Part shown: one piece after another, positions 1-64,000 of the stretch | Numbering within the stretch: position 1 is the first letter of the stretch | Layout of the letters: each line of letters opens with the position of its first letter | Assembly: GCA_022564195.1 (NCBI GenBank) | Contig: JADFLW010000001.1 | Location: 711-64,710 of the forward strand | DNA from: Patescibacteria group bacterium | GTDB taxonomy: Bacteria; Patescibacteriota; Microgenomatia; UBA1400; Chisholmbacteraceae | Direction of reading: 5' to 3' | Length of the DNA: 64,000 bases | Position numbers and translations under genes: made by a program | The notes under the pieces: generated by a model | What the model was told of the DNA's origin: nothing | Seen by the model: only the letters and a program-made list of their open reading frames with translations | The model's database searches: none

Positions 1-1
1 T

Positions 2-1705
2 GTTCCCGAGAAGGATCGGGAGACTCCATACTACGATGAAATCCTGCGCAGTGTCTACGCCAATAATGCCGGAAACTGGGGTTCGCACAAGCTCAACGCA
101 ACCTGTACGGATCGGTCAAGAGATTTAGATCAGTTCAGCTTTGAGTCACGCTATGAGATTGATCTGCTGTCGGCGGCAGATGTTTCTGTACGCGAAGGTG
201 AAACCTTAGATAGAGAAAAGATTAAAGAACTTGAGGAGAATGTGTATGCTCTGGCAAGAGAAATGGAAGAGCAGGGGTTTGACAGCGAAAAAGCGAAGGA
301 AGCATTGGCTTCAGAGGTGGAGGAGAAACTCAGGACGGTTCAGGAGCGAGGTGGGTTGACAGGCGTTGATCTTGAGAAAATCACGAGCACTGAAGAACGC
401 TTGTTTTTGTTGCTGGTGGATGCTGTCTATGGGGAGGGGAGCATTGATACTGCTGACTTGAAGCGGTTGGTTATCCGATACGAATTCGCGTATTTTGAGG
501 ATATACGTGATTATATCGAAGGAACAAATGATCGAGTGGGGAGAGCCCGAAACCCTGACTACGGGCTCTTGACTGAGCTTCACAGTTTTTACTCAGACAG
601 AATAAAAGAAGTAAATCGAGGCCTAGTACGAGCAGCATTGGAAAATCCTGAAGTCGCTAAGACTTTTCCTCAATACTTTGAGCAGCTTTCTAAAGACGCT
701 GCCATACAGAAAAGAAAGGAAATTATGAGTCGTCAACGTGTGGACAGGTTGGGGATGAGTGATAGTTTTATAGAACAAATCAGGAGATCATTGAGAGGGA
801 AAACGGGTCGAGACTATACTCCTGAATACGTGAGGCGGCTTATCGCAAGGTATGAGTCGTCAACCGGAGGATTGCGGGAGAAAACAACAGTTTCCAAAAA
901 GAAACGAACAAAAGCATTTTACGGCCAGCTCCGGGCTCAGCGGGAGAAAACGTTTCGGGTCATGCAGGAGCTTACTGGCGAGGAGGTGGATCCTCAGGAC
1001 GTTCATCTTGATGAAATTAACCTTGCAGAGCTTATTGAGGGGCAGGTCAGCATCGAAAAAGGAAGGTATGACGAAGAGCAGTTTGCTTCTTATACCGTGC
1101 AGCGGTTTTTGAATGTGTTTGCTGATGAGCGGGAGGCGATTGAGAGCCAGTTGGATAAATTTAAGACTGCCTCTGGGAAGGGGCGGGAGGTTCTGAATGC
1201 GTATTTCACCAAATCCAAAGAGAGCGCCAATGCGCGGATGGTAGGGGGAGTTTGTGTGGCTGGAGACAACCCCGATAGATCGGGAAGAAAGAATATGTGG
1301 GACATGGAGAACTACTTTCAACTGGTGTTCCAGGATCCTGAAACCTACCGCTGCCAAGGGCTGGTGCTTTTGCACCATTTTACCGATGATGAAGGAAAGA
1401 GGATTCTTGCGGCATCACTCAACCCTTCCAGCACCTACGTCTTGTCGGTAGATGAAGAGGCATTGTTTGCTGGCATCATGGGCCTGTTGGTGGAATTTAC
1501 GGAGGGAAACGAGTTTGACATGATTGTTACATCTTCGAATAGAACGATTCGCACCAACAGAACCGGAGGCGCGTTTGAGAAGGCAATTGAGGAGCGGATT
1601 CGAAAGATCGGAAAGGAGTACCGGTTTGCAGAACCCAAGCGTTTCTCTTTCCAAAACCAGTATCATCTCCAAGAGATGGATGTGGTTTGGGAGAAGGGAG
1701 AGTAG
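2..1705 (+). CDS. hypothetical protein, 5' partial (frame open to window start)
   Basis: ORF track 242..1705; same frame has no stop back to nt 2; stop TAG 1703-1705; no recognisable motif. Confidence 0.55.
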   Translation, partial: VPEKDRETPYYDEILRSVYANNAGNWGSHKLNATCTDRSRDLDQFSFESRYEIDLLSAADVSVREGETLDREKIKELEENVYALAREMEEQGFDSEKAKEALASEVEEKLRTVQERGGLTGVDLEKITSTEERLFLLLVDAVYGEGSIDTADLKRLVIRYEFAYFEDIRDYIEGTNDRVGRARNPDYGLLTELHSFYSDRIKEVNRGLVRAALENPEVAKTFPQYFEQLSKDAAIQKRKEIMSRQRVDRLGMSDSFIEQIRRSLRGKTGRDYTPEYVRRLIARYESSTGGLREKTTVSKKKRTKAFYGQLRAQREKTFRVMQELTGEEVDPQDVHLDEINLAELIEGQVSIEKGRYDEEQFASYTVQRFLNVFADEREAIESQLDKFKTASGKGREVLNAYFTKSKESANARMVGGVCVAGDNPDRSGRKNMWDMENYFQLVFQDPETYRCQGLVLLHHFTDDEGKRILAASLNPSSTYVLSVDEEALFAGIMGLLVEFTEGNEFDMIVTSSNRTIRTNRTGGAFEKAIEERIRKIGKEYRFAEPKRFSFQNQYHLQEMDVVWEKGE

Positions 1706-1730
1706 AGCTATTTCAATTCCACCTGTGCCC

Positions 1731-1765
1731 CTGTCCCCCTTCGCGTAGCGCTTCGAGGGGGACCT
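1731..1765. terminator. GC-rich hairpin (GTCCCCC..GGGGGAC) between convergent genes; no clear U-tract
   Basis: inverted repeat read directly; lies between stop of CDS at 1705 (+) and rplL stop at 1884 (-). Confidence 0.3.
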
Positions 1766-1883
1766 TCACTTGGTGGAATTATTTCAATTCCACCTGTGCT
1801 GACCGTCGGACGCCCCGGCTCAGGTCTCACTTCAGTTCGACTTGAGTGAGCCCGTCAAACGGGTCTGCCCAGGCAGAATTTCA

Positions 1884-2312
1884 TCACTTCAATTCTACTT
1901 GGGCCCCAGCCTCTTCCAACTTCTTCTTTGCCTCTTCCGCGTCTTCCTTGTTCGCGCCTTCGAGAAGTTTCTGTGGCGTCTTTTCGACGAGATCTTTGGC
2001 CTCTTTGAGTCCCAGATCCTGCTTGATTTCGCGGACTGCCTTGATGACTGCGATTTTGTTTGCTCCGGGAGACGTGAGCACCACATCAAATTCGCTTTTC
2101 TCTGGTGCCGCCGCCGGGGCGGCGCCAGCTTCGGCACCGCTTGCAGCTGGTGCACTCGTTGCAGGTGTTGCTGCTGAGACACCGAATTTTTCTTCAAGCG
2201 TAGTTACGACCTCTGCAAGCTCGACGACCGTAAGCTTCTCGATTTCGTCGATGATTTTTTGCAACTTCTCTGGAAGTTTCTTTGCTTTCTTTTCTTTCTT
2301 GGCTTCTGGCAT
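1884..2312 (-). CDS. rplL: 50S ribosomal protein L7/L12
   Basis: ORF track; EKFGVSAA...[11 protein letters not shown]...[10 protein letters not shown] motifs; SD GAGGAGGTG upstream; short Lys-rich N-terminal extension. Confidence 0.93.
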
Positions 2313-2327
2313 GTAGTGTCACCTCCT

Positions 2328-2870
2328 CTAATTTGCCTCCTTCTTCTCCTTGATAGCCTTGATTACCATTGTTAGTTTCTGCATATTTCCAGATAGCACG
2401 TATACCAGCCGGGCGCTGGGTGCGTTGAATGTGCCGATTAAACGAGAGATGAGCTCTTCGCGTGTAGGGAGTTTTGCAAGGCGCTCGATCTCTTCAATTG
2501 AAAGGATACGGTCTTTCGGCTTCAGAATGATGCCAATCTTGAGCTTCGGAAGATCGTGCCCTTGACTAAATTGGACGAGGGCTTTGATCGGGCCGATTTC
2601 GTCTTCGTAAGCAAAGAGGAATGCGGTTGGCCCTCGTAAAGTCTCCTCGACTTTACGGGGTAAACCGCTTTTTCTCATTTCTGAGAAGGCGAGTTTGAAG
2701 AACCTGTTCTTGGCGACAAGAAACTGCCCACCAGCATCGGCTATGTTCTTTCGAAGTTCACTCTGGTCACTGACTGATAGGCCGGAGTAATCGGCCAGAA
2801 TTACCGCTTTTGCAGTCGATAATTTTTCAGAAAGACTCTTGACTTGGTCGATGTTTTTTTGACTTGGCAT
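2328..2870 (-). CDS. rplJ: 50S ribosomal protein L10
   Basis: ORF track; L10-like sequence immediately upstream of rplL in same orientation. Confidence 0.9.
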   Translation of the reverse strand: MPSQKNIDQVKSLSEKLSTAKAVILADYSGLSVSDQSELRKNIADAGGQFLVAKNRFFKLAFSEMRKSGLPRKVEETLRGPTAFLFAYEDEIGPIKALVQFSQGHDLPKLKIGIILKPKDRILSIEEIERLAKLPTREELISRLIGTFNAPSARLVYVLSGNMQKLTMVIKAIKEKKEAN

Positions 2871-2905
2871 AAAAAACCCCCTCCGAAAATGCGAGGGGAT
2901 GATAC
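2871..2905 (-). promoter_or_regulatory. hairpin sequestering the SD (CCCCTC..GAGGGG + GGTTTTTT) directly upstream of rplJ start; possible L10 autoregulatory leader
   Basis: inverted repeat cccctccgaaaatgcgagggg read in sequence; position relative to rplJ ATG. Confidence 0.3.
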
Positions 2906-3051
2906 TTTTGTTGTTTCTCCTCGGCAGGGCTTATTGCTGTGCCTGCTATCTTCGGACGGAAAGAAGTGTACTACAATGGGAGGTCTTTTTCAACTATTTG
3001 GGGTGGAAATTGTCGGCTGATCTAGTGTAGACTAGAGACGAGGAGGTCGGG

Positions 3052-3234
3052 ATGGCGGATGATAGTGGACAGGAGGCAAAGGAAAAGGATCCGGTTGAGG
3101 TGATACGGTCTTCGCTGAATAAGGCGTTGGGGTTTTTAAAACAGCTCTTGGGACAGGAGGAGCGGGAGCTGAAAGAGGAAATGGAAGAAGTCGAAAGGGC
3201 TGGTTCTTCTAAGCAGAATCCCACTTCAGACTAG
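3052..3234 (+). CDS. hypothetical small protein (60 aa)
   Basis: ORF track only. Confidence 0.3.
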   Translation: MADDSGQEAKEKDPVEVIRSSLNKALGFLKQLLGQEERELKEEMEEVERAGSSKQNPTSD

Positions 3235-3345
3235 AACTTTCTCTTGTAACTTTCTTCTTGTCAGCAATGCGGCTGCAGTGTGAAGAAGAAGAGTTGGATT
3301 GTGTGGGATTTCTTCAGAGCGATGGGTGTGGAGATTGGCAGGGTA

Positions 3346-3798
3346 CTAGGGAGCACCCTGCTGTTGAGGTGGTTGATACGACGGAGGGGGTTGGCCGTGG
3401 ACTTCCATTGAGAGAGCCTTGAGTTCGGCTCGGATTTTTTCAATTTCCGCTTGGGTTTCCATCTGTCTTTGTTTGAGCGCTTTCTCGTCAAAGAGGATTT
3501 CCTCTTCCTTTTCTTTGATTTCCTCAAGCTCTTTGAAAAGTTCTTCCTTTTCCTTCTTTTTTTCTTCTTCCTCGTGAACTTCCTGTTCGGCTTCCGCCTC
3601 TGCCTCGGCGATGATTTCGAGTGCTTTTTTAATGAGCTTGATGGCGCGGGAGATCTCGGTTTTGGCGGTCAAGCTATGGTGAAGCCGTTCTCGTTGCTCG
3701 GAGGTAAGCTTGGGAAGAAGGCTGTGCCAGTGGTCCTTGTCTTCATCGCTGAGGGGGGATTTGTTGATAGCATCGAGTAAGGCTTGATCTTCGATCAT
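3346..3798 (-). CDS. hypothetical coiled-coil protein, Glu/Lys-rich
   Basis: ORF track; low-complexity EK-rich heptad-like sequence. Confidence 0.5.
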   Translation of the reverse strand: MIEDQALLDAINKSPLSDEDKDHWHSLLPKLTSEQRERLHHSLTAKTEISRAIKLIKKALEIIAEAEAEAEQEVHEEEEKKKEKEELFKELEEIKEKEEEILFDEKALKQRQMETQAEIEKIRAELKALSMEVHGQPPPSYQPPQQQGAP

Positions 3799-3871
3799 GG
3801 CTCAATGATAACATTCTCCAGTTGCTTGTGGCTACTTGTTCGAGAGTAGTGCATTCGAAATGGGAGAAGTG

Positions 3872-5338
3872 TCAAACCCACTCTGGTGGCTTGAGTTTCA
3901 TGTCGTGGAGTATTGCTCGCGTCACTTTTTCTCTATCGTCTCCAACAACTATCATTCCATGACCTCCTAATTCAATTACTAAGACTTTTCCACGTAGTGG
4001 ATCTTCAGGGGGACCTGGATTTTGAAGCGCCTCAGAAAGCCAAAGTCCGGAGGCGGTGGCGTTTGCTGCGTCTAAAGAACCGCAAGCAAAATCGATATCT
4101 GTCGGATAGTATCTTGGGTCTGGGCGGACGACTTCGACATGGTCTGGGTCATAGTCTTCAAGATGCCAATGGGAGTGGTCGACGACTGTGATCATAGGGA
4201 TGAGCCCTTCCGGTACAATGTCAGCTGCTCCGTTCGTTGAGAATTGCTCTGTTAGCCAGCGCTCCGCCTCTGGAAAGTTTGTCGCGATTCTTCCCAGCGC
4301 GAGCGCGGCGTTCAAGATGATTTTCCCAGCCTCGAATGTTTCAACAGAGCCATTTTTGTATTTCTTTACTATACCTCCTCGCGGTTTTACTACAGCATAT
4401 CCATCTTGGGTGATTTGCATAACTGGGACCAAATGGCCATCACGAGGATCATCGCTTACTTCAACTTTCCCCCCGCCGCTCACGGTGACGCCCATCACCC
4501 GAAGATGTTCATCGAATTGCGCTCTCATACTTTCTCCAAGACTTTTATTCAATGCTTTTTCTATTGATTTAACATGGTCAAAGTCTTCATAGTATTCAGT
4601 TAATTTAACTGCGTTTTGGATGACACCTGCTTCTCCCAATGCCCATGCTGCTTCCGCTGTTTCACGATGGATGGGAGAGAGTTGCCATGTTTCCCAAGTG
4701 AGCCGTTCTGGTACTCCGCCATCGTGCCTTTCCGTTACATACGTTGTCCCGTAATGGGCGAGAATACGTCGGATAACATCCTCTAGGATCTCTTGATGTG
4801 GTTTTCTAATTTCCGCATAGTTTCCTTGCATGCTGGCCCAGAGAGCTCCTGAAACAGTATTCCCGCTGTCGCGACCCTCGAAGACTACGCCGTTGTTACA
4901 CGCTCCAGCAACGAGCTGTCTTCTTGCAATATGGAAATCCACAGGAGGGAGGTGATCGACCGTGTTCACAAGCAAGAATGGGGGTTTTGGAGCCGGCAAC
5001 CTCATGTACACTCCTACTGAGCCTATTCGCGCATCGATCTTCCCGTCGCCGAACATCATAACCATATCAGGACGCTTCTCCACTGGAGTCCTTCTATTTG
5101 GGAGCGGTCGTTGACTGCCTCCAATCGCATCACTTGTGAGTATTGTGCTTAATTGTTGGAAGACTTTTTCTTGGAGAGGTGTAGAGTGGCCAATTCCAAC
5201 TGCAAAGTCAATTGGCTTTGGATGCCAGATGTATGGTTCTGTCTCTGCTCTCCGGCGCAGTAATGGGACGAGCTGATCGGCAGGGAGGTGCCAATTGATG
5301 CTTTCGCCCCAGTATGGTTGTGGAGCGTCTTTTACCAT
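3872..5338 (-). CDS. hypothetical protein (488 aa), no confident family assignment
   Basis: ORF track; long ORF with typical composition. Confidence 0.6.
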   Translation of the reverse strand: MVKDAPQPYWGESINWHLPADQLVPLLRRRAETEPYIWHPKPIDFAVGIGHSTPLQEKVFQQLSTILTSDAIGGSQRPLPNRRTPVEKRPDMVMMFGDGKIDARIGSVGVYMRLPAPKPPFLLVNTVDHLPPVDFHIARRQLVAGACNNGVVFEGRDSGNTVSGALWASMQGNYAEIRKPHQEILEDVIRRILAHYGTTYVTERHDGGVPERLTWETWQLSPIHRETAEAAWALGEAGVIQNAVKLTEYYEDFDHVKSIEKALNKSLGESMRAQFDEHLRVMGVTVSGGGKVEVSDDPRDGHLVPVMQITQDGYAVVKPRGGIVKKYKNGSVETFEAGKIILNAALALGRIATNFPEAERWLTEQFSTNGAADIVPEGLIPMITVVDHSHWHLEDYDPDHVEVVRPDPRYYPTDIDFACGSLDAANATASGLWLSEALQNPGPPEDPLRGKVLVIELGGHGMIVVGDDREKVTRAILHDMKLKPPEWV

Positions 5339-5531
5339 GTACTTTTCATATCAGAATTATGCAGGTTTGGCAAGAAGTATCTTAAGGTCTTTGAAGGTCG
5401 GAGCTGAAAGGGTTGCGGCTTTTACTTCAGAATTTCCGCAAGTGTAGATGGCATCTCTTCATTGCTTACACCGCGTGCTATAATTGATCTCTATAATATT
5501 CAAATAGTCAAGTAGGAGAAGGTGAATATCT

Positions 5532-5849
5532 ATGCAGGTTGAAAAAGGACAACTTAAATCCATCCTCACTGGCGAGTTAGGCTACAGTGAAGTTGATGCC
5601 GAAGTTTATGCAGGCCAATATCCAGAACTTCATGAGACTCTTAGGGTTCCTATGGAGCAGTGGCTCGAAGATAGAACATTCGAGGATGTGAAGGTAGATG
5701 GTGTTTCTTTAAAGGAAGTTATGGAGGTTCATGGCAGTAACTTTGTGCAAGCTACTAGACAATTAAACGATTTGTTAGTTAAACCCTTGAGTGATGGGGA
5801 CAGACAGGTTCTCGTTGATTATTTGCAAAATCCACCTATCTATGAATAG
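5532..5849 (+). CDS. hypothetical protein (105 aa)
   Basis: ORF track; strong SD AGGAGAAGGTG 8 nt upstream of ATG. Confidence 0.55.
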   Translation: MQVEKGQLKSILTGELGYSEVDAEVYAGQYPELHETLRVPMEQWLEDRTFEDVKVDGVSLKEVMEVHGSNFVQATRQLNDLLVKPLSDGDRQVLVDYLQNPPIYE

Positions 5850-5924
5850 AATGGGTCTTTAGGTGTTGTAGTTTTTTACTGAGCTTGCCATGTTGTTTGC
5901 AGGTCGAACCTGCTGATTTAGACT

Positions 5925-6761
5925 TCACGTCTTTTGGAATTCGGAGAGCTCTACTTTTACTCCCGGAGACATCGTGCTTGCTAATGTTAATTTCTTGATG
6001 CGTTTGGTGTCGACGGCGGTGACTAAGGCTTTGAGGTTCTCCGTGAGCTTCTTGGTATCGAGCGAGGTTTTTCCGATCACAACGTGCATGAGCGGCGCTT
6101 TGCCTTCGGTTTTGACCTGGGTGGTTCCGGATTCGAGCTCCTTCTTTCGCTTTTTCGGATCGTCGGTGACGGTGCCAGTTTTGGGGTTGGGCATGAGTCC
6201 CATCGGCCCCAAGATTTTTGCAACTTTGACGATTTTCTTCATCGTATCTGGTGTGGCGAGAAGCACATCGAAGTCGATCTTTTTTTCCTCGATCTTTTTA
6301 AGCAGCGTATCGGTTGCGATGGCCACTCGTGCTTGTTTTCCGGTGGAGTGGGGGAAGGTGACGTCGGCCGATACTTTCTCCTCGTTGAGATTGAGGTGGG
6401 CTGAGATGGTGCCGTCAAAACGGGCGATTGAGGTTTTTTTGACCAACTCAATGGCCTCATCAATAGGATACGGTTTGGTTCGGTCCACTCTTGAGCGGGC
6501 GAGCTTGTAGCGGCGGCTTCGAACTCGAGGTTTGCGCTCGCGCTTTGGCTCGACTTTTTCCACCTCGGAGGTGTCTTCAGTTTTCACCTCCGAGGTGACT
6601 TTCTCTTCGAGTTCTATGCCTTCAATGGCCTCAGATTTGTCGGCAATGCGGCCGGCTCGTTTGCCGGTTTTGACGGCGGTCTTGGCGGCCCGCTTTTGGC
6701 TGACCTTTTTTTGCTTATCTTTTTGTGACGCGTCGATGACGCTGATGCGTTTTTGACCCAC
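5925..6761 (-). CDS. rplA: 50S ribosomal protein L1 with ~80 aa Lys/Glu-rich N-terminal extension
   Basis: ORF track; L1 core KPYPIDEAIELVKK..FDGTISAHLNL..; GTG start at 6761 preceded by GGAGGTG. Confidence 0.88.
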   Translation of the reverse strand: MGQKRISVIDASQKDKQKKVSQKRAAKTAVKTGKRAGRIADKSEAIEGIELEEKVTSEVKTEDTSEVEKVEPKRERKPRVRSRRYKLARSRVDRTKPYPIDEAIELVKKTSIARFDGTISAHLNLNEEKVSADVTFPHSTGKQARVAIATDTLLKKIEEKKIDFDVLLATPDTMKKIVKVAKILGPMGLMPNPKTGTVTDDPKKRKKELESGTTQVKTEGKAPLMHVVIGKTSLDTKKLTENLKALVTAVDTKRIKKLTLASTMSPGVKVELSEFQKT

Positions 6762-6872
6762 GTTTCACCTCCGGTAATAGACTCAAATGGCAAAACTCAA
6801 ATCGCAAAACCACATCTCAAATCTGAATAACTTTTAGTTTTGAATTGCAGTTTTGACTTTTGAACTTTTCGT

Positions 6873-7301
6873 TTAGCTTGCTACTTTTACTCCCATGCTC
6901 TTAGCAGTACCGATAATCGTTTTTATCGCCGCCTCCAAATCAGCGGTGTTTAAATCTTGCATTTTTTCGCGGGCGATTTCTTCCACCTGCTCACCTGTTA
7001 AGGTTCCTACCGTTTCAGACCCGGTGCTGTGGGCGCCCTTCTCGAGCTTCAATTTCTTTTTTATCAATTCCGAAACCGGCGGAAGCTTGGTGACAAAGGT
7101 AAATGATCGGTCTTCGTAGATGGTGACTTCAGCAGGGATGACTTGGCCTCTTTTGTCCTGGGTGGCTTCGTTGTAGGCCTTGCAGAAGTCCATGATGTTG
7201 ACGCCATGCTGGCCCAATGCGGGGCCGACCGGGGGGGCAGGATTTGCCTCTCCGGCTTTGAGGTTGAGTTTGAGGACAATCTTTACCTTTTTTGCTGCCA
7301 T
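6873..7301 (-). CDS. rplK: 50S ribosomal protein L11
   Basis: ORF track; [29 protein letters not shown] motif. Confidence 0.93.
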
Positions 7302-7479
7302 AGTAATTAGCGTTTAAGGTTTAGCGTCTAACGTCAAGGGGAAACGAAGAAAGACAAAAAAGAAGCTTCCTCGCAATCCCAAACTGGTATTGCTCCCTCA
7401 ATCTTCTCTGAGGTTTGAGTTCCAGATCCGCCCGGTTGGCAGGCATTACGCTTGGACGAGGGGATTATAGCAGAAACGG

Positions 7480-7520
7480 TGGGGGAGTGGAGGGTGTTTT
7501 TGGGGATGTTGTGGTAGAAT
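7480..7520 (+). promoter_or_regulatory. candidate promoter with extended -10 (TGgTAGAAT at 7512-7520) for the acidic-protein gene array
   Basis: sequence read; ~80 nt upstream of CDS 7601. Confidence 0.3.
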
Positions 7521-7600
7521 GCGAGTTTAACTGAAGCGCTATTTTTTTGAGAAGGTGAGGGAGTCTGCTAGAAACAGCTGAGAGTGGTGAGTTTTCGAGC

Positions 7601-7966
7601 GTGGACGAGGCGATGGCGGCGTTTAGAGATGCCGCGATCCGCGATGAACAGCTGTTCATCGGAGGTTCCGAGGAATCTACGTACCAGCCGTCTCCGCCTC
7701 CACAGTTCGAACAGATTATGCGGGATAAGGTAAACGCTCAACAGGCAGCGATCGACATGGGGGCGACAGAGGCAGATCTGGTGAGGATAGAACTAGAGAT
7801 CAGAGATGGGCAAGAGCAGCGGATGCTTTTTACCTGGCTGCAGGCGGGAGGTCATCCAAGATTGACCCCTGAAGATATGCAGCAACTGGGAGGGGAGTTT
7901 GGGCTTGAGTGTCTCTCTCCAGAGACGGGGCAGGAATCGATGGACGAGTTTGGGCTGGAAAGGTAA
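7601..7966 (+). CDS. small acidic protein, GATE(A/V)D..FGLE paralog family member 1
   Basis: ORF track; shares MGATEADLVRIELE...FGLE motif with 8033 and 8797 ORFs. Confidence 0.55.
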   Translation: MDEAMAAFRDAAIRDEQLFIGGSEESTYQPSPPPQFEQIMRDKVNAQQAAIDMGATEADLVRIELEIRDGQEQRMLFTWLQAGGHPRLTPEDMQQLGGEFGLECLSPETGQESMDEFGLER

Positions 7967-8032
7967 GTTTTTTGATTTTCCAGGTAGAATATATTGTCCT
8001 ATAAACTAAGTTAAAGGAAGAGGTGAGGAAGG

Positions 8033-8428
8033 ATGGCGAGTCCAATAGAGGGTAGAGAGTTGTCAAATAAAGACGAGGCGTTGGGCGCTTATCGGGATCT
8101 AATAGAAGACGGGACAGTATTGACCGGTTCCTTCAAAGATGGAGAGATTACCGAGGCCGAGTATTATGAGCGTTTCGATGGGATTTTGGAGGCTGCAAGT
8201 ACAATTCTCGATTCGGCGATGCGCATGGGGGCGACAGAGGTTGACATCTTTCGAATCGATCTTGACCTCGCAGGTCAAGAGGCTCAACAGGCACTTTTTT
8301 TGAGCCAACAAATCAGCGGTCTTCCCGGGCTGACTTCTAGCCAGATCGAGGAGCTAAAGCAAGAGTTTGGACTGGAGGATGTGGATCCTGAGCAGAAGGA
8401 GGAACTCGGTGGGTATTTTGAGCTATAA
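8033..8428 (+). CDS. small acidic protein, paralog family member 2
   Basis: ORF track; SD GGAAGAGGTGAGGAAGG; MGATEVDIFRIDLD...EFGLE. Confidence 0.55.
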   Translation: MASPIEGRELSNKDEALGAYRDLIEDGTVLTGSFKDGEITEAEYYERFDGILEAASTILDSAMRMGATEVDIFRIDLDLAGQEAQQALFLSQQISGLPGLTSSQIEELKQEFGLEDVDPEQKEELGGYFEL

Positions 8429-8497
8429 CAGCAATGTGTTTTCGTCCATGTGATACAATACCAACCTATAATATTACTTTAAGAAGGGTGCTGATTT

Positions 8498-8800
8498 ATG
8501 ACAGAAGGCGATGAGGTTGAGCGAGAACCAGTCAATTTAGGGCTAGAAAAGTTACAAGAACATATGGAGCCTGGTGAGATATTCATCACCAATGCGCCAA
8601 GATCTCCAGACCCTCTTATTTCGGAGATTCAAACTGCGGAGCAATTCGCGTATGATCTTGAAGAGGAAGGGAGATATGAGTCGGTTCGGGTGATCGACGC
8701 GGCATTTGGTATAGATGGTGAACCGATGGAAGATGATCAAGCTGTGGTGGCATTTCCCAAGCAAGAGCCAAGTACTTCGGAAGGAGGTGAGGGAGCATGA
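8498..8800 (+). CDS. small acidic hypothetical protein (not obviously in the paralog family)
   Basis: ORF track. Confidence 0.45.
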   Translation: MTEGDEVEREPVNLGLEKLQEHMEPGEIFITNAPRSPDPLISEIQTAEQFAYDLEEEGRYESVRVIDAAFGIDGEPMEDDQAVVAFPKQEPSTSEGGEGA

Positions 8801-9234
8801 GTGGACCAGAGGGGAGTGGTGATTATCCGAGCTTAGACGGGGCGATGGAGGCGATTAGAACTTCTTGGGAAAGTGAACAGCAATTGTCCCAAGCCCATCA
8901 GGACGGAGATATTACTCTTGGTGAATACAGAGAACAAAATCGGGAGATAACACAAGCTCGAGCATATGCTGAAAAGGCTGCTAGAGGCCTAGGAGCAACG
9001 GAGGTTGATCTCTGGGGTGTGACCTTGGAGTCTAAAGAGGATGAGTCGGGTCGGCAACTTCTTTTTGACGTTCTGCAGTTTGAAGGTCATCCAGAGATGG
9101 GTTCCGATGAATTCGGACAGCTGGCTGATCAGTTCGGCCTTGATACTCTGACAGAAGAGAGAAGTCAAGAGATGGAGCAGCAAAGTCAGCAGTGGATCGA
9201 AGAGGAACGGAGAGAAGCGGGGCTGCAGGAGTAG
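8797..9234 (+). CDS. small acidic protein, paralog family member 3
   Basis: ORF track; SD GGAAGGAGGTGAGGG; LGATEVDLWGVTLE...QFGLD; 4-nt overlap with upstream ORF. Confidence 0.55.
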   Translation: MSGPEGSGDYPSLDGAMEAIRTSWESEQQLSQAHQDGDITLGEYREQNREITQARAYAEKAARGLGATEVDLWGVTLESKEDESGRQLLFDVLQFEGHPEMGSDEFGQLADQFGLDTLTEERSQEMEQQSQQWIEEERREAGLQE

Positions 9235-9399
9235 GTCATAGTTCTTACTTGTACGCGGATTTGCGGTGGCAAAAGATTTCTCTACTTGTGTAACGTGAAG
9301 AAATTCGAGTTCCCTTCGACTGCACTTCGACTTCGCTCCCGCCAATACGGCGGGCAGGCAGTGCAAGCTCTCAGGGTAAACGACTGGGATCAACTTCTG

Positions 9400-10089
9400 T
9401 TAGACCTGAGCTACTTGGAGGAGATCTAATTCAACAGGTGTCTCTCGGCCGAAGATGGAGACCAGTACTCGGACTTTGCCTTTGGCGTCGTCGATGGAGT
9501 CGACGGTTCCTAAGAAGTCGGCGAATGGCCCTTCGATGATCTTGACTGGGTCACCGATTGAGAATGCAGCCTTGTATTTGGGTGCCTCCATCTCCGTGAA
9601 CTTCTTGATGGTCCTTACCTCTTCTTGAGAGATGGGCGTGGGTTTGTTGCCTATGCCGACGAAGCCGGTGATTCCTGGAGTGGTGCGTACCGCCAGCCAA
9701 GAATCCTCGTCGAGGATGAGTTTCACGAGAAGGTAACCGGGGAAGATTTTCTCTTTGACTCTGACCTTTTGTCCGCGCTGGATTTTTATTCTCTCTTGGG
9801 TGGGCACGAGCAGTTCATGGATTTTATCCTTCAGCTTCATGCTCTTTACGCGTTGGCGAAGGGTTTCCGTAACCTTGGTTTCGTGGCCGGAGTAGGTATG
9901 GACGACGTACCACTTAGATCGTTTATCATCGGAGCGTTTGAAGACGATATAATTCTTCCCGATATCCGGTTCCTGCTTCTGGCTTTTCTTGGTGGTCTCG
10001 GTTTTTTTTTCTGCCGTTTCTTGCAGCTTTTCTTCTTTGGTATCTTCTTGTTTCTTTTTTGGTTTTTCGGCCTTTTTCTTTTTTGGCAT
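9400..10089 (-). CDS. nusG: transcription termination/antitermination factor NusG with ~55 aa Lys-rich N-terminal extension
   Basis: KWYVVHTYSGHE NGN motif and KOW-like C-terminus (GDPVKIIEGPFADFLGTV); start moved to ATG 10087-10089 (SD GAGAGG) because track start 10182 would overlap secE. Confidence 0.85.
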   Translation of the reverse strand: MPKKKKAEKPKKKQEDTKEEKLQETAEKKTETTKKSQKQEPDIGKNYIVFKRSDDKRSKWYVVHTYSGHETKVTETLRQRVKSMKLKDKIHELLVPTQERIKIQRGQKVRVKEKIFPGYLLVKLILDEDSWLAVRTTPGITGFVGIGNKPTPISQEEVRTIKKFTEMEAPKYKAAFSIGDPVKIIEGPFADFLGTVDSIDDAKGKVRVLVSIFGRETPVELDLLQVAQV

Positions 10090-10120
10090 TGCTTGGTACC
10101 TCTCGAATTTGTACGGGTGT

Positions 10121-10345
10121 TTATCTGAGGAATGTCTCAATGAGCTTCGTGTAGATGAAGTCGAGTCCACCAATGTACGCACCGACAGCCACTGAGACGG
10201 CTAAGACGACCAGTGTCAATTTCAGCGTTTCTGCTCGAGTTGGCCAGCTGACCTTTTTGAGCTCATCAACTGCTTGACGAACAAATTGGATCGGGCCGAC
10301 GTTTTCGAGCGCCGGTTTGGCGATTGAGAAATCAGGTTTCTTCAT
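10121..10345 (-). CDS. secE: preprotein translocase subunit SecE
   Basis: ORF track; 74 aa with single C-terminal TM helix, immediately upstream of nusG. Confidence 0.75.
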   Translation of the reverse strand: MKKPDFSIAKPALENVGPIQFVRQAVDELKKVSWPTRAETLKLTLVVLAVSVAVGAYIGGLDFIYTKLIETFLR

Positions 10346-10607
10346 ACCACTTCGCTAAACCTGCCTAGCCGGCAGGCAAGGCTATCGAGGCACACGTCCT
10401 CCTCCGCTATTGAGCTACGGCGGGACAGTTCAGGGAAGTATTCTATCATAGCAGGAAGGCAGTGTGCAAAGGATGCGACAAACGGTTTGTCCGAGTCAGA
10501 CTCGGTTTGTTGACTTTGTGTGTAAGGGGAGAGTATCATTTTAGAGCGCCTAGCCCTTCGATAGAGCTCAGGGTAAACGTTTAGGGTCTAGCGTCTTGGC
10601 TTCATGT

Positions 10608-11504
10608 ATGGCCTCAAACCAGACCTCTCAAAAGCAACGTGTTCGTAAGGCTGTGATTCCCGCAGCAGGATTCGGTACACGATTTCTGCCGCAGACGAAA
10701 GCGATGCCCAAGGAGATGCTTCCCATTGTTGATAAACCCGTCATTCAATATGTGGTGGATGAGTGTGTGGACTCTGGGATTGAAGACATCATCATCGTCA
10801 CGGGGTACCATAAGCGAAACATCGAAGATCATTTTGATCACAACAGCGAGCTTGAGTATCACTTGGATGTGACGGGGAAAAAGGATCAGCTGAGGATGGT
10901 TTCGGAGATCGCGGAATGTGCAAACTTCGTCTACATTCGGCAGAAAGGGGGGTACGGCAACGGTACCCCTGTTTTGAACTCGGCTCATGTGATTGGAAAT
11001 GAACCGTTTGCAGTTTTGTGGGGAGATGAGTTCATCTTTTCAGACCCCCCTCGATTGAAGCAATGTCTTGATGTTTTTGAGCAGTTCGGGAATCCGGTCA
11101 TTTCTGGGATTCGGATTGAGAAGAAGGAGGACATCTCTCGGTATGGAATTGCGGATTTGGAGCCTATGGAGGGTAACGTTTCCAAATTGCGGCGGATCGT
11201 TGAAAAGCCCGAACCTGACAAGGCGCCTTCTCAGATCGCTGCTCATGGCTGTTATGTGTTGACCCCAGATATTTTTCCGATTTTGGCGACGCTTAAGCCC
11301 GGGAGGGGGGGAGAGATCTGGTTGGTTGATGCGATTGCGCAGCTGTCGCTGCAGCGGGATATCTTAGTCTGCGAAGTTGAGAATGCAAAGTACTACGATA
11401 CGGGGAATAAGCTGGACTACATGAAGGCGGTGGTGGAATTTGGGCTCAGGCATCCGGATATCAATGGGCCCTTCCGGGAGTATTTGAAGGAGTTGAAGTT
11501 GTAG
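10608..11504 (+). CDS. galU: UTP--glucose-1-phosphate uridylyltransferase
   Basis: KAVIPAAGFGTRFLPQTKAMPKEMLPIVDKPVIQYVVDE motif; track start 10596 is TTG, first in-frame ATG at 10608. Confidence 0.85.
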   Translation: MASNQTSQKQRVRKAVIPAAGFGTRFLPQTKAMPKEMLPIVDKPVIQYVVDECVDSGIEDIIIVTGYHKRNIEDHFDHNSELEYHLDVTGKKDQLRMVSEIAECANFVYIRQKGGYGNGTPVLNSAHVIGNEPFAVLWGDEFIFSDPPRLKQCLDVFEQFGNPVISGIRIEKKEDISRYGIADLEPMEGNVSKLRRIVEKPEPDKAPSQIAAHGCYVLTPDIFPILATLKPGRGGEIWLVDAIAQLSLQRDILVCEVENAKYYDTGNKLDYMKAVVEFGLRHPDINGPFREYLKELKL

Positions 11505-11792
11505 TTGTAGTTGGTCGTTCCTTAGCGTATTGTTGACCGTTGTCGCTGCATGCTATAATGCGGTTGCCCTACGAGAGGCGTGTAAACGAGGACTATTTTC
11601 CTCCACAAATTCACGTCTTTGAGGGAGGGCGATTGCTCAAACTCCGTGGAGTTTGGGATAGCCCACCCACCTGGAATCATCTGGGGGATATCTTCTCGTT
11701 GAACGCTCACGTGGGGCTTTTGTATACTTCTTTTCCGTTGTTTTTCCAGGGGTTGTTTGGTATACTGCTGCTTGAGTTTGATTGGCACTTTT

Positions 11793-11864
11793 GCCGTCCT
11801 AGCTCAATGGTAGAGCAACGGTTTTGTAAACCGTAGGTTCCGGGTTCGAGCCCCGGGGACGGCT
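11793..11864 (+). tRNA. tRNA-Thr (anticodon TGT)
   Basis: hand-folded cloverleaf: acceptor GCCGTCC/GGACGGC, anticodon stem ACGGT/ACCGT, loop TTTGTAA, T-loop TTCGAGC. Confidence 0.8.
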
Positions 11865-11892
11865 CCCTTCCGAAAAACTCAGAACTGACTCG

Positions 11893-11974
11893 CTGGGGTG
11901 CCGGAGTGGACAATCGGACGTGTCTGTAAAACACGCGGCGTAAGCCTACGGAGGTTCGAATCCTCCCCCCAGCA
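11893..11974 (+). tRNA. tRNA-Tyr (anticodon GTA), type II with long variable arm
   Basis: hand-folded; anticodon loop CTGTAAA; T-arm GGAGGTTCGAATCCTCC; close to E. coli tRNA-Tyr in layout. Confidence 0.8.
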
Positions 11975-12022
11975 CCTTGATTAATATCATCCTCCAATGA
12001 ACTACCCCCTACATCTCAGGCA

Positions 12023-12486
12023 ATTATTGATCTTCTGCGGGAGAGGGCCTGCTGGTTTGAAACCTTTAAGCATGAGCCAGTGCGGACCAGCGAGGAGGCG
12101 GCTCGACTCCGACCTGGGTATTCGTTGAAGCAGGGGGCGAAGGCGATCATAGTCAGGGTCAAGCAGTCAAAAGCAAAGAAATTTTTCGTGATGCTGGTTC
12201 TTCCTGGGGACCTGCGGTTTGATATTAAGAAGGTAAAAGGCGTTCTTTTCTGCCAAGGATATTCGCTTTGCGACGAAGGAAGAAGTGGCGAACATTACAA
12301 ACGGCGTCGATCCTGGTGGCGTGTCTCCTGTTTGGGAATCTTTTTAACCTGCCTGTGTATACTGATCCGAAGCTCTTTGGGCAAGAAAATATTGTGTTCA
12401 ACGCTGGGGATCGGAGATTGTCAATTGCAATGCGATCCCAAGATTTCAGGAAGCTGGTTCAGCCGAAGGTAGTTGATCTGGTGTAA
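12023..12486 (+). pseudogene. YbaK/ProX-family aminoacyl-tRNA deacylase, disrupted by two +1 frameshifts at T-homopolymers (~12243-12250 and ~12341-12345); start codon unclear
   Basis: three reading frames each carry consecutive YbaK-like segments (..KKFFVMLVLPGDLRFDIKKVKGVL / AKDIRFATKEEVANITNGVDPGGVSPVWESF / NLPVYTDPKLFGQENIVFNAGDRRLSIAMRSQDF..); removing one T at each run restores one ORF. Confidence 0.6.
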
Positions 12487-12529
12487 GACGGTAGTCTGAT
12501 ATAGGAGAGCAAGTCACCAAGCACAATTT

Positions 12530-12568
12530 CCTTTTTGTTGACGCTCCGGCCGGAGCGCGTTTAAAAAG
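12530..12568. repeat. ~40 bp extended palindrome (T5-N-CGCTCCGGCCGGAGCG-N-A5GGA), copy 1 of 2
   Basis: perfect 16 bp GC palindrome flanked by complementary T-run/A-run; near-identical copy at 24150-24190. Confidence 0.6.
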
Positions 12569-12693
12569 GATTTAGGAGGCGCGTTGAATGAGGTAGGGTT
12601 CTGTTTCTTTTTATGGTTTTTGATACAATAGCGCAGAGAAGAGGGAATCTCTTGCCGGTTTAGTTCAACGGGAGACCTGCCCGCCAGATGCTT

Positions 12694-12765
12694 GCCCAGA
12701 TAGTTCAGTGGTAGAATGCCATCTTGGTAAGATGGAGGTCGAGGGTTCGATCCCCTCTCTGGGCT
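12694..12765 (+). tRNA. tRNA-Thr (anticodon GGT)
   Basis: hand-folded; acceptor GCCCAGA/TCTGGGC, anticodon loop TTGGTAA, T-arm GAGGGTTCGATCCCCTC. Confidence 0.8.
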
Positions 12766-12839
12766 CAGAACGCAAGGCAGGCGGGGCACTCCGACGTAAC
12801 GTCGGAGAGGTCGAGGGTTCAAATCCCACCTCAGGCTCT
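12766..12839 (+). other. degenerate tRNA-like fragment: duplicated 3' part of tRNA-Thr(GGT) (variable loop + T-arm + 3' acceptor strand) preceded by a perfect 9-bp-stem hairpin; no matching 5' acceptor strand
   Basis: AGGTCGAGGGTTCAAATCCCACCTCAGGCTC aligns to tRNA-Thr AGGTCGAGGGTTCGATCCCCTCTCTGGGCTC; palindrome CTCCGACGT-A-ACGTCGGAG. Confidence 0.45.
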
Positions 12840-12858
12840 GAGATTAGGATATTTTTAT

Positions 12859-13116
12859 ATGACGGAGAGTGAGTATTACATCCTTGGGGAGGATGAATAT
12901 AAGCTGGAGGTTCCGAAAGACGTGGTTGATTCCATATTTGGTGGATCCTCTGGCACTACCCTAAGGAATAAGTTCGGCATCGAGCTGTCGGATGCGGACA
13001 GATGGTCTGTAGAGTTAGCGCGAGATTGGATTTCGGATGATTTCCGAGATTTTGTGAATCGGGTGAAGGAAAAGAGAGCGGAGGCGGATTCCCAAGCTGA
13101 TTCGTCTCAGGAATAG
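12859..13116 (+). CDS. hypothetical protein (86 aa)
   Basis: in-frame ATG downstream of tRNA region within track ORF 12724..13116 (whose 5' part overlaps the tRNAs). Confidence 0.45.
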   Translation: MTESEYYILGEDEYKLEVPKDVVDSIFGGSSGTTLRNKFGIELSDADRWSVELARDWISDDFRDFVNRVKEKRAEADSQADSSQE

Positions 13117-13174
13117 GAGGATATATGTCAACGGGGACTAGCATTGAGTCGGTTTCCCTTTCATAAAGGGGGTC

Positions 13175-13330
13175 TATGGCTAAGAAGAAGGGATCGAGAA
13201 TCATCATCGGGCTGAAGTGCTCGGAGTGTGGGGCGTTTAACTACATCACCGAGCGCAACAAGGTGAACACACCGGAAAAGCTCGCGATCCGAAAATACTG
13301 TAAACGGTGTCGGAAGCATACCGAGCATAA
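13175..13330 (+). CDS. rpmG: 50S ribosomal protein L33 (zinc-ribbon type, 51 aa)
   Basis: hand translation [51 protein letters not shown]; CxxC..CxxC L33 pattern; below the 60 aa cutoff so absent from ORF track. Confidence 0.8.
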
Positions 13331-13373
13331 GGAAACGAGTAAGTTGAAGTAGAGGACAGTCTGACTCCTGCCC

Positions 13374-14192
13374 GTGGCTGGCAAGACGATGCATCAACCT
13401 CAGGGCAAAGAATTCGGGTCTCATGATCATGAGACACATTCCCTTCGGGCCGAGGGGATTCTGGTGCTTGCTGCTTTAGGCTTCACCGCAGCCGGCTGTC
13501 GACTTCTTGTTCCTGAAGAGACTCCTGCCGTAGAGCCGGCCCCTCGTCCTACCGCCGCACTCGCGCTTGAAGCTACCGCGACGGAAGCCGTCGCAGAAAT
13601 TCTGCCGGCGGACCTTGCTCTCATGGAGCGGGTGCGTGCCGAGGATCGAGGAGAGCCTGTGGAGGTGAAGAATGTGCTTGTCGAGCGCGTGTTCCGATAC
13701 ACTCGGCCGAAACGAGACGCGATTTTTGCCGAGCTTGCTGTTGAATATGCGGATGGGAGTACGCAAGCCTTTGCTTATCTTGAAAATGCGGATTGCGTCA
13801 AGGATCGGCTCGAAGCTCAAGGAAGGCTAGGCTTGGAGGAGAAGTCGGGCAGGTGGCGCACGCACGCACGGATGGATTTGGAGACTCAAGTGCTTTCCGC
13901 TTCCTCAGCCCAGATCCCATATCCGGTGCTCACGCTGACCGGCATCGTTGTATCCGGTGAAGGTGAGCCGCGAGCGGTGCAAGTCTGTGAGAAAGTTCCC
14001 CTTGCGAAAGATCTTCTGGAGGATCCGTATGAGGATGTCAAGGTATTCCTTGAAGATCTTGAGGTTCCCGATATTGATCTTCCGAGCGTTCGGGAGGCTG
14101 GGCGCTGGTTTGGACGCACATTCGGGGATTTGTTTCGAGGGATTATTGAGGGCGTGGATGAGAGTGGAGACACTCCGACTCCAATTCCTTAG
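13374..14192 (+). CDS. hypothetical lipoprotein (signal peptide with AAGC lipobox-like motif)
   Basis: ORF track; N-terminal hydrophobic segment ILVLAALGFTAAGC. Confidence 0.5.
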   Translation: MAGKTMHQPQGKEFGSHDHETHSLRAEGILVLAALGFTAAGCRLLVPEETPAVEPAPRPTAALALEATATEAVAEILPADLALMERVRAEDRGEPVEVKNVLVERVFRYTRPKRDAIFAELAVEYADGSTQAFAYLENADCVKDRLEAQGRLGLEEKSGRWRTHARMDLETQVLSASSAQIPYPVLTLTGIVVSGEGEPRAVQVCEKVPLAKDLLEDPYEDVKVFLEDLEVPDIDLPSVREAGRWFGRTFGDLFRGIIEGVDESGDTPTPIP

Positions 14193-14391
14193 GGTCTTTT
14201 TTCATTTCTTGTTTTATTCAAGTACCATACACGCTGTTTGCAACACGCGGAGCGTCCGTTTAGTGCAGATGGTCACGTCCATGACTGGGCGGAGGCGCTT
14301 GGGTTGAAGGGACCACTGGCGACGGTTCACCACTGGCAGGGTTTCCCAGCATCTCCCGTTTGTGTATCTTCTAGGGAAGGAAGCGTAACTA

Positions 14392-15717
14392 CTATGCAAG
14401 CAAGAGCAGGGTTTTGAGTATACTTTGTGCTCCATTTAGGAAGAGAGGATCTATTTCCAGGGCTTTTTCTATGGCGTGGGCGAACCAAGTCTCGTGGTCG
14501 TGAATCGCTGGTTGCTCCAGGGCTTGTATTTGCTTCTGAAAGGTTTCCGGTGTGGCGCGGCGGGCGATCCCGCGTTGCTCAAATGTTTCCTGGATGCGCT
14601 CCTCCCACTCTCCCCAGGGTTCCATGAGGAGCAAGAAGCAGCCGGCCGCCGCGGCGTCGTAGGCCATGTCGCCTGATGGCTTGGTGATCACGCCATCAGC
14701 CCAGGGGAACATCCAGTTGATGAGCTTCTCGTTGGCGTCCATGATGTTGTTGCCGCGGAGGATTCGGTAGACCGCGTTGGGATCGTTCTCGTTGCCGACC
14801 GATATCTGGTGGTTTTGGGCAAAGAGCCCGAACATCGTCGCGAAATCCTCGTGGGTGCCGGCGTAGCAGATGAGTTGGACATGTGGCGGCGGATTCGTCA
14901 GGTAAGGGAGCAGTTGATTCAGGATGGTTTCGATTTCGCCTTTGTTGGTCCCAAGACCTCCGGTGGTGATTGCCAGTCGTATGCTTGCGGAGATTGGAGA
15001 TGGTTCTGAGAAGCGCTTGCTGAATTTGGCAACCGATTTCCCCTTTCTCGCATCGACAATGCGGGGATCAACGGGTGGGCCGGTGACGTGGACGCGGTCT
15101 GGGTGGAGTTTTTTCCCCTCGCGTTGGGCTCCCTCGAGCATCTCGATCTTGGTTTTGTCGTCAAAGACGGCGTAATGCAATTTCTGATTGTCAGCGTACT
15201 TGAGGTATTGGGGGCGGACGTGGGGATCGGTGACGGCTTGGAGTACGGTTTTCCCGGCTTCGACCAGGAGATTGCCGGTTTCGTAGTGGAAGGAAGCGAT
15301 GGGGCGCGTGACGTTTTTGAAAAGAAAAAGGAGTGGGTCTTTGATGGCGTCGGAGATGGGGAGTTTGTTGCGGGCGCGAGTGTCGATCATGTCTTTAATT
15401 TTTTTGAGGGTTTCGTGGCGGGCGACGGCTTCAGCGATCTTTTCGGTGACGAGCACCTTGTGCCAGTCTTCAGCCGCAACGAAGTTGGTGGGATCGACGA
15501 ACCAGAAGGTTTTGCCTTCCATGCCGGCGGCGATCAAGAGCGAAAGAGCTTGGGAGTAGTGGGCGCGGGAGAAGACGATCTCTTCACGCTTGAATTTATA
15601 GGCGTGCTGTTGTGAGATATGGTCGAGAAAGGTGGCGGAAACGGTGGCGATGGGAACCTCGGCCTCTTGGAGAAGCTCGCGTTCATGTTTGAGAACTTCT
15701 TGCAGCTCGTTTTCCAT
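14392..15717 (-). CDS. glycosyltransferase, GT-B fold (GT28/MGDG-synthase-like C-terminal domain)
   Basis: ORF track; C-terminal ITKPSGDMAYDAAAAGCFLLLMEPWGEWEE resembles GT28/GT1 donor-binding domain; N-terminal domain atypical. Confidence 0.45.
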   Translation of the reverse strand: MENELQEVLKHERELLQEAEVPIATVSATFLDHISQQHAYKFKREEIVFSRAHYSQALSLLIAAGMEGKTFWFVDPTNFVAAEDWHKVLVTEKIAEAVARHETLKKIKDMIDTRARNKLPISDAIKDPLLFLFKNVTRPIASFHYETGNLLVEAGKTVLQAVTDPHVRPQYLKYADNQKLHYAVFDDKTKIEMLEGAQREGKKLHPDRVHVTGPPVDPRIVDARKGKSVAKFSKRFSEPSPISASIRLAITTGGLGTNKGEIETILNQLLPYLTNPPPHVQLICYAGTHEDFATMFGLFAQNHQISVGNENDPNAVYRILRGNNIMDANEKLINWMFPWADGVITKPSGDMAYDAAAAGCFLLLMEPWGEWEERIQETFEQRGIARRATPETFQKQIQALEQPAIHDHETWFAHAIEKALEIDPLFLNGAQSILKTLLLLA

Positions 15718-15789
15718 CAGGTTTAATGGTAATGAGTTTGGGAGGACTTGTCCAGCGAGGAGATGATTACTATAGGTTATTTCGGGAAG

Positions 15790-15807
15790 ACTACGCGATC
15801 GCGTAGT
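15790..15807. promoter_or_regulatory. perfect 18 bp palindrome ACTACGCGATCGCGTAGT in divergent intergenic region
   Basis: read directly; ~75 nt upstream of minus-strand GT gene start. Confidence 0.3.
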
Positions 15808-15900
15808 TTAATGGCCGGGAAGAAGCAGGCAAAGATACCATGATGCTATAATACATGATTGTCGATCTCTTAAAACGGATTTATCTAAGGAGGTGTTTGA

Positions 15901-15966
15901 ATGAAGATTGAAGCGGGATCTCAAACTGGCGATGCTCAAGAAGTGAAGCATCCACGCGTCGGATAG
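15901..15966 (+). CDS. candidate 21-codon micro-ORF (MKIEAGSQTGDAQEVKHPRVG) with near-consensus SD TAAGGAGGTG
   Basis: SD-ATG spacing 8 nt; extended -10 TGcTATAAT at 15844-15852 upstream. Confidence 0.25.
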   Translation: MKIEAGSQTGDAQEVKHPRVG

Positions 15967-16221
15967 TATGTTGATCGCGAGCAATTGGAGCAGGTGAGGC
16001 AGGCGTTGGGTGAGCATCCGGATGTTGAGGAGTATGATCTCGCATTCCCCCTGGCATCACTCAATTTCCGACTGGAGATGGACACACGATCATTCTCAAA
16101 GAACACGATGATCCAGAAGGTGTGTCCGTCGTCGAATGTGACCCTGAAGCTGTTCCGATCATTACAGATATTTTAGGTTTTGAGGGTATCCGGTAGCCTT
16201 CATTTGCTCCTCACAGATATT

Positions 16222-16251
16222 TTGAACAATACTACATGTGTAGGGTAAAAT
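16222..16251 (+). promoter_or_regulatory. candidate sigma70 promoter for tRNA-Trp (TTGAAC -N18- TAAAAT)
   Basis: hexamers read in sequence 14 nt upstream of tRNA 5' end. Confidence 0.35.
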
Positions 16252-16264
16252 AGGGAGACAATCT

Positions 16265-16335
16265 AGGCCCGTGATGAAATGGTATCATGAGGGTCTCCAA
16301 AACCCTTCTTCCAGGTTCGAGTCCTGGCGGGCCTG
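16265..16335 (+). tRNA. tRNA-Trp (anticodon CCA)
   Basis: hand-folded: acceptor AGGCCCG/CGGGCCT, D-stem ATGA/TCAT, anticodon stem AGGGT/ACCCT loop CTCCAAA, T-arm CCAGGTTCGAGTCCTGG. Confidence 0.8.
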
Positions 16336-16352
16336 CAAAAAGATTGTAGTGG

Positions 16353-16595
16353 TTGACAGACCTAGTCGTTCGATTTACAATTCTCTACATCAATAGAACA
16401 GGAGATGCCATGGAGCATGAACCACGATCTTTTCCAGAAGGCGAACAACCAATTGAACCGGAAAAAGCAGCCATCCCAGGCATAGAGATTCTCGTTGATG
16501 CAGCAACTGGAATGACGGATCAGCAACGGTCTGAGATTGACTCAGCTCTGGTTACACCCGAAGTGCATGATATTGAAAACCCCTATTCAAGATAG
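16353..16595 (+). CDS. hypothetical small protein
   Basis: ORF track only; start uncertain. Confidence 0.3.
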   Translation: MTDLVVRFTILYINRTGDAMEHEPRSFPEGEQPIEPEKAAIPGIEILVDAATGMTDQQRSEIDSALVTPEVHDIENPYSR

Positions 16596-16685
16596 ATCAA
16601 CTTCTGATATAGTCCCTTCGATTTCACTCCCTTCGATATACTCAGGATAAACAGGATAAACCAAAAGGGCCTCACATCTCGGCTC

Positions 16686-16719
16686 TTGACAAATGTAAGA
16701 ATACTGTCATAATTCTTAC
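16686..16719 (+). promoter_or_regulatory. promoter (TTGACA -N16/17- CATAAT) with overlapping 8 bp inverted repeat GTAAGAAT..ATTCTTAC, likely autoregulatory operator of the TA operon
   Basis: hexamers and inverted repeat read directly upstream of antitoxin start. Confidence 0.5.
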
Positions 16720-16722
16720 ACT

Positions 16723-17007
16723 GTGTCCAGACAGTTGATTCAAGAAGAGGAGTTCACCAGTGTCCAGGAGGCGCAGGCCGGCATCACGCGGCTGTTTCGT
16801 AAAGCAAAGAAGCTCAAGAAGTTTTACCGCGTGATGCGTAATCAGGAGCCTTTGGGTGTGCTGGTGCCGAATGACCTGTGGTTGTCTCTCATCGAAGATT
16901 TGGAAGCGTTGTCCAGCTCCCACTATCTTTCACAGATCGAGAAGGCTCGGAAGGACAAGGGGCGGGTTTCCAGTCGGGCGGCAAAGCGGCGACTTGGCTT
17001 GCGTTAA
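16723..17007 (+). CDS. type II antitoxin (Phd/YefM or RelB-like), GTG start
   Basis: ORF track; small protein 4 nt upstream of a RelE/ParE toxin. Confidence 0.65.
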   Translation: MSRQLIQEEEFTSVQEAQAGITRLFRKAKKLKKFYRVMRNQEPLGVLVPNDLWLSLIEDLEALSSSHYLSQIEKARKDKGRVSSRAAKRRLGLR

Positions 17008-17010
17008 TTC

Positions 17011-17265
17011 ATGGACTACCAATTCACCACTTGCGCATTTCGACAACTTCAGGAGCTCCCACCTCCAGTTCAGAAACGGATTCTTGAGAAACTTGACTTT
17101 TATTGCAGGCAGAAAGAGCCGCTGCGGTTTGCAGATCGGCTGACAGATTTTCGGCTCGGAACCTACCGGTTTCGGATAGGGGAGTACCGCGTGATCTGTG
17201 ACCTTGAAGCTGAGGAAACGCTTCTTGTCCTTCTCGTCGGCCACCGAAAGGAAATTTATCGATGA
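17011..17265 (+). CDS. type II toxin, RelE/ParE family
   Basis: C-terminal ..YRFRIGEYRVICDLEAEETLLVLLVGHRKEIYR matches RelE/ParE signature. Confidence 0.8.
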   Translation: MDYQFTTCAFRQLQELPPPVQKRILEKLDFYCRQKEPLRFADRLTDFRLGTYRFRIGEYRVICDLEAEETLLVLLVGHRKEIYR

Positions 17266-17266
17266 C

Positions 17267-17306
17267 GCCTCAATTGGGTCGAGGCGGGAGGCGCGGTTGT
17301 GATTGT
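17267..17306 (+). repeat. left ~40 bp direct repeat flanking the AT-rich cassette
   Basis: gcctcaattgggtcgaggcgggaggcgcggttgtgattgt; ~80% identical to 18005-18054. Confidence 0.6.
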
Positions 17307-17341
17307 AAAATCAGTTCGATAATACACTCTCAGTAATATTT

Positions 17342-17983
17342 ATGAAGTTAACAGAATTGACTAAGGATATTTACAATGTAAATTTTCCTACACGAACGGA
17401 GTTGGCATCCACGTTCTTAAGATTTCAAGAATATTATGAATCACCTAAATTTAGAAGAAAAATATTTACACTAGCAGAGTATAAAAAGTGGTATATTGCC
17501 AACTCTCCTGGCGGTAAAAAAACCGGTAAATTTACTTATTATCAAGACTGGGGTGGATTTAATATGCCCAGTTTTGCTTTGAAGCCCTTCTATCAGGGAA
17601 AATTTAATCCTTTATCTACAAAAGAAAAGAGATTTCTTGACTTATTTAAAGATAAAAAGGGGAAGTTTTACATAATTGGCACTTATGGAAAAGTTCCTGA
17701 AAAACTTTTAAGACACGAAATTGCTCATGGATTCTTTTACACAAATTCAGAGTATAAAAACGAAGTTTTGAGAATTTTGAGAAAATTAGATAAGAAGACT
17801 AGAACAAAGATAAATGATTATTTATATTCCTCGGGCGGTTACCACCCGGAGGTTTGGGTTGACGAGACACATACGCACCTTATGAGCAATCTAGGAGAGT
17901 TAGAAAAGGCAGGTGTGAATGTTTCAAAACTTAAAGAAGTTAATAAGAACCTGAATAGCTCATTAGACAAGTATTTGAATTAA
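17342..17983 (+). CDS. hypothetical protein with HExxH motif (HEIAHGFF), AT-rich, likely horizontally acquired
   Basis: ORF track; visibly lower GC than all neighbouring genes. Confidence 0.6.
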   Translation: MKLTELTKDIYNVNFPTRTELASTFLRFQEYYESPKFRRKIFTLAEYKKWYIANSPGGKKTGKFTYYQDWGGFNMPSFALKPFYQGKFNPLSTKEKRFLDLFKDKKGKFYIIGTYGKVPEKLLRHEIAHGFFYTNSEYKNEVLRILRKLDKKTRTKINDYLYSSGGYHPEVWVDETHTHLMSNLGELEKAGVNVSKLKEVNKNLNSSLDKYLN

Positions 17984-18004
17984 TGATTCTACTCGTATTT
18001 TAGT

Positions 18005-18054
18005 GCCTCGATTGGGTCGAGACTTGAGGCGGGCAGCGCCTCTTTTGTGATTGT
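18005..18054 (+). repeat. right ~50 bp direct repeat flanking the AT-rich cassette
   Basis: gcctcgattgggtcgagacttgaggcgggcagcgcctcttttgtgattgt. Confidence 0.6.
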
Positions 18055-18068
18055 CTCTGGTTTGACGT

Positions 18069-19103
18069 TCAAAGAAAAGGATGAACTGGGTGGGATCCGT
18101 CTGTTTCTTTTGCTTGTTTGGGTTGTTCTTTGAAGAGCGCGAGTTCACCTGCGTAGACCATTTTTCCGTTTTCCGCCAGCATCAGCTTATCCTCAGGAAA
18201 ACCTGGATTTTCAAAGGCAAAATGCTGCCAGTTCGGGTTCAAGTGCGTGAACACCACCATCGTCTGGTCTGTTAGCACCTGGCGCTTTTTCAAGTTCGTG
18301 TAGAGGCGATAAATATCCTTTGGGGCAGAATGAGGCGTTGACGTGTCCCGATTATGCGGGTTTGGGCATCCGACGATGAAATAATCGAGTGGGCTGGAAT
18401 CCTTGGCGGCAAGTGCGATGTTTCTTTCTAATTTTCCTCCTTTGCCAATTTCAAAGTCAGGCATGTACAGGTATCGCTTCTTTCTGGAGTCAATGATATA
18501 TCCATAGCAAGTGTGTTTTCCTTCGAAATGACGGGGACTTCGTTGCTGGTAGGACCACTTATGCACGGCATCGAAGGGTACGAACTTCAGCCCGTCAATC
18601 TCTTCTGGTGTATTGAGAACCAGCGTATGGACGTGTAAGGTTCTGCCATCTGTTATTCTCTGGAGTCTGTGATAGATATCAGTCACTCGTGTATGGTTCG
18701 TGTTGCCCCCGGCACCTTTCGAACCGGTTGGGTCGAAGCCATTCGTGGTTAACAGGAGGTCAACAACACCCTGTGGTCCAAAAAGGTGGACTGGGTAGGT
18801 ATCCTCCTGACCAGAACCAAAATTGGCGAACCGGGAATCAAAGACTCCAGTCCACGGATGCATTGGATCGAAATGATCCATATGGCCATGGGTGACTACA
18901 AACACCGCGTCTTTATGAAATAACCAATCACCGAAGTCGCTCCAGTTTTGTGGTGTAACGTCAATGAGGTATGGCCTGCCGTCAACTACCAATAGGAGAC
19001 CGGAATGATGCCAGCCTGGCCTCGGTTCTACCGCCCCTGCACCAATAATTTGACAGAAGTTCTGAGGTTGTAAATGGCTTGTCAGGTTTTTTGCGTCCGT
19101 CAT
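18069..19103 (-). CDS. metallo-beta-lactamase-fold hydrolase
   Basis: ORF track; VVTHGHMDHFD motif. Confidence 0.7.
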   Translation of the reverse strand: MTDAKNLTSHLQPQNFCQIIGAGAVEPRPGWHHSGLLLVVDGRPYLIDVTPQNWSDFGDWLFHKDAVFVVTHGHMDHFDPMHPWTGVFDSRFANFGSGQEDTYPVHLFGPQGVVDLLLTTNGFDPTGSKGAGGNTNHTRVTDIYHRLQRITDGRTLHVHTLVLNTPEEIDGLKFVPFDAVHKWSYQQRSPRHFEGKHTCYGYIIDSRKKRYLYMPDFEIGKGGKLERNIALAAKDSSPLDYFIVGCPNPHNRDTSTPHSAPKDIYRLYTNLKKRQVLTDQTMVVFTHLNPNWQHFAFENPGFPEDKLMLAENGKMVYAGELALFKEQPKQAKETDGSHPVHPFL

Positions 19104-19145
19104 GGGCAGATATTTTGGTGCTCCTTACTATTTAACGCATAGTCT

Positions 19146-20642
19146 TTGGGCAAAAGCAAACGCATAGGAACTACACATCGTGCCGGTAGGCGCCTAGGTT
19201 CTGGCTGTGCTACGATTGAAGCAATGAAACGCAGCTGGTTATTTTTGGCGTTTGGTACCGCCTTTCTCGTCTTGAAATTGGTCAATCTGGCTCCACAAGT
19301 CTCCGATGAAAATCTTTATTTCTACGCGGCTCAGCTTGTCGCAAATGGCGTTGTCCCATATCGGGACTTTTTCTTTCAGCACCCGCCAACGCAGATTTTG
19401 CTGTTGGCGTTTTTGATCAAGCTTTTCGGATTTCGTCTCTTTGCTTTCAAGTTAGTTCATGTTTTGGTCACACTGGGCTCGGCGTTTTTGCTGTATCGCC
19501 TGACTGGCTCCAAACGTGGAGCGATGGGGCTTTTTGCTTCGCTGTTTTTCCTGTCTTCGTCCGTCATCTTCACTGCTACTGATTTTGCTGTTGGAGTACA
19601 CGAGGCAACATTCTTTCTGATCTTGTCGTGGTATCTTCTTGGCAAGCGCCCGAAGCTTGCCGGTCTGGCGCTTTTTTTGGGACTCACAATACGCATGTAT
19701 ATTCTTCCTGCTGGGCTTGGTCTAGTTGCGTATGCATTTTGGCGAGGGAACCGGCGAGGCACGACGCACTTTCTTTTATACAGTTTGGTTCCGTTTGCTC
19801 TTTTCAACCTGGTTCTTCTTGGTCTTTTTGGAGAGGGCTTCTTGACACCCGTTTGGCGCTATCATTTCCTGAAACCTACTGTTGAGATCCGTCAGCAAGC
19901 GTTTACGGATTTTTTCCGAAATGAAAAGTTCTTGCTTTTGTTCTCTGCTGCCTCGGCGTTTATTCTGTTGCGCAGGGCAGTTGCTGGTCGATGGATATTT
20001 CCTCCGGCGCCCGCCCGCCTATCAGGCGATGTGCATCTTGGATTGGCTGCCGCCTTTGGGCTTGCTGCTCAATTCATTTTTCTCTCCCGTCTGCCTACCG
20101 TCTTTCTTATCTATTTCGTCACCGTGATTCCTTTTCTTGCGGTTTTGGCGTCATTGACGCTTGCCGTGTTTTTGCCAGCGCGGAGTCGAAAAGTGGCCTA
20201 TCTTTTCGTGGTGTTGGTTTTTGGGCTCAATGCCCTTAGTTATGAGAAAAATATGGCTGGCAAGTATGCTTTTGGTGCGTTGGACGATATTGTTGCCGAT
20301 GTCAGGACGGTGACCGGCGCCCGTGAGACTATTTTTGGGGCATATCTGGTTACGCCTGCGGTTGCATTGTATTCAGATCGGTCCATCACCGATCACGAGG
20401 TCGATACGAATACACAACGGTTCATGACCGGTTTGCTCTCGGCGGAAACCTCTACTCGTTTGGCAACGGGCAGTGGCGTGTTTTTGCAGAGTGTGGTTTT
20501 TGACGAAGGTACGGGAGCGGTTCGCAACGTTGACCCATTTGTCGATCCCGGTATCCTTGTTGAATCGTGTCGTCCGTATCGGATGTATCCCGTCGACCAA
20601 GATTTCGGATTTAACCGGTTGGTTTTATGGAAGTGCTCGTAG
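19146..20642 (+). CDS. membrane glycosyltransferase, GT-C fold (GT39/ArnT/PMT-like); true start possibly ATG 19224
   Basis: ORF track; multiple TM helices; DE motif in first loop (VSDENLYFYAAQ). Confidence 0.5.
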   Translation: MGKSKRIGTTHRAGRRLGSGCATIEAMKRSWLFLAFGTAFLVLKLVNLAPQVSDENLYFYAAQLVANGVVPYRDFFFQHPPTQILLLAFLIKLFGFRLFAFKLVHVLVTLGSAFLLYRLTGSKRGAMGLFASLFFLSSSVIFTATDFAVGVHEATFFLILSWYLLGKRPKLAGLALFLGLTIRMYILPAGLGLVAYAFWRGNRRGTTHFLLYSLVPFALFNLVLLGLFGEGFLTPVWRYHFLKPTVEIRQQAFTDFFRNEKFLLLFSAASAFILLRRAVAGRWIFPPAPARLSGDVHLGLAAAFGLAAQFIFLSRLPTVFLIYFVTVIPFLAVLASLTLAVFLPARSRKVAYLFVVLVFGLNALSYEKNMAGKYAFGALDDIVADVRTVTGARETIFGAYLVTPAVALYSDRSITDHEVDTNTQRFMTGLLSAETSTRLATGSGVFLQSVVFDEGTGAVRNVDPFVDPGILVESCRPYRMYPVDQDFGFNRLVLWKCS

Positions 20643-20714
20643 CCTCAGGACGACTTCCACGGATTCCCGTTTCTCATTTGACAAACTATCCGTTCTTGGG
20701 TACTATGAGGCGCT

Positions 20715-21572
20715 ATGGAAGAAGGGAAAAAACCTTCTGCCCAAGATAAACCAGAGAAACCTGCTTCTGGGCCCTCCAAAAAATCCGCTTCGAGGAAAAA
20801 GAAACCTCTTATGGTTCTTCTGGCCTTGTTGGTGTTCTTGCTGATTGGAGGACTGGCTTTTTGGCAGGGAACTCAACGAAGAGAAGGGGAGGGTGAGGAG
20901 CCGGTTGCAACGGAGAGCGCCGATTTGGCTGATGAACAAGAGGCTGCGCCGAGTCCGACGCTGTCTCCGACGGAAGGTGAGGTGCCGACTCCAACGCCGA
21001 CCAGCACTCCGACCCCGACCCCGACGCCCACTCCAGCTCCGGTGACCAAGACATTCGACTCCAGTGATACGATTGACGGATTCCGATCAAGCAACGCAGG
21101 AGGGAACAGCGGCTTGGACATTCGAACTGGAAGGAACGTGAATCTCATCACTCGGGGATTTGCCAGCTTTGGCATCGGTGATATCCCCGATGGAGCGACG
21201 ATCGAGAAAGCGGTGTTGCGATTGTATCAAGCCAATATCATCGGCAACCCGTATGGTGCAGGAATCCGGGTGATGGTTGATCATCTCGATTACGGTGACA
21301 CGCTTGAGCACGCGGATTATGCCGCTCCTTCGATCTCGGCGAGCTTCGCCACGCTTTCAACGAACGCAAATCTTGAGTGGAAAGAGGTCGATGTGACCGA
21401 TGCGGTGCGCAATGATATGGAAAACAACCGTGAACGCTCCCAGTTCAGGACCCATCTTGCAGTTGAAAATATTGGTGGAGACGTTCAAGGCGATTTTGCC
21501 TACTTTGAGTCAGCGGACAACTCGCAAGGCACCGGCAACACTCCTAAATTGGTGGTCACGTACACTGAATAG
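20715..21572 (+). CDS. membrane-anchored protein with Pro/Thr-rich linker and C-terminal domain of unknown function
   Basis: ORF track; N-terminal TM, TPTPTPTSTPTPTPTPTPAP linker. Confidence 0.55.
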   Translation: MEEGKKPSAQDKPEKPASGPSKKSASRKKKPLMVLLALLVFLLIGGLAFWQGTQRREGEGEEPVATESADLADEQEAAPSPTLSPTEGEVPTPTPTSTPTPTPTPTPAPVTKTFDSSDTIDGFRSSNAGGNSGLDIRTGRNVNLITRGFASFGIGDIPDGATIEKAVLRLYQANIIGNPYGAGIRVMVDHLDYGDTLEHADYAAPSISASFATLSTNANLEWKEVDVTDAVRNDMENNRERSQFRTHLAVENIGGDVQGDFAYFESADNSQGTGNTPKLVVTYTE

Positions 21573-21950
21573 GACTCGTACGAAGCTAGGCGCGGCCGGG
21601 GACCTTCGGTCGGGTGCCGATCGGGCGAACGTCTATGTGCCTTTTCCGGCCTTCCTTTCCATAAGGGTGTTTTCCCTTTTGTACTCTTGTTTGCCACTTA
21701 AGGATGGCTCTGGAGTCATGTGCTGGAGTGCTTTTAGTGGATTTCGTGTCTTCGTTGCTCATATCTCTCCTCTTCGCTTCGTATTCTAGTCGAAGGACGT
21801 GTTTACTGCAAGCCTCTGGGAGTTTCTACAAGTATTCTTTCAATCTCCGGCTCCGGATGGGGTTGCGCAGTTTCCTCAGGAACTTCTGGCTGTTTCATTT
21901 TTCGTGTATGGGTATTGTATAGCAAAGGGGAAGAGCACAAAGAGATGAGG

Positions 21951-23258
21951 CTATTCTTTCAGGTAGTCGATGAGTTGGCGGCGGACATCCGGGTTGCGGA
22001 GGCGTCTTAAGGCTTGGGCTTCAATTTGGCGGGCGCGCTCGCGGGTGAATCCCATTTTGCGACCAACTTCCTCGAGGGTGTAGGGTATTCCATCGAGAAA
22101 ACCAAAGCGGAGCTTTAGGACCTGGACTTCCCGGGGAGGGAGGGTGTGCAAGACATCCCGCAGCTGTTCTTTTAAGAGGTTGTGGTTGGCATCCGTTGAG
22201 GGATCAGCGTCTTTGTTTTTGATGAACTTGATGAGGGCGGAATCGTCTTCTTCATCGCCGGTTGGGGTTTCTAGGGATATCGGCCGTCTAGCAATCTGCT
22301 GTATCTCTTCGATCTTTTTCGTCGTATACGTTTGTGGCTTTTTCGTCTTCCCTTTCTTTTTCTTTTGCTCAAATTTTTGTTTGGCTTGCTCCGTCATTTT
22401 TCTTGCGAGTTCATCCGGTTTCGGGTCGCGGCCGAGCTCTTGGGTGAGCCCGTGTTGAAGTCGCAGCATCCAATTGATTTGCTCGACCATGTGCACGGGG
22501 ACCCTAATCGTGCGGCCTTGATCGGCGATGGCACGGGTCACGGCTTGGCGGATCCACCAGGTGGCGTAGGTTGAAAATTTATGTCCACGTCTGTAGTCGA
22601 ATTTCTTCGCGGCACGCATGAGGCCGATGTTTCCCTCCTGGATGAGGTCGAGGAATGGAACGCCGCGGCCCATATATCTTTTGGCGACGCTTATCACTAA
22701 TCGAGAGTTGGCGGTAATCAGATGCTCTCGAGCCGCCCAGCCGTCCTCGATGATCGGTCTCAGCTGTTTTCGGTCTTTTCTGGAAGCACTCCCTCTGGCC
22801 ATTGCTTCCCGGGCTTTTCTGCCTCGCTCGATTCGCTTCGAAAGGGAGACTTCTTGCTTAGCGGTGAGCAGTGGGATTCGTCCCACGTCCTTCATATAGA
22901 GGCCTATCGAGTCGAGTGCATCCACTTGTCCGAGCGGGTCTTCCTCTTTTTCTCTCTGGCTTTCATCGATCAGTTCTTTATCAGTAGGGCCTTCGATAAT
23001 GGAGTCATCTTCTAGATAGAGAAGTCCTGCCTCTCTTATGGCATCGTATGCTTGCTCGACAAGATCGAGGTTTTTCTCAGGTTCGGGGATGACGTGCAGG
23101 AGGTCCTCTTCTGTGACGAAGCCTTTGTCTCGCCCTAATTCGACAATCTCGACGAGAGCAGGATTGTCTCCAAGATCGGAAACGTTTTCCACCGGACCTC
23201 CTCCAGTTCCGCGAATCGGTGTATGCAGTGGTGTTGGTTGAAATTCTTTCGATGACAT
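21951..23258 (-). CDS. rpoD: RNA polymerase sigma-70 factor (RpoD/SigA-like), 435 aa
   Basis: regions 2-4 motifs (IADQGRTIRVPVHMVEQINW.., TLEEVGRKMGFTRERARQIEAQALRRLR); start set at internal ATG 23256-23258 because track N-terminus would overlap truB. Confidence 0.85.
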   Translation of the reverse strand: MSSKEFQPTPLHTPIRGTGGGPVENVSDLGDNPALVEIVELGRDKGFVTEEDLLHVIPEPEKNLDLVEQAYDAIREAGLLYLEDDSIIEGPTDKELIDESQREKEEDPLGQVDALDSIGLYMKDVGRIPLLTAKQEVSLSKRIERGRKAREAMARGSASRKDRKQLRPIIEDGWAAREHLITANSRLVISVAKRYMGRGVPFLDLIQEGNIGLMRAAKKFDYRRGHKFSTYATWWIRQAVTRAIADQGRTIRVPVHMVEQINWMLRLQHGLTQELGRDPKPDELARKMTEQAKQKFEQKKKKGKTKKPQTYTTKKIEEIQQIARRPISLETPTGDEEDDSALIKFIKNKDADPSTDANHNLLKEQLRDVLHTLPPREVQVLKLRFGFLDGIPYTLEEVGRKMGFTRERARQIEAQALRRLRNPDVRRQLIDYLKE

Positions 23259-23337
23259 TTCTCTCGAGTCTATTATACCTTGCGGGCGTAATGTGTAATG
23301 GTTACCCTTATCTTCTGATACAATTCCGCTAGAGTTT

Positions 23338-24000
23338 ATGTTTCTTCTTGTTGACAAACCCAAAGGAATGACGAGCCATGATGTTGTGGATCGGCTGCGC
23401 ACGATCACGGGGGAGCGGAGAGTCGGACACGCGGGGACTTTGGACCCGAATGCAACGGGACTGTTGATTTTGGGTATTGGGCGGGAGTCGACGAAGAAAC
23501 TTGGCAAGATTTCAAAAGATACGCGCAAGACGTATATGGCTGAGATTGTTTTAGGAGAAGAGCGAGACACCGATGACAGTGAAGGGAAGGTGGTTTTAAA
23601 GGCAAAAGGGGTGTTGCCGCCCGGCAGGAAGGAAGTTGTTAAAATCCTGCGTGAGTTTTTGGGTGAGCAGGAGCAGATTCCTCCAAAGTACTCAGCTATA
23701 AAGCTCAAAGGAAAAAAGGCATACGAGCTGGCACGTAAGGGGATGAAGTTTACTTTGATACCGAGAAAAGTATTCGTACATAAGATAAATCTGATAAGAT
23801 ATAAATACCCAAACTTGGAGATTGAGGTTGAAGTTTCTGCGGGAACCTACATTCGGGCGCTGGCGCGGGATATTGGACGGAAATTGGGAATTGGGGCGTA
23901 TTTGAGTGAGCTTCGTAGAACGAAGATAGGGGAGTATTTTGTGGAGGATGCAGTTTCTTTGGAGAAACTGACGAGAGAGAATTGGAAGAGGTTCGTCTGA
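23338..24000 (+). CDS. truB: tRNA pseudouridine(55) synthase
   Basis: ORF track; GHAGTLDPNATGLLILGIG motif. Confidence 0.9.
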   Translation: MFLLVDKPKGMTSHDVVDRLRTITGERRVGHAGTLDPNATGLLILGIGRESTKKLGKISKDTRKTYMAEIVLGEERDTDDSEGKVVLKAKGVLPPGRKEVVKILREFLGEQEQIPPKYSAIKLKGKKAYELARKGMKFTLIPRKVFVHKINLIRYKYPNLEIEVEVSAGTYIRALARDIGRKLGIGAYLSELRRTKIGEYFVEDAVSLEKLTRENWKRFV

Positions 24001-24149
24001 CAGGGTCCATCCCTTAGGCCTATAATGGCTAGAAGTCGAGTTTTTTGAGCTTCTTTTGCAGGGCTTCGAAGGAGAAGTGCTTTTTTGCAATTCGGAAGGA
24101 CAGGAATCGGATTCGCATGAGATTAATCTCGTTATTCTTCTTAAGAAAT

Positions 24150-24190
24150 CCTTTTTCAACGCGCTCCGGCCGGAGCGCCAACAAAAAGGA
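24150..24190. repeat. ~40 bp extended palindrome, copy 2 of 2 (see 12530-12568)
   Basis: cctttttcaacgcgctccggccggagcgccaacaaaaagga. Confidence 0.6.
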
Positions 24191-24417
24191 ATTGCAGATG
24201 ATGTTTATTGCTTTGTAGGGAAGTAGTTGTTTGCGCTTGCTGAGTACTAGCGGTCTATCGTCATGATCCCTTCGATCTATTTAGCGTAACCTTCATCGAC
24301 TGGTTCTGGGAGTTTCCTGCTGATTTCGCCCGCTTGATCAGCGAGGAAGGCATTAGGAAAAAGATTTTAGTTAGTGTGAAGAAAAAGTACGGAGCGACAA
24401 CTAAATCCTAAATATAA

Positions 24418-24765
24418 TTATCCTGATTGATCCACGACTATACTAACTCCTTCAGCGAACGCTTCATCTTCACTAAATAGGTCTAAATATTCCTGACGTA
24501 CTTCGGCCGCGACGTCGGATTTCATCCTGATACGCTCCTGAGTTTCTATTTCCATATCTTGCCACATTTTTTCAGCCTCCCACCTTCCGTCCCATAATCT
24601 CCTGAGACCCTGTTTACCACGTTCGCTTAGTTCTCCAAATTGATTTATTTGTGTGGATAAATGGTTATCAAAATATTTTTCAAATCCATAAGGATCTTCT
24701 TGTTCAGCAGGCCCGGCGGGCTCTTCATGAAGATTTTCTCCTAGTTCGTTAGCGTCCATACTCAT
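24418..24765 (-). CDS. hypothetical acidic protein
   Basis: ORF track. Confidence 0.45.
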   Translation of the reverse strand: MSMDANELGENLHEEPAGPAEQEDPYGFEKYFDNHLSTQINQFGELSERGKQGLRRLWDGRWEAEKMWQDMEIETQERIRMKSDVAAEVRQEYLDLFSEDEAFAEGVSIVVDQSG

Positions 24766-24801
24766 TTTTGCTAATCTTAAAAAAATGACTAGTAGATTAT
24801 A

Positions 24802-25587
24802 TCATTCTCTTTGGGCTTCTCTCTTGCGTCTTTTTTCCAGTTCTTGCTTTGCTTTTTCCTGTGTCAGTCCGACTTCCCCGAGACCTTTGACTGCTTTCTG
24901 CTGTTCAGCCAGGAATGCTTTCACTCTTGATTCCGGCATCCATCGTATGGAGACCACCTGACGGGCGAAGGGGAATTCGGCAATCCGCTCTGGCGCTCCT
25001 GGTATCGGCGAGGCGACTGTTTTTCTCTCCTTGCGGGTCACCAGAGTTTTTCTTTCGACTATCAGCCTCGAGTCGTCCTTGGTGATGGTGGTGACGGCAA
25101 CGTTGTTCTCGCCTTTCGGTAGTGTGAACTGCATCGTGCCTTCAGCGCCTTCGAGGGCCCTGGCGATGGCGGAGGTGACTTGTCTCTTGGCGTCGTAATC
25201 GCTGATATCTGGAGCCGCTTCTTGCTTGATGTTGAATTCATCTCCTCTGACGGTGAGTTCTGTTGGTTCGGGGCCAAAGAGCTGTTTGAGTTGCTTCGTG
25301 CCTTCATTGCGCGCTTCTACAACGTGGCCGACACCGTGCTTTTCTGGTTTGAAGAAGCGGGCGGGGCGGAAGATGACGCGCTGCTCACCGGTATCGGTCG
25401 TGTGCGTCCAGACAAGCGTGTTTTCTGCGCCGAGAGTGATTTTCCCGAATGGTTTTGCCTCCGGAGGCTTAGGAAGGGGAGTCTCTTTGCGAGGAATGCC
25501 GGCAGCGATCCTGCCCAGGCGCGTTATTGGCTGTTTCTTCTCGGGTGCTGGGGCCGGTTTTCCTAATTCGACGTCGGCGTCTACCAT
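24802..25587 (-). CDS. hypothetical protein (261 aa)
   Basis: ORF track. Confidence 0.5.
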   Translation of the reverse strand: MVDADVELGKPAPAPEKKQPITRLGRIAAGIPRKETPLPKPPEAKPFGKITLGAENTLVWTHTTDTGEQRVIFRPARFFKPEKHGVGHVVEARNEGTKQLKQLFGPEPTELTVRGDEFNIKQEAAPDISDYDAKRQVTSAIARALEGAEGTMQFTLPKGENNVAVTTITKDDSRLIVERKTLVTRKERKTVASPIPGAPERIAEFPFARQVVSIRWMPESRVKAFLAEQQKAVKGLGEVGLTQEKAKQELEKRRKREAQRE

Positions 25588-25635
25588 GTTCTGGGTTATT
25601 TCTTTATTTCTAATTTTTTCTGATGTTGCTTGCGA

Positions 25636-25959
25636 CTAACCTTCGCTGCTTTCTGAGTGGATGATCTCCATCAGCCGTTCGCTGAGCGGGGGAAGGAATT
25701 CTCCTTCGATGATTTCTGGTTCCTGAGGAGGATTTTCCCATAGCTCAGGATCCCTGGCAATCGCCTCATCGCGACTTTGGACATAGCTCTCTCCCAGTTC
25801 TTCCTTTCTTGTTTCGGCGTAGCCGATTGCTTGTCCTTCTGAAGTTTGCGGCGTCATGCCGCCGTAATGAGAACGCATGGAGTCATCTACCTGTTCGCTT
25901 AACTGTCTGTGGATCTCAAGAGACTCTTGGGAAGATGGAAGTTCTTGATTTGTTGCCAT
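25636..25959 (-). CDS. hypothetical acidic protein
   Basis: ORF track. Confidence 0.45.
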   Translation of the reverse strand: MATNQELPSSQESLEIHRQLSEQVDDSMRSHYGGMTPQTSEGQAIGYAETRKEELGESYVQSRDEAIARDPELWENPPQEPEIIEGEFLPPLSERLMEIIHSESSEG

Positions 25960-26024
25960 TTTTTATTTACTTATTGTTGATTTGATTCTTTTTCGTGAGG
26001 CCTTGGCATTCTGCCGGACAAGCT

Positions 26025-26354
26025 CTAAGCCTTTGAATGCTCAAGGCCTAACCTTGCTTTGGCTGCTTGCACCTTTTTCTCTCGTTTTTGCTTTTTCTTT
26101 TCCGTCTGTATTATTTTTCTTCCGGTGGCTATTTCACTGCTGTCATATTCGGCAGTTGGGAGCGTTTGAGCTCTAGCACTCTGTACCCACGGCGATTCCG
26201 TTATTTGCGCCGGCTCGGCGGCTTTTTTAGTGGCACTTGTTTCTGCCTTTTGAGAAGTGGATGTCGTTGCCCTGCGACGATGGAAAAGCCCTCTGCGCTT
26301 TTTCTTGGGCTCCTTTCCATCGACCTCTAGTACTTCTGCTCTGAACTGAACCAT
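26025..26354 (-). CDS. hypothetical Lys-rich basic protein
   Basis: ORF track. Confidence 0.45.
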   Translation of the reverse strand: MVQFRAEVLEVDGKEPKKKRRGLFHRRRATTSTSQKAETSATKKAAEPAQITESPWVQSARAQTLPTAEYDSSEIATGRKIIQTEKKKQKREKKVQAAKARLGLEHSKA

Positions 26355-26385
26355 ATGATTTCCTTTTGAGTATTATACCACGGTG

Positions 26386-26625
26386 TTAAAAGCGGAGGTT
26401 GAGGGGCTTGAGGATTAAGGCGGAGGAGAGGCCGAGTATGAGGAGGAGCCAGATGACTTGGATGCCGATGAAGATCAAGATGTGCTTGGGCTTGAGGGTG
26501 GTTCCGGTTTTGGCTTGTTTGACGAGGGCGATCACGAGGATGATGGATGGCCAAAGGAGCAAGGGGGCGCCGAGGATAGCTAGGAGGGGTGCGAGTTTGC
26601 CGACAATGTCGGTGAGATCTAGCAT
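26386..26625 (-). CDS. small membrane protein (2 predicted TM helices)
   Basis: ORF track; hydrophobic. Confidence 0.5.
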   Translation of the reverse strand: MLDLTDIVGKLAPLLAILGAPLLLWPSIILVIALVKQAKTGTTLKPKHILIFIGIQVIWLLLILGLSSALILKPLNLRF

Positions 26626-26702
26626 GGATATAGCATAGCATAGCAGTGGATTTTTTGGCAGTGTTTGACGTCAGTAGAGGAACACGTATACAATGAATTT
26701 GT

Positions 26703-26867
26703 ATGGCGAAAGAGAAAAAAGAAACGTCAGAGGAGACGACGACGGTATTGGTGAGCGAAGACGAGAAAGGGAAGAAGAAGTTTCCGGGGCGGCTTATCCT
26801 GATTTATTTTCTCTTGCTGGCTGCCGGACTTTTCATCGGCATCGTTTTCAAACTTGCTTTCCAATAG
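26703..26867 (+). CDS. candidate small membrane protein (54 aa; acidic N-terminus, one C-terminal TM)
   Basis: hand translation MAKEKKETSEETTTVLVSEDEKGKKKFPGRLILIYFLLLAAGLFIGIVFKLAFQ*; alternative to overlapping track ORF 26693..26989. Confidence 0.3.
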   Translation: MAKEKKETSEETTTVLVSEDEKGKKKFPGRLILIYFLLLAAGLFIGIVFKLAFQ

Positions 26868-26912
26868 CTTGCCTTTGGGCCTCGATTTCTTCGAAACTCC
26901 TGTTGGCTGTGT

Positions 26913-27713
26913 TTACTCTGGGAGCTCGTACACGCCCCTCATATTCGGGGGAAGGTGGGCTGCGAGGTCGTACATCAGGATGTCTTTGAAGGGTATTCCT
27001 TCTGAAATTCCTCGTTGATGCCATTCCCGCTCAATTTCTTCCTTGGAGCGCGGTGCGCCGATGTTTATCTCAACCAAACCTACTTGCTCGCGATTGTAAT
27101 CTCCATGGGGGATCACTGCCCAAGGCGCATAAAGGACTGATGGGCCATATCCTTCTAAGTGCTCCACTCCAGGCTGGGCTGTTTGGAGTTTTCCATCAGC
27201 GCTTCTGGTGGCTTCGGGTGTGATCAGAAACACTCCTCCCGCTTTTCCCATAACCTTTCTTCCTTTGTTTGAGAAATCTCTGCTTACTCTTTTTCTTTGC
27301 TTGGGCGTTATATGCGCCTCGTAATCGGACTCGTTGTTGGGTCGTGGAACAGGGAAGACTTCAAATCCGTAAAGTGGAGCGGTTTGCAAAAGCAGATATT
27401 TTAGGAAGCCTTGCCTTTGAAATTCGAAGTAGTGGTTCGCTCCAACCGGTGCTGCTATTTGTTGAAGTTGTCCGTGGAGCTCGCGGACTGCCAGCGCACC
27501 GACGAGAAATGGATCCTTTCTGGTGAAATGATTGAGAAAGATTGCCAGGGATCTGGTTTTGAGGTGTTCGCGATGAGGTTCAAGATTTTCTTGAGATTCG
27601 GGAGAGAGCAGTGGACCGTGTCCGTGGAGGACCCATTCGGCGACCGTTGCTGCCAAGACTCGAAACTCTAATGCTCTCAGTGGATTTCTTTCCGTGGTAC
27701 TCTCTGGCCTCAT
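26913..27713 (-). CDS. lysophospholipid acyltransferase (PlsC/LPLAT family)
   Basis: ORF track; HX4D box (NHFTRKD) and FPEGTR-like box (ITPEATRS). Confidence 0.55.
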   Translation of the reverse strand: MRPESTTERNPLRALEFRVLAATVAEWVLHGHGPLLSPESQENLEPHREHLKTRSLAIFLNHFTRKDPFLVGALAVRELHGQLQQIAAPVGANHYFEFQRQGFLKYLLLQTAPLYGFEVFPVPRPNNESDYEAHITPKQRKRVSRDFSNKGRKVMGKAGGVFLITPEATRSADGKLQTAQPGVEHLEGYGPSVLYAPWAVIPHGDYNREQVGLVEINIGAPRSKEEIEREWHQRGISEGIPFKDILMYDLAAHLPPNMRGVYELPE

Positions 27714-28354
27714 GACTCGTGGATTGTATCATAGGAAAGGAATTTTCTGATGAAGGTTTTGCGGTGGAAGTGTTGGGGTCCAAACTTCATGATCGCTTGG
27801 CGGTGGAGGAGCGTTCCGTAGCCTTTGTGGCGCTCAAGACGATAGGGAGGATAGCGTTTGCCGAGCTTGACCATGAGTTTATCTCGATGGACTTTGGCAA
27901 GGATTGAGGCGGCGGCAATCGTAAAGCAACGCTCGTCGCCTTTTTTGACGGCGAGTTGTTTTTTGCGACTGATACCACTGAGGTAGGGGATATGGAAGGC
28001 GTCGACCAAAACAAAGTCCACTTGCTTGAGGGCTTTGACGGCTCGTCGCATGGCCATCAGTGTCGCTTTCACGATTCCCGTGTGGTTGATTTCTGAAACG
28101 GTTGCTTTGCCGTACGCCCAGTCGAGGGCGGTGGATTTGATGATGGGAACAAGCCGTTCTCGTTTCTTTGCGGAAATCAGTTTTGAATCACGGATATCAG
28201 AAAGTTCTCGAATTTTTGGAAGTTTACTTGGAAATATCACCGCGGATACAAAGACAGGCCCGGCGAGGGCTCCGCGGCCGACTTCGTCGATGCCAGCAAC
28301 ATGCGCGAGCCCTTGTTTCCAGAGTGTTTTTTCGTAACGGAGGGTGGGTTTCAT
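27710..28354 (-). CDS. rnhB: ribonuclease HII
   Basis: AGIDEVGRGALAGPVFVSAVIF motif; start set at internal ATG 28352-28354 to avoid overlap with convergent neighbour. Confidence 0.85.
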   Translation of the reverse strand: MKPTLRYEKTLWKQGLAHVAGIDEVGRGALAGPVFVSAVIFPSKLPKIRELSDIRDSKLISAKKRERLVPIIKSTALDWAYGKATVSEINHTGIVKATLMAMRRAVKALKQVDFVLVDAFHIPYLSGISRKKQLAVKKGDERCFTIAAASILAKVHRDKLMVKLGKRYPPYRLERHKGYGTLLHRQAIMKFGPQHFHRKTFIRKFLSYDTIHES

Positions 28355-28388
28355 CGTGATGATTGTAGCAGATGTATAATAGGATGGT

Positions 28389-28952
28389 ATGTCTGAGGAG
28401 TTGACTGGCTTTCCGAGACGAAAGAAGGAGATCAAACGGAGGAAAGAGATCAAGGTTGGTGATGGTGGAGAGTTCAGGGTTCCGATCGGCTTCAGTGCCA
28501 TTGTCGGGAGCGCTCCGAAGTCGGTCCGTCGACGTTTTCCCTATGAGCGGTTCATCACGATCCGTGGTCTCGATAAAGGTGATCGACTCGATGAATGTGC
28601 GGTGGAGTTCTACTATAACGAGGACGGGTGTCCCCGAGTTCGCAAAGGATCGGGGAAAGAGGGATACTTCCCAGAGAACACAGTCGTGGTTTGGAGTCGT
28701 CATGAAGCACATTGGCATGACTATACTCTCGGCGAACGGAAGCGAAACGTCCCGGAAGAGTTTTGGGAGATTGCTGGTGATGGCAGCATTTTTGTCGACA
28801 TGTATGGCCAAACGCCTGACAGTGACGAAGATGTGCTTTTGGTGCGACTTCGAGAATCCGCCCGACATCATGTTTCCCTAGGCACCTACGAGCGATCCTA
28901 CCAGGTTCAAATCAAGCCTCCGAAGTCTGAGTGGGATTTGAAAAAGCGGTAG
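28389..28952 (+). CDS. hypothetical protein
   Basis: ORF track. Confidence 0.5.
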   Translation: MSEELTGFPRRKKEIKRRKEIKVGDGGEFRVPIGFSAIVGSAPKSVRRRFPYERFITIRGLDKGDRLDECAVEFYYNEDGCPRVRKGSGKEGYFPENTVVVWSRHEAHWHDYTLGERKRNVPEEFWEIAGDGSIFVDMYGQTPDSDEDVLLVRLRESARHHVSLGTYERSYQVQIKPPKSEWDLKKR

Positions 28953-28967
28953 GGTGTAAAAACCACA

Positions 28968-29588
28968 CTACGGAATGAGGATTCCGAGGATTGTGCTGAT
29001 GATGGGAGAGAGGAAGTAGAAAATTGGCGATGTCCCTGTAAATGGGAAGATGAGAAACAGGAGGATGATCATGCCGTATTTGGAGAGAATGGCATTCCAC
29101 TCGTAGGCTACATCTTTAGGGAGGAAGCCGATGAGGATTTTCCCTCCATCAAGGGGATGAATGGGGATGAGGTTGAACACTGCCAGGATGACGTTGAGGC
29201 GGATGATTGAGGTGAGGGTCACGAACAGGAGGAGTGAGGAGGGGAGGACTCGGAGCGCAAACGAGAGTAACAAGGCGAGGATGATGTTTGACGCCGGACC
29301 CGCGAGCCCGATGATTGCGGCATCTCTTCTTGGGTCTTTGAGGTTAAACGGATCGAAGATCACGGGCCTTCCCCAGCCGAACCAGAAAAAGAGTATCGCA
29401 AGGGTGCCGAGCGGGTCAAGGTGTGCCCTTGGGTCAAGGGTGAGACGACCTTGGATTCTGGGTGTCGGGTCTCCCAGCTTGTCTGCAGCAAACCCGTGGG
29501 AAAATTCGTGGATCGTGATTGAGATGATCAAGCTGCCAAACAGGATGATGAAGGGGAGAAGACCGGCTGAGAAAAGAATGGAAATCAT
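28968..29588 (-). CDS. site-2 protease family zinc metalloprotease (peptidase M50)
   Basis: ORF track; HEFSHG plus ..PIHPLDGG.. motifs; polytopic membrane protein. Confidence 0.75.
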   Translation of the reverse strand: MISILFSAGLLPFIILFGSLIISITIHEFSHGFAADKLGDPTPRIQGRLTLDPRAHLDPLGTLAILFFWFGWGRPVIFDPFNLKDPRRDAAIIGLAGPASNIILALLLSFALRVLPSSLLLFVTLTSIIRLNVILAVFNLIPIHPLDGGKILIGFLPKDVAYEWNAILSKYGMIILLFLIFPFTGTSPIFYFLSPIISTILGILIP

Positions 29589-29656
29589 TGTTTTTTTCTA
29601 TCTTGCCTGGTATAGTATACCGGTTCTCATTATATCGATAAGTAATCGAGGTAGCA

Positions 29657-29920
29657 ATGGCGTACATTTGTGAGCACTGCGAAAAGGGTGTCCAATACGG
29701 ACACAACATCCGTCACAAGCGGGGTGTGGCCGGTGGTCGCTGGAAGCGGAAAGCGCAAAAGACCCCGAGAGTGTGGCTTCCGAATCTTCACTGGGCGCGG
29801 GTAGTGGAGAATGGACAGGTTGTTCGTCGGCGTTTGTGCACGAAGTGTTTGCGTCGAGCGGAAAGACCACAGAAGAAGGAGGAGAAAGGAGAGACCCATG
29901 CGGATGCCAGAGCTTCTTGA
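29657..29920 (+). CDS. rpmB: 50S ribosomal protein L28 with Lys/Glu-rich C-terminal tail
   Basis: ORF track; MAYICEHCEKG..GHNIRHK..LPNLH..RRRLCTKCLR pattern typical of L28. Confidence 0.7.
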   Translation: MAYICEHCEKGVQYGHNIRHKRGVAGGRWKRKAQKTPRVWLPNLHWARVVENGQVVRRRLCTKCLRRAERPQKKEEKGETHADARAS

Positions 29921-30119
29921 ATCACTGGGATCGATTCAGGGCCGATGTGATGTCGGAGCCTGTGCGGTGATTCCTGAATGTGAGTTTGCTCCACAAGTGA
30001 TTTCTGAACTGCGAGTTGACCAGACCAGTGATGCAGTAGCAAGTCGAGTATACGACGCCTGTCCCCATAGCGATGAGGTACGAGGTTTGTACGAGCAATT
30101 CCTTGAGGCAGAGGAGTAA
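29898..30119 (+). CDS. hypothetical small Cys-containing protein
   Basis: ATG with SD AGGAGAAAGGAGAG within track ORF 29811..30119. Confidence 0.3.
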   Translation: MRMPELLESLGSIQGRCDVGACAVIPECEFAPQVISELRVDQTSDAVASRVYDACPHSDEVRGLYEQFLEAEE

Positions 30120-30266
30120 CGATTTCATCTTCAATGAAAGAGGCGGGAAAGCATTCGCAAACAGAGCAGCCTACCCTCTTGCCCGACGGATTCATCCGTC
30201 TTGAGCACTTTGAGGGAGCCTTGCCCGAGCGGAGAGGCTACAGAAGAAGGAGGTGAAGAAAGAGAA

Positions 30267-30575
30267 ATGACAGAAGAACCTGGACGTGGACCAGATTTTG
30301 ACTCTGATGAGTTCATGGATGGACTGCGAGGGATCGAAGGGCAGTACGCAGAGGACGAGACGTTGTCTCTCGAACAACGTCCACGAGCAGAGTTGGAAGC
30401 TGCGGTGCAGCACGTCGTCCTTTATGCTGATCAACTGCGCGAGGATAGTAGTCTCGGTGAGGCGTTTCAGACAGTTCGAGAGATTCACCCTGAGGAGAGT
30501 GAGTATCTTGAAGGTCTTCTCGGTGAGATGGTCGAGCGGAACGCTTTCAGCGAAGACGAGATTTCTGAGGAGTAG
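30267..30575 (+). CDS. hypothetical acidic protein
   Basis: ATG with SD AGGAGGTG within track ORF 30201..30575. Confidence 0.4.
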   Translation: MTEEPGRGPDFDSDEFMDGLRGIEGQYAEDETLSLEQRPRAELEAAVQHVVLYADQLREDSSLGEAFQTVREIHPEESEYLEGLLGEMVERNAFSEDEISEE

Positions 30576-30587
30576 AAGGCCCTGCTG

Positions 30588-30872
30588 TTGGGTGGGAAGA
30601 AGGGAGGAGCGATGAATCGTGATTTTTTAAATTACGCTCGGGTTCTAGCCCATGCCGCAGAGTTCGCTCGAGAAGTCCGGGGTGAATTCGAGGAGATGCT
30701 GACGGGTGAACTTTCAGACTCGCAGAGACAGCAGGTCGAAATAAATCTTGAGTGGACAAAAACGCTTGCTTCATATGCTGAAAAGAAAGCGTTGGGCGAT
30801 CCGTTGACCGAGGAAGAAGAGGCGTTTGGACACTTCCTCTTGGGAGAAAGTGATGGCCAGCTCGCTGATTGA
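30588..30872 (+). CDS. hypothetical protein
   Basis: ORF track. Confidence 0.4.
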   Translation: MGGKKGGAMNRDFLNYARVLAHAAEFAREVRGEFEEMLTGELSDSQRQQVEINLEWTKTLASYAEKKALGDPLTEEEEAFGHFLLGESDGQLAD

Positions 30873-30877
30873 ATGAT

Positions 30878-31750
30878 TTAGAGTGTGTAGGGGAGATGGT
30901 GCTTGAAGTCGTTGGCTTCGGCCCAGTGGAGGACTTTCTTCACGAGTACTTCGGTTTCTTTGGGGTCTTTTTTGGTAACGGCGGTCAGTTTTGCAGCAAC
31001 TTTATTTGGGGATAAATGTTGTTCGAAAGCAAGATAAAGGATTGGATCAGACTCCTCATAGGAGAACCCCAATTCACCTTCGTCTGTTTGGCCGCGCCAA
31101 AGATCGGCTGTTGGTGGTTTTTGGGAGATTTCTTTAGGTATTTTGAGGTGTGTTGCGAGTTGACGGACTTGCGTTTTGTACAAGTATTTGATGGGTTCAA
31201 GGTCCGACGCTTCATCTCCGAAGCGCGTGTAGTAGCCTAAGAGATGTTCCGAATGGTTTTCGGTGCCGACGACTAAGTCATCGTGGAGTTTGGCTTGGTC
31301 GTAGATGACGAGCATGCGGATGCGGGCGGTGAGGTTGGCGAGGCGCAGGCGGCTGAGCCGGGCGATTTCTTGATTTCTTTTTTTTCGACCGGAAACACCT
31401 TTCTTCTCCAAAGCAATTGGTGAAGTTTGCTTGATGATGTTCCAGGTTTTCTGGATGATTCCCCCGATGTTGATGATCGTGATGTTTTTTTCTGGAATCT
31501 TGGCGGCTTTGGTAGCTAATTGGCTGTGTTTAAGATGGACGGAATCGGTGGTTTTGGATGGAAGATGGAGTACGCGGACGTTTTGGGGCTTTATTGCTTT
31601 GGCGGTGAGCAAGAGTATGGTCGTTGAGTCCACGCCACCGGAAGCGGCGATGAGCGCTGTCGTTTTTCCGGATTTTTTGAACGTGTCGGCAATGAAGGTG
31701 ATGATTTTTTTTGTTTCTTTGGCTGGGTTGATTCTCGGGGGATAGTTCAT
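30878..31750 (-). CDS. nadE: NH3-dependent NAD+ synthetase
   Basis: ORF track; SGGVDS PP-loop; ..GTENHSEHLLGYYTRFGD.. Confidence 0.85.
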   Translation of the reverse strand: MNYPPRINPAKETKKIITFIADTFKKSGKTTALIAASGGVDSTTILLLTAKAIKPQNVRVLHLPSKTTDSVHLKHSQLATKAAKIPEKNITIINIGGIIQKTWNIIKQTSPIALEKKGVSGRKKRNQEIARLSRLRLANLTARIRMLVIYDQAKLHDDLVVGTENHSEHLLGYYTRFGDEASDLEPIKYLYKTQVRQLATHLKIPKEISQKPPTADLWRGQTDEGELGFSYEESDPILYLAFEQHLSPNKVAAKLTAVTKKDPKETEVLVKKVLHWAEANDFKHHLPYTL

Positions 31751-31758
31751 TCGTGTCT

Positions 31759-32352
31759 CTAATACACCCTATGAATTCGAAGGTATTTTAGCACCGATGG
31801 TGGAACGAGGTGGGCGATCTGCTGGCGTTTGCGAATTCGCTCGCGGATGAGGGTGGAGCTGATGTTGGTGATGACTTGGGTTGGGGATTCAAGAAGGGAC
31901 ATATTTGAAAATGTGATTTTGTTTCTGTATCCTGCACGAGGGTAGATGTAAAAGGGCATTTCCTCAATGAGTTTCTCCCAGTTCCCCCATTTTTTGAATC
32001 CTTTCAGCTGATCGGTTCCCATGAGGAATGAGAAGGTGTGATTGGAGTAGCTCTCTTTGAGCAATTGAAGTGCGTCGTAGGTTTCGCCGGAAAGTTTGTG
32101 GTCAATTTCGATGGTAGAGAGTTTTACTCTAGGTGAAAATGCATTGGCTTCGTTTACCAGCAGCTGGCTCATTTTGAACCGGTGCGTGACGGGGGCGAGG
32201 TTTTTCTGGAACGTGTGGCGGTAGCAGGGGAGGATCCAGAGTTCGTCAATCTTGGGGATGAGTTCAAAGGCTTGTTGGATAACGATCGAATGGCCAAAGT
32301 GAGGGGGATTGAAACTTCCCCCAAACAGTACAACATTCATGTATTTGCGCAT
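31759..32352 (-). CDS. nadD: nicotinate-nucleotide adenylyltransferase
   Basis: ORF track; GGSFNPPHFGH motif. Confidence 0.85.
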   Translation of the reverse strand: MRKYMNVVLFGGSFNPPHFGHSIVIQQAFELIPKIDELWILPCYRHTFQKNLAPVTHRFKMSQLLVNEANAFSPRVKLSTIEIDHKLSGETYDALQLLKESYSNHTFSFLMGTDQLKGFKKWGNWEKLIEEMPFYIYPRAGYRNKITFSNMSLLESPTQVITNISSTLIRERIRKRQQIAHLVPPSVLKYLRIHRVY

Positions 32353-32533
32353 GGACTAGTTTGTGTGATTCCTGTCCACCAATCAGGATTAGAGCCGCCG
32401 CCAAGCATAGTGCTGTACATGGCAGGCCAGGTGCCGAATGGCACTTGGCCGAAGAGCGTGATGTGCATGGAGTGAGTATAGCAAAGAAGAGACGGTCTGT
32501 TGCGATGACTCGTTGTTCTTTCTGGAACGCTTC

Positions 32534-32761
32534 TCACCCATAGCGCCTATCCATGTAGTCCGCGAGCTGTCCTCCGAAGTCTGCGCTGTCTTCGCTGAAC
32601 TGGGCAGCACTGTGGATGGTTGCGATGTCTTCTGCGTCCAATCCCTCTTGAGTACGCATAATCTCTTGTTCGGACATCTCTCCATACATCAGTAGATTAT
32701 ACGCACCGGGGTCCATAAACGTGATCGTTCCTAGGAATCCTTCAACCGCTTCTTTTGTCAT
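32534..32761 (-). CDS. hypothetical small acidic protein (starts MTKEA..)
   Basis: ORF track; a possible 37-aa paralog also starting MTKEA lies at 32818..32931 (-). Confidence 0.35.
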   Translation of the reverse strand: MTKEAVEGFLGTITFMDPGAYNLLMYGEMSEQEIMRTQEGLDAEDIATIHSAAQFSEDSADFGGQLADYMDRRYG

Positions 32762-33037
32762 ATGGGTGATTATATATTAGCGATGTCGTTTGATGACTAC
32801 GGTTCCTCGTTGCCCCATTATTCAGAGTACCGGGTTTGGATGAACCTTTCCATATACAACCTGATGTCCGTGTACGATTCTGCGTTGAGGACTGCGGCAG
32901 CGCCAAGATTGAGCGCAGCTTCTTTCGTCATAGTGAAGAAGTATTTTATCACATCCGATGATTGTTCGTTGGCCTTCTTGCTTTCGATAGAATACAATGA
33001 ATAGGTGTTGTTTGCGGTAGTATGGAGGGCATTTAAC

Positions 33038-33460
33038 ATGTCTGGAGAGGGTGAGGCACTTCTAGGCGAGGAGGGGGAAGAGTGGAGTTTTGCAGATTTT
33101 CTCGGAGCTGGGAGAAAGAGAGAGACCATTCAGGAGTTGGCAGGAAAAGTCTTGGGTTTTGAGGGGACAGAATCCTTGCAGCGGTCGCTCGGAGCAAGCG
33201 GGCTTGAGCCCGAAGATGTCAGTGAGCTGCGGCACACCTTGGGAGGGAGACGGCGAAAGTGGGAATCAGACGAAGCGTTTGAAGCTCGGAGACGGGCTGC
33301 AGATCAGCTGTTGACTGTACGGGGCAAAATGGCATGGAAGCCTGGAGGGCGAGATGAAGAAGACGTACAAGCCAGGAAAAAAAGTGGTATAGGACGATGG
33401 ACAAGAAGTAGGCAAGAACTGGAAGATCTTCAGAGACCTAAGGAGGAGGGCGAAGAATAG
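33038..33460 (+). CDS. hypothetical acidic protein
   Basis: ATG with GGAGGG 9 nt upstream inside track ORF 33005..33460; conflicts with minus-strand ORF 32818..33129. Confidence 0.35.
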   Translation: MSGEGEALLGEEGEEWSFADFLGAGRKRETIQELAGKVLGFEGTESLQRSLGASGLEPEDVSELRHTLGGRRRKWESDEAFEARRRAADQLLTVRGKMAWKPGGRDEEDVQARKKSGIGRWTRSRQELEDLQRPKEEGEE

Positions 33461-33490
33461 GGTCTGAGACATTGGTCATCTCGTTGTTCA

Positions 33491-34557
<1,067 letters not shown>

Positions 34558-34561
<4 letters not shown>

Positions 34562-35190
34562 ATCAATGAGAGATCTATTTTCACCAGTTCCTCGTTTCTG
34601 CTTTCATAGAGGGGGAGGTGGTCGCTGAGGGAGTGGTCGGTGAAGAGGATGCCATTCAAATGGTCTAGCTCGTGTTGGATGACGCGGGCGGGGAAGTCTG
34701 TGTATCGCTCGTTCCGCTCGGTTAGCGTTAAGCGTTTAGCGTCTAGCGTGAAGTACTTTAGTTTTATCCAGGTGTGGCGGTGGACGGGGCCCCAGATACC
34801 GGGGATGGACAGGCAGCCCTCAAGGACTGGCTTTGCGTTTTCGTTCTCGATCTTCGGATAGGGTTTGCCATCTGATAATTTCTTTCTGGTGATGATTTCT
34901 CCGAGCGTTTTTTCTTTGCTCGTCTCGATGATTTCGGGGTTGATGAAAGTCTTCAAGATCGGTTTTTGCTTCTCGTCATCCGGATTGCCCGATGGGGGAA
35001 GGTAGGTTGCAAAGGCACGGATCGGCTTTCCGATCTGCACGGCGGAAAGCCCGACGCCCTTGGGATTTTCTCCGCCTGTTAAGGTTTCCTGGACGTCGCG
35101 AATGATCTTGAGCGTTTTTTTGTCGAGTTTACGGATTGGCTTTGAGACCTCGCGAAGGATTGGATTTGGGGTAGTGATGATTTTTGCCAC
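34558..35190 (-). CDS. def: peptide deformylase (GTG start)
   Basis: ORF track; EGCLSIPG and QHELDHLNG motifs; 4-nt overlap with fmt. Confidence 0.88.
34722..34749. repeat. tandem heptamer (TTAGCGT/TAAGCGT/TTAGCGT/CTAGCGT) inside def coding region
   Basis: read directly; translates to ..LDAKRLTLT.. in Def. Confidence 0.6.
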
Positions 35191-35293
35191 GTTGGCATTA
35201 TAACAGCTTGAGATCAGAGCTTCTTATGGAGCCGGTTGCACTCTAGGGTATAATTCAAGGCTAATCGCATTCGTTTCTGCTATTTGAGGGGTT

Positions 35294-35803
35294 ATGCCAG
35301 AAGTTGGTCACAAAACAAGAGGACTTGAGCGAGAAGCTTTTTTGGAGCGGATTGGCGAGGAATTTCCGAATGCTGAAGCGGAAATTCCAGGGATCTACCC
35401 CAATGGGCGGCTTCTTGATGTCTTGGGAGCGGAGCCGATGACCGATTTTGTCGGGACTTTCCATGAGGAGATGGAGCAGGATCCCCGCACGTTCAGGATG
35501 GCACTTTCGGAGCTCTCAGACGTGATCGTCTATTCCGAACGTTCGCAGGATGATTCGGGTTGCCGGTGGAGACTTCACGACACCAAGCAGTACATGGGTT
35601 GGGAAGGACGAAGTAAAATTCTTATGGAAATGAACGAGGACGAACGGGAGAATTACGAAGGGCTGTTTGGGCAGCTGGTTAGTCATCATTATTGGAATAC
35701 CATGCAGGACTGGCTGCGGAATCAGCCGTATCGAGGTGAAGATCTGCTTCCCTTTGCAAAGCTTCAGCTGCTCCGGCTCGATTTACCTTCCTTGGAGCAT
35801 TGA
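35294..35803 (+). CDS. hypothetical protein
   Basis: ORF track. Confidence 0.5.
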   Translation: MPEVGHKTRGLEREAFLERIGEEFPNAEAEIPGIYPNGRLLDVLGAEPMTDFVGTFHEEMEQDPRTFRMALSELSDVIVYSERSQDDSGCRWRLHDTKQYMGWEGRSKILMEMNEDERENYEGLFGQLVSHHYWNTMQDWLRNQPYRGEDLLPFAKLQLLRLDLPSLEH

Positions 35804-35807
35804 AGCT

Positions 35808-35828
35808 CCGTGGGCTAAGGGCCCACGG
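35808..35828 (+). terminator. hairpin CCGTGGGC-TAAGG-GCCCACGG just after stop of CDS 35294..35803 (no U-tract)
   Basis: inverted repeat read directly. Confidence 0.35.
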
Positions 35829-36165
35829 ATTCTCCCTTCGTAGTACCTAACTAAACGATCTACCGAAGCTGAAATCCCCGACCTGCCTCGCCGACTTCGT
35901 CTGGCCGTAGGCCGACTCCGTCGAGCCGAAGGCCGAGTCAAGGCGGGAGCGAAATTGTTCCAACTCCGAGGCAGGCTATCCATCCGAGGGCTACCGCGTC
36001 CGTTCGTAGCCCTGCCCGCAATCGCTGCACTCAAGCGTTGCAGGCGGGCTTTGGCGAAGGAGGAACAGGCCTCGGGTTTTCGCGGAGGTGGACTAGAGAA
36101 AGGGAGATGTCCCTCGAGTTGTAAAGTAGGGTATAATGCTGGAATCCTAGATGAGAGTCTAGGTT

Positions 36166-36191
36166 TTTTTTGCACACCTTACGTAGGTTCG
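36166..36191 (+). terminator. rho-independent terminator (CCTAG-ATGAGAGT-CTAGG + T8)
   Basis: stem-loop followed by eight T; canonical architecture. Confidence 0.6.
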
Positions 36192-36342
36192 ATAGTAATC
36201 GAGCTTCTATACATAGTGTGCAACCCTTAACGAATCCCGGCGTAACACCGGGAGGAGTGGGGTGAATTCACAAATGAGTCGGTCGGTCCCGACATAGCGT
36301 CGGGATGCGAGTGGTTTTTTTTGTGGAATAGATCCTGCTTTG

Positions 36343-36357
36343 CCACGTCGAACGTGG
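36343..36357. promoter_or_regulatory. 15 bp palindrome CCACGTCGAACGTGG (copy 1), nested in larger hairpin ATCCTGC..GCAGGAT
   Basis: second copy CCACGTCAAACGTGG at 41080-41094; both upstream of plus-strand genes. Confidence 0.3.
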
Positions 36358-36490
36358 CTGCGCAGGATGCACCTTTGACCCAACTGCGCATTTGCGAGTT
36401 CGCGCAGACTGCCTATTCGGCCGTTTCGCGACTCGAATGCTTCGATGGGTTAAAGTGCGAAGCACTTTAACAATTTGGAAAGCCTAACAA

Positions 36491-37234
36491 TTGTTTGATG
36501 CTCCGAAATCGAATCGGAAGGAAATTCAGCGTGGGCCATCTGGCCCAAAGGAGAGAGAATGGATGCTACAAGAACTGGAGTTTACACTACCTGCAATAGC
36601 GCTGATTCTTCTTGCGCATGAAGCAGGTCACATCGTTGCCCTTTTAGGGCTTGGCATTGAAGTTGAGGGGTTGAGCATCGGTTTGCCCTTTCGACCAAGG
36701 CTCTTTCGGTTTCGCGTGAGGGGTTTTACGATCCAAGTCACCCCGTGGCTGGTTTCCGTGGGACCGATTGTCCGCAATGCGATTTTTCGGAAGGCGCCGA
36801 GCTGGAAGAAAGTCGCTGTCGTTGCGTACGGCGCAGTCGCTCAAGTCGTCTTTGGGCTCTTTATCGCAGTGCTCGTGTTCGGTCCCTCAGAGGGACTGCA
36901 GATCTCCGTAGGATTCATTCGATCATTCTCTGACTTTACAACCCATGGGGCAATAGCCGAGATGTTGGGGTTGTTTGATCAGGATCGGATGCTGACAGGA
37001 GATGTCCTCGCGGCAGTGCTTGCGGAGCTTAATAAGCCACTTCTGCACGACTTGGCACCGAGGATTGAAACTGCGAGTCGATGGGAACGAACTATCATGG
37101 GAGGTATGCTTCTGAACCTGGAGCTTGTGGTGGTCAACTTGCTGCCACTTCCACTGTTTGACGGTGGATGGTTGATTCTTCTTGTCGTAGGGAGTTGGCT
37201 GGAGCGAATCAGGAAGCGGGATCAGCCGGCCTGA
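36491..37234 (+). CDS. peptidase M50-like membrane metalloprotease (second paralog); start possibly ATG ~36563
   Basis: ORF track; HEAGH and ..LPLPLFDGG.. motifs. Confidence 0.6.
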   Translation: MFDAPKSNRKEIQRGPSGPKEREWMLQELEFTLPAIALILLAHEAGHIVALLGLGIEVEGLSIGLPFRPRLFRFRVRGFTIQVTPWLVSVGPIVRNAIFRKAPSWKKVAVVAYGAVAQVVFGLFIAVLVFGPSEGLQISVGFIRSFSDFTTHGAIAEMLGLFDQDRMLTGDVLAAVLAELNKPLLHDLAPRIETASRWERTIMGGMLLNLELVVVNLLPLPLFDGGWLILLVVGSWLERIRKRDQPA

Positions 37235-37255
37235 TGCCTGAAGGAGGGAAACACA

Positions 37256-37687
37256 ATGAACGGGTTTGACTTTGCAGACGTTGGGCTGCTCATGTTTGCA
37301 ACAGCTTCGGCAATAGCCACAAAATGTTTTGTTATCCGAGGTCAGTATATCCGAACTGGAATGGATGAGAGGTTTCCGCTTGACTATGTGAATTGGTTGC
37401 TGGTTCGGATCGTGCCAATTCTTGCGATTGGTGGATTGGTGATTCTTGCCATGCGATCTCAGACATTGACTGATGAACTGAGCGGCGGAATTGCATCCAT
37501 CGCGATTCGACTTGTCGCTGTCATCTTGACGGCGAACGGTTTGAGCACCCTCATTGCGGCACCGCTATTGGAGTGGGCCATTTCTAGGAGGGCCAGCAGA
37601 CTACCGAAATATCGTACCGTGGTTGTTGCTTCCTTTCTGCTCATTCTGACTGGAATGCTCTTCTACGCGAGACTGATCGGCGTTTGA
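37256..37687 (+). CDS. hypothetical membrane protein
   Basis: ORF track; hydrophobic. Confidence 0.45.
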   Translation: MNGFDFADVGLLMFATASAIATKCFVIRGQYIRTGMDERFPLDYVNWLLVRIVPILAIGGLVILAMRSQTLTDELSGGIASIAIRLVAVILTANGLSTLIAAPLLEWAISRRASRLPKYRTVVVASFLLILTGMLFYARLIGV

Positions 37688-37711
37688 ACAACTCACTCAT
37701 GGGGCTGAGGG

Positions 37712-38041
37712 GTGGAAGGAGGAATTTCAGATGCATTGGGAAGGCTAACATATTTCCTTCAATCTCCACTTCTAAACACTTCACGAGGAGGGACGCGATG
37801 TAGAGGATCTGCCATGACGGCAGCGGTGAATGTGACCTATGGTGGAGGCAGGACTGCGCGCTTTGAGGACCAGATCATCACGGGTCCTATGTCAGAGGGC
37901 GGAGATTCTGGTTCACTTCTGGTGGACGCCGATGAACTCAAGGCCGTGGGGCTGCTCTTCGCCGGTTCTGCTGGTCCTACCGGAGTCACCATCCACAATC
38001 CGATCGACGAGGTCCTCGGACTCCTGGGGGTGACGCTATGA
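37712..38041 (+). pseudogene. C-terminal fragment of an S1 (streptogrisin/alpha-lytic-like) serine protease; N-terminal His/Asp half absent
   Basis: ..TAAVNVTYGGGRTARFEDQIITGPMSEGGDSGSLL..GVTIHNPIDEVLGLLGVTL resembles S1E C-terminal half including GDSG serine motif. Confidence 0.4.
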
Positions 38042-38589
38042 AACTGAGTGAGCAAATCAACGTTCTATGACCCTGATAAGGGTTGGAACATCGAGCGAGT
38101 CTAGGGACTGAGAAGGGTACAAGAGCGACTGTTCCTTCTACAGCGCGATTCTCTCGACAGGCCGTGCTAGGGAACCTCATTCCGGTGTTCGATCTCGATA
38201 CCGAGGAGGTCGACGACGGCGACGAAGAGGAGTACGGCTCCTGAGAACCTTCATGAAAATTGAATAGGTTGCCCGCCAAATAATAGGGTACATACAAAAG
38301 GGGCGTTCCTACGTCCCAGGCTTTCCATCCAAGTCCAACTTGGTTGTAGATGGAACTGACTTTGCTTTGCTGAGTCAGACTCCGCTGGTCCAGGTCGGAG
38401 CTTGGTATGCAGATTCTTTTTGCAAAAGCGCCTTGTGATAAAGGATGATGAGAGTGAGAGGATTGGGTGTCGCAGTTGCGATCAACACAGCTGTAACTGT
38501 GATCCCTTTCTTTTCTCTCTCCTCTCACTCATCCACTTGGCGCTTTTTTGTTGGCCATTTTTCGTTACTTCTTTTTTACTCATGACTTT

Positions 38590-40860
38590 CTATTCATTCC
38601 TCATTGTTGAGGATTTTGTTGCCAAACGCTCCAAGGCGCGAGTGGCGGTGGGGTCGCCGGATTTAAACTCCAAGATCGCTTCGTATTGTTGGATCGCTTT
38701 TTCCGGTTGGCCGAGTTTTTCGTAAAGCGACGCGAGGGCCACTCTTGTCAGTTCGTAGTCGGGTTTGAGGGCGATTGCTCTTTCGAGTTCTTCCAACGCG
38801 CGTTCCGGCTCGTCTTGCTGCTGGTAGAAGAGACCCAGGTTGTAGGCAGTTTTGGGATCGGTTGGGGCAAGTTGCGCGGCTCTTTGGAGTGCTTCTTGTG
38901 CGAATTTCCTGTATGTTGGATCGATGCTGGCAAGATGGATCATCGTTGCGGCACGATTTTTGAGGTAATTGAGGTGCACTGGGTTTTGGAGGATGGTGAG
39001 GTCTGAGTGAGCTGCGGATAGTTCTGCGAATTGCGCTGCACTGGTTGCCTCGCCTGAGAGGTGAAGTGCCACTGCGGATCTTGCGAAGTCCAAGGCGAGT
39101 CTGTCGTGGAACAAGGGTTCATCTGGGACAAGGGCGTACGCCCGCTGCAAGAGGATGAGCCCCTCGCTCATCCGGTTTGAATCTGAGAGCCCTTTTCCTT
39201 GGGCGAACAGGCGGTCGGCATACCAGCGTTTTCCAACTTGGGAGAACAGATACAAGAAGAGAAAAAGTACGAGGGTTATAGAGACGGTTTGCGTGAACGT
39301 CAACTTTTCCTTCTGTTTTTTTGCGCCTAGGCGGAGCAGTCTCCAGCGAGGGAGTTCTTGGGTGCTTGCCACTGCGAAAGCTGGGAACATGAAGAACAGG
39401 AGGCCGGTGGTTACGGTGGAGAAGCCGAAGAAGTTTGTCACTGCTAAGCCGGAATATCCGGCCAGCAGTGAAATGAGTAATGAGTAATGAGTAATGAGTA
39501 ATACTTTATTTTTGAAGATTTGCTTGAGCGACCAAATGGCGAACCAGCCTTGGAGAAGGAGGTAGCTCCCCAGACCGACGCTGCCGGTGGTTGCGAGGAA
39601 GTTGAGGTATTCGTTATGGGCTTTGTTGTAGAGGAAGTCCCACTCGGAGACGAAGTTATGCTCCACGGGGCGAAAGTTGTAGTAGGAGTAGGCGAAGGTT
39701 TCCACTCCGGATCCAAAGATGGGCCAGTGGCGCCAGACGTCGATTGCCCCCTTCCAGACGATTCTCCGAATCTCTTCTGATGGGGTTCCCCCTACTGGGA
39801 GTTTTGGTGCTTCCTGCGATGCCGGTTGGGGAGCTCGTAAAGGTTGTGTTGTGAGTCGCTTTGCTATTTGGCTTAGGGAAGGGGTGAATGGGGTGCCGAC
39901 GAGGAGGGTGATGCTCAAGATAAGCGCCGAGGTTTTTACAAATTGCTTAACGGAGGAGTGTCGTTTTCTTATCAGAAGCAAGAGTCCCCAGTAAACTGCA
40001 TACATCAGGGTGAAGCCCAAGAGCCCCGAGCGGGATTTTGTGTAGAGGAGGGTGAGGTAGAAGATGGCAAGTAGAATATAGGAAACAGAGGTGGGAATCG
40101 CTCGGAGAGCAGCAATTTTTTGGTCGCTAACGGTTGTGGTCCTTGGGCGCCCTTTTGTTGAACGGCTAGCCAGGCCGATTGCCTGGCCTAAGCGACGCGC
40201 AAAATTGGCTCCCCGCGCGCTTTTGACTACAGATTCTTTATTGAGAAGGGGAATGAAGGTGAGGGGGGTGACGGTGACGAGGAAGGCGGCGAGCCAGTTA
40301 GGTTGGCCCAATGTTGAGAAGACCCTGTTGCGTACGTCTTGTACCCAATACTTGGCATCAATTCCGAAATGCTCGAGGATTCCGTAGATGGCAACGATGG
40401 TCGCCGATGTGAGGAGGATGAGGAGGGAGGCAGAAATTTTTTCCCTGCCCTCTCGCTTACTAGAAGTATTTGAATGGAATGATGAGAGGTTTGAAACAAA
40501 CGCGTAGTAGAGGAGGATGTAGGAAATGGTGGAAAGAAGCCCGCCGTGGAAGCGGGAGTAGTAGCCCCAGAGTGAAGTGTGTGGTTCGATGGAGAACAGG
40601 GTACTTGCGATCTGTGAGCCCAAGAACAGCAGGATTGGGATGTCAAACGGCGTTTTTCTTACAAAGAATCGTCTTTGAAGAATCATTTTGATGAGCCAAG
40701 CGGCAGCAATGATGGTGGTGGCAAAATACACCGTAAACATCTTGTTGAATTGAAACAGCTCGAAGTTGCCGCGGAGAAAGATGAGGGGGACGATGAAGAA
40801 GAGGGCGTAGAAAGTGTAGTGGATGATTTTGGAGGCAATTGTGTCGAGGTTCATAGGCAA
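38590..40860 (-). CDS. O-antigen ligase-like (Wzy_C) polytopic membrane protein with C-terminal TPR repeats
   Basis: ORF track; ~12 TM helices; ..NKAHNEYLNFLATTGSVG.. motif; TPR-like C-terminus; contains repeat 40099-40215 and heptamer repeat 39473-39500. Confidence 0.65.
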   Translation of the reverse strand: MPMNLDTIASKIIHYTFYALFFIVPLIFLRGNFELFQFNKMFTVYFATTIIAAAWLIKMILQRRFFVRKTPFDIPILLFLGSQIASTLFSIEPHTSLWGYYSRFHGGLLSTISYILLYYAFVSNLSSFHSNTSSKREGREKISASLLILLTSATIVAIYGILEHFGIDAKYWVQDVRNRVFSTLGQPNWLAAFLVTVTPLTFIPLLNKESVVKSARGANFARRLGQAIGLASRSTKGRPRTTTVSDQKIAALRAIPTSVSYILLAIFYLTLLYTKSRSGLLGFTLMYAVYWGLLLLIRKRHSSVKQFVKTSALILSITLLVGTPFTPSLSQIAKRLTTQPLRAPQPASQEAPKLPVGGTPSEEIRRIVWKGAIDVWRHWPIFGSGVETFAYSYYNFRPVEHNFVSEWDFLYNKAHNEYLNFLATTGSVGLGSYLLLQGWFAIWSLKQIFKNKVLLITHYSLLISLLAGYSGLAVTNFFGFSTVTTGLLFFMFPAFAVASTQELPRWRLLRLGAKKQKEKLTFTQTVSITLVLFLFLYLFSQVGKRWYADRLFAQGKGLSDSNRMSEGLILLQRAYALVPDEPLFHDRLALDFARSAVALHLSGEATSAAQFAELSAAHSDLTILQNPVHLNYLKNRAATMIHLASIDPTYRKFAQEALQRAAQLAPTDPKTAYNLGLFYQQQDEPERALEELERAIALKPDYELTRVALASLYEKLGQPEKAIQQYEAILEFKSGDPTATRALERLATKSSTMRNE
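39473..39500. repeat. tandem heptamer (ATGAGTA)x4 inside O-antigen-ligase-like CDS
   Basis: read directly; encodes ..LLITHYSLLISLL.. on minus strand. Confidence 0.7.
40099..40215. repeat. ~115 bp palindrome-containing repeat element, copy B (inside O-antigen-ligase-like CDS)
   Basis: aattttttggtcgctaacggtt..gccctttt..gctagccaggccgattgcctggcc..gcgcaaaattggc. Confidence 0.55.
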
Positions 40861-41079
40861 TCATTGTACCACGGGATTTGACAGTCTAAGGATTTCTGTG
40901 TCAGACCTGATCAAGCTGTGCAGCAGTTTTTTCATCGTTTAGAATCTCCAGGCGAATAACGCAGAACCTTCGCGAATACCTTCTCGCGAGCTTCAATGCT
41001 TTCTGCTATACTGAGCGCGGATTTTTCGTGAGATTTTGATTGTTTTTGATATCGTTAGACGGTGTATTTGTTCTGCCCA

Positions 41080-41094
41080 CCACGTCAAACGTGG
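41080..41094. promoter_or_regulatory. 15 bp palindrome CCACGTCAAACGTGG (copy 2), ~95 nt upstream of mreB
   Basis: read directly. Confidence 0.3.
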
Positions 41095-41189
41095 CTCTAC
41101 CGACTGTTTCATAGCGCAGCGTAGCCGCCAGGTTCTATGGGGCTCTTTGGGTGCGTTTTTAGATTACTTTTCTTACTCAAGGCTCGATC

Positions 41190-42284
41190 GTGTTAAATAA
41201 ACTTTTCGGACTCTTTAGCCACGACATAGCCATCGACCTTGGTACTGCCAATACATTGGTCTTGGTGCGCGGCAAGGGCATTGTGGTCCGAGAGCCTTCG
41301 GTTGTGGCGCGGCATCGGAAAACCAAGGCGGTGCTGGCGATTGGCTCCGAAGCAAAACGCATGGTGGGCAAGACCCCGCAAGCCATTGAAGCTCTGCGGC
41401 CGCTCCGCGATGGGGTGATTGCTGACTTTGATGCGGCAGAGGCGATGCTTTCGCACTACATTGCGCTAGTGCATGAGACCCATGGGATCATGCCACGGAT
41501 TCCTCGGCCGCGAGTGGTTGTGGGGATTCCTTCTGGGGTAACAGAAGTTGAGCGGCGGGCCGTGCAAGAGGTTTGTCTGTCCGCCGGGGCGCGAGAAGCG
41601 TATCTTATTGAAGAGCCGATGGCTGCCGCCATTGGGGCTGGACTGCCGTTTGAGGAGCCACAGGGGCACTTGGTTGTTGATATTGGTGGAGGAACTACGG
41701 AGATTGCGGTTATTTCACTGGGGGGGATTGTGATTAATCGCTCGATTCGGATTGCCGGTGATGAGCTCGATGAGGCAGTTCAGTCGTTTGCTCGTTTGAA
41801 GTTCGGAATGCTTTTAGGAATCGCGAGTTCCGAGGCAGTGAAGATTGCCGTGGGTAGTGCCTACCCCTTCGAAGATTCCGCAAAGCAGGGAGGTTCTTCT
41901 GAACATGAGGGAACGTCTTCTGGACCGTTGCAGGTTGTTGCTCGAGGCCGGGACCTTGAGACGGGTCTCCCGAGATCTTTCAAGATCAACAGCGTTGAAA
42001 TTCGTGAGGCTTTAGCACCGGTTGTGCGGCAGATTATTGAGAAAATCAAGGATACGCTTGAGGAGACACCGCCCGAGCTCATTGCCGACATCTTGGAGCA
42101 CGGAATCACGATGGCGGGAGGGAGTTCGCTGTTGCGAGGCATTGATCGGTTGATTGCGGAAGAGACGAAAATGCCGGTGTGGGTGATCGAAGACCCACAG
42201 ACGGCTGTGGTTCGAGGGTGTGGGATCCTTCTTGATGATGAGCGACTTCTTTCAAAAGTGCGGGTGAGAGGCAGCCTGAGGTAG
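41190..42284 (+). CDS. mreB: rod shape-determining protein MreB (GTG start; ~15 aa insertion near ..GSAYPFEDSAKQGGSSEHEGTSSGP..)
   Basis: ORF track; ..IDLGTANT.., ..VVDIGGGTTEIAVISLGG.. actin-fold motifs. Confidence 0.92.
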   Translation: MLNKLFGLFSHDIAIDLGTANTLVLVRGKGIVVREPSVVARHRKTKAVLAIGSEAKRMVGKTPQAIEALRPLRDGVIADFDAAEAMLSHYIALVHETHGIMPRIPRPRVVVGIPSGVTEVERRAVQEVCLSAGAREAYLIEEPMAAAIGAGLPFEEPQGHLVVDIGGGTTEIAVISLGGIVINRSIRIAGDELDEAVQSFARLKFGMLLGIASSEAVKIAVGSAYPFEDSAKQGGSSEHEGTSSGPLQVVARGRDLETGLPRSFKINSVEIREALAPVVRQIIEKIKDTLEETPPELIADILEHGITMAGGSSLLRGIDRLIAEETKMPVWVIEDPQTAVVRGCGILLDDERLLSKVRVRGSLR

Positions 42285-42299
42285 TGTATACTTGGCTCG

Positions 42300-42875
42300 A
42301 TGAAGCGAGTTGCCCAGATTATCTCGAGAGTGTTTGATCCCATCATTGAGGTTCCGCTTCTTTTAACGCTTACTGTGTGGTACGCCTATGTCAACGGGAT
42401 GGGATGGCAGTTTCTGGTCATTTTGCTGTTTATTGACACTGTTTTACCATTTCTTTTTTTCCTGCATTTGCTCCGCAAACACGAGGTCGACAGTTGGGAC
42501 ATCTCCCGTCGTGAACAACGCATCCCGGTGTATGGCTTTACCATGCTGGCTCATCTTACGGGTGTGGGTGTCGCCTTTTTGACTGGGCGGATGCAGGTTG
42601 TGCAGATCCTTTTTGTATTTTGGCTGTTGGGAATGCTGTTTTTTGCGATTACCACGTTTTGGAAGGTGAGCGTTCATGCCGGAGTGAACGCGGGGCTTGT
42701 CACATTTCTCGTGTTGGTCGCTGGTCCTGCGTACGCGTGGCTCTATCTTTTGCTCGTGCCTGTCGGATGGGCCCGTGTGTACTCAAAAAATCACAGTCTT
42801 GGTGAGTTCGCGGTTGGATCGGTCTTGGCTACTGGGGGTTTGTGGGGAGGATTTTGGCTGTTTGGGTTAACGTAA
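42300..42875 (+). CDS. PAP2-family membrane phosphatase (PgpB/BcrC-like)
   Basis: ORF track; ..KVSVHAG.. and ..RVYSKNHSLGEF.. resemble PAP2 motifs 2 and 3. Confidence 0.5.
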   Translation: MKRVAQIISRVFDPIIEVPLLLTLTVWYAYVNGMGWQFLVILLFIDTVLPFLFFLHLLRKHEVDSWDISRREQRIPVYGFTMLAHLTGVGVAFLTGRMQVVQILFVFWLLGMLFFAITTFWKVSVHAGVNAGLVTFLVLVAGPAYAWLYLLLVPVGWARVYSKNHSLGEFAVGSVLATGGLWGGFWLFGLT

Positions 42876-42890
42876 TGATGTTCGTTGAGT

Positions 42891-43679
42891 ATGAAACAGT
42901 TGGAGGTTTCACAGCCACTGCGGATGTTTGCTCTCTGGATTGCGGTTTCTGCGGCACTTGTTGGGCTGGACCACGCGGGTTGGGTGAGGGGAATGCGCGG
43001 GATCGCTGAGGCGGTGCTGCTCCCCTTTGAGCGAGCGGTTTTTCAGGCTTCCGATGTTGTGCGCAGCCCCTTTCAAACCTTGCGGTTCTGGCGCAGTGGC
43101 ACGGCGCGAATTGCGGATTTGGAGCGACAGGTTGCCGAGCTTACGGTTGACGCAACCCGTGTCATGCAGCTTGAGGAAGAGAATGCCGCCATGCGCAAGC
43201 TCCTCGGGGCGCCGCTGCCTCCCCAGTGGCGGTTCATTCCTGCCCCGCTCGTGGGTAGAGGAGAAGAGATCTTTCTCGGTGTGGGCACCCGAGAGGGAGT
43301 TCTCGTGGGAGATGTTGTGGTTTGGGGAGATGTGCTTGTGGGCACGATTTTGCAAACGAGCACGCGCCAAAGCAGCGTGCGTTTGCTCACGGACCCGAGA
43401 AGCAGTCTTCCAGTCTATCTTCCTTCCTCTGGTGCCGATGGTTTACTCGAGGGAAGGTTTGGATCCCAGATGGTATTAACTCAAGTTTTGCAGTCAGCGA
43501 ATCTTCGTGAGGATGCGCTGGTTGTGACGAGCGGCGCTTTTGGACCGCCCCGTGGATTGGTAGTGGGAAAGGTTCGTGAGATTCTTACCAATGAGACCGA
43601 TGTCTACCAAGAGGCTGTTGTGGAGCCGGTTGTGGATTTTTCTTATTTCATCACTGTTTTTGTGGTAAAGGAGCAATAG
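42891..43679 (+). CDS. mreC: rod shape-determining protein MreC
   Basis: ORF track (TTG at 42885; first ATG 42891); coiled-coil then ..GDVVVWGDVLVGTILQ..VVTSGAFGPPRGLVVGKV.. pattern. Confidence 0.78.
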   Translation: MKQLEVSQPLRMFALWIAVSAALVGLDHAGWVRGMRGIAEAVLLPFERAVFQASDVVRSPFQTLRFWRSGTARIADLERQVAELTVDATRVMQLEEENAAMRKLLGAPLPPQWRFIPAPLVGRGEEIFLGVGTREGVLVGDVVVWGDVLVGTILQTSTRQSSVRLLTDPRSSLPVYLPSSGADGLLEGRFGSQMVLTQVLQSANLREDALVVTSGAFGPPRGLVVGKVREILTNETDVYQEAVVEPVVDFSYFITVFVVKEQ

Positions 43680-43685
43680 CTAAAT

Positions 43686-44120
43686 ATGGGTATACTTTTT
43701 GCGCTTGGCGCTATTATCTTTCTTGCTATCCTCGGGAAGAGCCTGGTGGGATTTTCGCTGGTTCTGCCGCTTGTTCTTGCTGTAAGTTTTAAGGCCTCAG
43801 CCGAGCAAAGTTTCCTTTTGGCTTTCTTCGGCGGATTGGTGGTGGGTTTCGTTGATGGCTCTCTGCTTGGAAGGGACAGTGTGGGACTCCTTTTGGCTTC
43901 GGGCCTTATCCATCTTTATGGTCGGCGTTTTTCAAAGAAGCATTGGGCCTTTACCTTGGTGTTTGCCGCATTGGGGAGCGTTGCATACTCGTGGGTTTCA
44001 GGTAGGTACCTTCGTTTACCGCAGATTGCCATCGATGCTGGTCTCGTGGGAGCATCACTCCCCCTTGTATCTTGGTGGCGCGAGCGTTTTTTTCAAGATT
44101 CAATCGTTCTTAAAGTATGA
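43686..44120 (+). CDS. mreD: rod shape-determining protein MreD (putative)
   Basis: ORF track; small polytopic membrane protein in mreC-mrdA context. Confidence 0.55.
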   Translation: MGILFALGAIIFLAILGKSLVGFSLVLPLVLAVSFKASAEQSFLLAFFGGLVVGFVDGSLLGRDSVGLLLASGLIHLYGRRFSKKHWAFTLVFAALGSVAYSWVSGRYLRLPQIAIDAGLVGASLPLVSWWRERFFQDSIVLKV

Positions 44121-45844
44121 GTCCCTCCAAGCTTGGATACGTCTTTTCCGAGGAGCTACGAGAAGCGGCTCACAAGCCTACATCTCAGTTTTACCTCAAT
44201 CGCTTGCGCGTTTTTTTGACTGTTTTCATCGGCATTTTTGTGGTCTTGTTTGCCCGTCTTTTCTGGCTACAGGTTATTGAAGGCACGCGGAATCGGATTC
44301 TCTCTGAAGAGAATCGGATTTTGGCCCGGCGGATTCAGGCTCCACGGGGAGTGATTATGGACCGAAATGAGATGGTTTTAGTGCAGAATATTCCGGTGTA
44401 TAAAAAAGCGCAGAATCCAGCATGTGTCCGTGAGGATGGCTCCATTCCCGCTCCCCGTGCCGAAGGATGTCCGGAGTTTGTTGAGATCACCAGAGAAGAA
44501 GCCCTGCGTCTCGAAGCTTCGGGGCAGCAAGCAGAGGTACGTACGCTGGTTGGGCGTCGCTATGTGTATGGGCCGGAGATTGCCCATTTGACGGGCTTCG
44601 TTGGAGAGGTGAGTCATGAGGATCTGGCGGAGCGCAGTGATTACGCACTTGGGGATCTCATTGGAAAGTCGGGCATTGAGCGAATGTACGAGGACTTTCT
44701 TCACGGAAAAGATGGAGCCGAGCTGGTGGAGGTTGATGCTTCAAGTTCGGTTGTCCGTGAAGTTGCCAAAAAAGAGCCGGTGAACGGGAGGAACCTTCGT
44801 TTGACTCTCGATTATCGTTTGCAGCGCAAAGGGTTTGCGCTTTTGGATGACTATCGTGGGGCATTGGTGGCGCTTGATCCTAGAAATGGCGAGGTCTTGG
44901 CACTCGTTTCTCAGCCCACGTTTGATCCGAACGATGTTGCCCCTTCCCTGGATCGTGAAGATCAGCCGTTTTTTAATCGAGCAATCGCTGGATTGTATCC
45001 TCCAGGATCGGTCTTTAAAGTGGTGACGGCGACGGCAGGGCTTGAAGAAGGAAAGATTGATGCCTCCACCGAAATTGAAGACACTGGGGAGATTCGTATC
45101 GGGTCATATCGGTATGGGAATTGGTATTTTGATCAGTATGGAAGGAAAGAGGGGTTGGTGAACGTTGTGCGTGCGATGAAGCGTTCCAACGACATCTTCT
45201 TCTATCGGGTGGGTCAGCTGGTTGGTGCCACGACGCTTTCTTTTTGGGGAAAGGCCTTTGGGTTTGGGCAGGCCACAGGAATCGATCTTCCTGGTGAGGC
45301 ACAAGGGTTGGTGCCGTCGCCCCTGTGGAAAGAGAGGGAGAAGGGTGAGCGCTGGTTTTTGGGGAACACCTTTCATTTTGCCATCGGGCAGTCGGATCTC
45401 ACGTCAACACCTTTGCAAGTGGCACAGATGACAGCGGTGATTGCCAACGATGGGAAGCTCTGTCGGCCGCATCTTGCATTGGATGGTGTGGGGGACGAGG
45501 AGCTTTGCCAGGATCTTACGATCAGTGAAGAGACGCTCAGGCTTGTGCAGGAGGGAATGGTGGAGGCCTGTTTGCCAAAGGGAACGGCGTTTCCGTTTTT
45601 CAACTTTGGTGTAGAAGACGGAGGGGAGTTCCGACGGATTGAGGTGGGGTGCAAGACAGGGACTTCTGAGTATGGGGATCCTCAAGGGCGGACGCATGCC
45701 TGGTTTACCGTCTATGCACCAAGCAACAATCCAGAGATTGTTGTGACGGTGCTTTTGGAGGGGGCAGGGGAGGGATCGTATCAAGCGGCACCGGTTGCAA
45801 AGGGGTTTTTGGAGTATTATTTTAAAGAGATAAGCGCTGATTGA
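44117..45844 (+). CDS. mrdA: penicillin-binding protein 2 (peptidoglycan D,D-transpeptidase)
   Basis: ORF track; SVFK (SxxK) and KTGT motifs; N-terminal TM. Confidence 0.88.
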   Translation: MSPSKLGYVFSEELREAAHKPTSQFYLNRLRVFLTVFIGIFVVLFARLFWLQVIEGTRNRILSEENRILARRIQAPRGVIMDRNEMVLVQNIPVYKKAQNPACVREDGSIPAPRAEGCPEFVEITREEALRLEASGQQAEVRTLVGRRYVYGPEIAHLTGFVGEVSHEDLAERSDYALGDLIGKSGIERMYEDFLHGKDGAELVEVDASSSVVREVAKKEPVNGRNLRLTLDYRLQRKGFALLDDYRGALVALDPRNGEVLALVSQPTFDPNDVAPSLDREDQPFFNRAIAGLYPPGSVFKVVTATAGLEEGKIDASTEIEDTGEIRIGSYRYGNWYFDQYGRKEGLVNVVRAMKRSNDIFFYRVGQLVGATTLSFWGKAFGFGQATGIDLPGEAQGLVPSPLWKEREKGERWFLGNTFHFAIGQSDLTSTPLQVAQMTAVIANDGKLCRPHLALDGVGDEELCQDLTISEETLRLVQEGMVEACLPKGTAFPFFNFGVEDGGEFRRIEVGCKTGTSEYGDPQGRTHAWFTVYAPSNNPEIVVTVLLEGAGEGSYQAAPVAKGFLEYYFKEISAD

Positions 45845-45902
45845 CGCTGAGAGCAACGCTGAAGGACGCGGATGAAGCGTTTATCGGCGTAGCAATCCGC
45901 GT

Positions 45903-47030
45903 ATGTCAGCGTTTGAGTGTATGTCAGCGATCACTCAACAAGAACGGGCATATCGGGCGGCGCTGTATGAGGTTGATGGTATAGGGCCGGTGCGGATGCA
46001 GGTGCTTTTACACTACTTCGGTTCGGCGAGTGCGGTGTGGAATGTTCGTGAGAAGACGCTTTTGGAGATTGGTGTTCCTGTTGATGCGGTGGGTGAGCTT
46101 AAAAAGCGTCGTAAAACCGTCGACCCAGAGCAGCATCTTGCGGCGCTGGCAAAACTTGGGATCCGGGTTTTGGTTCCTGAAGATGAAGAGTATCCAGAAC
46201 GACTGCGCGAGATTGATAAGTCGCCGCAGGTCTTGTTTGTGCGCGGCCATTTTGATCATTCGGATCGGCGTGCGTTGGCTGTGGTGGGAACGAGGAAGCC
46301 GACCCCCTATGGTCGGGAAGTCACGCAGCGGTTGGTCGGACAGCTTGTTACCCATGGTTTTACCATTGTTTCGGGGTTGGCGCGCGGGATTGATGGGGTA
46401 GCACACCGGACAGCCCTTGAGTGTGGAGGGAGGACGATTGGGGTGCTTGGTGGAGGGGTGGATCGAGTGTATCCGCCTGAACATATTGGGCTCGCTGAGG
46501 AGGTTGCTAAGCACGGGGCGGTGATCAGCGAGTTTGCACCAGGCAAGCTTCCGGTTCCTGGGAACTTCCCAGCCAGAAACCGCATCATTTCTGGGCTTTC
46601 GTTGGGTGTGGTGGTGATTGAGGGAGCGGCACAGTCGGGAACGAAGATCACTGCCGGTCACGCTCTGGAGCAGGGAAGGGAGGTGTTTGCGGTTCCCGGG
46701 CCGATCACCAGTCAAAAGTCGGAGGCGACGGCTGATCTCATCAAAGCTGGGGCGAAGGTGGTGACGGACGTCTCTGACATCCTGGAAGAGCTTTCTTTAG
46801 AGGTCGGACCTGTATCCAGAGATGGTGATCGAAAGACTTCGATCAATTTGGACGCTTTGGAGGAAGAGGAACGGAAGGTTGTTGAGGTGTTAGCGGACGG
46901 GAATCTTCATGTTGATGATATTGTACGAGAGCTGAAGATGGAGACGGCTACGGTTTCCGCAACCTTGACCCTGCTTGAGATCAAGGGCATGGTTCGGCAT
47001 TTGGGGGGAATGGTGTACTCGAGGAGATAG
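45903..47030 (+). CDS. dprA: DNA-processing protein DprA/Smf
   Basis: ORF track; ..VVGTRKPTPYGREVT..SGLARGIDGVAH.. Rossmann-like DprA core. Confidence 0.82.
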   Translation: MSAFECMSAITQQERAYRAALYEVDGIGPVRMQVLLHYFGSASAVWNVREKTLLEIGVPVDAVGELKKRRKTVDPEQHLAALAKLGIRVLVPEDEEYPERLREIDKSPQVLFVRGHFDHSDRRALAVVGTRKPTPYGREVTQRLVGQLVTHGFTIVSGLARGIDGVAHRTALECGGRTIGVLGGGVDRVYPPEHIGLAEEVAKHGAVISEFAPGKLPVPGNFPARNRIISGLSLGVVVIEGAAQSGTKITAGHALEQGREVFAVPGPITSQKSEATADLIKAGAKVVTDVSDILEELSLEVGPVSRDGDRKTSINLDALEEEERKVVEVLADGNLHVDDIVRELKMETATVSATLTLLEIKGMVRHLGGMVYSRR

Positions 47031-47306
47031 CGTCCCCGTAAATCCCGACGAAATGTCAGGATACGGGGCAAGCGAGCGTAGAGCGTATAGGGTTAAGACA
47101 GATATGAATTGCTTGAGGGAAACGTGAAACTAGATGGACGGCCGTCCACTTGGATTCATGTTTTCATTGTTTTGTTCCACTGCTGGCTGTCAATGCATTC
47201 TCTAGGTAGCTTTTATCCTTATTGCATCGATATCGAAGTTTTTCCGCTTGACACTACCGTTATACTTTGAAAGAGTTTTATGGTGATGATCAATGAGTAG
47301 AAAGTA

Positions 47307-49322
47307 ATGAGCAATGATTATATGAAGCTTGTGATCGTTGAATCTCCAACGAAAGCCAGAACGCTGGCTCGGTTTCTAGGGAAAGAGTACACCATTGAGG
47401 CGAGCATGGGGCATGTCCGGGACCTTCCCAAAAGCAAACTGGGTGTTGATGTAGAGCATGATTTCGCACCGGAGTATGTTGTGGTGCCTGAGAAGGCAGA
47501 CATTGTGGCAAAACTACGGAAGGACGCGAAGAAGGCCTCCCAGATTTTTCTTTCCATGGATCCTGACCGGGAAGGGGAGGCGATTGCCTACCATGTTCAG
47601 CACCTCGTTGGTGGGGATAGCAAGTTCAAGCGTGTGGTTTTTCACCAGATCACGAAGGCAGCTATTGAGGAGGCGTTTGCCCATCCACGGAGCATCGATG
47701 CGAACCTTGTTGATGCTCAACTGGCGCGACGGGTGCTGGATCGATTGGTTGGCTATACACTCTCGCCCCTTCTTTGGCGTAAAGTCCGTCGCGGTCTTTC
47801 AGCCGGGCGTGTCCAGTCCGTTGCTGTCCGTCTCATCGTCGAGCGCGAGCGGGAGATCGAGGCCTTCCAAGCGGAGGAATATTGGGAGATTGGTGTTGAT
47901 CTTGCGAAAGAGAAGGGCAAGAAAGAAGAGCAATTCACCGCCTGGCTTCGCAAGATTGATGGAAAGAAAGCAGCGGTTGAGAACGGTAAGCAAGCGCAGC
48001 GTATCGTTTCCGATTTGGAAGCATCTGCGTATGCGGTTATCGATGTACGCAAAAAGGAAGTTCGCAGAACCCCTTTCCCTCCCTTTACAACCTCAACACT
48101 GCAGCAGAGTGCTGCGAATGTTTTGCGATTCAGCGCCAGACGGACGATGCGGCTGGCACAGCAGCTGTATGAGCGGGGGCACATCACCTACCATCGCACC
48201 GACAGTTTCAATCTGGCGCCGGAGGCCGTTGCCGCCGCGAGGAAGCGTATTGCGAAGAAGTTTGGAGATGCATACTTGCCAGGGGAGCCACGGCGCTATA
48301 AAACCCGTAGCAAGCTTGCCCAGGAAGCCCATGAGGCAATACGGCCAACCCGACCGGCGGCGGAGGTTGATTCCCTGAAGTTTCCTGACAAATTTGCGCG
48401 AGATTTACGCAGGCTCTATGAGCTTGTTTGGAAGCGGTTTATGGCTTCGCAGATGAGTGACGCTGTCTACGATCAGACGGCGGTAGACATTGAAGCACAT
48501 CAGCGTTTAGCTTCAAGCGTTGAGCGTCCAGTGTATTTATTGCGGGCGAGTGGGAGTATTCGGAAGTTTGATGGCTGGCGGAAGCTTTACAAACGAACGA
48601 GTGAAGATCGCGATCTTCCTGAAGTTTCCACGGGAGATGCCGCTATTCTTCTAAAGGTTCTTTCGGAGCAGAAGTTCAGCGAACCGCCGCCCAGATACAC
48701 CGATGCCTCCTTGGTGAAGGCGCTTGAGCAGCGGGGAATTGGTAGGCCGTCGACCTATGCGCCGACGATTTCGACAATTTTGGCACGCCACTATGTTGAA
48801 TATGAGGATCGCAAGTTCAAACCCACACCCGTTGGGACTGCAACGAACGACTTTTTGGTTGCCAATTTCGAAAAGATTGTTGACTATGACTTCACGGCAG
48901 GGATGGAGGAGGACTTGGATAAGATTGCCCGAGGAGATCGAAAGTGGGTACCCGTGATACGTGAGTTTTGGGGACCCTTTCATCGCAAGAGCAAATCGGT
49001 GGAGAAAACAGCGAAGCGAGTGGCCGTGCTTACCGAACCGACCGGGAAGAAGTGCCCGGAGTGTGGCGAAGGGGATGAGGTGATTCGGGTGGGAAGGTTT
49101 GGGAAGTTCCTTTCCTGTTCCCGATTTCCTGAGTGCAAGTACACCGCGAATTTTGTTGAGAAGCTTAAGGGAGTGCAGTGCCCAGAAGATGGGGGAGATA
49201 TTGTTATTAAACGCACCCGCAAAGGGAAGCAATTTTACGGTTGCTCCAATTATCCTAAGTGCACCTGGGCTACATGGCGAAAGCCCAAGGCCTCCAAGCC
49301 CAGCAAAACGAATGCGACTTGA
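47307..49322 (+). CDS. topA: DNA topoisomerase I (with C-terminal zinc ribbons); alternative start ATG 47322
   Basis: ORF track; ..KLVIVESPTKA.. TOPRIM start, active-site Tyr region, C-terminal CPECG/CxxC repeats. Confidence 0.92.
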   Translation: MSNDYMKLVIVESPTKARTLARFLGKEYTIEASMGHVRDLPKSKLGVDVEHDFAPEYVVVPEKADIVAKLRKDAKKASQIFLSMDPDREGEAIAYHVQHLVGGDSKFKRVVFHQITKAAIEEAFAHPRSIDANLVDAQLARRVLDRLVGYTLSPLLWRKVRRGLSAGRVQSVAVRLIVEREREIEAFQAEEYWEIGVDLAKEKGKKEEQFTAWLRKIDGKKAAVENGKQAQRIVSDLEASAYAVIDVRKKEVRRTPFPPFTTSTLQQSAANVLRFSARRTMRLAQQLYERGHITYHRTDSFNLAPEAVAAARKRIAKKFGDAYLPGEPRRYKTRSKLAQEAHEAIRPTRPAAEVDSLKFPDKFARDLRRLYELVWKRFMASQMSDAVYDQTAVDIEAHQRLASSVERPVYLLRASGSIRKFDGWRKLYKRTSEDRDLPEVSTGDAAILLKVLSEQKFSEPPPRYTDASLVKALEQRGIGRPSTYAPTISTILARHYVEYEDRKFKPTPVGTATNDFLVANFEKIVDYDFTAGMEEDLDKIARGDRKWVPVIREFWGPFHRKSKSVEKTAKRVAVLTEPTGKKCPECGEGDEVIRVGRFGKFLSCSRFPECKYTANFVEKLKGVQCPEDGGDIVIKRTRKGKQFYGCSNYPKCTWATWRKPKASKPSKTNAT

Positions 49323-49365
49323 AGACGGATTCGTTTGCTTCGGGGTGGTATAATAAGGTTGAGTT

Positions 49366-49386
49366 GCCCAGAGATGGGCTTTTTTG
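49366..49386 (+). terminator. rho-independent terminator after topA (GCCCA-GAGA-TGGGC + T7)
   Basis: stem-loop plus T-run read directly. Confidence 0.6.
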
Positions 49387-49700
49387 TTCGTTAAAATCTG
49401 AGGGCGCCTTGTTTCTCCCTGAGAGGGCATGCTTGGATGTGCCTTGTCGGGGTTGGAAACAAGGACTAATCCTTATCTGTGGCCGTTGTTCGTTGATACG
49501 TTTGTGTCATCCTCATTGCAATATTCGCTTTATAGCTTGTATTGTCTGCCGAACGGCGCGTTGTAGATTTGTTTTCCAATCCCCGGGGAGTGCGTGAGCT
49601 TAGGTGTTTGTCGAAAGACGTAAAAGTATGTTGCTTGAGGAGTACCCTCAGCGCATTTATTGCCTTCGGGCACTTTTACACTCTTTCTATCATCACCATC

Positions 49701-49715
49701 GTGACTATATGTCAC
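49701..49715. promoter_or_regulatory. 15 bp palindrome GTGACTATATGTCAC ~200 nt upstream of nrdJ; NrdR-box-like (speculative)
   Basis: read directly; AT-rich centre flanked by GTGAC/GTCAC. Confidence 0.3.
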
Positions 49716-49915
49716 ACTCACCACTTCTCGGTCCCTCCAAATACTCCCCATAAATTTGTTGTAATGAGTACACTCTTTCTCCAAGGGCGGTTTCCATGGT
49801 CATTGGTTTTTTGCATGTTTCTCTCGCGACTCGGCTTCATCGGTTTTTCTGATGGTCTTTGATGCAGATATTGCTGGTTGCATAGATTTTGAAGGCTCTG
49901 TTAGCATGGATTCAA

Positions 49916-52126
49916 ATGGCAATGTGGCAGGTTCGAAAACGAAGCGGAGAGGTTGAGGATTTTCAAGCACCCAAGATCACCCAATCGATCGTCATGGCGC
50001 AATCCAATGTCGGGATCACCGATGCTGAGCAAGCAAAGCGGGTCGGCAGGCTGGTTTTTTCGGACCTTCAGAAGCGTTTAGCTCAAGATCGTGTGATCGG
50101 CACGGATCAGATCGGTGATGCGGTTGAGCGGATCCTCATCGATGAGGCGCTGTATGAGATCGCCCGTGCCTACATCATTGCCCGTGAGCGGCAGCGGCAG
50201 GAAACAAGAGCAGAGAAGCAGCTCGGGGTGGTGGATGATGTTGGTCTTCCTTACAACTCCATCGTGGTCATTCGCAACAAGTACCTCAAAAAAGATGAAC
50301 AGGGAAATCCCATTGAGACACCGAAGCAGATGTTTGGGCGAGTGGCGAAGACGCTGGCTCGGGCTGAGAAGAAGCGTGGTGCCTGGGAGGACCGGTTTTT
50401 TGATGTCATGGTTTCCCTGCGGTTTTTGCCGGCTGGGCGAACGCTTGCCAATGCGGGAACAACGAATAATCAGATGGCGAACTGCTTTGTTCTGCCGATG
50501 CCGGATAGTGTGGAAGGCATCTTTGAGGTGGTGAAGGCAAGCTCGATACTCAAGAAAAACGGTGGGGCAGTTGGCTTTAACTTCGGAAAGATCCGCCCCA
50601 AAGGGGATGTGGTTGCCGGAACGACCGGTGAGGCCTGTGGTCCGGTGGCGCTGATGAAGATCCTCAACGATGCCTCGGACATTCTTCTACAAGCGGGTGG
50701 TCGGAGAAGCGGCAACATGGTGCTGCTTCCGGTTTCCCATCCTGATGTACTTGAGTTTGTCACCTGTAAAGAGGATGAATCGCTTCTTCCCCACATCAAT
50801 TATTCCTTGGGGGTGACCAGCAAGTTCATGCAGGCGGTGGCGGATGATGAACCATGGGATTTAGTAAATCCCAGAAATGGAGAGGTGGTCAACACGGTTT
50901 CGGCAAGGAGCATTTTTGATCTGGCCAGTTCCTTGGCTTGGCGCAACGGTGATCCCGGGATGGTGTTTTTGGATCGGGTGAATCGCGATAATCCCACGCC
51001 GCAGGTTGGGGTTCTGGAGGCCGTCAATCTCTGCGGGGAGCAGCCGCTTCTTTCTTGGGAGGCGTGCAACCTGGGATCAATCAATTTGGCCGCGCATCTC
51101 TCAAGCAATGGCAAACGAACCATGGATTGGAAGAAACTTGAAGAATCGGTACGGCTCGGGATCCGGATGCTTGATAACGTGATTACCCAGTGTAGCTATC
51201 CGGTGAAGGAAGTGGAGCGGATGGTGAAGAGCAATCGAAAGATCGGATTGGGCGTCATGGGGTGGGCGGATGTGTTGGTCCGATTGGGAATAGCCTATGG
51301 CAGCGAAGAGGGGCTACGGTTGGCTCGCAAGACCATGAAGTTTATTCGAAAGATTGCCGAGGATGAGAGCGCGAGGTTGGGTCGGGAGAAGGGGAGTTTT
51401 CCAAACTTCGCTGGTTCGCTTTGGCAGAAGAGCGGATTCAAGCACTTTCGCAATGCGACGCTTTTGACCATCGCTCCGACTGGCTCGATCAGCATGGCGG
51501 CGGGAGTGAGCTACGGCATAGAGCCGCACTTTGCATTGGCGTTTTACAAAGAAGCGATGGGTGGGATTCAATTACCTGAAGTGAACTCGGATCTACTTGA
51601 GGTACTTCGTGATGTCGGGATTGACGACAATGGACTATTGGATGAGATTGCCCAGACCGGGACGATCCAACATTTGCCCCAGATTCCGGAGAAGATTCGC
51701 AAAGTATTTGTGACTGCCCACGATTTAGGCCCGAGTGATCATGTCTTAACACAAGCTGCGTTTCAACGCTACACGGACAACGCGGTTTCCAAGACGATTA
51801 ATCTTCCGCATGACGCGCGGGTTGAGGATATTGAGGAAGCCTTCATGCTTGCCTGGAAGACGGGGTGCAAGGGGATCACTGTGTATCGGGATGCGAGCCG
51901 CAAGGTACAGGTTTTGAATGTTGGGAAACAGGCGAGAAAGCGTCAAGCGTCTAGCGTCAAGCGTCGAGGGAGGAGAGAGGGAGCAGTTGATCAACCCCTA
52001 CAAGCTAAGAAGCTAAGAAGCTCTGTAGCCTCGAGAGATGAATGTCCGCAGTGCGGGGCGAAGATGCAGATGGCAGAAGGTTGTGCCACCTGCCCGTCAT
52101 GCGCATTTTCCGTTTGTTCGGTGTAG
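49916..52126 (+). CDS. nrdJ: adenosylcobalamin-dependent (class II) ribonucleotide reductase with N-terminal ATP-cone and C-terminal zinc ribbon
   Basis: ORF track (TTG 49889; first ATG 49916); ..VRKRSGEVEDF.. ATP-cone; RNR core; C-terminal CPQCG..CATCPSCAF. Confidence 0.85.
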   Translation: MAMWQVRKRSGEVEDFQAPKITQSIVMAQSNVGITDAEQAKRVGRLVFSDLQKRLAQDRVIGTDQIGDAVERILIDEALYEIARAYIIARERQRQETRAEKQLGVVDDVGLPYNSIVVIRNKYLKKDEQGNPIETPKQMFGRVAKTLARAEKKRGAWEDRFFDVMVSLRFLPAGRTLANAGTTNNQMANCFVLPMPDSVEGIFEVVKASSILKKNGGAVGFNFGKIRPKGDVVAGTTGEACGPVALMKILNDASDILLQAGGRRSGNMVLLPVSHPDVLEFVTCKEDESLLPHINYSLGVTSKFMQAVADDEPWDLVNPRNGEVVNTVSARSIFDLASSLAWRNGDPGMVFLDRVNRDNPTPQVGVLEAVNLCGEQPLLSWEACNLGSINLAAHLSSNGKRTMDWKKLEESVRLGIRMLDNVITQCSYPVKEVERMVKSNRKIGLGVMGWADVLVRLGIAYGSEEGLRLARKTMKFIRKIAEDESARLGREKGSFPNFAGSLWQKSGFKHFRNATLLTIAPTGSISMAAGVSYGIEPHFALAFYKEAMGGIQLPEVNSDLLEVLRDVGIDDNGLLDEIAQTGTIQHLPQIPEKIRKVFVTAHDLGPSDHVLTQAAFQRYTDNAVSKTINLPHDARVEDIEEAFMLAWKTGCKGITVYRDASRKVQVLNVGKQARKRQASSVKRRGRREGAVDQPLQAKKLRSSVASRDECPQCGAKMQMAEGCATCPSCAFSVCSV
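51938..51965. repeat. tandem heptamer (AAGCGTC/AAGCGTC/TAGCGTC/AAGCGTC) inside nrdJ coding region
   Basis: read directly; encodes ..RKRQASSVKRRG.. Confidence 0.6.
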
Positions 52127-52175
52127 CTTCTTGAACTTTCTGTTTGCAAGACTCCTTCTGCTATAATGCGGAGCG

Positions 52176-52562
52176 ATGTTGGAGAATTTTGCGAAACCAC
52201 AGATTGTCGTTGACTACGCTTACCAGCTCCGGGATGGGAAGACCGGTCATCACCTAAAGTACAGTACGTACAGTCCTGACCTTTTTGTGCGTCGTACGCT
52301 CTTGAGTACAGAAAACGATGCCTACTTCGCGACCGCAATCCATGAAAGGGTGACTGTGGTCCTCTCCTATCATCAAGAGTCTGACTCATCTCGAGCATTC
52401 CATTTGCTTCTGTGGGGAGGGACTGAGCAAGCAAAGCAAGCGATTGTTGAGGGAATTGGGTCAACGCTGGAAGGTGTTCGTGAGCTGTTCGCTTGGAGTT
52501 CAGTGACTCCTGTAGAGGTGAAAGAGAGAGGCAAGTACGTTTGGGAAGTACAGTTGGAATGA
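52176..52562 (+). CDS. hypothetical protein
   Basis: ORF track. Confidence 0.45.
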   Translation: MLENFAKPQIVVDYAYQLRDGKTGHHLKYSTYSPDLFVRRTLLSTENDAYFATAIHERVTVVLSYHQESDSSRAFHLLLWGGTEQAKQAIVEGIGSTLEGVRELFAWSSVTPVEVKERGKYVWEVQLE

Positions 52563-52637
52563 CGCCGTTGCTTGACAGACGGGCCTTCACGACACAGATT
52601 TTCGTTGCCTAGAACTTTATCTTACCTACTATCAGGA

Positions 52638-52883
52638 TTAGTCTTCTAGAATTTCCCAGTAGGAATCGGGTTTTTTGAGTCCGAATGTGTTCCAGACCCA
52701 ACTGATGTCCTGCTGTGCTTCTGGGGTGGACTCAAATTCCAGTCCTCTTGCGTCAAAGAAAGTTGATTCTGACAATGTTTTCATAAACTCTTGGTCTTTT
52801 TCTGTCATGTTTGGATACGCGAGGATTCTGAAGATGCCTACGAGATTGCGGAGTCGCGTTCTGCTCTGGGGATTCAATAACAC
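52638..52883 (-). CDS. hypothetical small protein
   Basis: ORF track. Confidence 0.35.
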   Translation of the reverse strand: MLLNPQSRTRLRNLVGIFRILAYPNMTEKDQEFMKTLSESTFFDARGLEFESTPEAQQDISWVWNTFGLKKPDSYWEILED

Positions 52884-52949
52884 TCTCAGCGCCTGCTGCT
52901 CTCAAAAGGGGCTTGTTTTCCATGACTTCTTTGTGATAGCTTCTGAACG

Positions 52950-54521
52950 ATGAGTGTACGGGCACGCGGCTGGCCGATCTATTACAAAGATATTCTCCTT
53001 GTTAACGATCCTGATCATCACCTCGGGATCTGCTGTTTGTGGACCGAGCGGCAGGTGGTTGCCAAGCTCATTGGTGACGCCAAGTACAACGTGATTGGGA
53101 ACTTGTATAGCGCCCAGGGGATCAACGCGATGATGCGCAACATCTTTGCCAATCCCGCGATTCGGACAATCGTTCTGTGGGGGGCAGAGATGAGTCTTTC
53201 CGGGCATTCGCTGTTGATGCTCATGAAAGAGGGGCTCGATCGCGAGCGGCGGATCAAAAATGGTCGCGGGGAGATTGAGCGTGAGATTCCGAGACGGGCC
53301 ATTGAGCAGTTCCGGCGCGTGGTTGAGGTTGTTGATTTGCGTGGGAGAGATAAGGACGAGCTTATAAAGACGGTTAAGCGTCTCGCTTCGGAAAAGAAGA
53401 AGCCTTTTGCCAAGAAGCCTAAGACATTTCCCAAATCGCAGCCGCAGTTTAGTGTTCTTCCGAGTGAGAAAGTAGGATTTCGCGTTTCTTCTCCGAAGGT
53501 TGCCAAGACCTGGCTCAAGCTTCTTAACGAAATCTATAAATATGGTCTTCCTAAACACACGCGCTACAGCAAGGACAACGAGATTCGCGAGATTTTGAAT
53601 TTGACGGCTGTGGTGACCGATGAGGATCCTGAAGACATTTACTTTCCTGCGTACCTTCCATTTAGCGAGATAGAGATGAAAGCATACTACGCAGAGCTTC
53701 TGACAGCCAGACAAATTCCCGGTGTCGCATATAACTACGGTCGGCGGTTGCGGCTGGAACTTGGAGTGGACCAAATTAAGAAAATGAAGGAGCTGATTAA
53801 GAAACGGCCGGCATCCAAGAAGATGGCAGCGTTTACCGCCGATGTCAAAAAGGATTGGAGTAAGGTGCACAAGGGCGATACGCCCTGCCTGACACAAATT
53901 CTGGGAAGTATTTACGAGAACAGGTTCTATTTCACGGCCCATTTTAGAAGCCAAGACATGGTGCACGGATGGCCACGCAACGCCTTTGCCTTGCGAAAAC
54001 TTCAACAAGATATTGCTGGTGATACAGGATATTCTCTCGGACCGCTCACCATTATTACTCACAGTGCTCATATCTATGGTGATGACTTCCTGTTGGTTGA
54101 GAACCTGTTGATGGACCACTACGAGAAGGAGTTGGGATTCACGCCGGCAGTGCATTTTAAATTCGATCCGCGGGGAAATATCGTCATTGAAGTTGTGAGT
54201 CGCAATGATGCGTTGGTTTGGCCTGAGTTCGCTCATCGATATGACAAAGAGGCGGTGCCGTATGCGGTTAGCATGGGCTTGAAGCGTCTACCGAAGCGGG
54301 GAAGAAATGCCGGGAAACTCATACGGGCGACCATTTATGCGCCGGATGGCGGAGCGCCGCTTAAGGTTTTTGAAGGGAGGACTGCTCAGGAAGTGGCGTA
54401 TCAAATCGCTGATTGGGGATATATTTCAGAGTCAAGCCATTCAATGTATATTGGCTTGGAGTTACAGCGGGCGGAGGAAGCGATCATTCGTGGGGGTGGG
54501 TATCACCAAGATCCGGCATAA
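52950..54521 (+). CDS. thymidylate synthase (ThyA)-family enzyme (~330 aa) fused to a ~190 aa N-terminal domain of unknown function
   Basis: ORF track; catalytic signatures align with E. coli ThyA: ..GDTPCLTQ.. (Cys nucleophile), ..RSQD.. (R166/D169), ..GWPRNAFALRKL.. (N177), ..HSAHIY.. Confidence 0.7.
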   Translation: MSVRARGWPIYYKDILLVNDPDHHLGICCLWTERQVVAKLIGDAKYNVIGNLYSAQGINAMMRNIFANPAIRTIVLWGAEMSLSGHSLLMLMKEGLDRERRIKNGRGEIEREIPRRAIEQFRRVVEVVDLRGRDKDELIKTVKRLASEKKKPFAKKPKTFPKSQPQFSVLPSEKVGFRVSSPKVAKTWLKLLNEIYKYGLPKHTRYSKDNEIREILNLTAVVTDEDPEDIYFPAYLPFSEIEMKAYYAELLTARQIPGVAYNYGRRLRLELGVDQIKKMKELIKKRPASKKMAAFTADVKKDWSKVHKGDTPCLTQILGSIYENRFYFTAHFRSQDMVHGWPRNAFALRKLQQDIAGDTGYSLGPLTIITHSAHIYGDDFLLVENLLMDHYEKELGFTPAVHFKFDPRGNIVIEVVSRNDALVWPEFAHRYDKEAVPYAVSMGLKRLPKRGRNAGKLIRATIYAPDGGAPLKVFEGRTAQEVAYQIADWGYISESSHSMYIGLELQRAEEAIIRGGGYHQDPA

Positions 54522-54622
54522 TATAGCGTATAGCGGTTGGGGTTGAGGGAACTTCAACGCGTTTGTATTTTTTGGGGGTTTACAACGGTTCCGAATTTCT
54601 GATAGCTTAAACAATTGGTACG

Positions 54623-54961
54623 ATGGCTTCAATCGAACAGGAGATTCAACGAAGAATTGCTGAAGGGGAAACAGGCCTAGTTGGTTTTCAGTGGCCAGAT
54701 GGGTATGTGCGCGTTGGAGTGGTTGTTGAGTGTCCACATTCGGGTGATTCTGAGCACTTTGCGCTGGTTCCGGGAAGTGTGTTTGATGAGGAGGTTGAGT
54801 GCAATGAGGGGCATCGGTTTTTTGTGACGAGAGAGGATGAGGGTCCGGTTTTCCATACCGAAAGGCCGGAACATTTCTCGCCGCCAGTTGTCGTCGATGA
54901 GCGTCATGTAGAACTTGGTACGTATCGCAGTCCTCAACCTTCGAATCATGATGCAGGCTAG
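54623..54961 (+). CDS. hypothetical protein
   Basis: ORF track. Confidence 0.4.
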   Translation: MASIEQEIQRRIAEGETGLVGFQWPDGYVRVGVVVECPHSGDSEHFALVPGSVFDEEVECNEGHRFFVTREDEGPVFHTERPEHFSPPVVVDERHVELGTYRSPQPSNHDAG

Positions 54962-55022
54962 TTCTTGATCGAGGGGGAGAGGAGAAGGACATCGTGGACT
55001 TCCTGATTAAGGAGGTTTTTAT

Positions 55023-56315
55023 ATGGAAAAATTCGAAGGTCTACTGAATCCCATAGAGTTGCAGAGCGCTCATGCAAGCATTCTTGAGCGGATTATTCCT
55101 CCTGAGGGATTGCTTCTCCCTCAAGATCCAATTCTCAAACAGGGAACGACGGGTCTCAAGATTCATATCTTTGAATTCGCTTCAACAGATGATGTCGATA
55201 TTCCGGGTGCGATCGCTGCTGTGTACCCAGAATTAGCGGGTGTCTTTCCTAACGTACTGGTTCTTAAACATCGGGGGGATGAGCCGCATCGGTACTTTGA
55301 GAACATGGGGGAGATTGGGAATCAGACTGTTCTTAATGAAACACGTGTTGACCAGAGAGTCCTTACTAGTGGTTTGGTTCCGTCAGCGCTTGGGCTTGGT
55401 CGAATTGAGAAACACTCTAATGGCATGCGTTTGTTTCCCGACAGTGGAGATGGCTCAGATACGCGCGAGGTAGCGATGGTCATGCCCTATTACGACGAGA
55501 GCACTGATTTTGGCAAGACATTACATGCACGGAAAGATGGAGAGTTTCGAAGAGAAATAATGGATCAAGCAGTTGCGCTCGGCTTTGCGTTTGAGAGAGC
55601 GATGCCGAATCAGCATAGGGCAGAGTATTCGGGATTAGCAGGAATACAGCGGTTGATTAAAGAGACTTTTGATCGAGCCCAATCATGGTACGGAGAACAA
55701 ACCGGGTCATCGAGTATTTCCGGAGGGGTTGAGTTGGGAGAAGCAGAAGTAGCTGCTGAATCAGGAGAGCTTTTTCAAGACAGCATTGACAGGTTGTTCG
55801 CTGATCCTGAGTTTAAGAAATATGTTGATCGGGAGAGAAGGATCGGGGGTTTTGTTGACGTGCACGGTGATTTACGGCCTTATGACAATGCCAATGTTGT
55901 TACCACAACGCGTGGTCGGCCACTCGTGGTCTTTCGCGATCCGGTACGTCTCTATCTTAAGGATGAGAGAGAGTGGTCAAACTTTCATTTCACTCACCGT
56001 GATTTTCAGCTGGGGTTACTCATGGGTCGTTTCTATAGCGAGGGACACCATGACCTGATTAGTTATGGTATTGAGGCTTTCCAGAGGAGAGTTGGCGAGC
56101 GGAATCGATTGGTGGACGGGCGGATTAGTCAGTTGAGTAAGCCAGAGGCTCAGATGAAAGGACTCGGTATATGTTACGGAGTGTTTGTAGAGATTGTCGT
56201 TGCCAAAGGCAAGATGGTGCGCGGTGAAAATGATGGCCCTCCGATCGTTGATTATTGGCGTGCGGTTGGAGAACTTGCAGATCGTGACTTTCTGTCTTGG
56301 AAGGAGGGGTTATGA
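55023..56315 (+). CDS. putative phosphotransferase with protein-kinase-like/APH-like fold
   Basis: ORF track; strong SD AAGGAGG; ..VDVHGDLRPYDN.. resembles HxDxxxxN catalytic loop. Confidence 0.35.
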   Translation: MEKFEGLLNPIELQSAHASILERIIPPEGLLLPQDPILKQGTTGLKIHIFEFASTDDVDIPGAIAAVYPELAGVFPNVLVLKHRGDEPHRYFENMGEIGNQTVLNETRVDQRVLTSGLVPSALGLGRIEKHSNGMRLFPDSGDGSDTREVAMVMPYYDESTDFGKTLHARKDGEFRREIMDQAVALGFAFERAMPNQHRAEYSGLAGIQRLIKETFDRAQSWYGEQTGSSSISGGVELGEAEVAAESGELFQDSIDRLFADPEFKKYVDRERRIGGFVDVHGDLRPYDNANVVTTTRGRPLVVFRDPVRLYLKDEREWSNFHFTHRDFQLGLLMGRFYSEGHHDLISYGIEAFQRRVGERNRLVDGRISQLSKPEAQMKGLGICYGVFVEIVVAKGKMVRGENDGPPIVDYWRAVGELADRDFLSWKEGL

Positions 56316-57067
56316 TTCCGATCTTTATTGCCACAGGACATTCGGGAAGCGGGAAGTCGACTCTCCTGCGATTTGCAAAACAGGCGTTTCAGAACTACGG
56401 ATTGTTTTCGGAGACAGTGACTGACCGTGATCTTCTCTCCCAAGCGGTGGCTCAAGATATGGCAGAGGGCTACGAAGAGCTCGAGGTCGGAGAAGGGAAA
56501 CTTGCAAAGGTCAGCGCTCACGCGGTTTTGTACCGCGATCATCATGATCCGGGACTTCGGGTCTTTACGGTTCGGGATGGCCTGCTATTGAATCGAGTGC
56601 ACCAGAAGATGCGGGACTTAGTTTTCGATTATCGTGATGAGAGTGGATTGGTTGTGGAATGGACGACTGGGCCGAATGTTCATGAGTTCCCCGTTCTTCC
56701 GACTGGTGAGGAGGAATTATATCAGGATGGGAACAGCATCGTTGAGCTGTTTGCCGAGCGTAGGTTAGGAGATGGGAGGCAGGTGCTCATGGTAGCTGTG
56801 AATACCGATTTGGAGCAGCGGATCGAGCGGAACCTTCGTCGCCCAGACCCGATGGATCCTGATGATTTTTCCAAGATATTTCGCGACGGAGGGGAACTTC
56901 GACAGTTTGATGCTGCGCAATTTCCCAAGGGCGTGTTCTTTCATGAGTACGAGAACAACTACGACGATGAAGCACGGTTTTTCCAAGAGATGCGTGAGAT
57001 GTGCGGAAGAGAAGCCCAGAGACTCTTTGAAGGAGGGTGGGTGAACCGAGAACGGCAGAAGAGGTGA
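56312..57067 (+). CDS. P-loop NTPase, predicted nucleotide/nucleoside kinase
   Basis: Walker A ATGHSGSGKST; ATG 56312 with SD AAGGAGGGG, ATGA overlap with upstream stop. Confidence 0.6.
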   Translation: MIPIFIATGHSGSGKSTLLRFAKQAFQNYGLFSETVTDRDLLSQAVAQDMAEGYEELEVGEGKLAKVSAHAVLYRDHHDPGLRVFTVRDGLLLNRVHQKMRDLVFDYRDESGLVVEWTTGPNVHEFPVLPTGEEELYQDGNSIVELFAERRLGDGRQVLMVAVNTDLEQRIERNLRRPDPMDPDDFSKIFRDGGELRQFDAAQFPKGVFFHEYENNYDDEARFFQEMREMCGREAQRLFEGGWVNRERQKR

Positions 57068-57128
57068 TCTTTTGTTTTGAAAAACGGCTCTTGCTATCAT
57101 TTCAAAGGCTCTGTTATTCTGACTAGTG

Positions 57129-58043
57129 ATGAAGCGAGTGAAGGCGATTCTGGATTTTGACGGGACTTTGACCGATGAGACTCGGCAAGCCCAGGAACTC
57201 GCTTCGATTGCCAAGCGGATGCTTGCCGAAGAGATCCTTGAGGTACCCATAGAAGAGGTCGAGACACTTTACCGCGAGATTCGAGAGGAGATCCTACGCA
57301 GACCCCATCGATATTGTTGGGAAGTCAATGGTCTTCCAGCTACTTATGCCTGTGAAGGCGCGTATCTTCTTAATACATCTATTCTTCAGGAAGTAATTCG
57401 CTCAAGTCCCAGTTACGTACGGAAGATTCGCAAGCGCTTTCCGCAGAAATCTCTTGACTCGTTGACCCTATGCTCCAATCACCTTTTCCACACCGGGACT
57501 CTTAAGACTAGGACGCATTTTTTGGATGGGGTGCGGGAACTTCTGGTTTGGCTGATTGAGCATGAGGCGATTGACCCGTGTATTTTGTCGAACTCTGAAA
57601 CCCGCAAAATCAGCAAGAGTTTGTGTTTGCTGAAGATCGGAGAGCGCGGAAGTGACCACGGCTTTGACTATGAGATTGAGATTCTTGGAGATACACGGCA
57701 GTACCATATGGATGAGGAGTGGGGAGAGCATTTTGATCACGGCGAGTACGGCGCAATCCAGGTTGTTCCGGTGAATACGCATTTTTCCATCGATCTTCGT
57801 CGGCCGGTGTATCATGCGGCTCTGAAGAAGGTCGTGGCGGAAGGACATGATGAGGTTGTTGTGGTTGCGGATGGCTTATCGCTCGCTGGCGCCTTGCCGC
57901 TCATGATGGGGTTGCGGTTCATTCTGAAAAAGACCGATCACACTCCTTCTTGGAGTGAGGAGTTTGTCTCTTTGCATCCGAACGGATCGGTGGTTGAGGA
58001 AATTGGGCAAGTCAAGGAAGCGCTTATCTCCCTGGTTGAGTAG
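57129..58043 (+). CDS. HAD-superfamily hydrolase (predicted nucleotidase/phosphatase)
   Basis: motif I ILDFDGTLTD; first ATG after GTG 57126. Confidence 0.7.
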   Translation: MKRVKAILDFDGTLTDETRQAQELASIAKRMLAEEILEVPIEEVETLYREIREEILRRPHRYCWEVNGLPATYACEGAYLLNTSILQEVIRSSPSYVRKIRKRFPQKSLDSLTLCSNHLFHTGTLKTRTHFLDGVRELLVWLIEHEAIDPCILSNSETRKISKSLCLLKIGERGSDHGFDYEIEILGDTRQYHMDEEWGEHFDHGEYGAIQVVPVNTHFSIDLRRPVYHAALKKVVAEGHDEVVVVADGLSLAGALPLMMGLRFILKKTDHTPSWSEEFVSLHPNGSVVEEIGQVKEALISLVE

Positions 58044-58047
58044 TTTG

Positions 58048-58719
58048 ATGGATAGACCTTCTTGGATTTCTGAAATTCTGGCATTGGGGTGGGATTTGGA
58101 CGGGACGCTGTATCGATCGTTTCCTGGGGAGACTGAACTGACGGATATGATTCGCAAGAGGCAGCTGGCTGCGGTGGCGAGCAAGCAAAGATGGGATTTA
58201 CGACGCACTCAGCGTGAATATCGAAAACGGTATCTTGAGTTGGGGAGTAATACGAAGACGATGACGTCATTTGGGATAGATGGAGTTGATTTTTTTACCT
58301 CCATTTGGGATGAGATTGATCTAAAAAAATACATACAACGGGATGGGCGTATCACTGAGCTGTTTGAGCGTTTGCCCGGAAAACGGCATTTCCTGATCTC
58401 AAACAGCAATCGGATCGATCAGATTGAGAAAAAACTCCATCTCATAGGGCTGGATCCAAATGTGTTTGAACTGATTGTCTCGACGGTGGATTTAAAGGCG
58501 GTGAAGCCGGATCCGAAACCATTTCTGGTTGCTTTGGAGAAGCTTCAGTTGAAACCTGGGCAGGTGCTGTTTATCGGCGATCGGGTGACGACGGATGTCA
58601 TGGGGGCGAGGGGAGTCGGGATGCGAACCTGCATGGTTTGGGGCGAGAGTAAAGCGGCTGACATCTCGCTTGCGACGGTGTATGATGTTGGTCGGTTGTT
58701 CAGGGAGGGAAAGACATGA
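58048..58719 (+). CDS. HAD-superfamily hydrolase (second; haloacid-dehalogenase-like phosphatase)
   Basis: motif I LGWDLDGTLY, motif II ISNSN, motif IV GDRVTTD; start ATG 58048 overlaps upstream stop. Confidence 0.7.
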   Translation: MDRPSWISEILALGWDLDGTLYRSFPGETELTDMIRKRQLAAVASKQRWDLRRTQREYRKRYLELGSNTKTMTSFGIDGVDFFTSIWDEIDLKKYIQRDGRITELFERLPGKRHFLISNSNRIDQIEKKLHLIGLDPNVFELIVSTVDLKAVKPDPKPFLVALEKLQLKPGQVLFIGDRVTTDVMGARGVGMRTCMVWGESKAADISLATVYDVGRLFREGKT

Positions 58720-59801
58720 ACGTCTACTTCGGTGCTTCGGTAACGCTTTCTCGAGACTTACTGCCCGTTTATCAAAAGATTGTTTCAGAGATCAAACGGC
58801 AAGGGCATCGTGTCCTTTCCGAGCACGTCGTTGATCCGAAGCTGAAGACAACAGGCAAGCTCGATGCGCGGAGAATCTTTGCCGATGAGGTTGCCAAAAT
58901 TGAGAAGGCAGACGTTATGGTCGCTGAGGTGACCGAGCCTTCTTGGGGTACCGCTTTTTTGGTTGAGGAAGCGCTCGAGCAAGGGAAGCCTGTACTGGCC
59001 CTTTACTTTAAAGATGCTGAGACGCCACTTCCGGTGATGATTCAGGGTCATCCCGAGCTTTATGTTTCCCACTATACTGCTGATAACATCAAGACGGTGC
59101 TTGCCAAGCACTTTGAGCATTTTTCTCAAGCGAATGGTCGGCGCGGCAAGCTTGTAGTGATTGATGGGGCAGATGGATCGGGCAAATCGACACAGACGAA
59201 GCTTTTGCTTTCGTATTATAAAAAGCACGGAATCGCTCACACCTACATTTCATTTCCACGGTACTACACCTCGTTCCATGGTAAACATGTCGGAAGATTC
59301 TTGGCGGGGGAGTTTGGGGGTAACACTGACGTCAGTCCCTACCTCTCATCGTTGGCGTTTGCGCTGGATCGGTTGACAGCCCGGGATGAGATCGTTGAAT
59401 GGCTCAGAGAGGGGAAGATCGTGGTGGCGGATCGATACGTTTCGGCTAGTCTTGCCCATCAAGGGTCGAAGCTGCCTCCGCGCAAGCGGAAAGCATTTCT
59501 CGACTGGCTCTATCGTATGGAGTACAAGGAACACAAGCTGCCAAAAGAGGATGTGGTGATTTATCTTTATGTTCCTGTGGAGGTTGCTCAGAAACTCCTC
59601 CGAAAGGAGGCGCGTCGGAGGGATGTTGCGGATGTTGATGTTGAGCACCAGCGGCGTACGGTCGCTCTCTATAGACAGCTGGTCAAGAGGTACAGATACT
59701 GGGAGATGATTCGTTGCCTGAATTCGAAGGGAGAATTGTACCCGAAGGAAACGATCCACGAGAAGATCCTCAACGCGTTGCGGCGTCGGGAGATCATCTG
59801 A
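58716..59801 (+). CDS. tmk: fusion protein: N-terminal nucleoside 2-deoxyribosyltransferase/Rcl-like domain + C-terminal thymidylate kinase
   Basis: N-domain ..VYFGASVT....GTAFLVEEALEQGKPVLAL..; C-domain KLVVIDGADGSGKSTQ P-loop and ..DRYVSASLAHQ.. Tmk motifs. Confidence 0.75.
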   Translation: MNVYFGASVTLSRDLLPVYQKIVSEIKRQGHRVLSEHVVDPKLKTTGKLDARRIFADEVAKIEKADVMVAEVTEPSWGTAFLVEEALEQGKPVLALYFKDAETPLPVMIQGHPELYVSHYTADNIKTVLAKHFEHFSQANGRRGKLVVIDGADGSGKSTQTKLLLSYYKKHGIAHTYISFPRYYTSFHGKHVGRFLAGEFGGNTDVSPYLSSLAFALDRLTARDEIVEWLREGKIVVADRYVSASLAHQGSKLPPRKRKAFLDWLYRMEYKEHKLPKEDVVIYLYVPVEVAQKLLRKEARRRDVADVDVEHQRRTVALYRQLVKRYRYWEMIRCLNSKGELYPKETIHEKILNALRRREII

Positions 59802-59844
59802 GTGCTTGATTGTGGGTTGACTTTGTTCTAGGAGATACCTAGAC

Positions 59845-60324
59845 TTGAATACCAGAGCGCTTTCACAAAGCTCTGGTATTTTTGCGGCAAATATGAGAAA
59901 AGAGGCGCCTACTTGCCAACAGCAAGGGACATTTCGATCTACGTTTGACGAGAACGGACGGGGTGTACGAAGCGACGAGGTCTCTATCTTCGTTGAGGGA
60001 GCGGTTGAGCGGGGTGGAGTCGTGGATCAGTACGCCTTGGCCGATGAGATCGGGTGCAGTTTGAGTATTGTGCGGGATCATTTACATGCCCATCCGCTTG
60101 TTCAGGTGAAGAATGGAAGAGGGAAAAGACTCACGTTCTGGTCGATTGCACCGCCTCCTCAACCGACGCAAGAAGGCTTGCTCGCTTTCGAAGAGGAGAA
60201 AGCGCATTTTGATGATCGGTTGGGAAGGGACGCTCGAGCTGATTTCTACGGGCTCGTTCGGGAGAGGACCCAGATGGCCAGGCAAAAGAAAATAGGACGC
60301 AGGAGAGTGATACGGCGGTTTTGA
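59845..60324 (+). CDS. hypothetical protein
   Basis: ORF track. Confidence 0.4.
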   Translation: MNTRALSQSSGIFAANMRKEAPTCQQQGTFRSTFDENGRGVRSDEVSIFVEGAVERGGVVDQYALADEIGCSLSIVRDHLHAHPLVQVKNGRGKRLTFWSIAPPPQPTQEGLLAFEEEKAHFDDRLGRDARADFYGLVRERTQMARQKKIGRRRVIRRF

Positions 60325-60358
60325 TTTTTTTCATCCAGAGGATAATTTGCTATAATCG

Positions 60359-60736
60359 TTGCGGCATATGCGTAAAGAATCGCTGAATCCTCCAGTTGGG
60401 GCGGAAGATGCTCCATCTGGTTTCTCAATAGGCTTACCTGGTTTTTTCGAGCGAGGAGGTGGCGCTGCTAGGGGGAGTGGTGGACCTCCTGTAGATGCTG
60501 CCTTAGAATTTCCGGAAGAGCAGGAAGGCAAGACTGGCAAGATACCGCGGTCATTTCGTCGCTTGCCGGTGCCGATTGAGATGGTGAGAGCTCTCTGGGC
60601 CGGCAGCGTTGATCCCGATGTTCATTACAAGAATTGGAGCTATGAAGCTCTTCCTTTGGCTGGATCTGGGACTGGGGAAGGTAAAGAAGAAGTCGTGAGT
60701 TCTGATTCAGCGTCTTCGGAGCAAACTGAGGGTTGA
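60359..60736 (+). CDS. hypothetical protein
   Basis: ORF track. Confidence 0.4.
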   Translation: MRHMRKESLNPPVGAEDAPSGFSIGLPGFFERGGGAARGSGGPPVDAALEFPEEQEGKTGKIPRSFRRLPVPIEMVRALWAGSVDPDVHYKNWSYEALPLAGSGTGEGKEEVVSSDSASSEQTEG

Positions 60737-60774
60737 CATCTTAAGTTTCACTCTTTATATTTTTCACTATACTT

Positions 60775-60799
60775 AGGGCTTAAAAAAAGCCCTTTTTTT
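60775..60799 (+). terminator. rho-independent terminator (AGGGC-loop-GCCCT + T7)
   Basis: read directly. Confidence 0.55.
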
Positions 60800-60830
60800 G
60801 TTTCAAAAATGGGTTCCAGAGGAAAGTGCG

Positions 60831-61592
60831 ATGGTAAACAACGTTGTTGAGAAGAGAGAGATGAGCCATCCTGATCGCAAGTCCATCCTTCCGCGAGGCA
60901 GATTGTACGAGCCGGCACTTCAGGCTGAAACCGCTGCTGCGCTTCGAGCGCTTCTTCGAGAAGATATGGAGGCGCGAGCCTGGGTGAAGGATGATGAGGA
61001 CTACCCTTATCATCCCGGCGAGCCGTTTATCGTCTATGAGCCGATGAACAAGAAGCCTGAGATGGGAGTGGCGGTGCTTCTCGGGAAGCTGGCACGGTTC
61101 GAGCTGGGGCAGGATCATGAACATGGACTTGTGCTGATCGGTGTGCCGCGGTCAGCGACGTGGATGGCGCAGGTGATCATGGAAGCAGGAGTCTTTCCTA
61201 GTGCCCAAGTCGCACACGTCACCAAGGAACCAGCTGACATTCCCGTGGGCGCTTCTGTGCATGAATCCCTGATCCTCTCCTACGCTCACAAAAGAAAGCC
61301 CGATAACTCTCGGGCTCCGGAGGTCGTGTACTTTGTCCATCCTGAACGCATAGCGGGGAAGGATGTCCTTCTTGTTGATGACGTGCTCGCTGAGGGAGAG
61401 ACGGTGATCGGCATGGCGCGGGTTATGCGGGACTTGGGAGCGAATAGGGTCGATGCGGCGGTTGTTCTGTCGAAAGTGCTCCAAGGGGGAAGTAAGAACA
61501 TCCAGGAGTCTCAACTGGTCGAGCAGTTGGTTGAGGGGGTTCGGGTGAGTGCCGTGCGTGGCCCTGGATTTAGGAAGCTTGTTTTTGAATAA
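60831..61592 (+). CDS. phosphoribosyltransferase (type I PRTase fold) domain protein
   Basis: PRPP-loop-like ..VLLVDDVLAEGETV..; track start 60798 is TTG, first ATG 60831. Confidence 0.5.
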   Translation: MVNNVVEKREMSHPDRKSILPRGRLYEPALQAETAAALRALLREDMEARAWVKDDEDYPYHPGEPFIVYEPMNKKPEMGVAVLLGKLARFELGQDHEHGLVLIGVPRSATWMAQVIMEAGVFPSAQVAHVTKEPADIPVGASVHESLILSYAHKRKPDNSRAPEVVYFVHPERIAGKDVLLVDDVLAEGETVIGMARVMRDLGANRVDAAVVLSKVLQGGSKNIQESQLVEQLVEGVRVSAVRGPGFRKLVFE

Positions 61593-61620
61593 AGCAGTCT
61601 CTTTCAGCAATTGAGTTCGT

Positions 61621-62334
61621 ATGCGTACTGTTATCATGACTACTGGTGTTCCTGGCGTCGGGAAGTCGACGTTTATGGCTCTGTTGGAAGCGAAGTTACG
61701 CGGAGATGGTATTCTCGCTGCATTGATCAATGACTACCGGTTTTATTCAGAGTGGAAAGATCTTGAAGGTAATCAAATCTTTTGGGAGCCCTTAGGAGAA
61801 ACATTCAATCTGAAACCAGAAGCCTACGAGCACGTCTCCGTCTATGCGGCTGGTCGACTGGCTGATGAAGTTGCTGACTTTTTTGACGAGGGAAAGCGGG
61901 TGGTTGTCGTTGAAGCTGCTCGGGGTGCTTTTGGAAGGGACAACTATACTGAAGGGTTGTTTGTTCCCATAGCGCAGGGGCTTGATGGCCGGGAGGATCC
62001 GATTTGCTTTGCGAACTTCGAAGTTGTCGCCCCCAGCAAAGAAGTGATAGTGGCGCGGGCGAGGGACCGCATTGGCGAGGATCCGAATGCTGCACCGCCT
62101 GAAACCTGTTTGAAATACTTCGATGGTGACGAGCTTTTTTGCTCGTCGGTTCTTGAGCTTCGCCGATCTCCTCTTGGAGTTACTCCAATCATGAATGAGA
62201 CGGTTGACAACGGTGGAACCATTGAGGGAGTGAAGGCTGTGGTGGAAGGCTTGTATCCCACTATGCTTGAGCGGCTCGGAATTGGAGGCAGTGTAGAGGG
62301 CGGCCGTCCTCTGGACGGGAAAGAGCGGTTGTAG
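61621..62334 (+). CDS. P-loop NTPase/kinase-like protein
   Basis: ORF track; Walker A TTGVPGVGKST. Confidence 0.5.
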   Translation: MRTVIMTTGVPGVGKSTFMALLEAKLRGDGILAALINDYRFYSEWKDLEGNQIFWEPLGETFNLKPEAYEHVSVYAAGRLADEVADFFDEGKRVVVVEAARGAFGRDNYTEGLFVPIAQGLDGREDPICFANFEVVAPSKEVIVARARDRIGEDPNAAPPETCLKYFDGDELFCSSVLELRRSPLGVTPIMNETVDNGGTIEGVKAVVEGLYPTMLERLGIGGSVEGGRPLDGKERL

Positions 62335-62361
62335 GAAGCTTCTGCGTTCCCCTCAATTTCC

Positions 62362-62700
62362 ATGGTATATTACGATGACATGACGACTCCAGAAACCCCT
62401 CAGTGGGTTCAAGATTTACCGAAAGAGTTTCAGTCGTTGATGGAAGAGCATCAAGTTTTCAGTGATAGAAGAGTGCGGTCCGTGTTTGAAGATCCGCTGT
62501 TTGACGAAGATGAGCAAGCGAGAGTGGTCATGTCTCAAGCATTAGAAAGAATCTCGGATCGTTGGGGTGCTGACCGCCGTCTCTTGGTTGTCGACGTCTA
62601 TAGAGCAGTTGAGAAGGCGGCTGAGGACGTGAGCTATATGGGAAAATTACGGCCACTGAAGTATTTAGCTCGAGCCGTGAGAGATTCGCTGTTTTACTAG
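62362..62700 (+). CDS. hypothetical protein
   Basis: ORF track. Confidence 0.4.
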   Translation: MVYYDDMTTPETPQWVQDLPKEFQSLMEEHQVFSDRRVRSVFEDPLFDEDEQARVVMSQALERISDRWGADRRLLVVDVYRAVEKAAEDVSYMGKLRPLKYLARAVRDSLFY

Positions 62701-62786
62701 TGGCGTCTTTTTTTTGCGAGAGAGACTTTGTTGCTGCCCTCCTTCTTATCGGGTGTTGTCGGGCACTGTGATATCATTGAGCGCGT

Positions 62787-64000
62787 ATGGATATGGTGTT
62801 CCGCTTGATTGCCAAAGAGCGTAAACGGCTGCGAGAACAATTGCAGTTGATCCCGTCTGAGAATTACGCATCTTCGGCTGTGATGCGGGCGGTGGGGTCG
62901 GTTCTCATGAACAAATACTCGGAAGGCCAGGTGGGGAAGCGCTATTATCAGGGGAACGTGAACATTGACGATGTTGAGAGGCTTTGTAAAGAGCGGGCGC
63001 TCAAGCTTTTTGGTTTGGATGGGGACAAGTGGGGGGTCAATGTGCAGGGATTGTCCGGATCGCCGGCGAATTTGGCGGTGTACGTGGCGCTTTTGGAGCC
63101 GGGGGAGCGGATCATGAGTATGTTTTTGCCTGAGGGTGGGCACTTGTCGCATGGCTGGCACATGCCGCATAAGAAGGTGAGTTTTGTCTCCAAGATTTGG
63201 GATGTGGAGTTTTATCATGTGGACCGCAAGACGCGGGTCTTTGACTATGATCAGATTGAACGCCAGGCGTTGAGATTCAAGCCGAAGCTCTTAATTTCCG
63301 GAGGGACGGCATATCCTCGTGAGATTGATCACAAACGGATGGGCCAAATTACACGCAAGGTGGGGGCCTATTACCTTGCGGATATTGCCCACGAAGCGGG
63401 TTTGGTGGCGGCTGGGGTGAACTCGTCTCCCTTTCCTCACGCCGATGTCGTGATGATGACCACGCACAAAACCCTGCGTGGGCCACGGGGGGCGATTATT
63501 ATTTCTCGAAAAAAGCTTGCTCAAAAGATCGATTCTGCCGTGTTTCCCGGGCTTCAGGGTGGGCCACATAACCACACCATTGCCGGGATTGCGGTGTGTT
63601 TGGCTGAAGCGCAGCGAGCGTCGTTTCGCCACTATGCAAAGCAAGTGGTCGTCAATGCTCAGGTTCTGGCATCTGAGTTGGCAGCAGCCGGTTTTGACCT
63701 CGTGAGTGGAGGGACGGATAAGCACCTTCTGCTTGTTGATCTTCGCACGATCGGCATCTCCGGGTGGGTGGCGGCTTGGGCGCTTGAGTACGCCAACATC
63801 ATTGTGAATCGGAATACCGTTCCGCAAGAGACCGCCTCGCCGTATTATCCATCAGGATTGCGGATGGGGACGCCGGCAATCACGACGCGCGGGATGAAAG
63901 AGCGAGAGATGCGGCGGATAGCAGGCTGGATCGTTGCGGTCATCGAGCATTCCCGGAAATGGGTGCTTCCGGAAGGGAAGCAGCAACGACGTCTTTTCGC
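62787..64000 (+). CDS. glyA: serine hydroxymethyltransferase, 3' partial (runs off window)
   Basis: hand translation MDMVFRLIAKERKRLREQLQLIPSENYAS..; ..TTHKTLRGPRGA.. PLP-lysine motif; not in ORF track because no stop in window. Confidence 0.88.
   Translation, partial: MDMVFRLIAKERKRLREQLQLIPSENYASSAVMRAVGSVLMNKYSEGQVGKRYYQGNVNIDDVERLCKERALKLFGLDGDKWGVNVQGLSGSPANLAVYVALLEPGERIMSMFLPEGGHLSHGWHMPHKKVSFVSKIWDVEFYHVDRKTRVFDYDQIERQALRFKPKLLISGGTAYPREIDHKRMGQITRKVGAYYLADIAHEAGLVAAGVNSSPFPHADVVMMTTHKTLRGPRGAIIISRKKLAQKIDSAVFPGLQGGPHNHTIAGIAVCLAEAQRASFRHYAKQVVVNAQVLASELAAAGFDLVSGGTDKHLLLVDLRTIGISGWVAAWALEYANIIVNRNTVPQETASPYYPSGLRMGTPAITTRGMKEREMRRIAGWIVAVIEHSRKWVLPEGKQQRRLF

Follow-up and report, generated by a model that had tools for sequence, protein, structure and literature searches.

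The window, that is, the whole 64,000-nucleotide stretch of DNA analyzed here, comes from a Chisholmbacteria-like member of the Patescibacteria/CPR and contains a gene for a 523-amino acid protein among genes for nucleotide and one-carbon metabolism (Table 1). The reading frame runs from an ATG to a stop codon, as confirmed by the list of open reading frames, and NCBI holds an identical protein under the name 'DUF4346 domain-containing protein [Patescibacteria group bacterium]'. The original prediction had described this protein as a ThyA-type catalytic domain, taken to fill the C-terminal ~330 amino acids, fused to an N-terminal region without recognizable motif. The fusion itself holds, on the evidence of PF00303, TIGR03283 and hhalign for the catalytic part and of the presence of the N-domain in hundreds of homologues, but Pfam finds 3 domains in the protein and not 2: the ThyA part is restricted to a minimal core, a DUF4346 domain that had been missed follows it (PF14251), and the N-terminal region is MtrA-like (PF04208, 5laa, Foldseek).

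Table 1. Features of the fusion gene and its neighbors in the window.
Feature	Coordinates	Strand	Residues	Basis and remarks
Class II adenosylcobalamin-dependent ribonucleotide reductase NrdJ, with ATP-cone	49889..52126	+		Pfam; directly upstream of the fusion
Three-domain gene, MtrA-like / minimal ThyA core / DUF4346	52950..54521	+	523 aa	ORF list, Pfam; including stop codon
MtrA-like Rossmann-type domain	52962..53411	+	5-154	PF04208, PDB 5laa, Foldseek
Lys/Pro-rich inter-domain linker	53412..53483	+	155-178	Fewer strongly conserved columns, lowest pLDDT of the model
Minimal archaeal/methanogen-type ThyA core	53484..54134	+	~179-395	TIGR03283, hhalign, Foldseek
TGC codon, equivalent of the E. 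coli ThyA nucleophile Cys146	53886..53888	+	Cys313	Sequence read, alignments
DUF4346 / 'PterinBD' domain	54159..54518	+	~404-523	PF14251
HAD-family hydrolase	57955..58719	+		Pfam; recurrent neighbor of the fusion, including one archaeal locus
Nucleoside 2-deoxyribosyltransferase-like domain fused to dTMP kinase	58716..59801	+		Pfam, NF005923/TIGR00041
Serine hydroxymethyltransferase glyA, partial (runs off the window)	62781..64000	+		phmmer

An AlphaFold (AF2) model of the full-length protein, as had been proposed originally, was built on a 91-sequence alignment and reached a pLDDT of 94.4 and a pTM of 0.88. This model was used instead of one built with 16 close sequences, in which the pLDDT of the TS core was 60, and it shows the MtrA-like domain, the ThyA core and DUF4346 in what would be one compact unit. 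The linker between the first 2 domains ends in a conserved PSE..GF motif; 5 of its 28 columns have at least 90% identity, and its pLDDT of 78 marks the lowest block of the model. By the same measure, 30 of the 146 columns of the N-domain and 40 of the 217 columns of the TS core reach 90% identity. The MtrA-like domain is conserved as strongly as the catalytic core, and some specific role for it is therefore expected.

The catalytic core is recognized by PF00303 (Pfam, 38.6 bits versus a gathering cutoff of 24.3) and by TIGR03283, its closest model, with an E value of 3.7e-32 for the full protein and of 4e-33 over profile positions 4-199 of 201; with this model the full protein scores 111.5 bits and the core alone 114.5 bits, both below the trusted cutoff of 174.55. 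Alignment to E. coli ThyA with hhalign gave a probability of 98.3%, and in Foldseek the core matched 9iqu best (TM 0.83), followed by MilA, with many ThyA structures at E values of about 1e-11. The ThyA motifs named in the original prediction were all found as quoted: YGRRLR (residues 263-268), DQI (274-276), PCL (312-314), RSQD (333-336), PRNAF (342-346) and HSAHIY (371-376). In the hhalign alignment, the E. coli ThyA residues R21, Y94, R126/R127 and C146 correspond to R205, Y263, K290/K291 and C313, and R166, S167, D169, N177, H207 and Y209 to R333, S334, D336, N344, H374 and Y376, respectively. Tyr263, Cys313, Arg333, Ser334, Asp336, Asn344, His374 and Tyr376 are invariant or at least 90% conserved across 45 to 91 diverse members; Cys313, which lies in a TPCL motif, is invariant in 91 family members and at least 90% conserved in a more diverse set. 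According to the alignments, the core retains the residues that recognize uracil and the phosphate of dUMP, Asp336 as contact to the pterin, and the pair His374/Tyr376. The Leu that replaces His147 of the E. coli PCH motif is present as originally noted, but its significance had been overrated, because B. subtilis ThyA has PCV at this position. Nothing in the protein's core aligns with residues ~60-90 and ~215-264 of E. coli ThyA, and by this alignment the minimal core lacks both classical folate-clamping elements, the Trp80/Trp83 loop and the final ~50 residues.

Arg205, the counterpart of E. coli Arg21, is kept only in CPR clades, and distant members have His, Gln or Lys instead. Lys290-Lys291 occupies the dimer-interface position of Arg126'/Arg127', at which DPANN and Chloroflexi members have Arg-Arg. 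These 2 features, like the sub-cutoff TIGR03283 score, count against a ThyA assignment.

The N-terminal domain matches PF04208 with an E value of 2.7e-12 (47.1 bits, Pfam cutoff 25) and PDB 5laa with E values of 4.4e-13 by sequence and 1.8e-22 by profile. Foldseek aligned it with the MtrA structures 5l8x/5laa (E 2e-8, TM ~0.7), so the label 'uncharacterised' given to it earlier no longer applies. Its score with the MtrA equivalog model TIGR01111 is 51.7 bits, below the cutoff of 249, mtr genes were found neither in the window nor in the related loci, and the domain continues into the TS core with no transmembrane helix. In MtrA, His84 is the lower axial cobalt ligand and Glu54 takes part in a hydrogen-bond relay (PMC4915002). 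Alignments with 5laa place a 2-residue deletion at the Gly83-His84 position throughout the fusion family, and no conserved His was found in the N-domains of 131 representatives. Glu54 aligns with Ala or a variable residue, Asn55 and Asn82 are also lost, and the meander consensus GAIPF-[YF]-x-EN is missing, with a shorter RGEIE-x-EIP in its place. Of the tail pocket of MtrA, Gly57, Asn64 and Thr53 (as Ser54) are kept, and if the loop is read without gaps, the His84 position is taken by a near-invariant Ser/Thr84. We discarded His-on cobamide binding, against which the missing His84, Glu54 and meander argue, and base-off/His-off binding would be compatible with the sequence. As substitute cobalt ligand, His86 was rejected, being Gln in one relative (P0082) and Glu, Asp, Gln or Lys across the wider family, and so was a Cys28/Cys29 metal site, which is not conserved beyond the close clade. 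Trp31 is present in 131/131 N-domain representatives, and Tyr53 and Arg63 are also very strongly conserved. For a passive lid, conservation of these 3 residues exceeds the apparent need, which counts against a clamp role.

The C-terminal domain matches PF14251 with an E value of 3.2e-12 (47.5 bits, Pfam cutoff 29.6), improving to 1.6e-13 (51.6 bits) when the domain is isolated, and the alignment shows a clade-specific, poorly conserved insertion at about residues 420-455. The domain also matches the C-termini of TIGR00284 (archaeal DHPS-like) and of NF002128, and the latter, annotated as MtrA, matches both the N-domain (positions 111-271) and the C-domain (positions 315-370) of the fusion. At its C-terminus the domain has a YxQD motif. 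DUF4346 is predicted to be a small pterin-binding domain; a literature search returned no publication on DUF4346/PterinBD.

The fusion gene sits in a conserved dTTP-supply island. The upstream reductase gene scores 621 bits with TIGR02504 NrdJ_Z (cutoff 400), and phmmer with the SHMT of a related locus (L001) detects the partial glyA gene with an E value of 5.5e-122. dTMP kinase is the consumer of the thymidylate synthase product, and SHMT is the source of 5,10-methylene-THF. Across 84 related loci, not counting the window, we found dCTP deaminase in 40, dTMP kinase in 26-30 (at most 8 kb from the fusion, archaeal loci among them), the HAD hydrolase in 22, NrdJ in 14, SHMT in 8 and FolD in 4; with the window counted, NrdJ lies beside the fusion in 15/85 sequences and a HAD homologue near it in 23/85. 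Pfam-annotated loci show like neighbors, SHMT and FolD occur near the fusion in other CPR genomes, and one relative (P0167) has the same 3 domains, extended by a C-terminal dCMP deaminase. Searches for cobalamin, THF and ZTP riboswitches gave no match at gathering thresholds or at E ≤ 1.

At least 577 species genomes, belonging to Patescibacteria, Chloroflexota and DPANN archaea, contain the three-domain architecture, with the closest relatives of the 523-amino acid protein in Ca. Chisholmbacteria. The architecture is thus not limited to one lineage, as had been considered at the outset. The original description of the architecture as unusual stands relative to E. coli but not for nature at large, and is weakened on the terms of the original prediction itself, which had named a match to a known ThyA N-terminal extension family as refutation. 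Pfam and NCBI annotation already lists the three-domain architecture in hundreds of clusters, under names that vary between 'thymidylate synthase', 'DUF4346 domain-containing protein' and 'hypothetical'. A search for a cultivated carrier returned MAG-derived homologues only, and we found no paper discussing the MtrA-like/ThyA/DUF4346 fusion, including papers on CPR/DPANN thymidylate metabolism. A tblastn search of 50,697 phage records gave 11 weak matches (24-28% identity) to the TS core alone; a phage origin or a role as hypermodification enzyme was rejected, the phage matches being few, weak and confined to this core. In large parts of the CPR and DPANN and in some Chloroflexota, the fusion seems to serve as the standard thymidylate synthase.

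We consider it reasonably probable that the gene encodes the ThyA-class thymidylate synthase of the organism, with the accessory domains acting as a cofactor-binding lid or tail clamp. As read from the sequence, the protein most likely catalyzes the reaction dUMP + CH2-H4folate -> dTMP + H2folate, and dTMP synthesis is predicted because dCTP deaminase, class II RNR, dTMP kinase, SHMT and FolD are neighbors and a dCMP deaminase fusion exists. Cys313 would attack C6 of dUMP, the resulting C5 enolate would capture the methylene group of 5,10-methylene-tetrahydropterin (most likely methylene-THF supplied by the nearby SHMT, and in archaeal members THF or an H4MPT-like pterin), and hydride transfer from the pterin would give dTMP and dihydropterin. 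The 2 accessory domains would supply the folate-clamping function missing from the minimal core. DUF4346 is placed exactly where the C-terminal closing segment of ThyA would follow the core, and the MtrA-like domain, having lost its corrin-ring anchors and kept a nucleotide-tail pocket as in MtrA, would be a re-purposed scaffold and not a His-on cobamide carrier. That both domains most likely act together as lid or tail clamp is suggested by the absence of the folate-clamp elements from the core, the position of DUF4346, the pairing of MtrA-like and DUF4346 regions in NF002128, and the kept pocket.

Instead of a passive lid, the MtrA-like and DUF4346 domains could constitute a catalytic cofactor module, serving either cis reduction of dihydropterin or corrinoid-dependent methylation of dUMP, which we regard as possible though unlikely. 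In the first case, the MtrA-like domain would bind NAD(P)H, FMN or F420 and DUF4346 the pterin, and the enzyme would return its own dihydropterin to the tetrahydro form. We find this doubtful, and with it the idea that the protein is a non-homologous functional analogue of the protist DHFR-TS fusions. In the ~1 Mb of neighborhoods searched with the E. coli sequence and a three-sequence DHFR profile (8-10 kb flanks of the 84 loci plus the window), no FolA-type DHFR ORF was found, though SHMT and FolD are present, but this absence covers the flanks only, and functional folA is reported to be common in CPR genomes (PMC11974145). DUF4346 also ends the DHPS-like TIGR00284, another enzyme with a dihydropterin product, and the N-domain, as conserved as the catalytic core within a compact model, has kept a nucleotide-type pocket and gained the invariant Trp31, Tyr53 and Arg63; it nevertheless shows no glycine motif for dinucleotide binding, and a match to a reductase family was found in none of Pfam, NCBIfam and PDB.

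We know of no precedent for corrinoid-dependent methylation of dUMP, the second form of such a module. The MtrA-like domain would bind a base-off cobamide without a His ligand, as corrinoid iron-sulphur proteins do, and DUF4346 would present methyl-tetrahydropterin to form methyl-Co(III), from which the Cys-activated dUMP enolate would take the methyl group directly; the products would be dTMP and tetrahydropterin, and DHFR would be unneeded. This route seems very unlikely to us: His84, Glu54, Asn55, Asn82 and the meander, which are lost family-wide, are the most conserved features of MtrA, the invariant Asp336 (E. coli Asp169) and the full methylene-transfer set are kept although superfluous for a methyl-Co(III) route, and the surroundings of the fusion gene showed no methylene-THF reductase, no gene for corrinoid reactivation and no cobalamin riboswitch. 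In its favor, the N-domain is a true MtrA homologue in sequence and fold, with the tail-pocket contacts kept and the near-invariant Ser/Thr84 at the ligand position, the AdoCbl-dependent NrdJ encoded next to the fusion implies that the organism uses salvaged cobamide, and in MtrA itself the protein contacts the corrin ring only loosely (PMC4915002).

The best structural matches of the core, phage dCMP hydroxylase AfhB (9iqu) and then CMP hydroxymethylase MilA, would fit a pyrimidine hydroxymethylase or another C5-modifying TS-fold enzyme (dUMP hydroxymethylase, AfhB-like hydroxylase) in place of a dTMP synthase, as would the annotated dUMP/dCMP hydroxymethyltransferases among the weak phage matches; methylase and hydroxymethylase are not rigorously separable by sequence. 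This reading is highly improbable: the match with AfhB probably reflects shared small size, the protein has ThyA-type RSQD and WPRNAF motifs where AfhB has RSQN and is devoid of the Asn177 motif, and Asn344 specifies uracil and not cytosine, as is established for ThyA and dCH. In addition, cellular genomes of 3 phyla-level groups keep the gene linked to those for dTMP kinase, dCTP deaminase, RNR and SHMT, and the gene is near-universal in its clade, with no other TS gene seen in the neighborhoods. The chance that the N-terminal extension is an annotation artefact, due to a wrong start or to 2 genes merged by sequencing error, is negligible, since, although no obvious Shine-Dalgarno-like sequence precedes the ATG, a codon scan of the ORF found no ATG, GTG or TTG codon from residue 150 to residue 200, which excludes the internal start near residue ~190 envisaged in the original prediction, the N-domain is conserved at the amino acid level, in the same architecture, in hundreds of independent assemblies, and the single-chain model is of high confidence (pTM 0.88).

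Thymidylate synthesis is essential and a classic drug target, and to our knowledge only 2 classes of thymidylate synthase, ThyA and ThyX, are known. The fusion represents a third architectural form, in which a minimal ThyA core is combined with a de-cobalaminised MtrA-like domain and a putative pterin-binding domain, in CPR, DPANN and some Chloroflexota, a sizeable share of microbial diversity that depends on scavenged cofactors. Whether it is cofactor capture, recycling or another function, the role of the N-domain bears on the one-carbon and DNA-precursor metabolism of ultra-small symbionts and on the re-purposing of a B12-binding scaffold from methanogenesis. If both accessory domains act only as a folate clamp, the result is an annotation correction, useful because of the varied names that these proteins carry. 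Cis reduction of dihydropterin, if true, would amount to a dihydrofolate reductase activity of a new, non-FolA kind and would account for how some ThyA-containing, genome-reduced lineages could do without folA, and direct corrinoid methylation of dUMP, if true, would be a third mechanistic class besides ThyA and ThyX.

Compared with known systems, the fusion shares with ThyA (EC 2.1.1.45; PF00303), and in particular with the minimal archaeal TIGR03283 type, the fold, the nucleophilic Cys of the P-C-x motif, the equivalents of Arg166/Ser167/Asp169, Asn177, His207/Tyr209 and Tyr94, and a metabolic neighborhood of dUMP supply, dTMP kinase and SHMT. It differs in that its core has only ~215 amino acids, without the Trp80/Trp83 folate loop and the bacterial C-terminal closing segment, has Lys-Lys for Arg126/Arg127 and scores below the TIGR03283 equivalog cutoff; we know of no characterized ThyA with the 2 extra flanking domains. 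Among solved structures, the core is closest to the flavin-dependent TS-fold enzyme AfhB of phage HY126 (9iqu, 9iqc; TM 0.83, rmsd 3.1 A), which is similar in its minimal size and its P-C and R-S-Q motifs, but AfhB has RSQN instead of RSQD, no Asn177 (WPRNAF) and no accessory domains, and acts on dCMP with FAD. The Rossmann-like N-domain is homologous to that of MtrA, the cobamide-binding subunit of methyl-H4MPT:CoM methyltransferase, and of its cytoplasmic homologues (PF04208; 5laa, 5l8x), with which it has in common the N-terminal 'WP' segment, Gly57, Asn64, Asn68-Pro69, Gly78-x-Glu/Asp80 and the tail-pocket residues. Unlike MtrA, it has no His84 (2-residue deletion), Glu54 relay, Asn55 or Asn82, its meander is shortened, transmembrane helix and mtr operon are missing, and Trp31, Tyr53 and Arg63 are invariant in a family-specific manner. 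The bifunctional DHFR-TS of protists (PDB 3inv, 1qzf) is likewise a ~520-amino acid polypeptide that joins ThyA to a folate-related domain, a likeness that suggests that the TS reaction and cofactor handling may be coupled. However, no part of the 523-amino acid protein matches DHFR (PF00186) in Pfam, NCBIfam or PDB, and its accessory domains are unrelated and flank the TS core on both sides, whereas DHFR precedes TS. Finally, compared as profile models, NF002128 ('MtrA', 390 amino acids) combines MtrA-like and DUF4346-like regions as the fusion does, and the archaeal dihydropteroate synthase-like TIGR00284 has a DUF4346-like end on a pterin enzyme; neither has a TS domain, whereas the fusion carries its TS core between both modules.

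The TS gene, taken from the ORF listing of the window, runs from ATG to TAA, and its exact product is present in NCBI (P0001 among our homologous proteins) as 'DUF4346 domain-containing protein [Patescibacteria group bacterium]'. All the ThyA motifs quoted in the original prediction were found in this ORF, which had been read as two domains, a ThyA domain of ~330 aa behind an unrecognisable N-terminal region of ~190 aa. Pfam detected three domains (see table). Residues 180-381 aligned to the NCBIfam methanogen-type thymidylate synthase TIGR03283 (profile positions 4-199 of 201, E 3.7e-32), although the score of the 523-aa protein (111.5 bits) is below the equivalog cutoff (174.55). A PDB sequence search matched the N-terminus to the cobalamin-binding MtrA structures 5laa and 5l8x (E 4e-13; 1.8e-22 against MtrA structures when the family profile was used), and Foldseek assigned it the MtrA fold (TM about 0.7). 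Based on these matches, the N-terminal region is an MtrA-like domain (N-domain) followed by a linker, and the C-terminal assignment to ThyA holds for a minimal core of ~215 aa (TS core) but not for the last ~120 aa, an independent domain (PF14251). With only 16 close homologues AlphaFold modelled the TS core poorly; the final model, built with 91 diverse homologues, reached a pLDDT of 94.4 and a pTM of 0.88 with every segment at 50 or above, which indicates that the three domains are predicted to form one compact body. The DUF4346 domain of this protein carries a two-helix insertion of ~36 residues, which is confined to the Microgenomates-type clade (missing from DPANN, Chloroflexota, and other CPR members) and is weakly conserved (mean pairwise identity 0.28).

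Features of the TS gene, its product and its surroundings in the window
Feature	Position	Strand	Size	Match or remark
tRNA genes Thr-TGT, Tyr-GTA, Thr-GGT, Trp-CCA	11793-16336	+	four genes
NrdJ, class II AdoCbl-dependent RNR	upstream of TS gene			TIGR02504, 621 bits (cutoff 400)
Small ORF	52176-52562	+	128 aa	between NrdJ and TS gene; no family match
Small ORF	52638-52883	-	81 aa	between NrdJ and TS gene; no family match
Antisense ORF	52902-54236	-	444 aa	across most of the TS gene
TS gene	52950-54521	+	523 aa
MtrA (PF04208)	residues 5-154			Pfam E 2.7e-12
Thymidylat_synt (PF00303)	residues 270-388 (best stretch)			Pfam E 8.5e-10
PterinBD-DUF4346 (PF14251)	residues 406-521			Pfam E 3.2e-12
DUF4346 insertion	54207-54314 (residues ~420-455)
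Operon ORF	55023-56315	+	430 aa	no Pfam or NCBIfam match
Operon ORF	56297-57067	+	256 aa	weak P-loop (AAA_18) match only
Operon ORF	57126-58043	+	305 aa	weak HAD match only
Nucleoside 2-deoxyribosyltransferase-like (PF05014) + dTMP kinase (PF02223, NF005923)	58716-59801	+		one ORF
SHMT	starts near 62781			downstream of TS gene

The core profile was matched to E. coli ThyA by hhalign with a probability of 98.3%. In this alignment, Arg21, Tyr94, Cys146, Arg166, Ser167, Asp169, Asn177, His207, and Tyr209 of E. coli ThyA correspond to Arg205, Tyr263, Cys313, Arg333, Ser334, Asp336, Asn344, His374, and Tyr376, and Arg126/Arg127 to Lys290/Lys291. Cys313, Ser334, Asp336, Asn344, His374, Tyr376, Tyr261, and Tyr263 were invariant in 91 sequences and Arg333 was at least 90% conserved; the same residues were still at least 90% conserved in a 45-sequence set with identities down to 27%. 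Judged by these residues, the TS core is predicted to be CATALYTICALLY complete for dUMP chemistry. The Leu314 that replaces His147 (PCL), singled out in the original prediction, is nothing out of the ordinary, since Val occupies that position in B. subtilis ThyA. From what is known of ThyA and dCMP hydroxymethylase, Asn344 points to a uracil and not a cytosine substrate. The hhalign alignment found no counterpart of E. coli ThyA 60-90 (Trp80, Trp83) or of its last ~50 residues, regions that clamp folate in classical ThyA. The solved structure closest to residues 179-395 is the phage flavin-dependent dCMP hydroxylase AfhB (PDB 9iqu / 9iqc; Foldseek TM 0.83 with 9iqu), with MilA and dozens of ThyA structures also matched; our literature search found no publication on AfhB. 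AfhB has RSQN and lacks the Asn177 motif, whereas the TS core has Asn344 there, so what the two have in common is their compact size and not their chemistry. The structural match suggests a compact sub-architecture of the TS fold that is common to minimal archaeal-type TS cores and AfhB.

The gene neighbourhood supports dTMP synthesis by the fusion. The TS gene is followed by a P-loop kinase-like ORF, two HAD hydrolases, the deoxyribosyltransferase-like/dTMP-kinase fusion, and a PRTase, and the order DprA-TopA-(NrdJ or dCTP deaminase)-fusion-kinase-HAD-Tmk is common to distant CPR members, where SHMT and FolD lie at a distance of a few kb. Among 84 related loci (window excluded), a dCTP deaminase/dUTPase-family gene lies near the fusion in 40, Chloroflexota and archaeal ones included, dTMP kinase in 26-30, HAD in 22, NrdJ in 14, SHMT in 8, and FolD in 4. 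No riboswitch was found upstream of the TS gene. The deoxyribosyltransferase-like/dTMP-kinase ORF is itself an unusual salvage/kinase fusion within the same operon. The three operon ORFs between the TS gene and the HAD/Tmk genes gave no match above a curated family threshold, and among the related loci compared they have homologues only in two from Chisholmbacteria (L005 and L006). Small ORFs without family match also lie upstream of the fusion in L001 (119 aa, minus) and L003 (66 aa, plus). No homology supports the antisense ORF, presumably a shadow ORF allowed by skewed composition. GC skew, (G-C)/(G+C), was positive in every 2-kb bin of the window (1-64000) regardless of coding strand (0.02-0.26, mostly 0.1-0.25). 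The window in its entirety would appear to belong to a single replichore whose bias towards G over C is unusually strong. The tRNA genes, near those for ribosomal protein L1 and NusG, represent ordinary housekeeping surroundings for a bacterium.

The fusion is not restricted to a single lineage, a possibility raised in the original prediction. All three Pfam domains recur in each of the 120 best clusters (90% identity), which are 59-82% identical to the query. When 1.84 billion cluster representatives were searched with a profile, 3803 matches reached E<=1e-3, of which 389 reached E<=1e-30, the top 150 being nearly all full-length (450-530 aa). With each GTDB species represented by one genome, a scan showed that at least 577 genomes encode a relative. 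Among the matches listed, the closest are from Ca. Chisholmbacteria (80% and 78% identity), which assigns the window to a Microgenomates-group CPR bacterium; the other carriers comprise CPR (Gottesman-, Woese-, Beckwith-, Pace-, Cerri-, and Kerfeldbacteria), Chloroflexota (Chloroflexia, Aggregatilineales), DPANN (Woese-, Nano-, Micr-, and Aenigmarchaeota, Nanobdellota), and one Thermoproteota MAG; all are MAGs, with no cultivated carrier. Many MAG records named 'uncultured Pseudomonadales' or 'Gammaproteobacteria' (L007, L011, L013, L016, L027, L030, and others) encode a CPR-type fusion (47-66% identity), several with the CPR synteny DprA-TopA-fusion, and these names are probably placeholders or mislabels. 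In P0167 (733 aa) the three-domain fusion continues into a C-terminal dCMP deaminase, which ties it directly to the supply of dUMP. Two stretches of DUF4346 occur in P0224 (837 aa), which may have arisen by tandem duplication, and P0193 and P0173 have N-terminal extensions of 150-275 aa without Pfam match.

In MtrA, Glu54 holds the lower axial cobalt ligand, His84, and contacts to the corrin ring come from Asn55 and Asn82; Asp17, Lys52, Thr53, Gly57, and Asn64 form the nucleotide-tail pocket, Tyr18 and Val61 sandwich the base, and the most conserved region is a meander with the consensus GAIPF-[YF]-x-EN (PMC4915002). We verified the 5laa numbering by count to His35, Glu54, and His84. In contrast, single-sequence and profile alignments showed that the fusion family has a two-residue deletion exactly at Gly83-His84, variable positions 54 and 55, and a shortened meander, RGEIE-x-EIP. 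No histidine is conserved in the N-domain loop among 131 diverse representatives; His86 of the query is Glu, Asp, Gln, or Lys elsewhere. Gly57, Asn64, Ser/Thr54, Asn68-Pro69, Gly78, Asp/Glu80, and an N-terminal Trp-Pro are kept, and Trp31 (131/131), Tyr53 (126/131), and Arg63 (119/131) are new and family-specific. Columns with at least 90% identity number 30 of 146 in the N-domain, 40 of 217 in the TS core, and 10 of 68 in the C-domain, which points to strong, specific constraint on the N-domain. By these alignments, canonical binding of cobamide is not expected of the MtrA-like domain; the former tail pocket probably continues to accommodate a ligand, though not a His-on corrinoid.

The fusion combines, by alignment, a ThyA-class active site with a compact three-domain fold in the model, and sits in a dTTP-pathway context. 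A rival explanation is that it contains a built-in dihydropterin reductase, analogous to DHFR-TS, which would fit the lack of a FolA-like ORF within about 1 Mb of neighbourhoods and the joining of DUF4346 to another dihydropterin-producing enzyme; however, the protein has no reductase signature, and folA is reported as common in CPR genomes (PMC11974145). Corrinoid-mediated methyl transfer is attractive because the neighbouring NrdJ shows that the cell uses cobamides and because MtrA makes only loose contacts with the corrin (PMC4915002), but it is disfavoured by the loss of all corrin-anchoring features from the N-domain and by the retained, pterin-contacting Asp336. The ThyA-type motifs of the TS core and the linkage to Tmk likewise disfavour a hydroxymethylase or hydroxylase. 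An annotation artefact is refuted, and the fusion is genuine, because the N-domain is kept residue by residue across hundreds of independent assemblies and there are zero ATG, GTG, or TTG codons between residues 150 and 200 for an internal start.

We conclude that the fusion is a ThyA whose accessory domains are highly conserved and unstudied. Pfam and NCBI annotations already show its architecture, and automatic naming has labelled many copies 'thymidylate synthase', so the gene is no new discovery at the sequence level; full-text literature searches found no published description or test of the fusion, its MtrA-like domain, or DUF4346. Its interest would rise sharply if the accessory module were catalytic. 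In NCBIfam, the isolated N- and C-domains matched positions 111-271 and 315-370 of NF002128, a 390-aa family annotated 'MtrA' ('tetrahydromethanopterin S-methyltransferase subunit A'), and the C-domain also matched the C-terminus (434-494 of 497) of TIGR00284, an archaeal dihydropteroate-synthase-like protein. As judged from these matches, DUF4346 is attached to pterin-dependent enzymes, and at least one further family pairs it with an MtrA-like domain. The two domains may be a general accessory module of pterin enzymes, and calling NF002128 'MtrA' may mislead. This family has MtrA-like and DUF4346-like regions, and the fusion differs from it by the TS core inserted between both.
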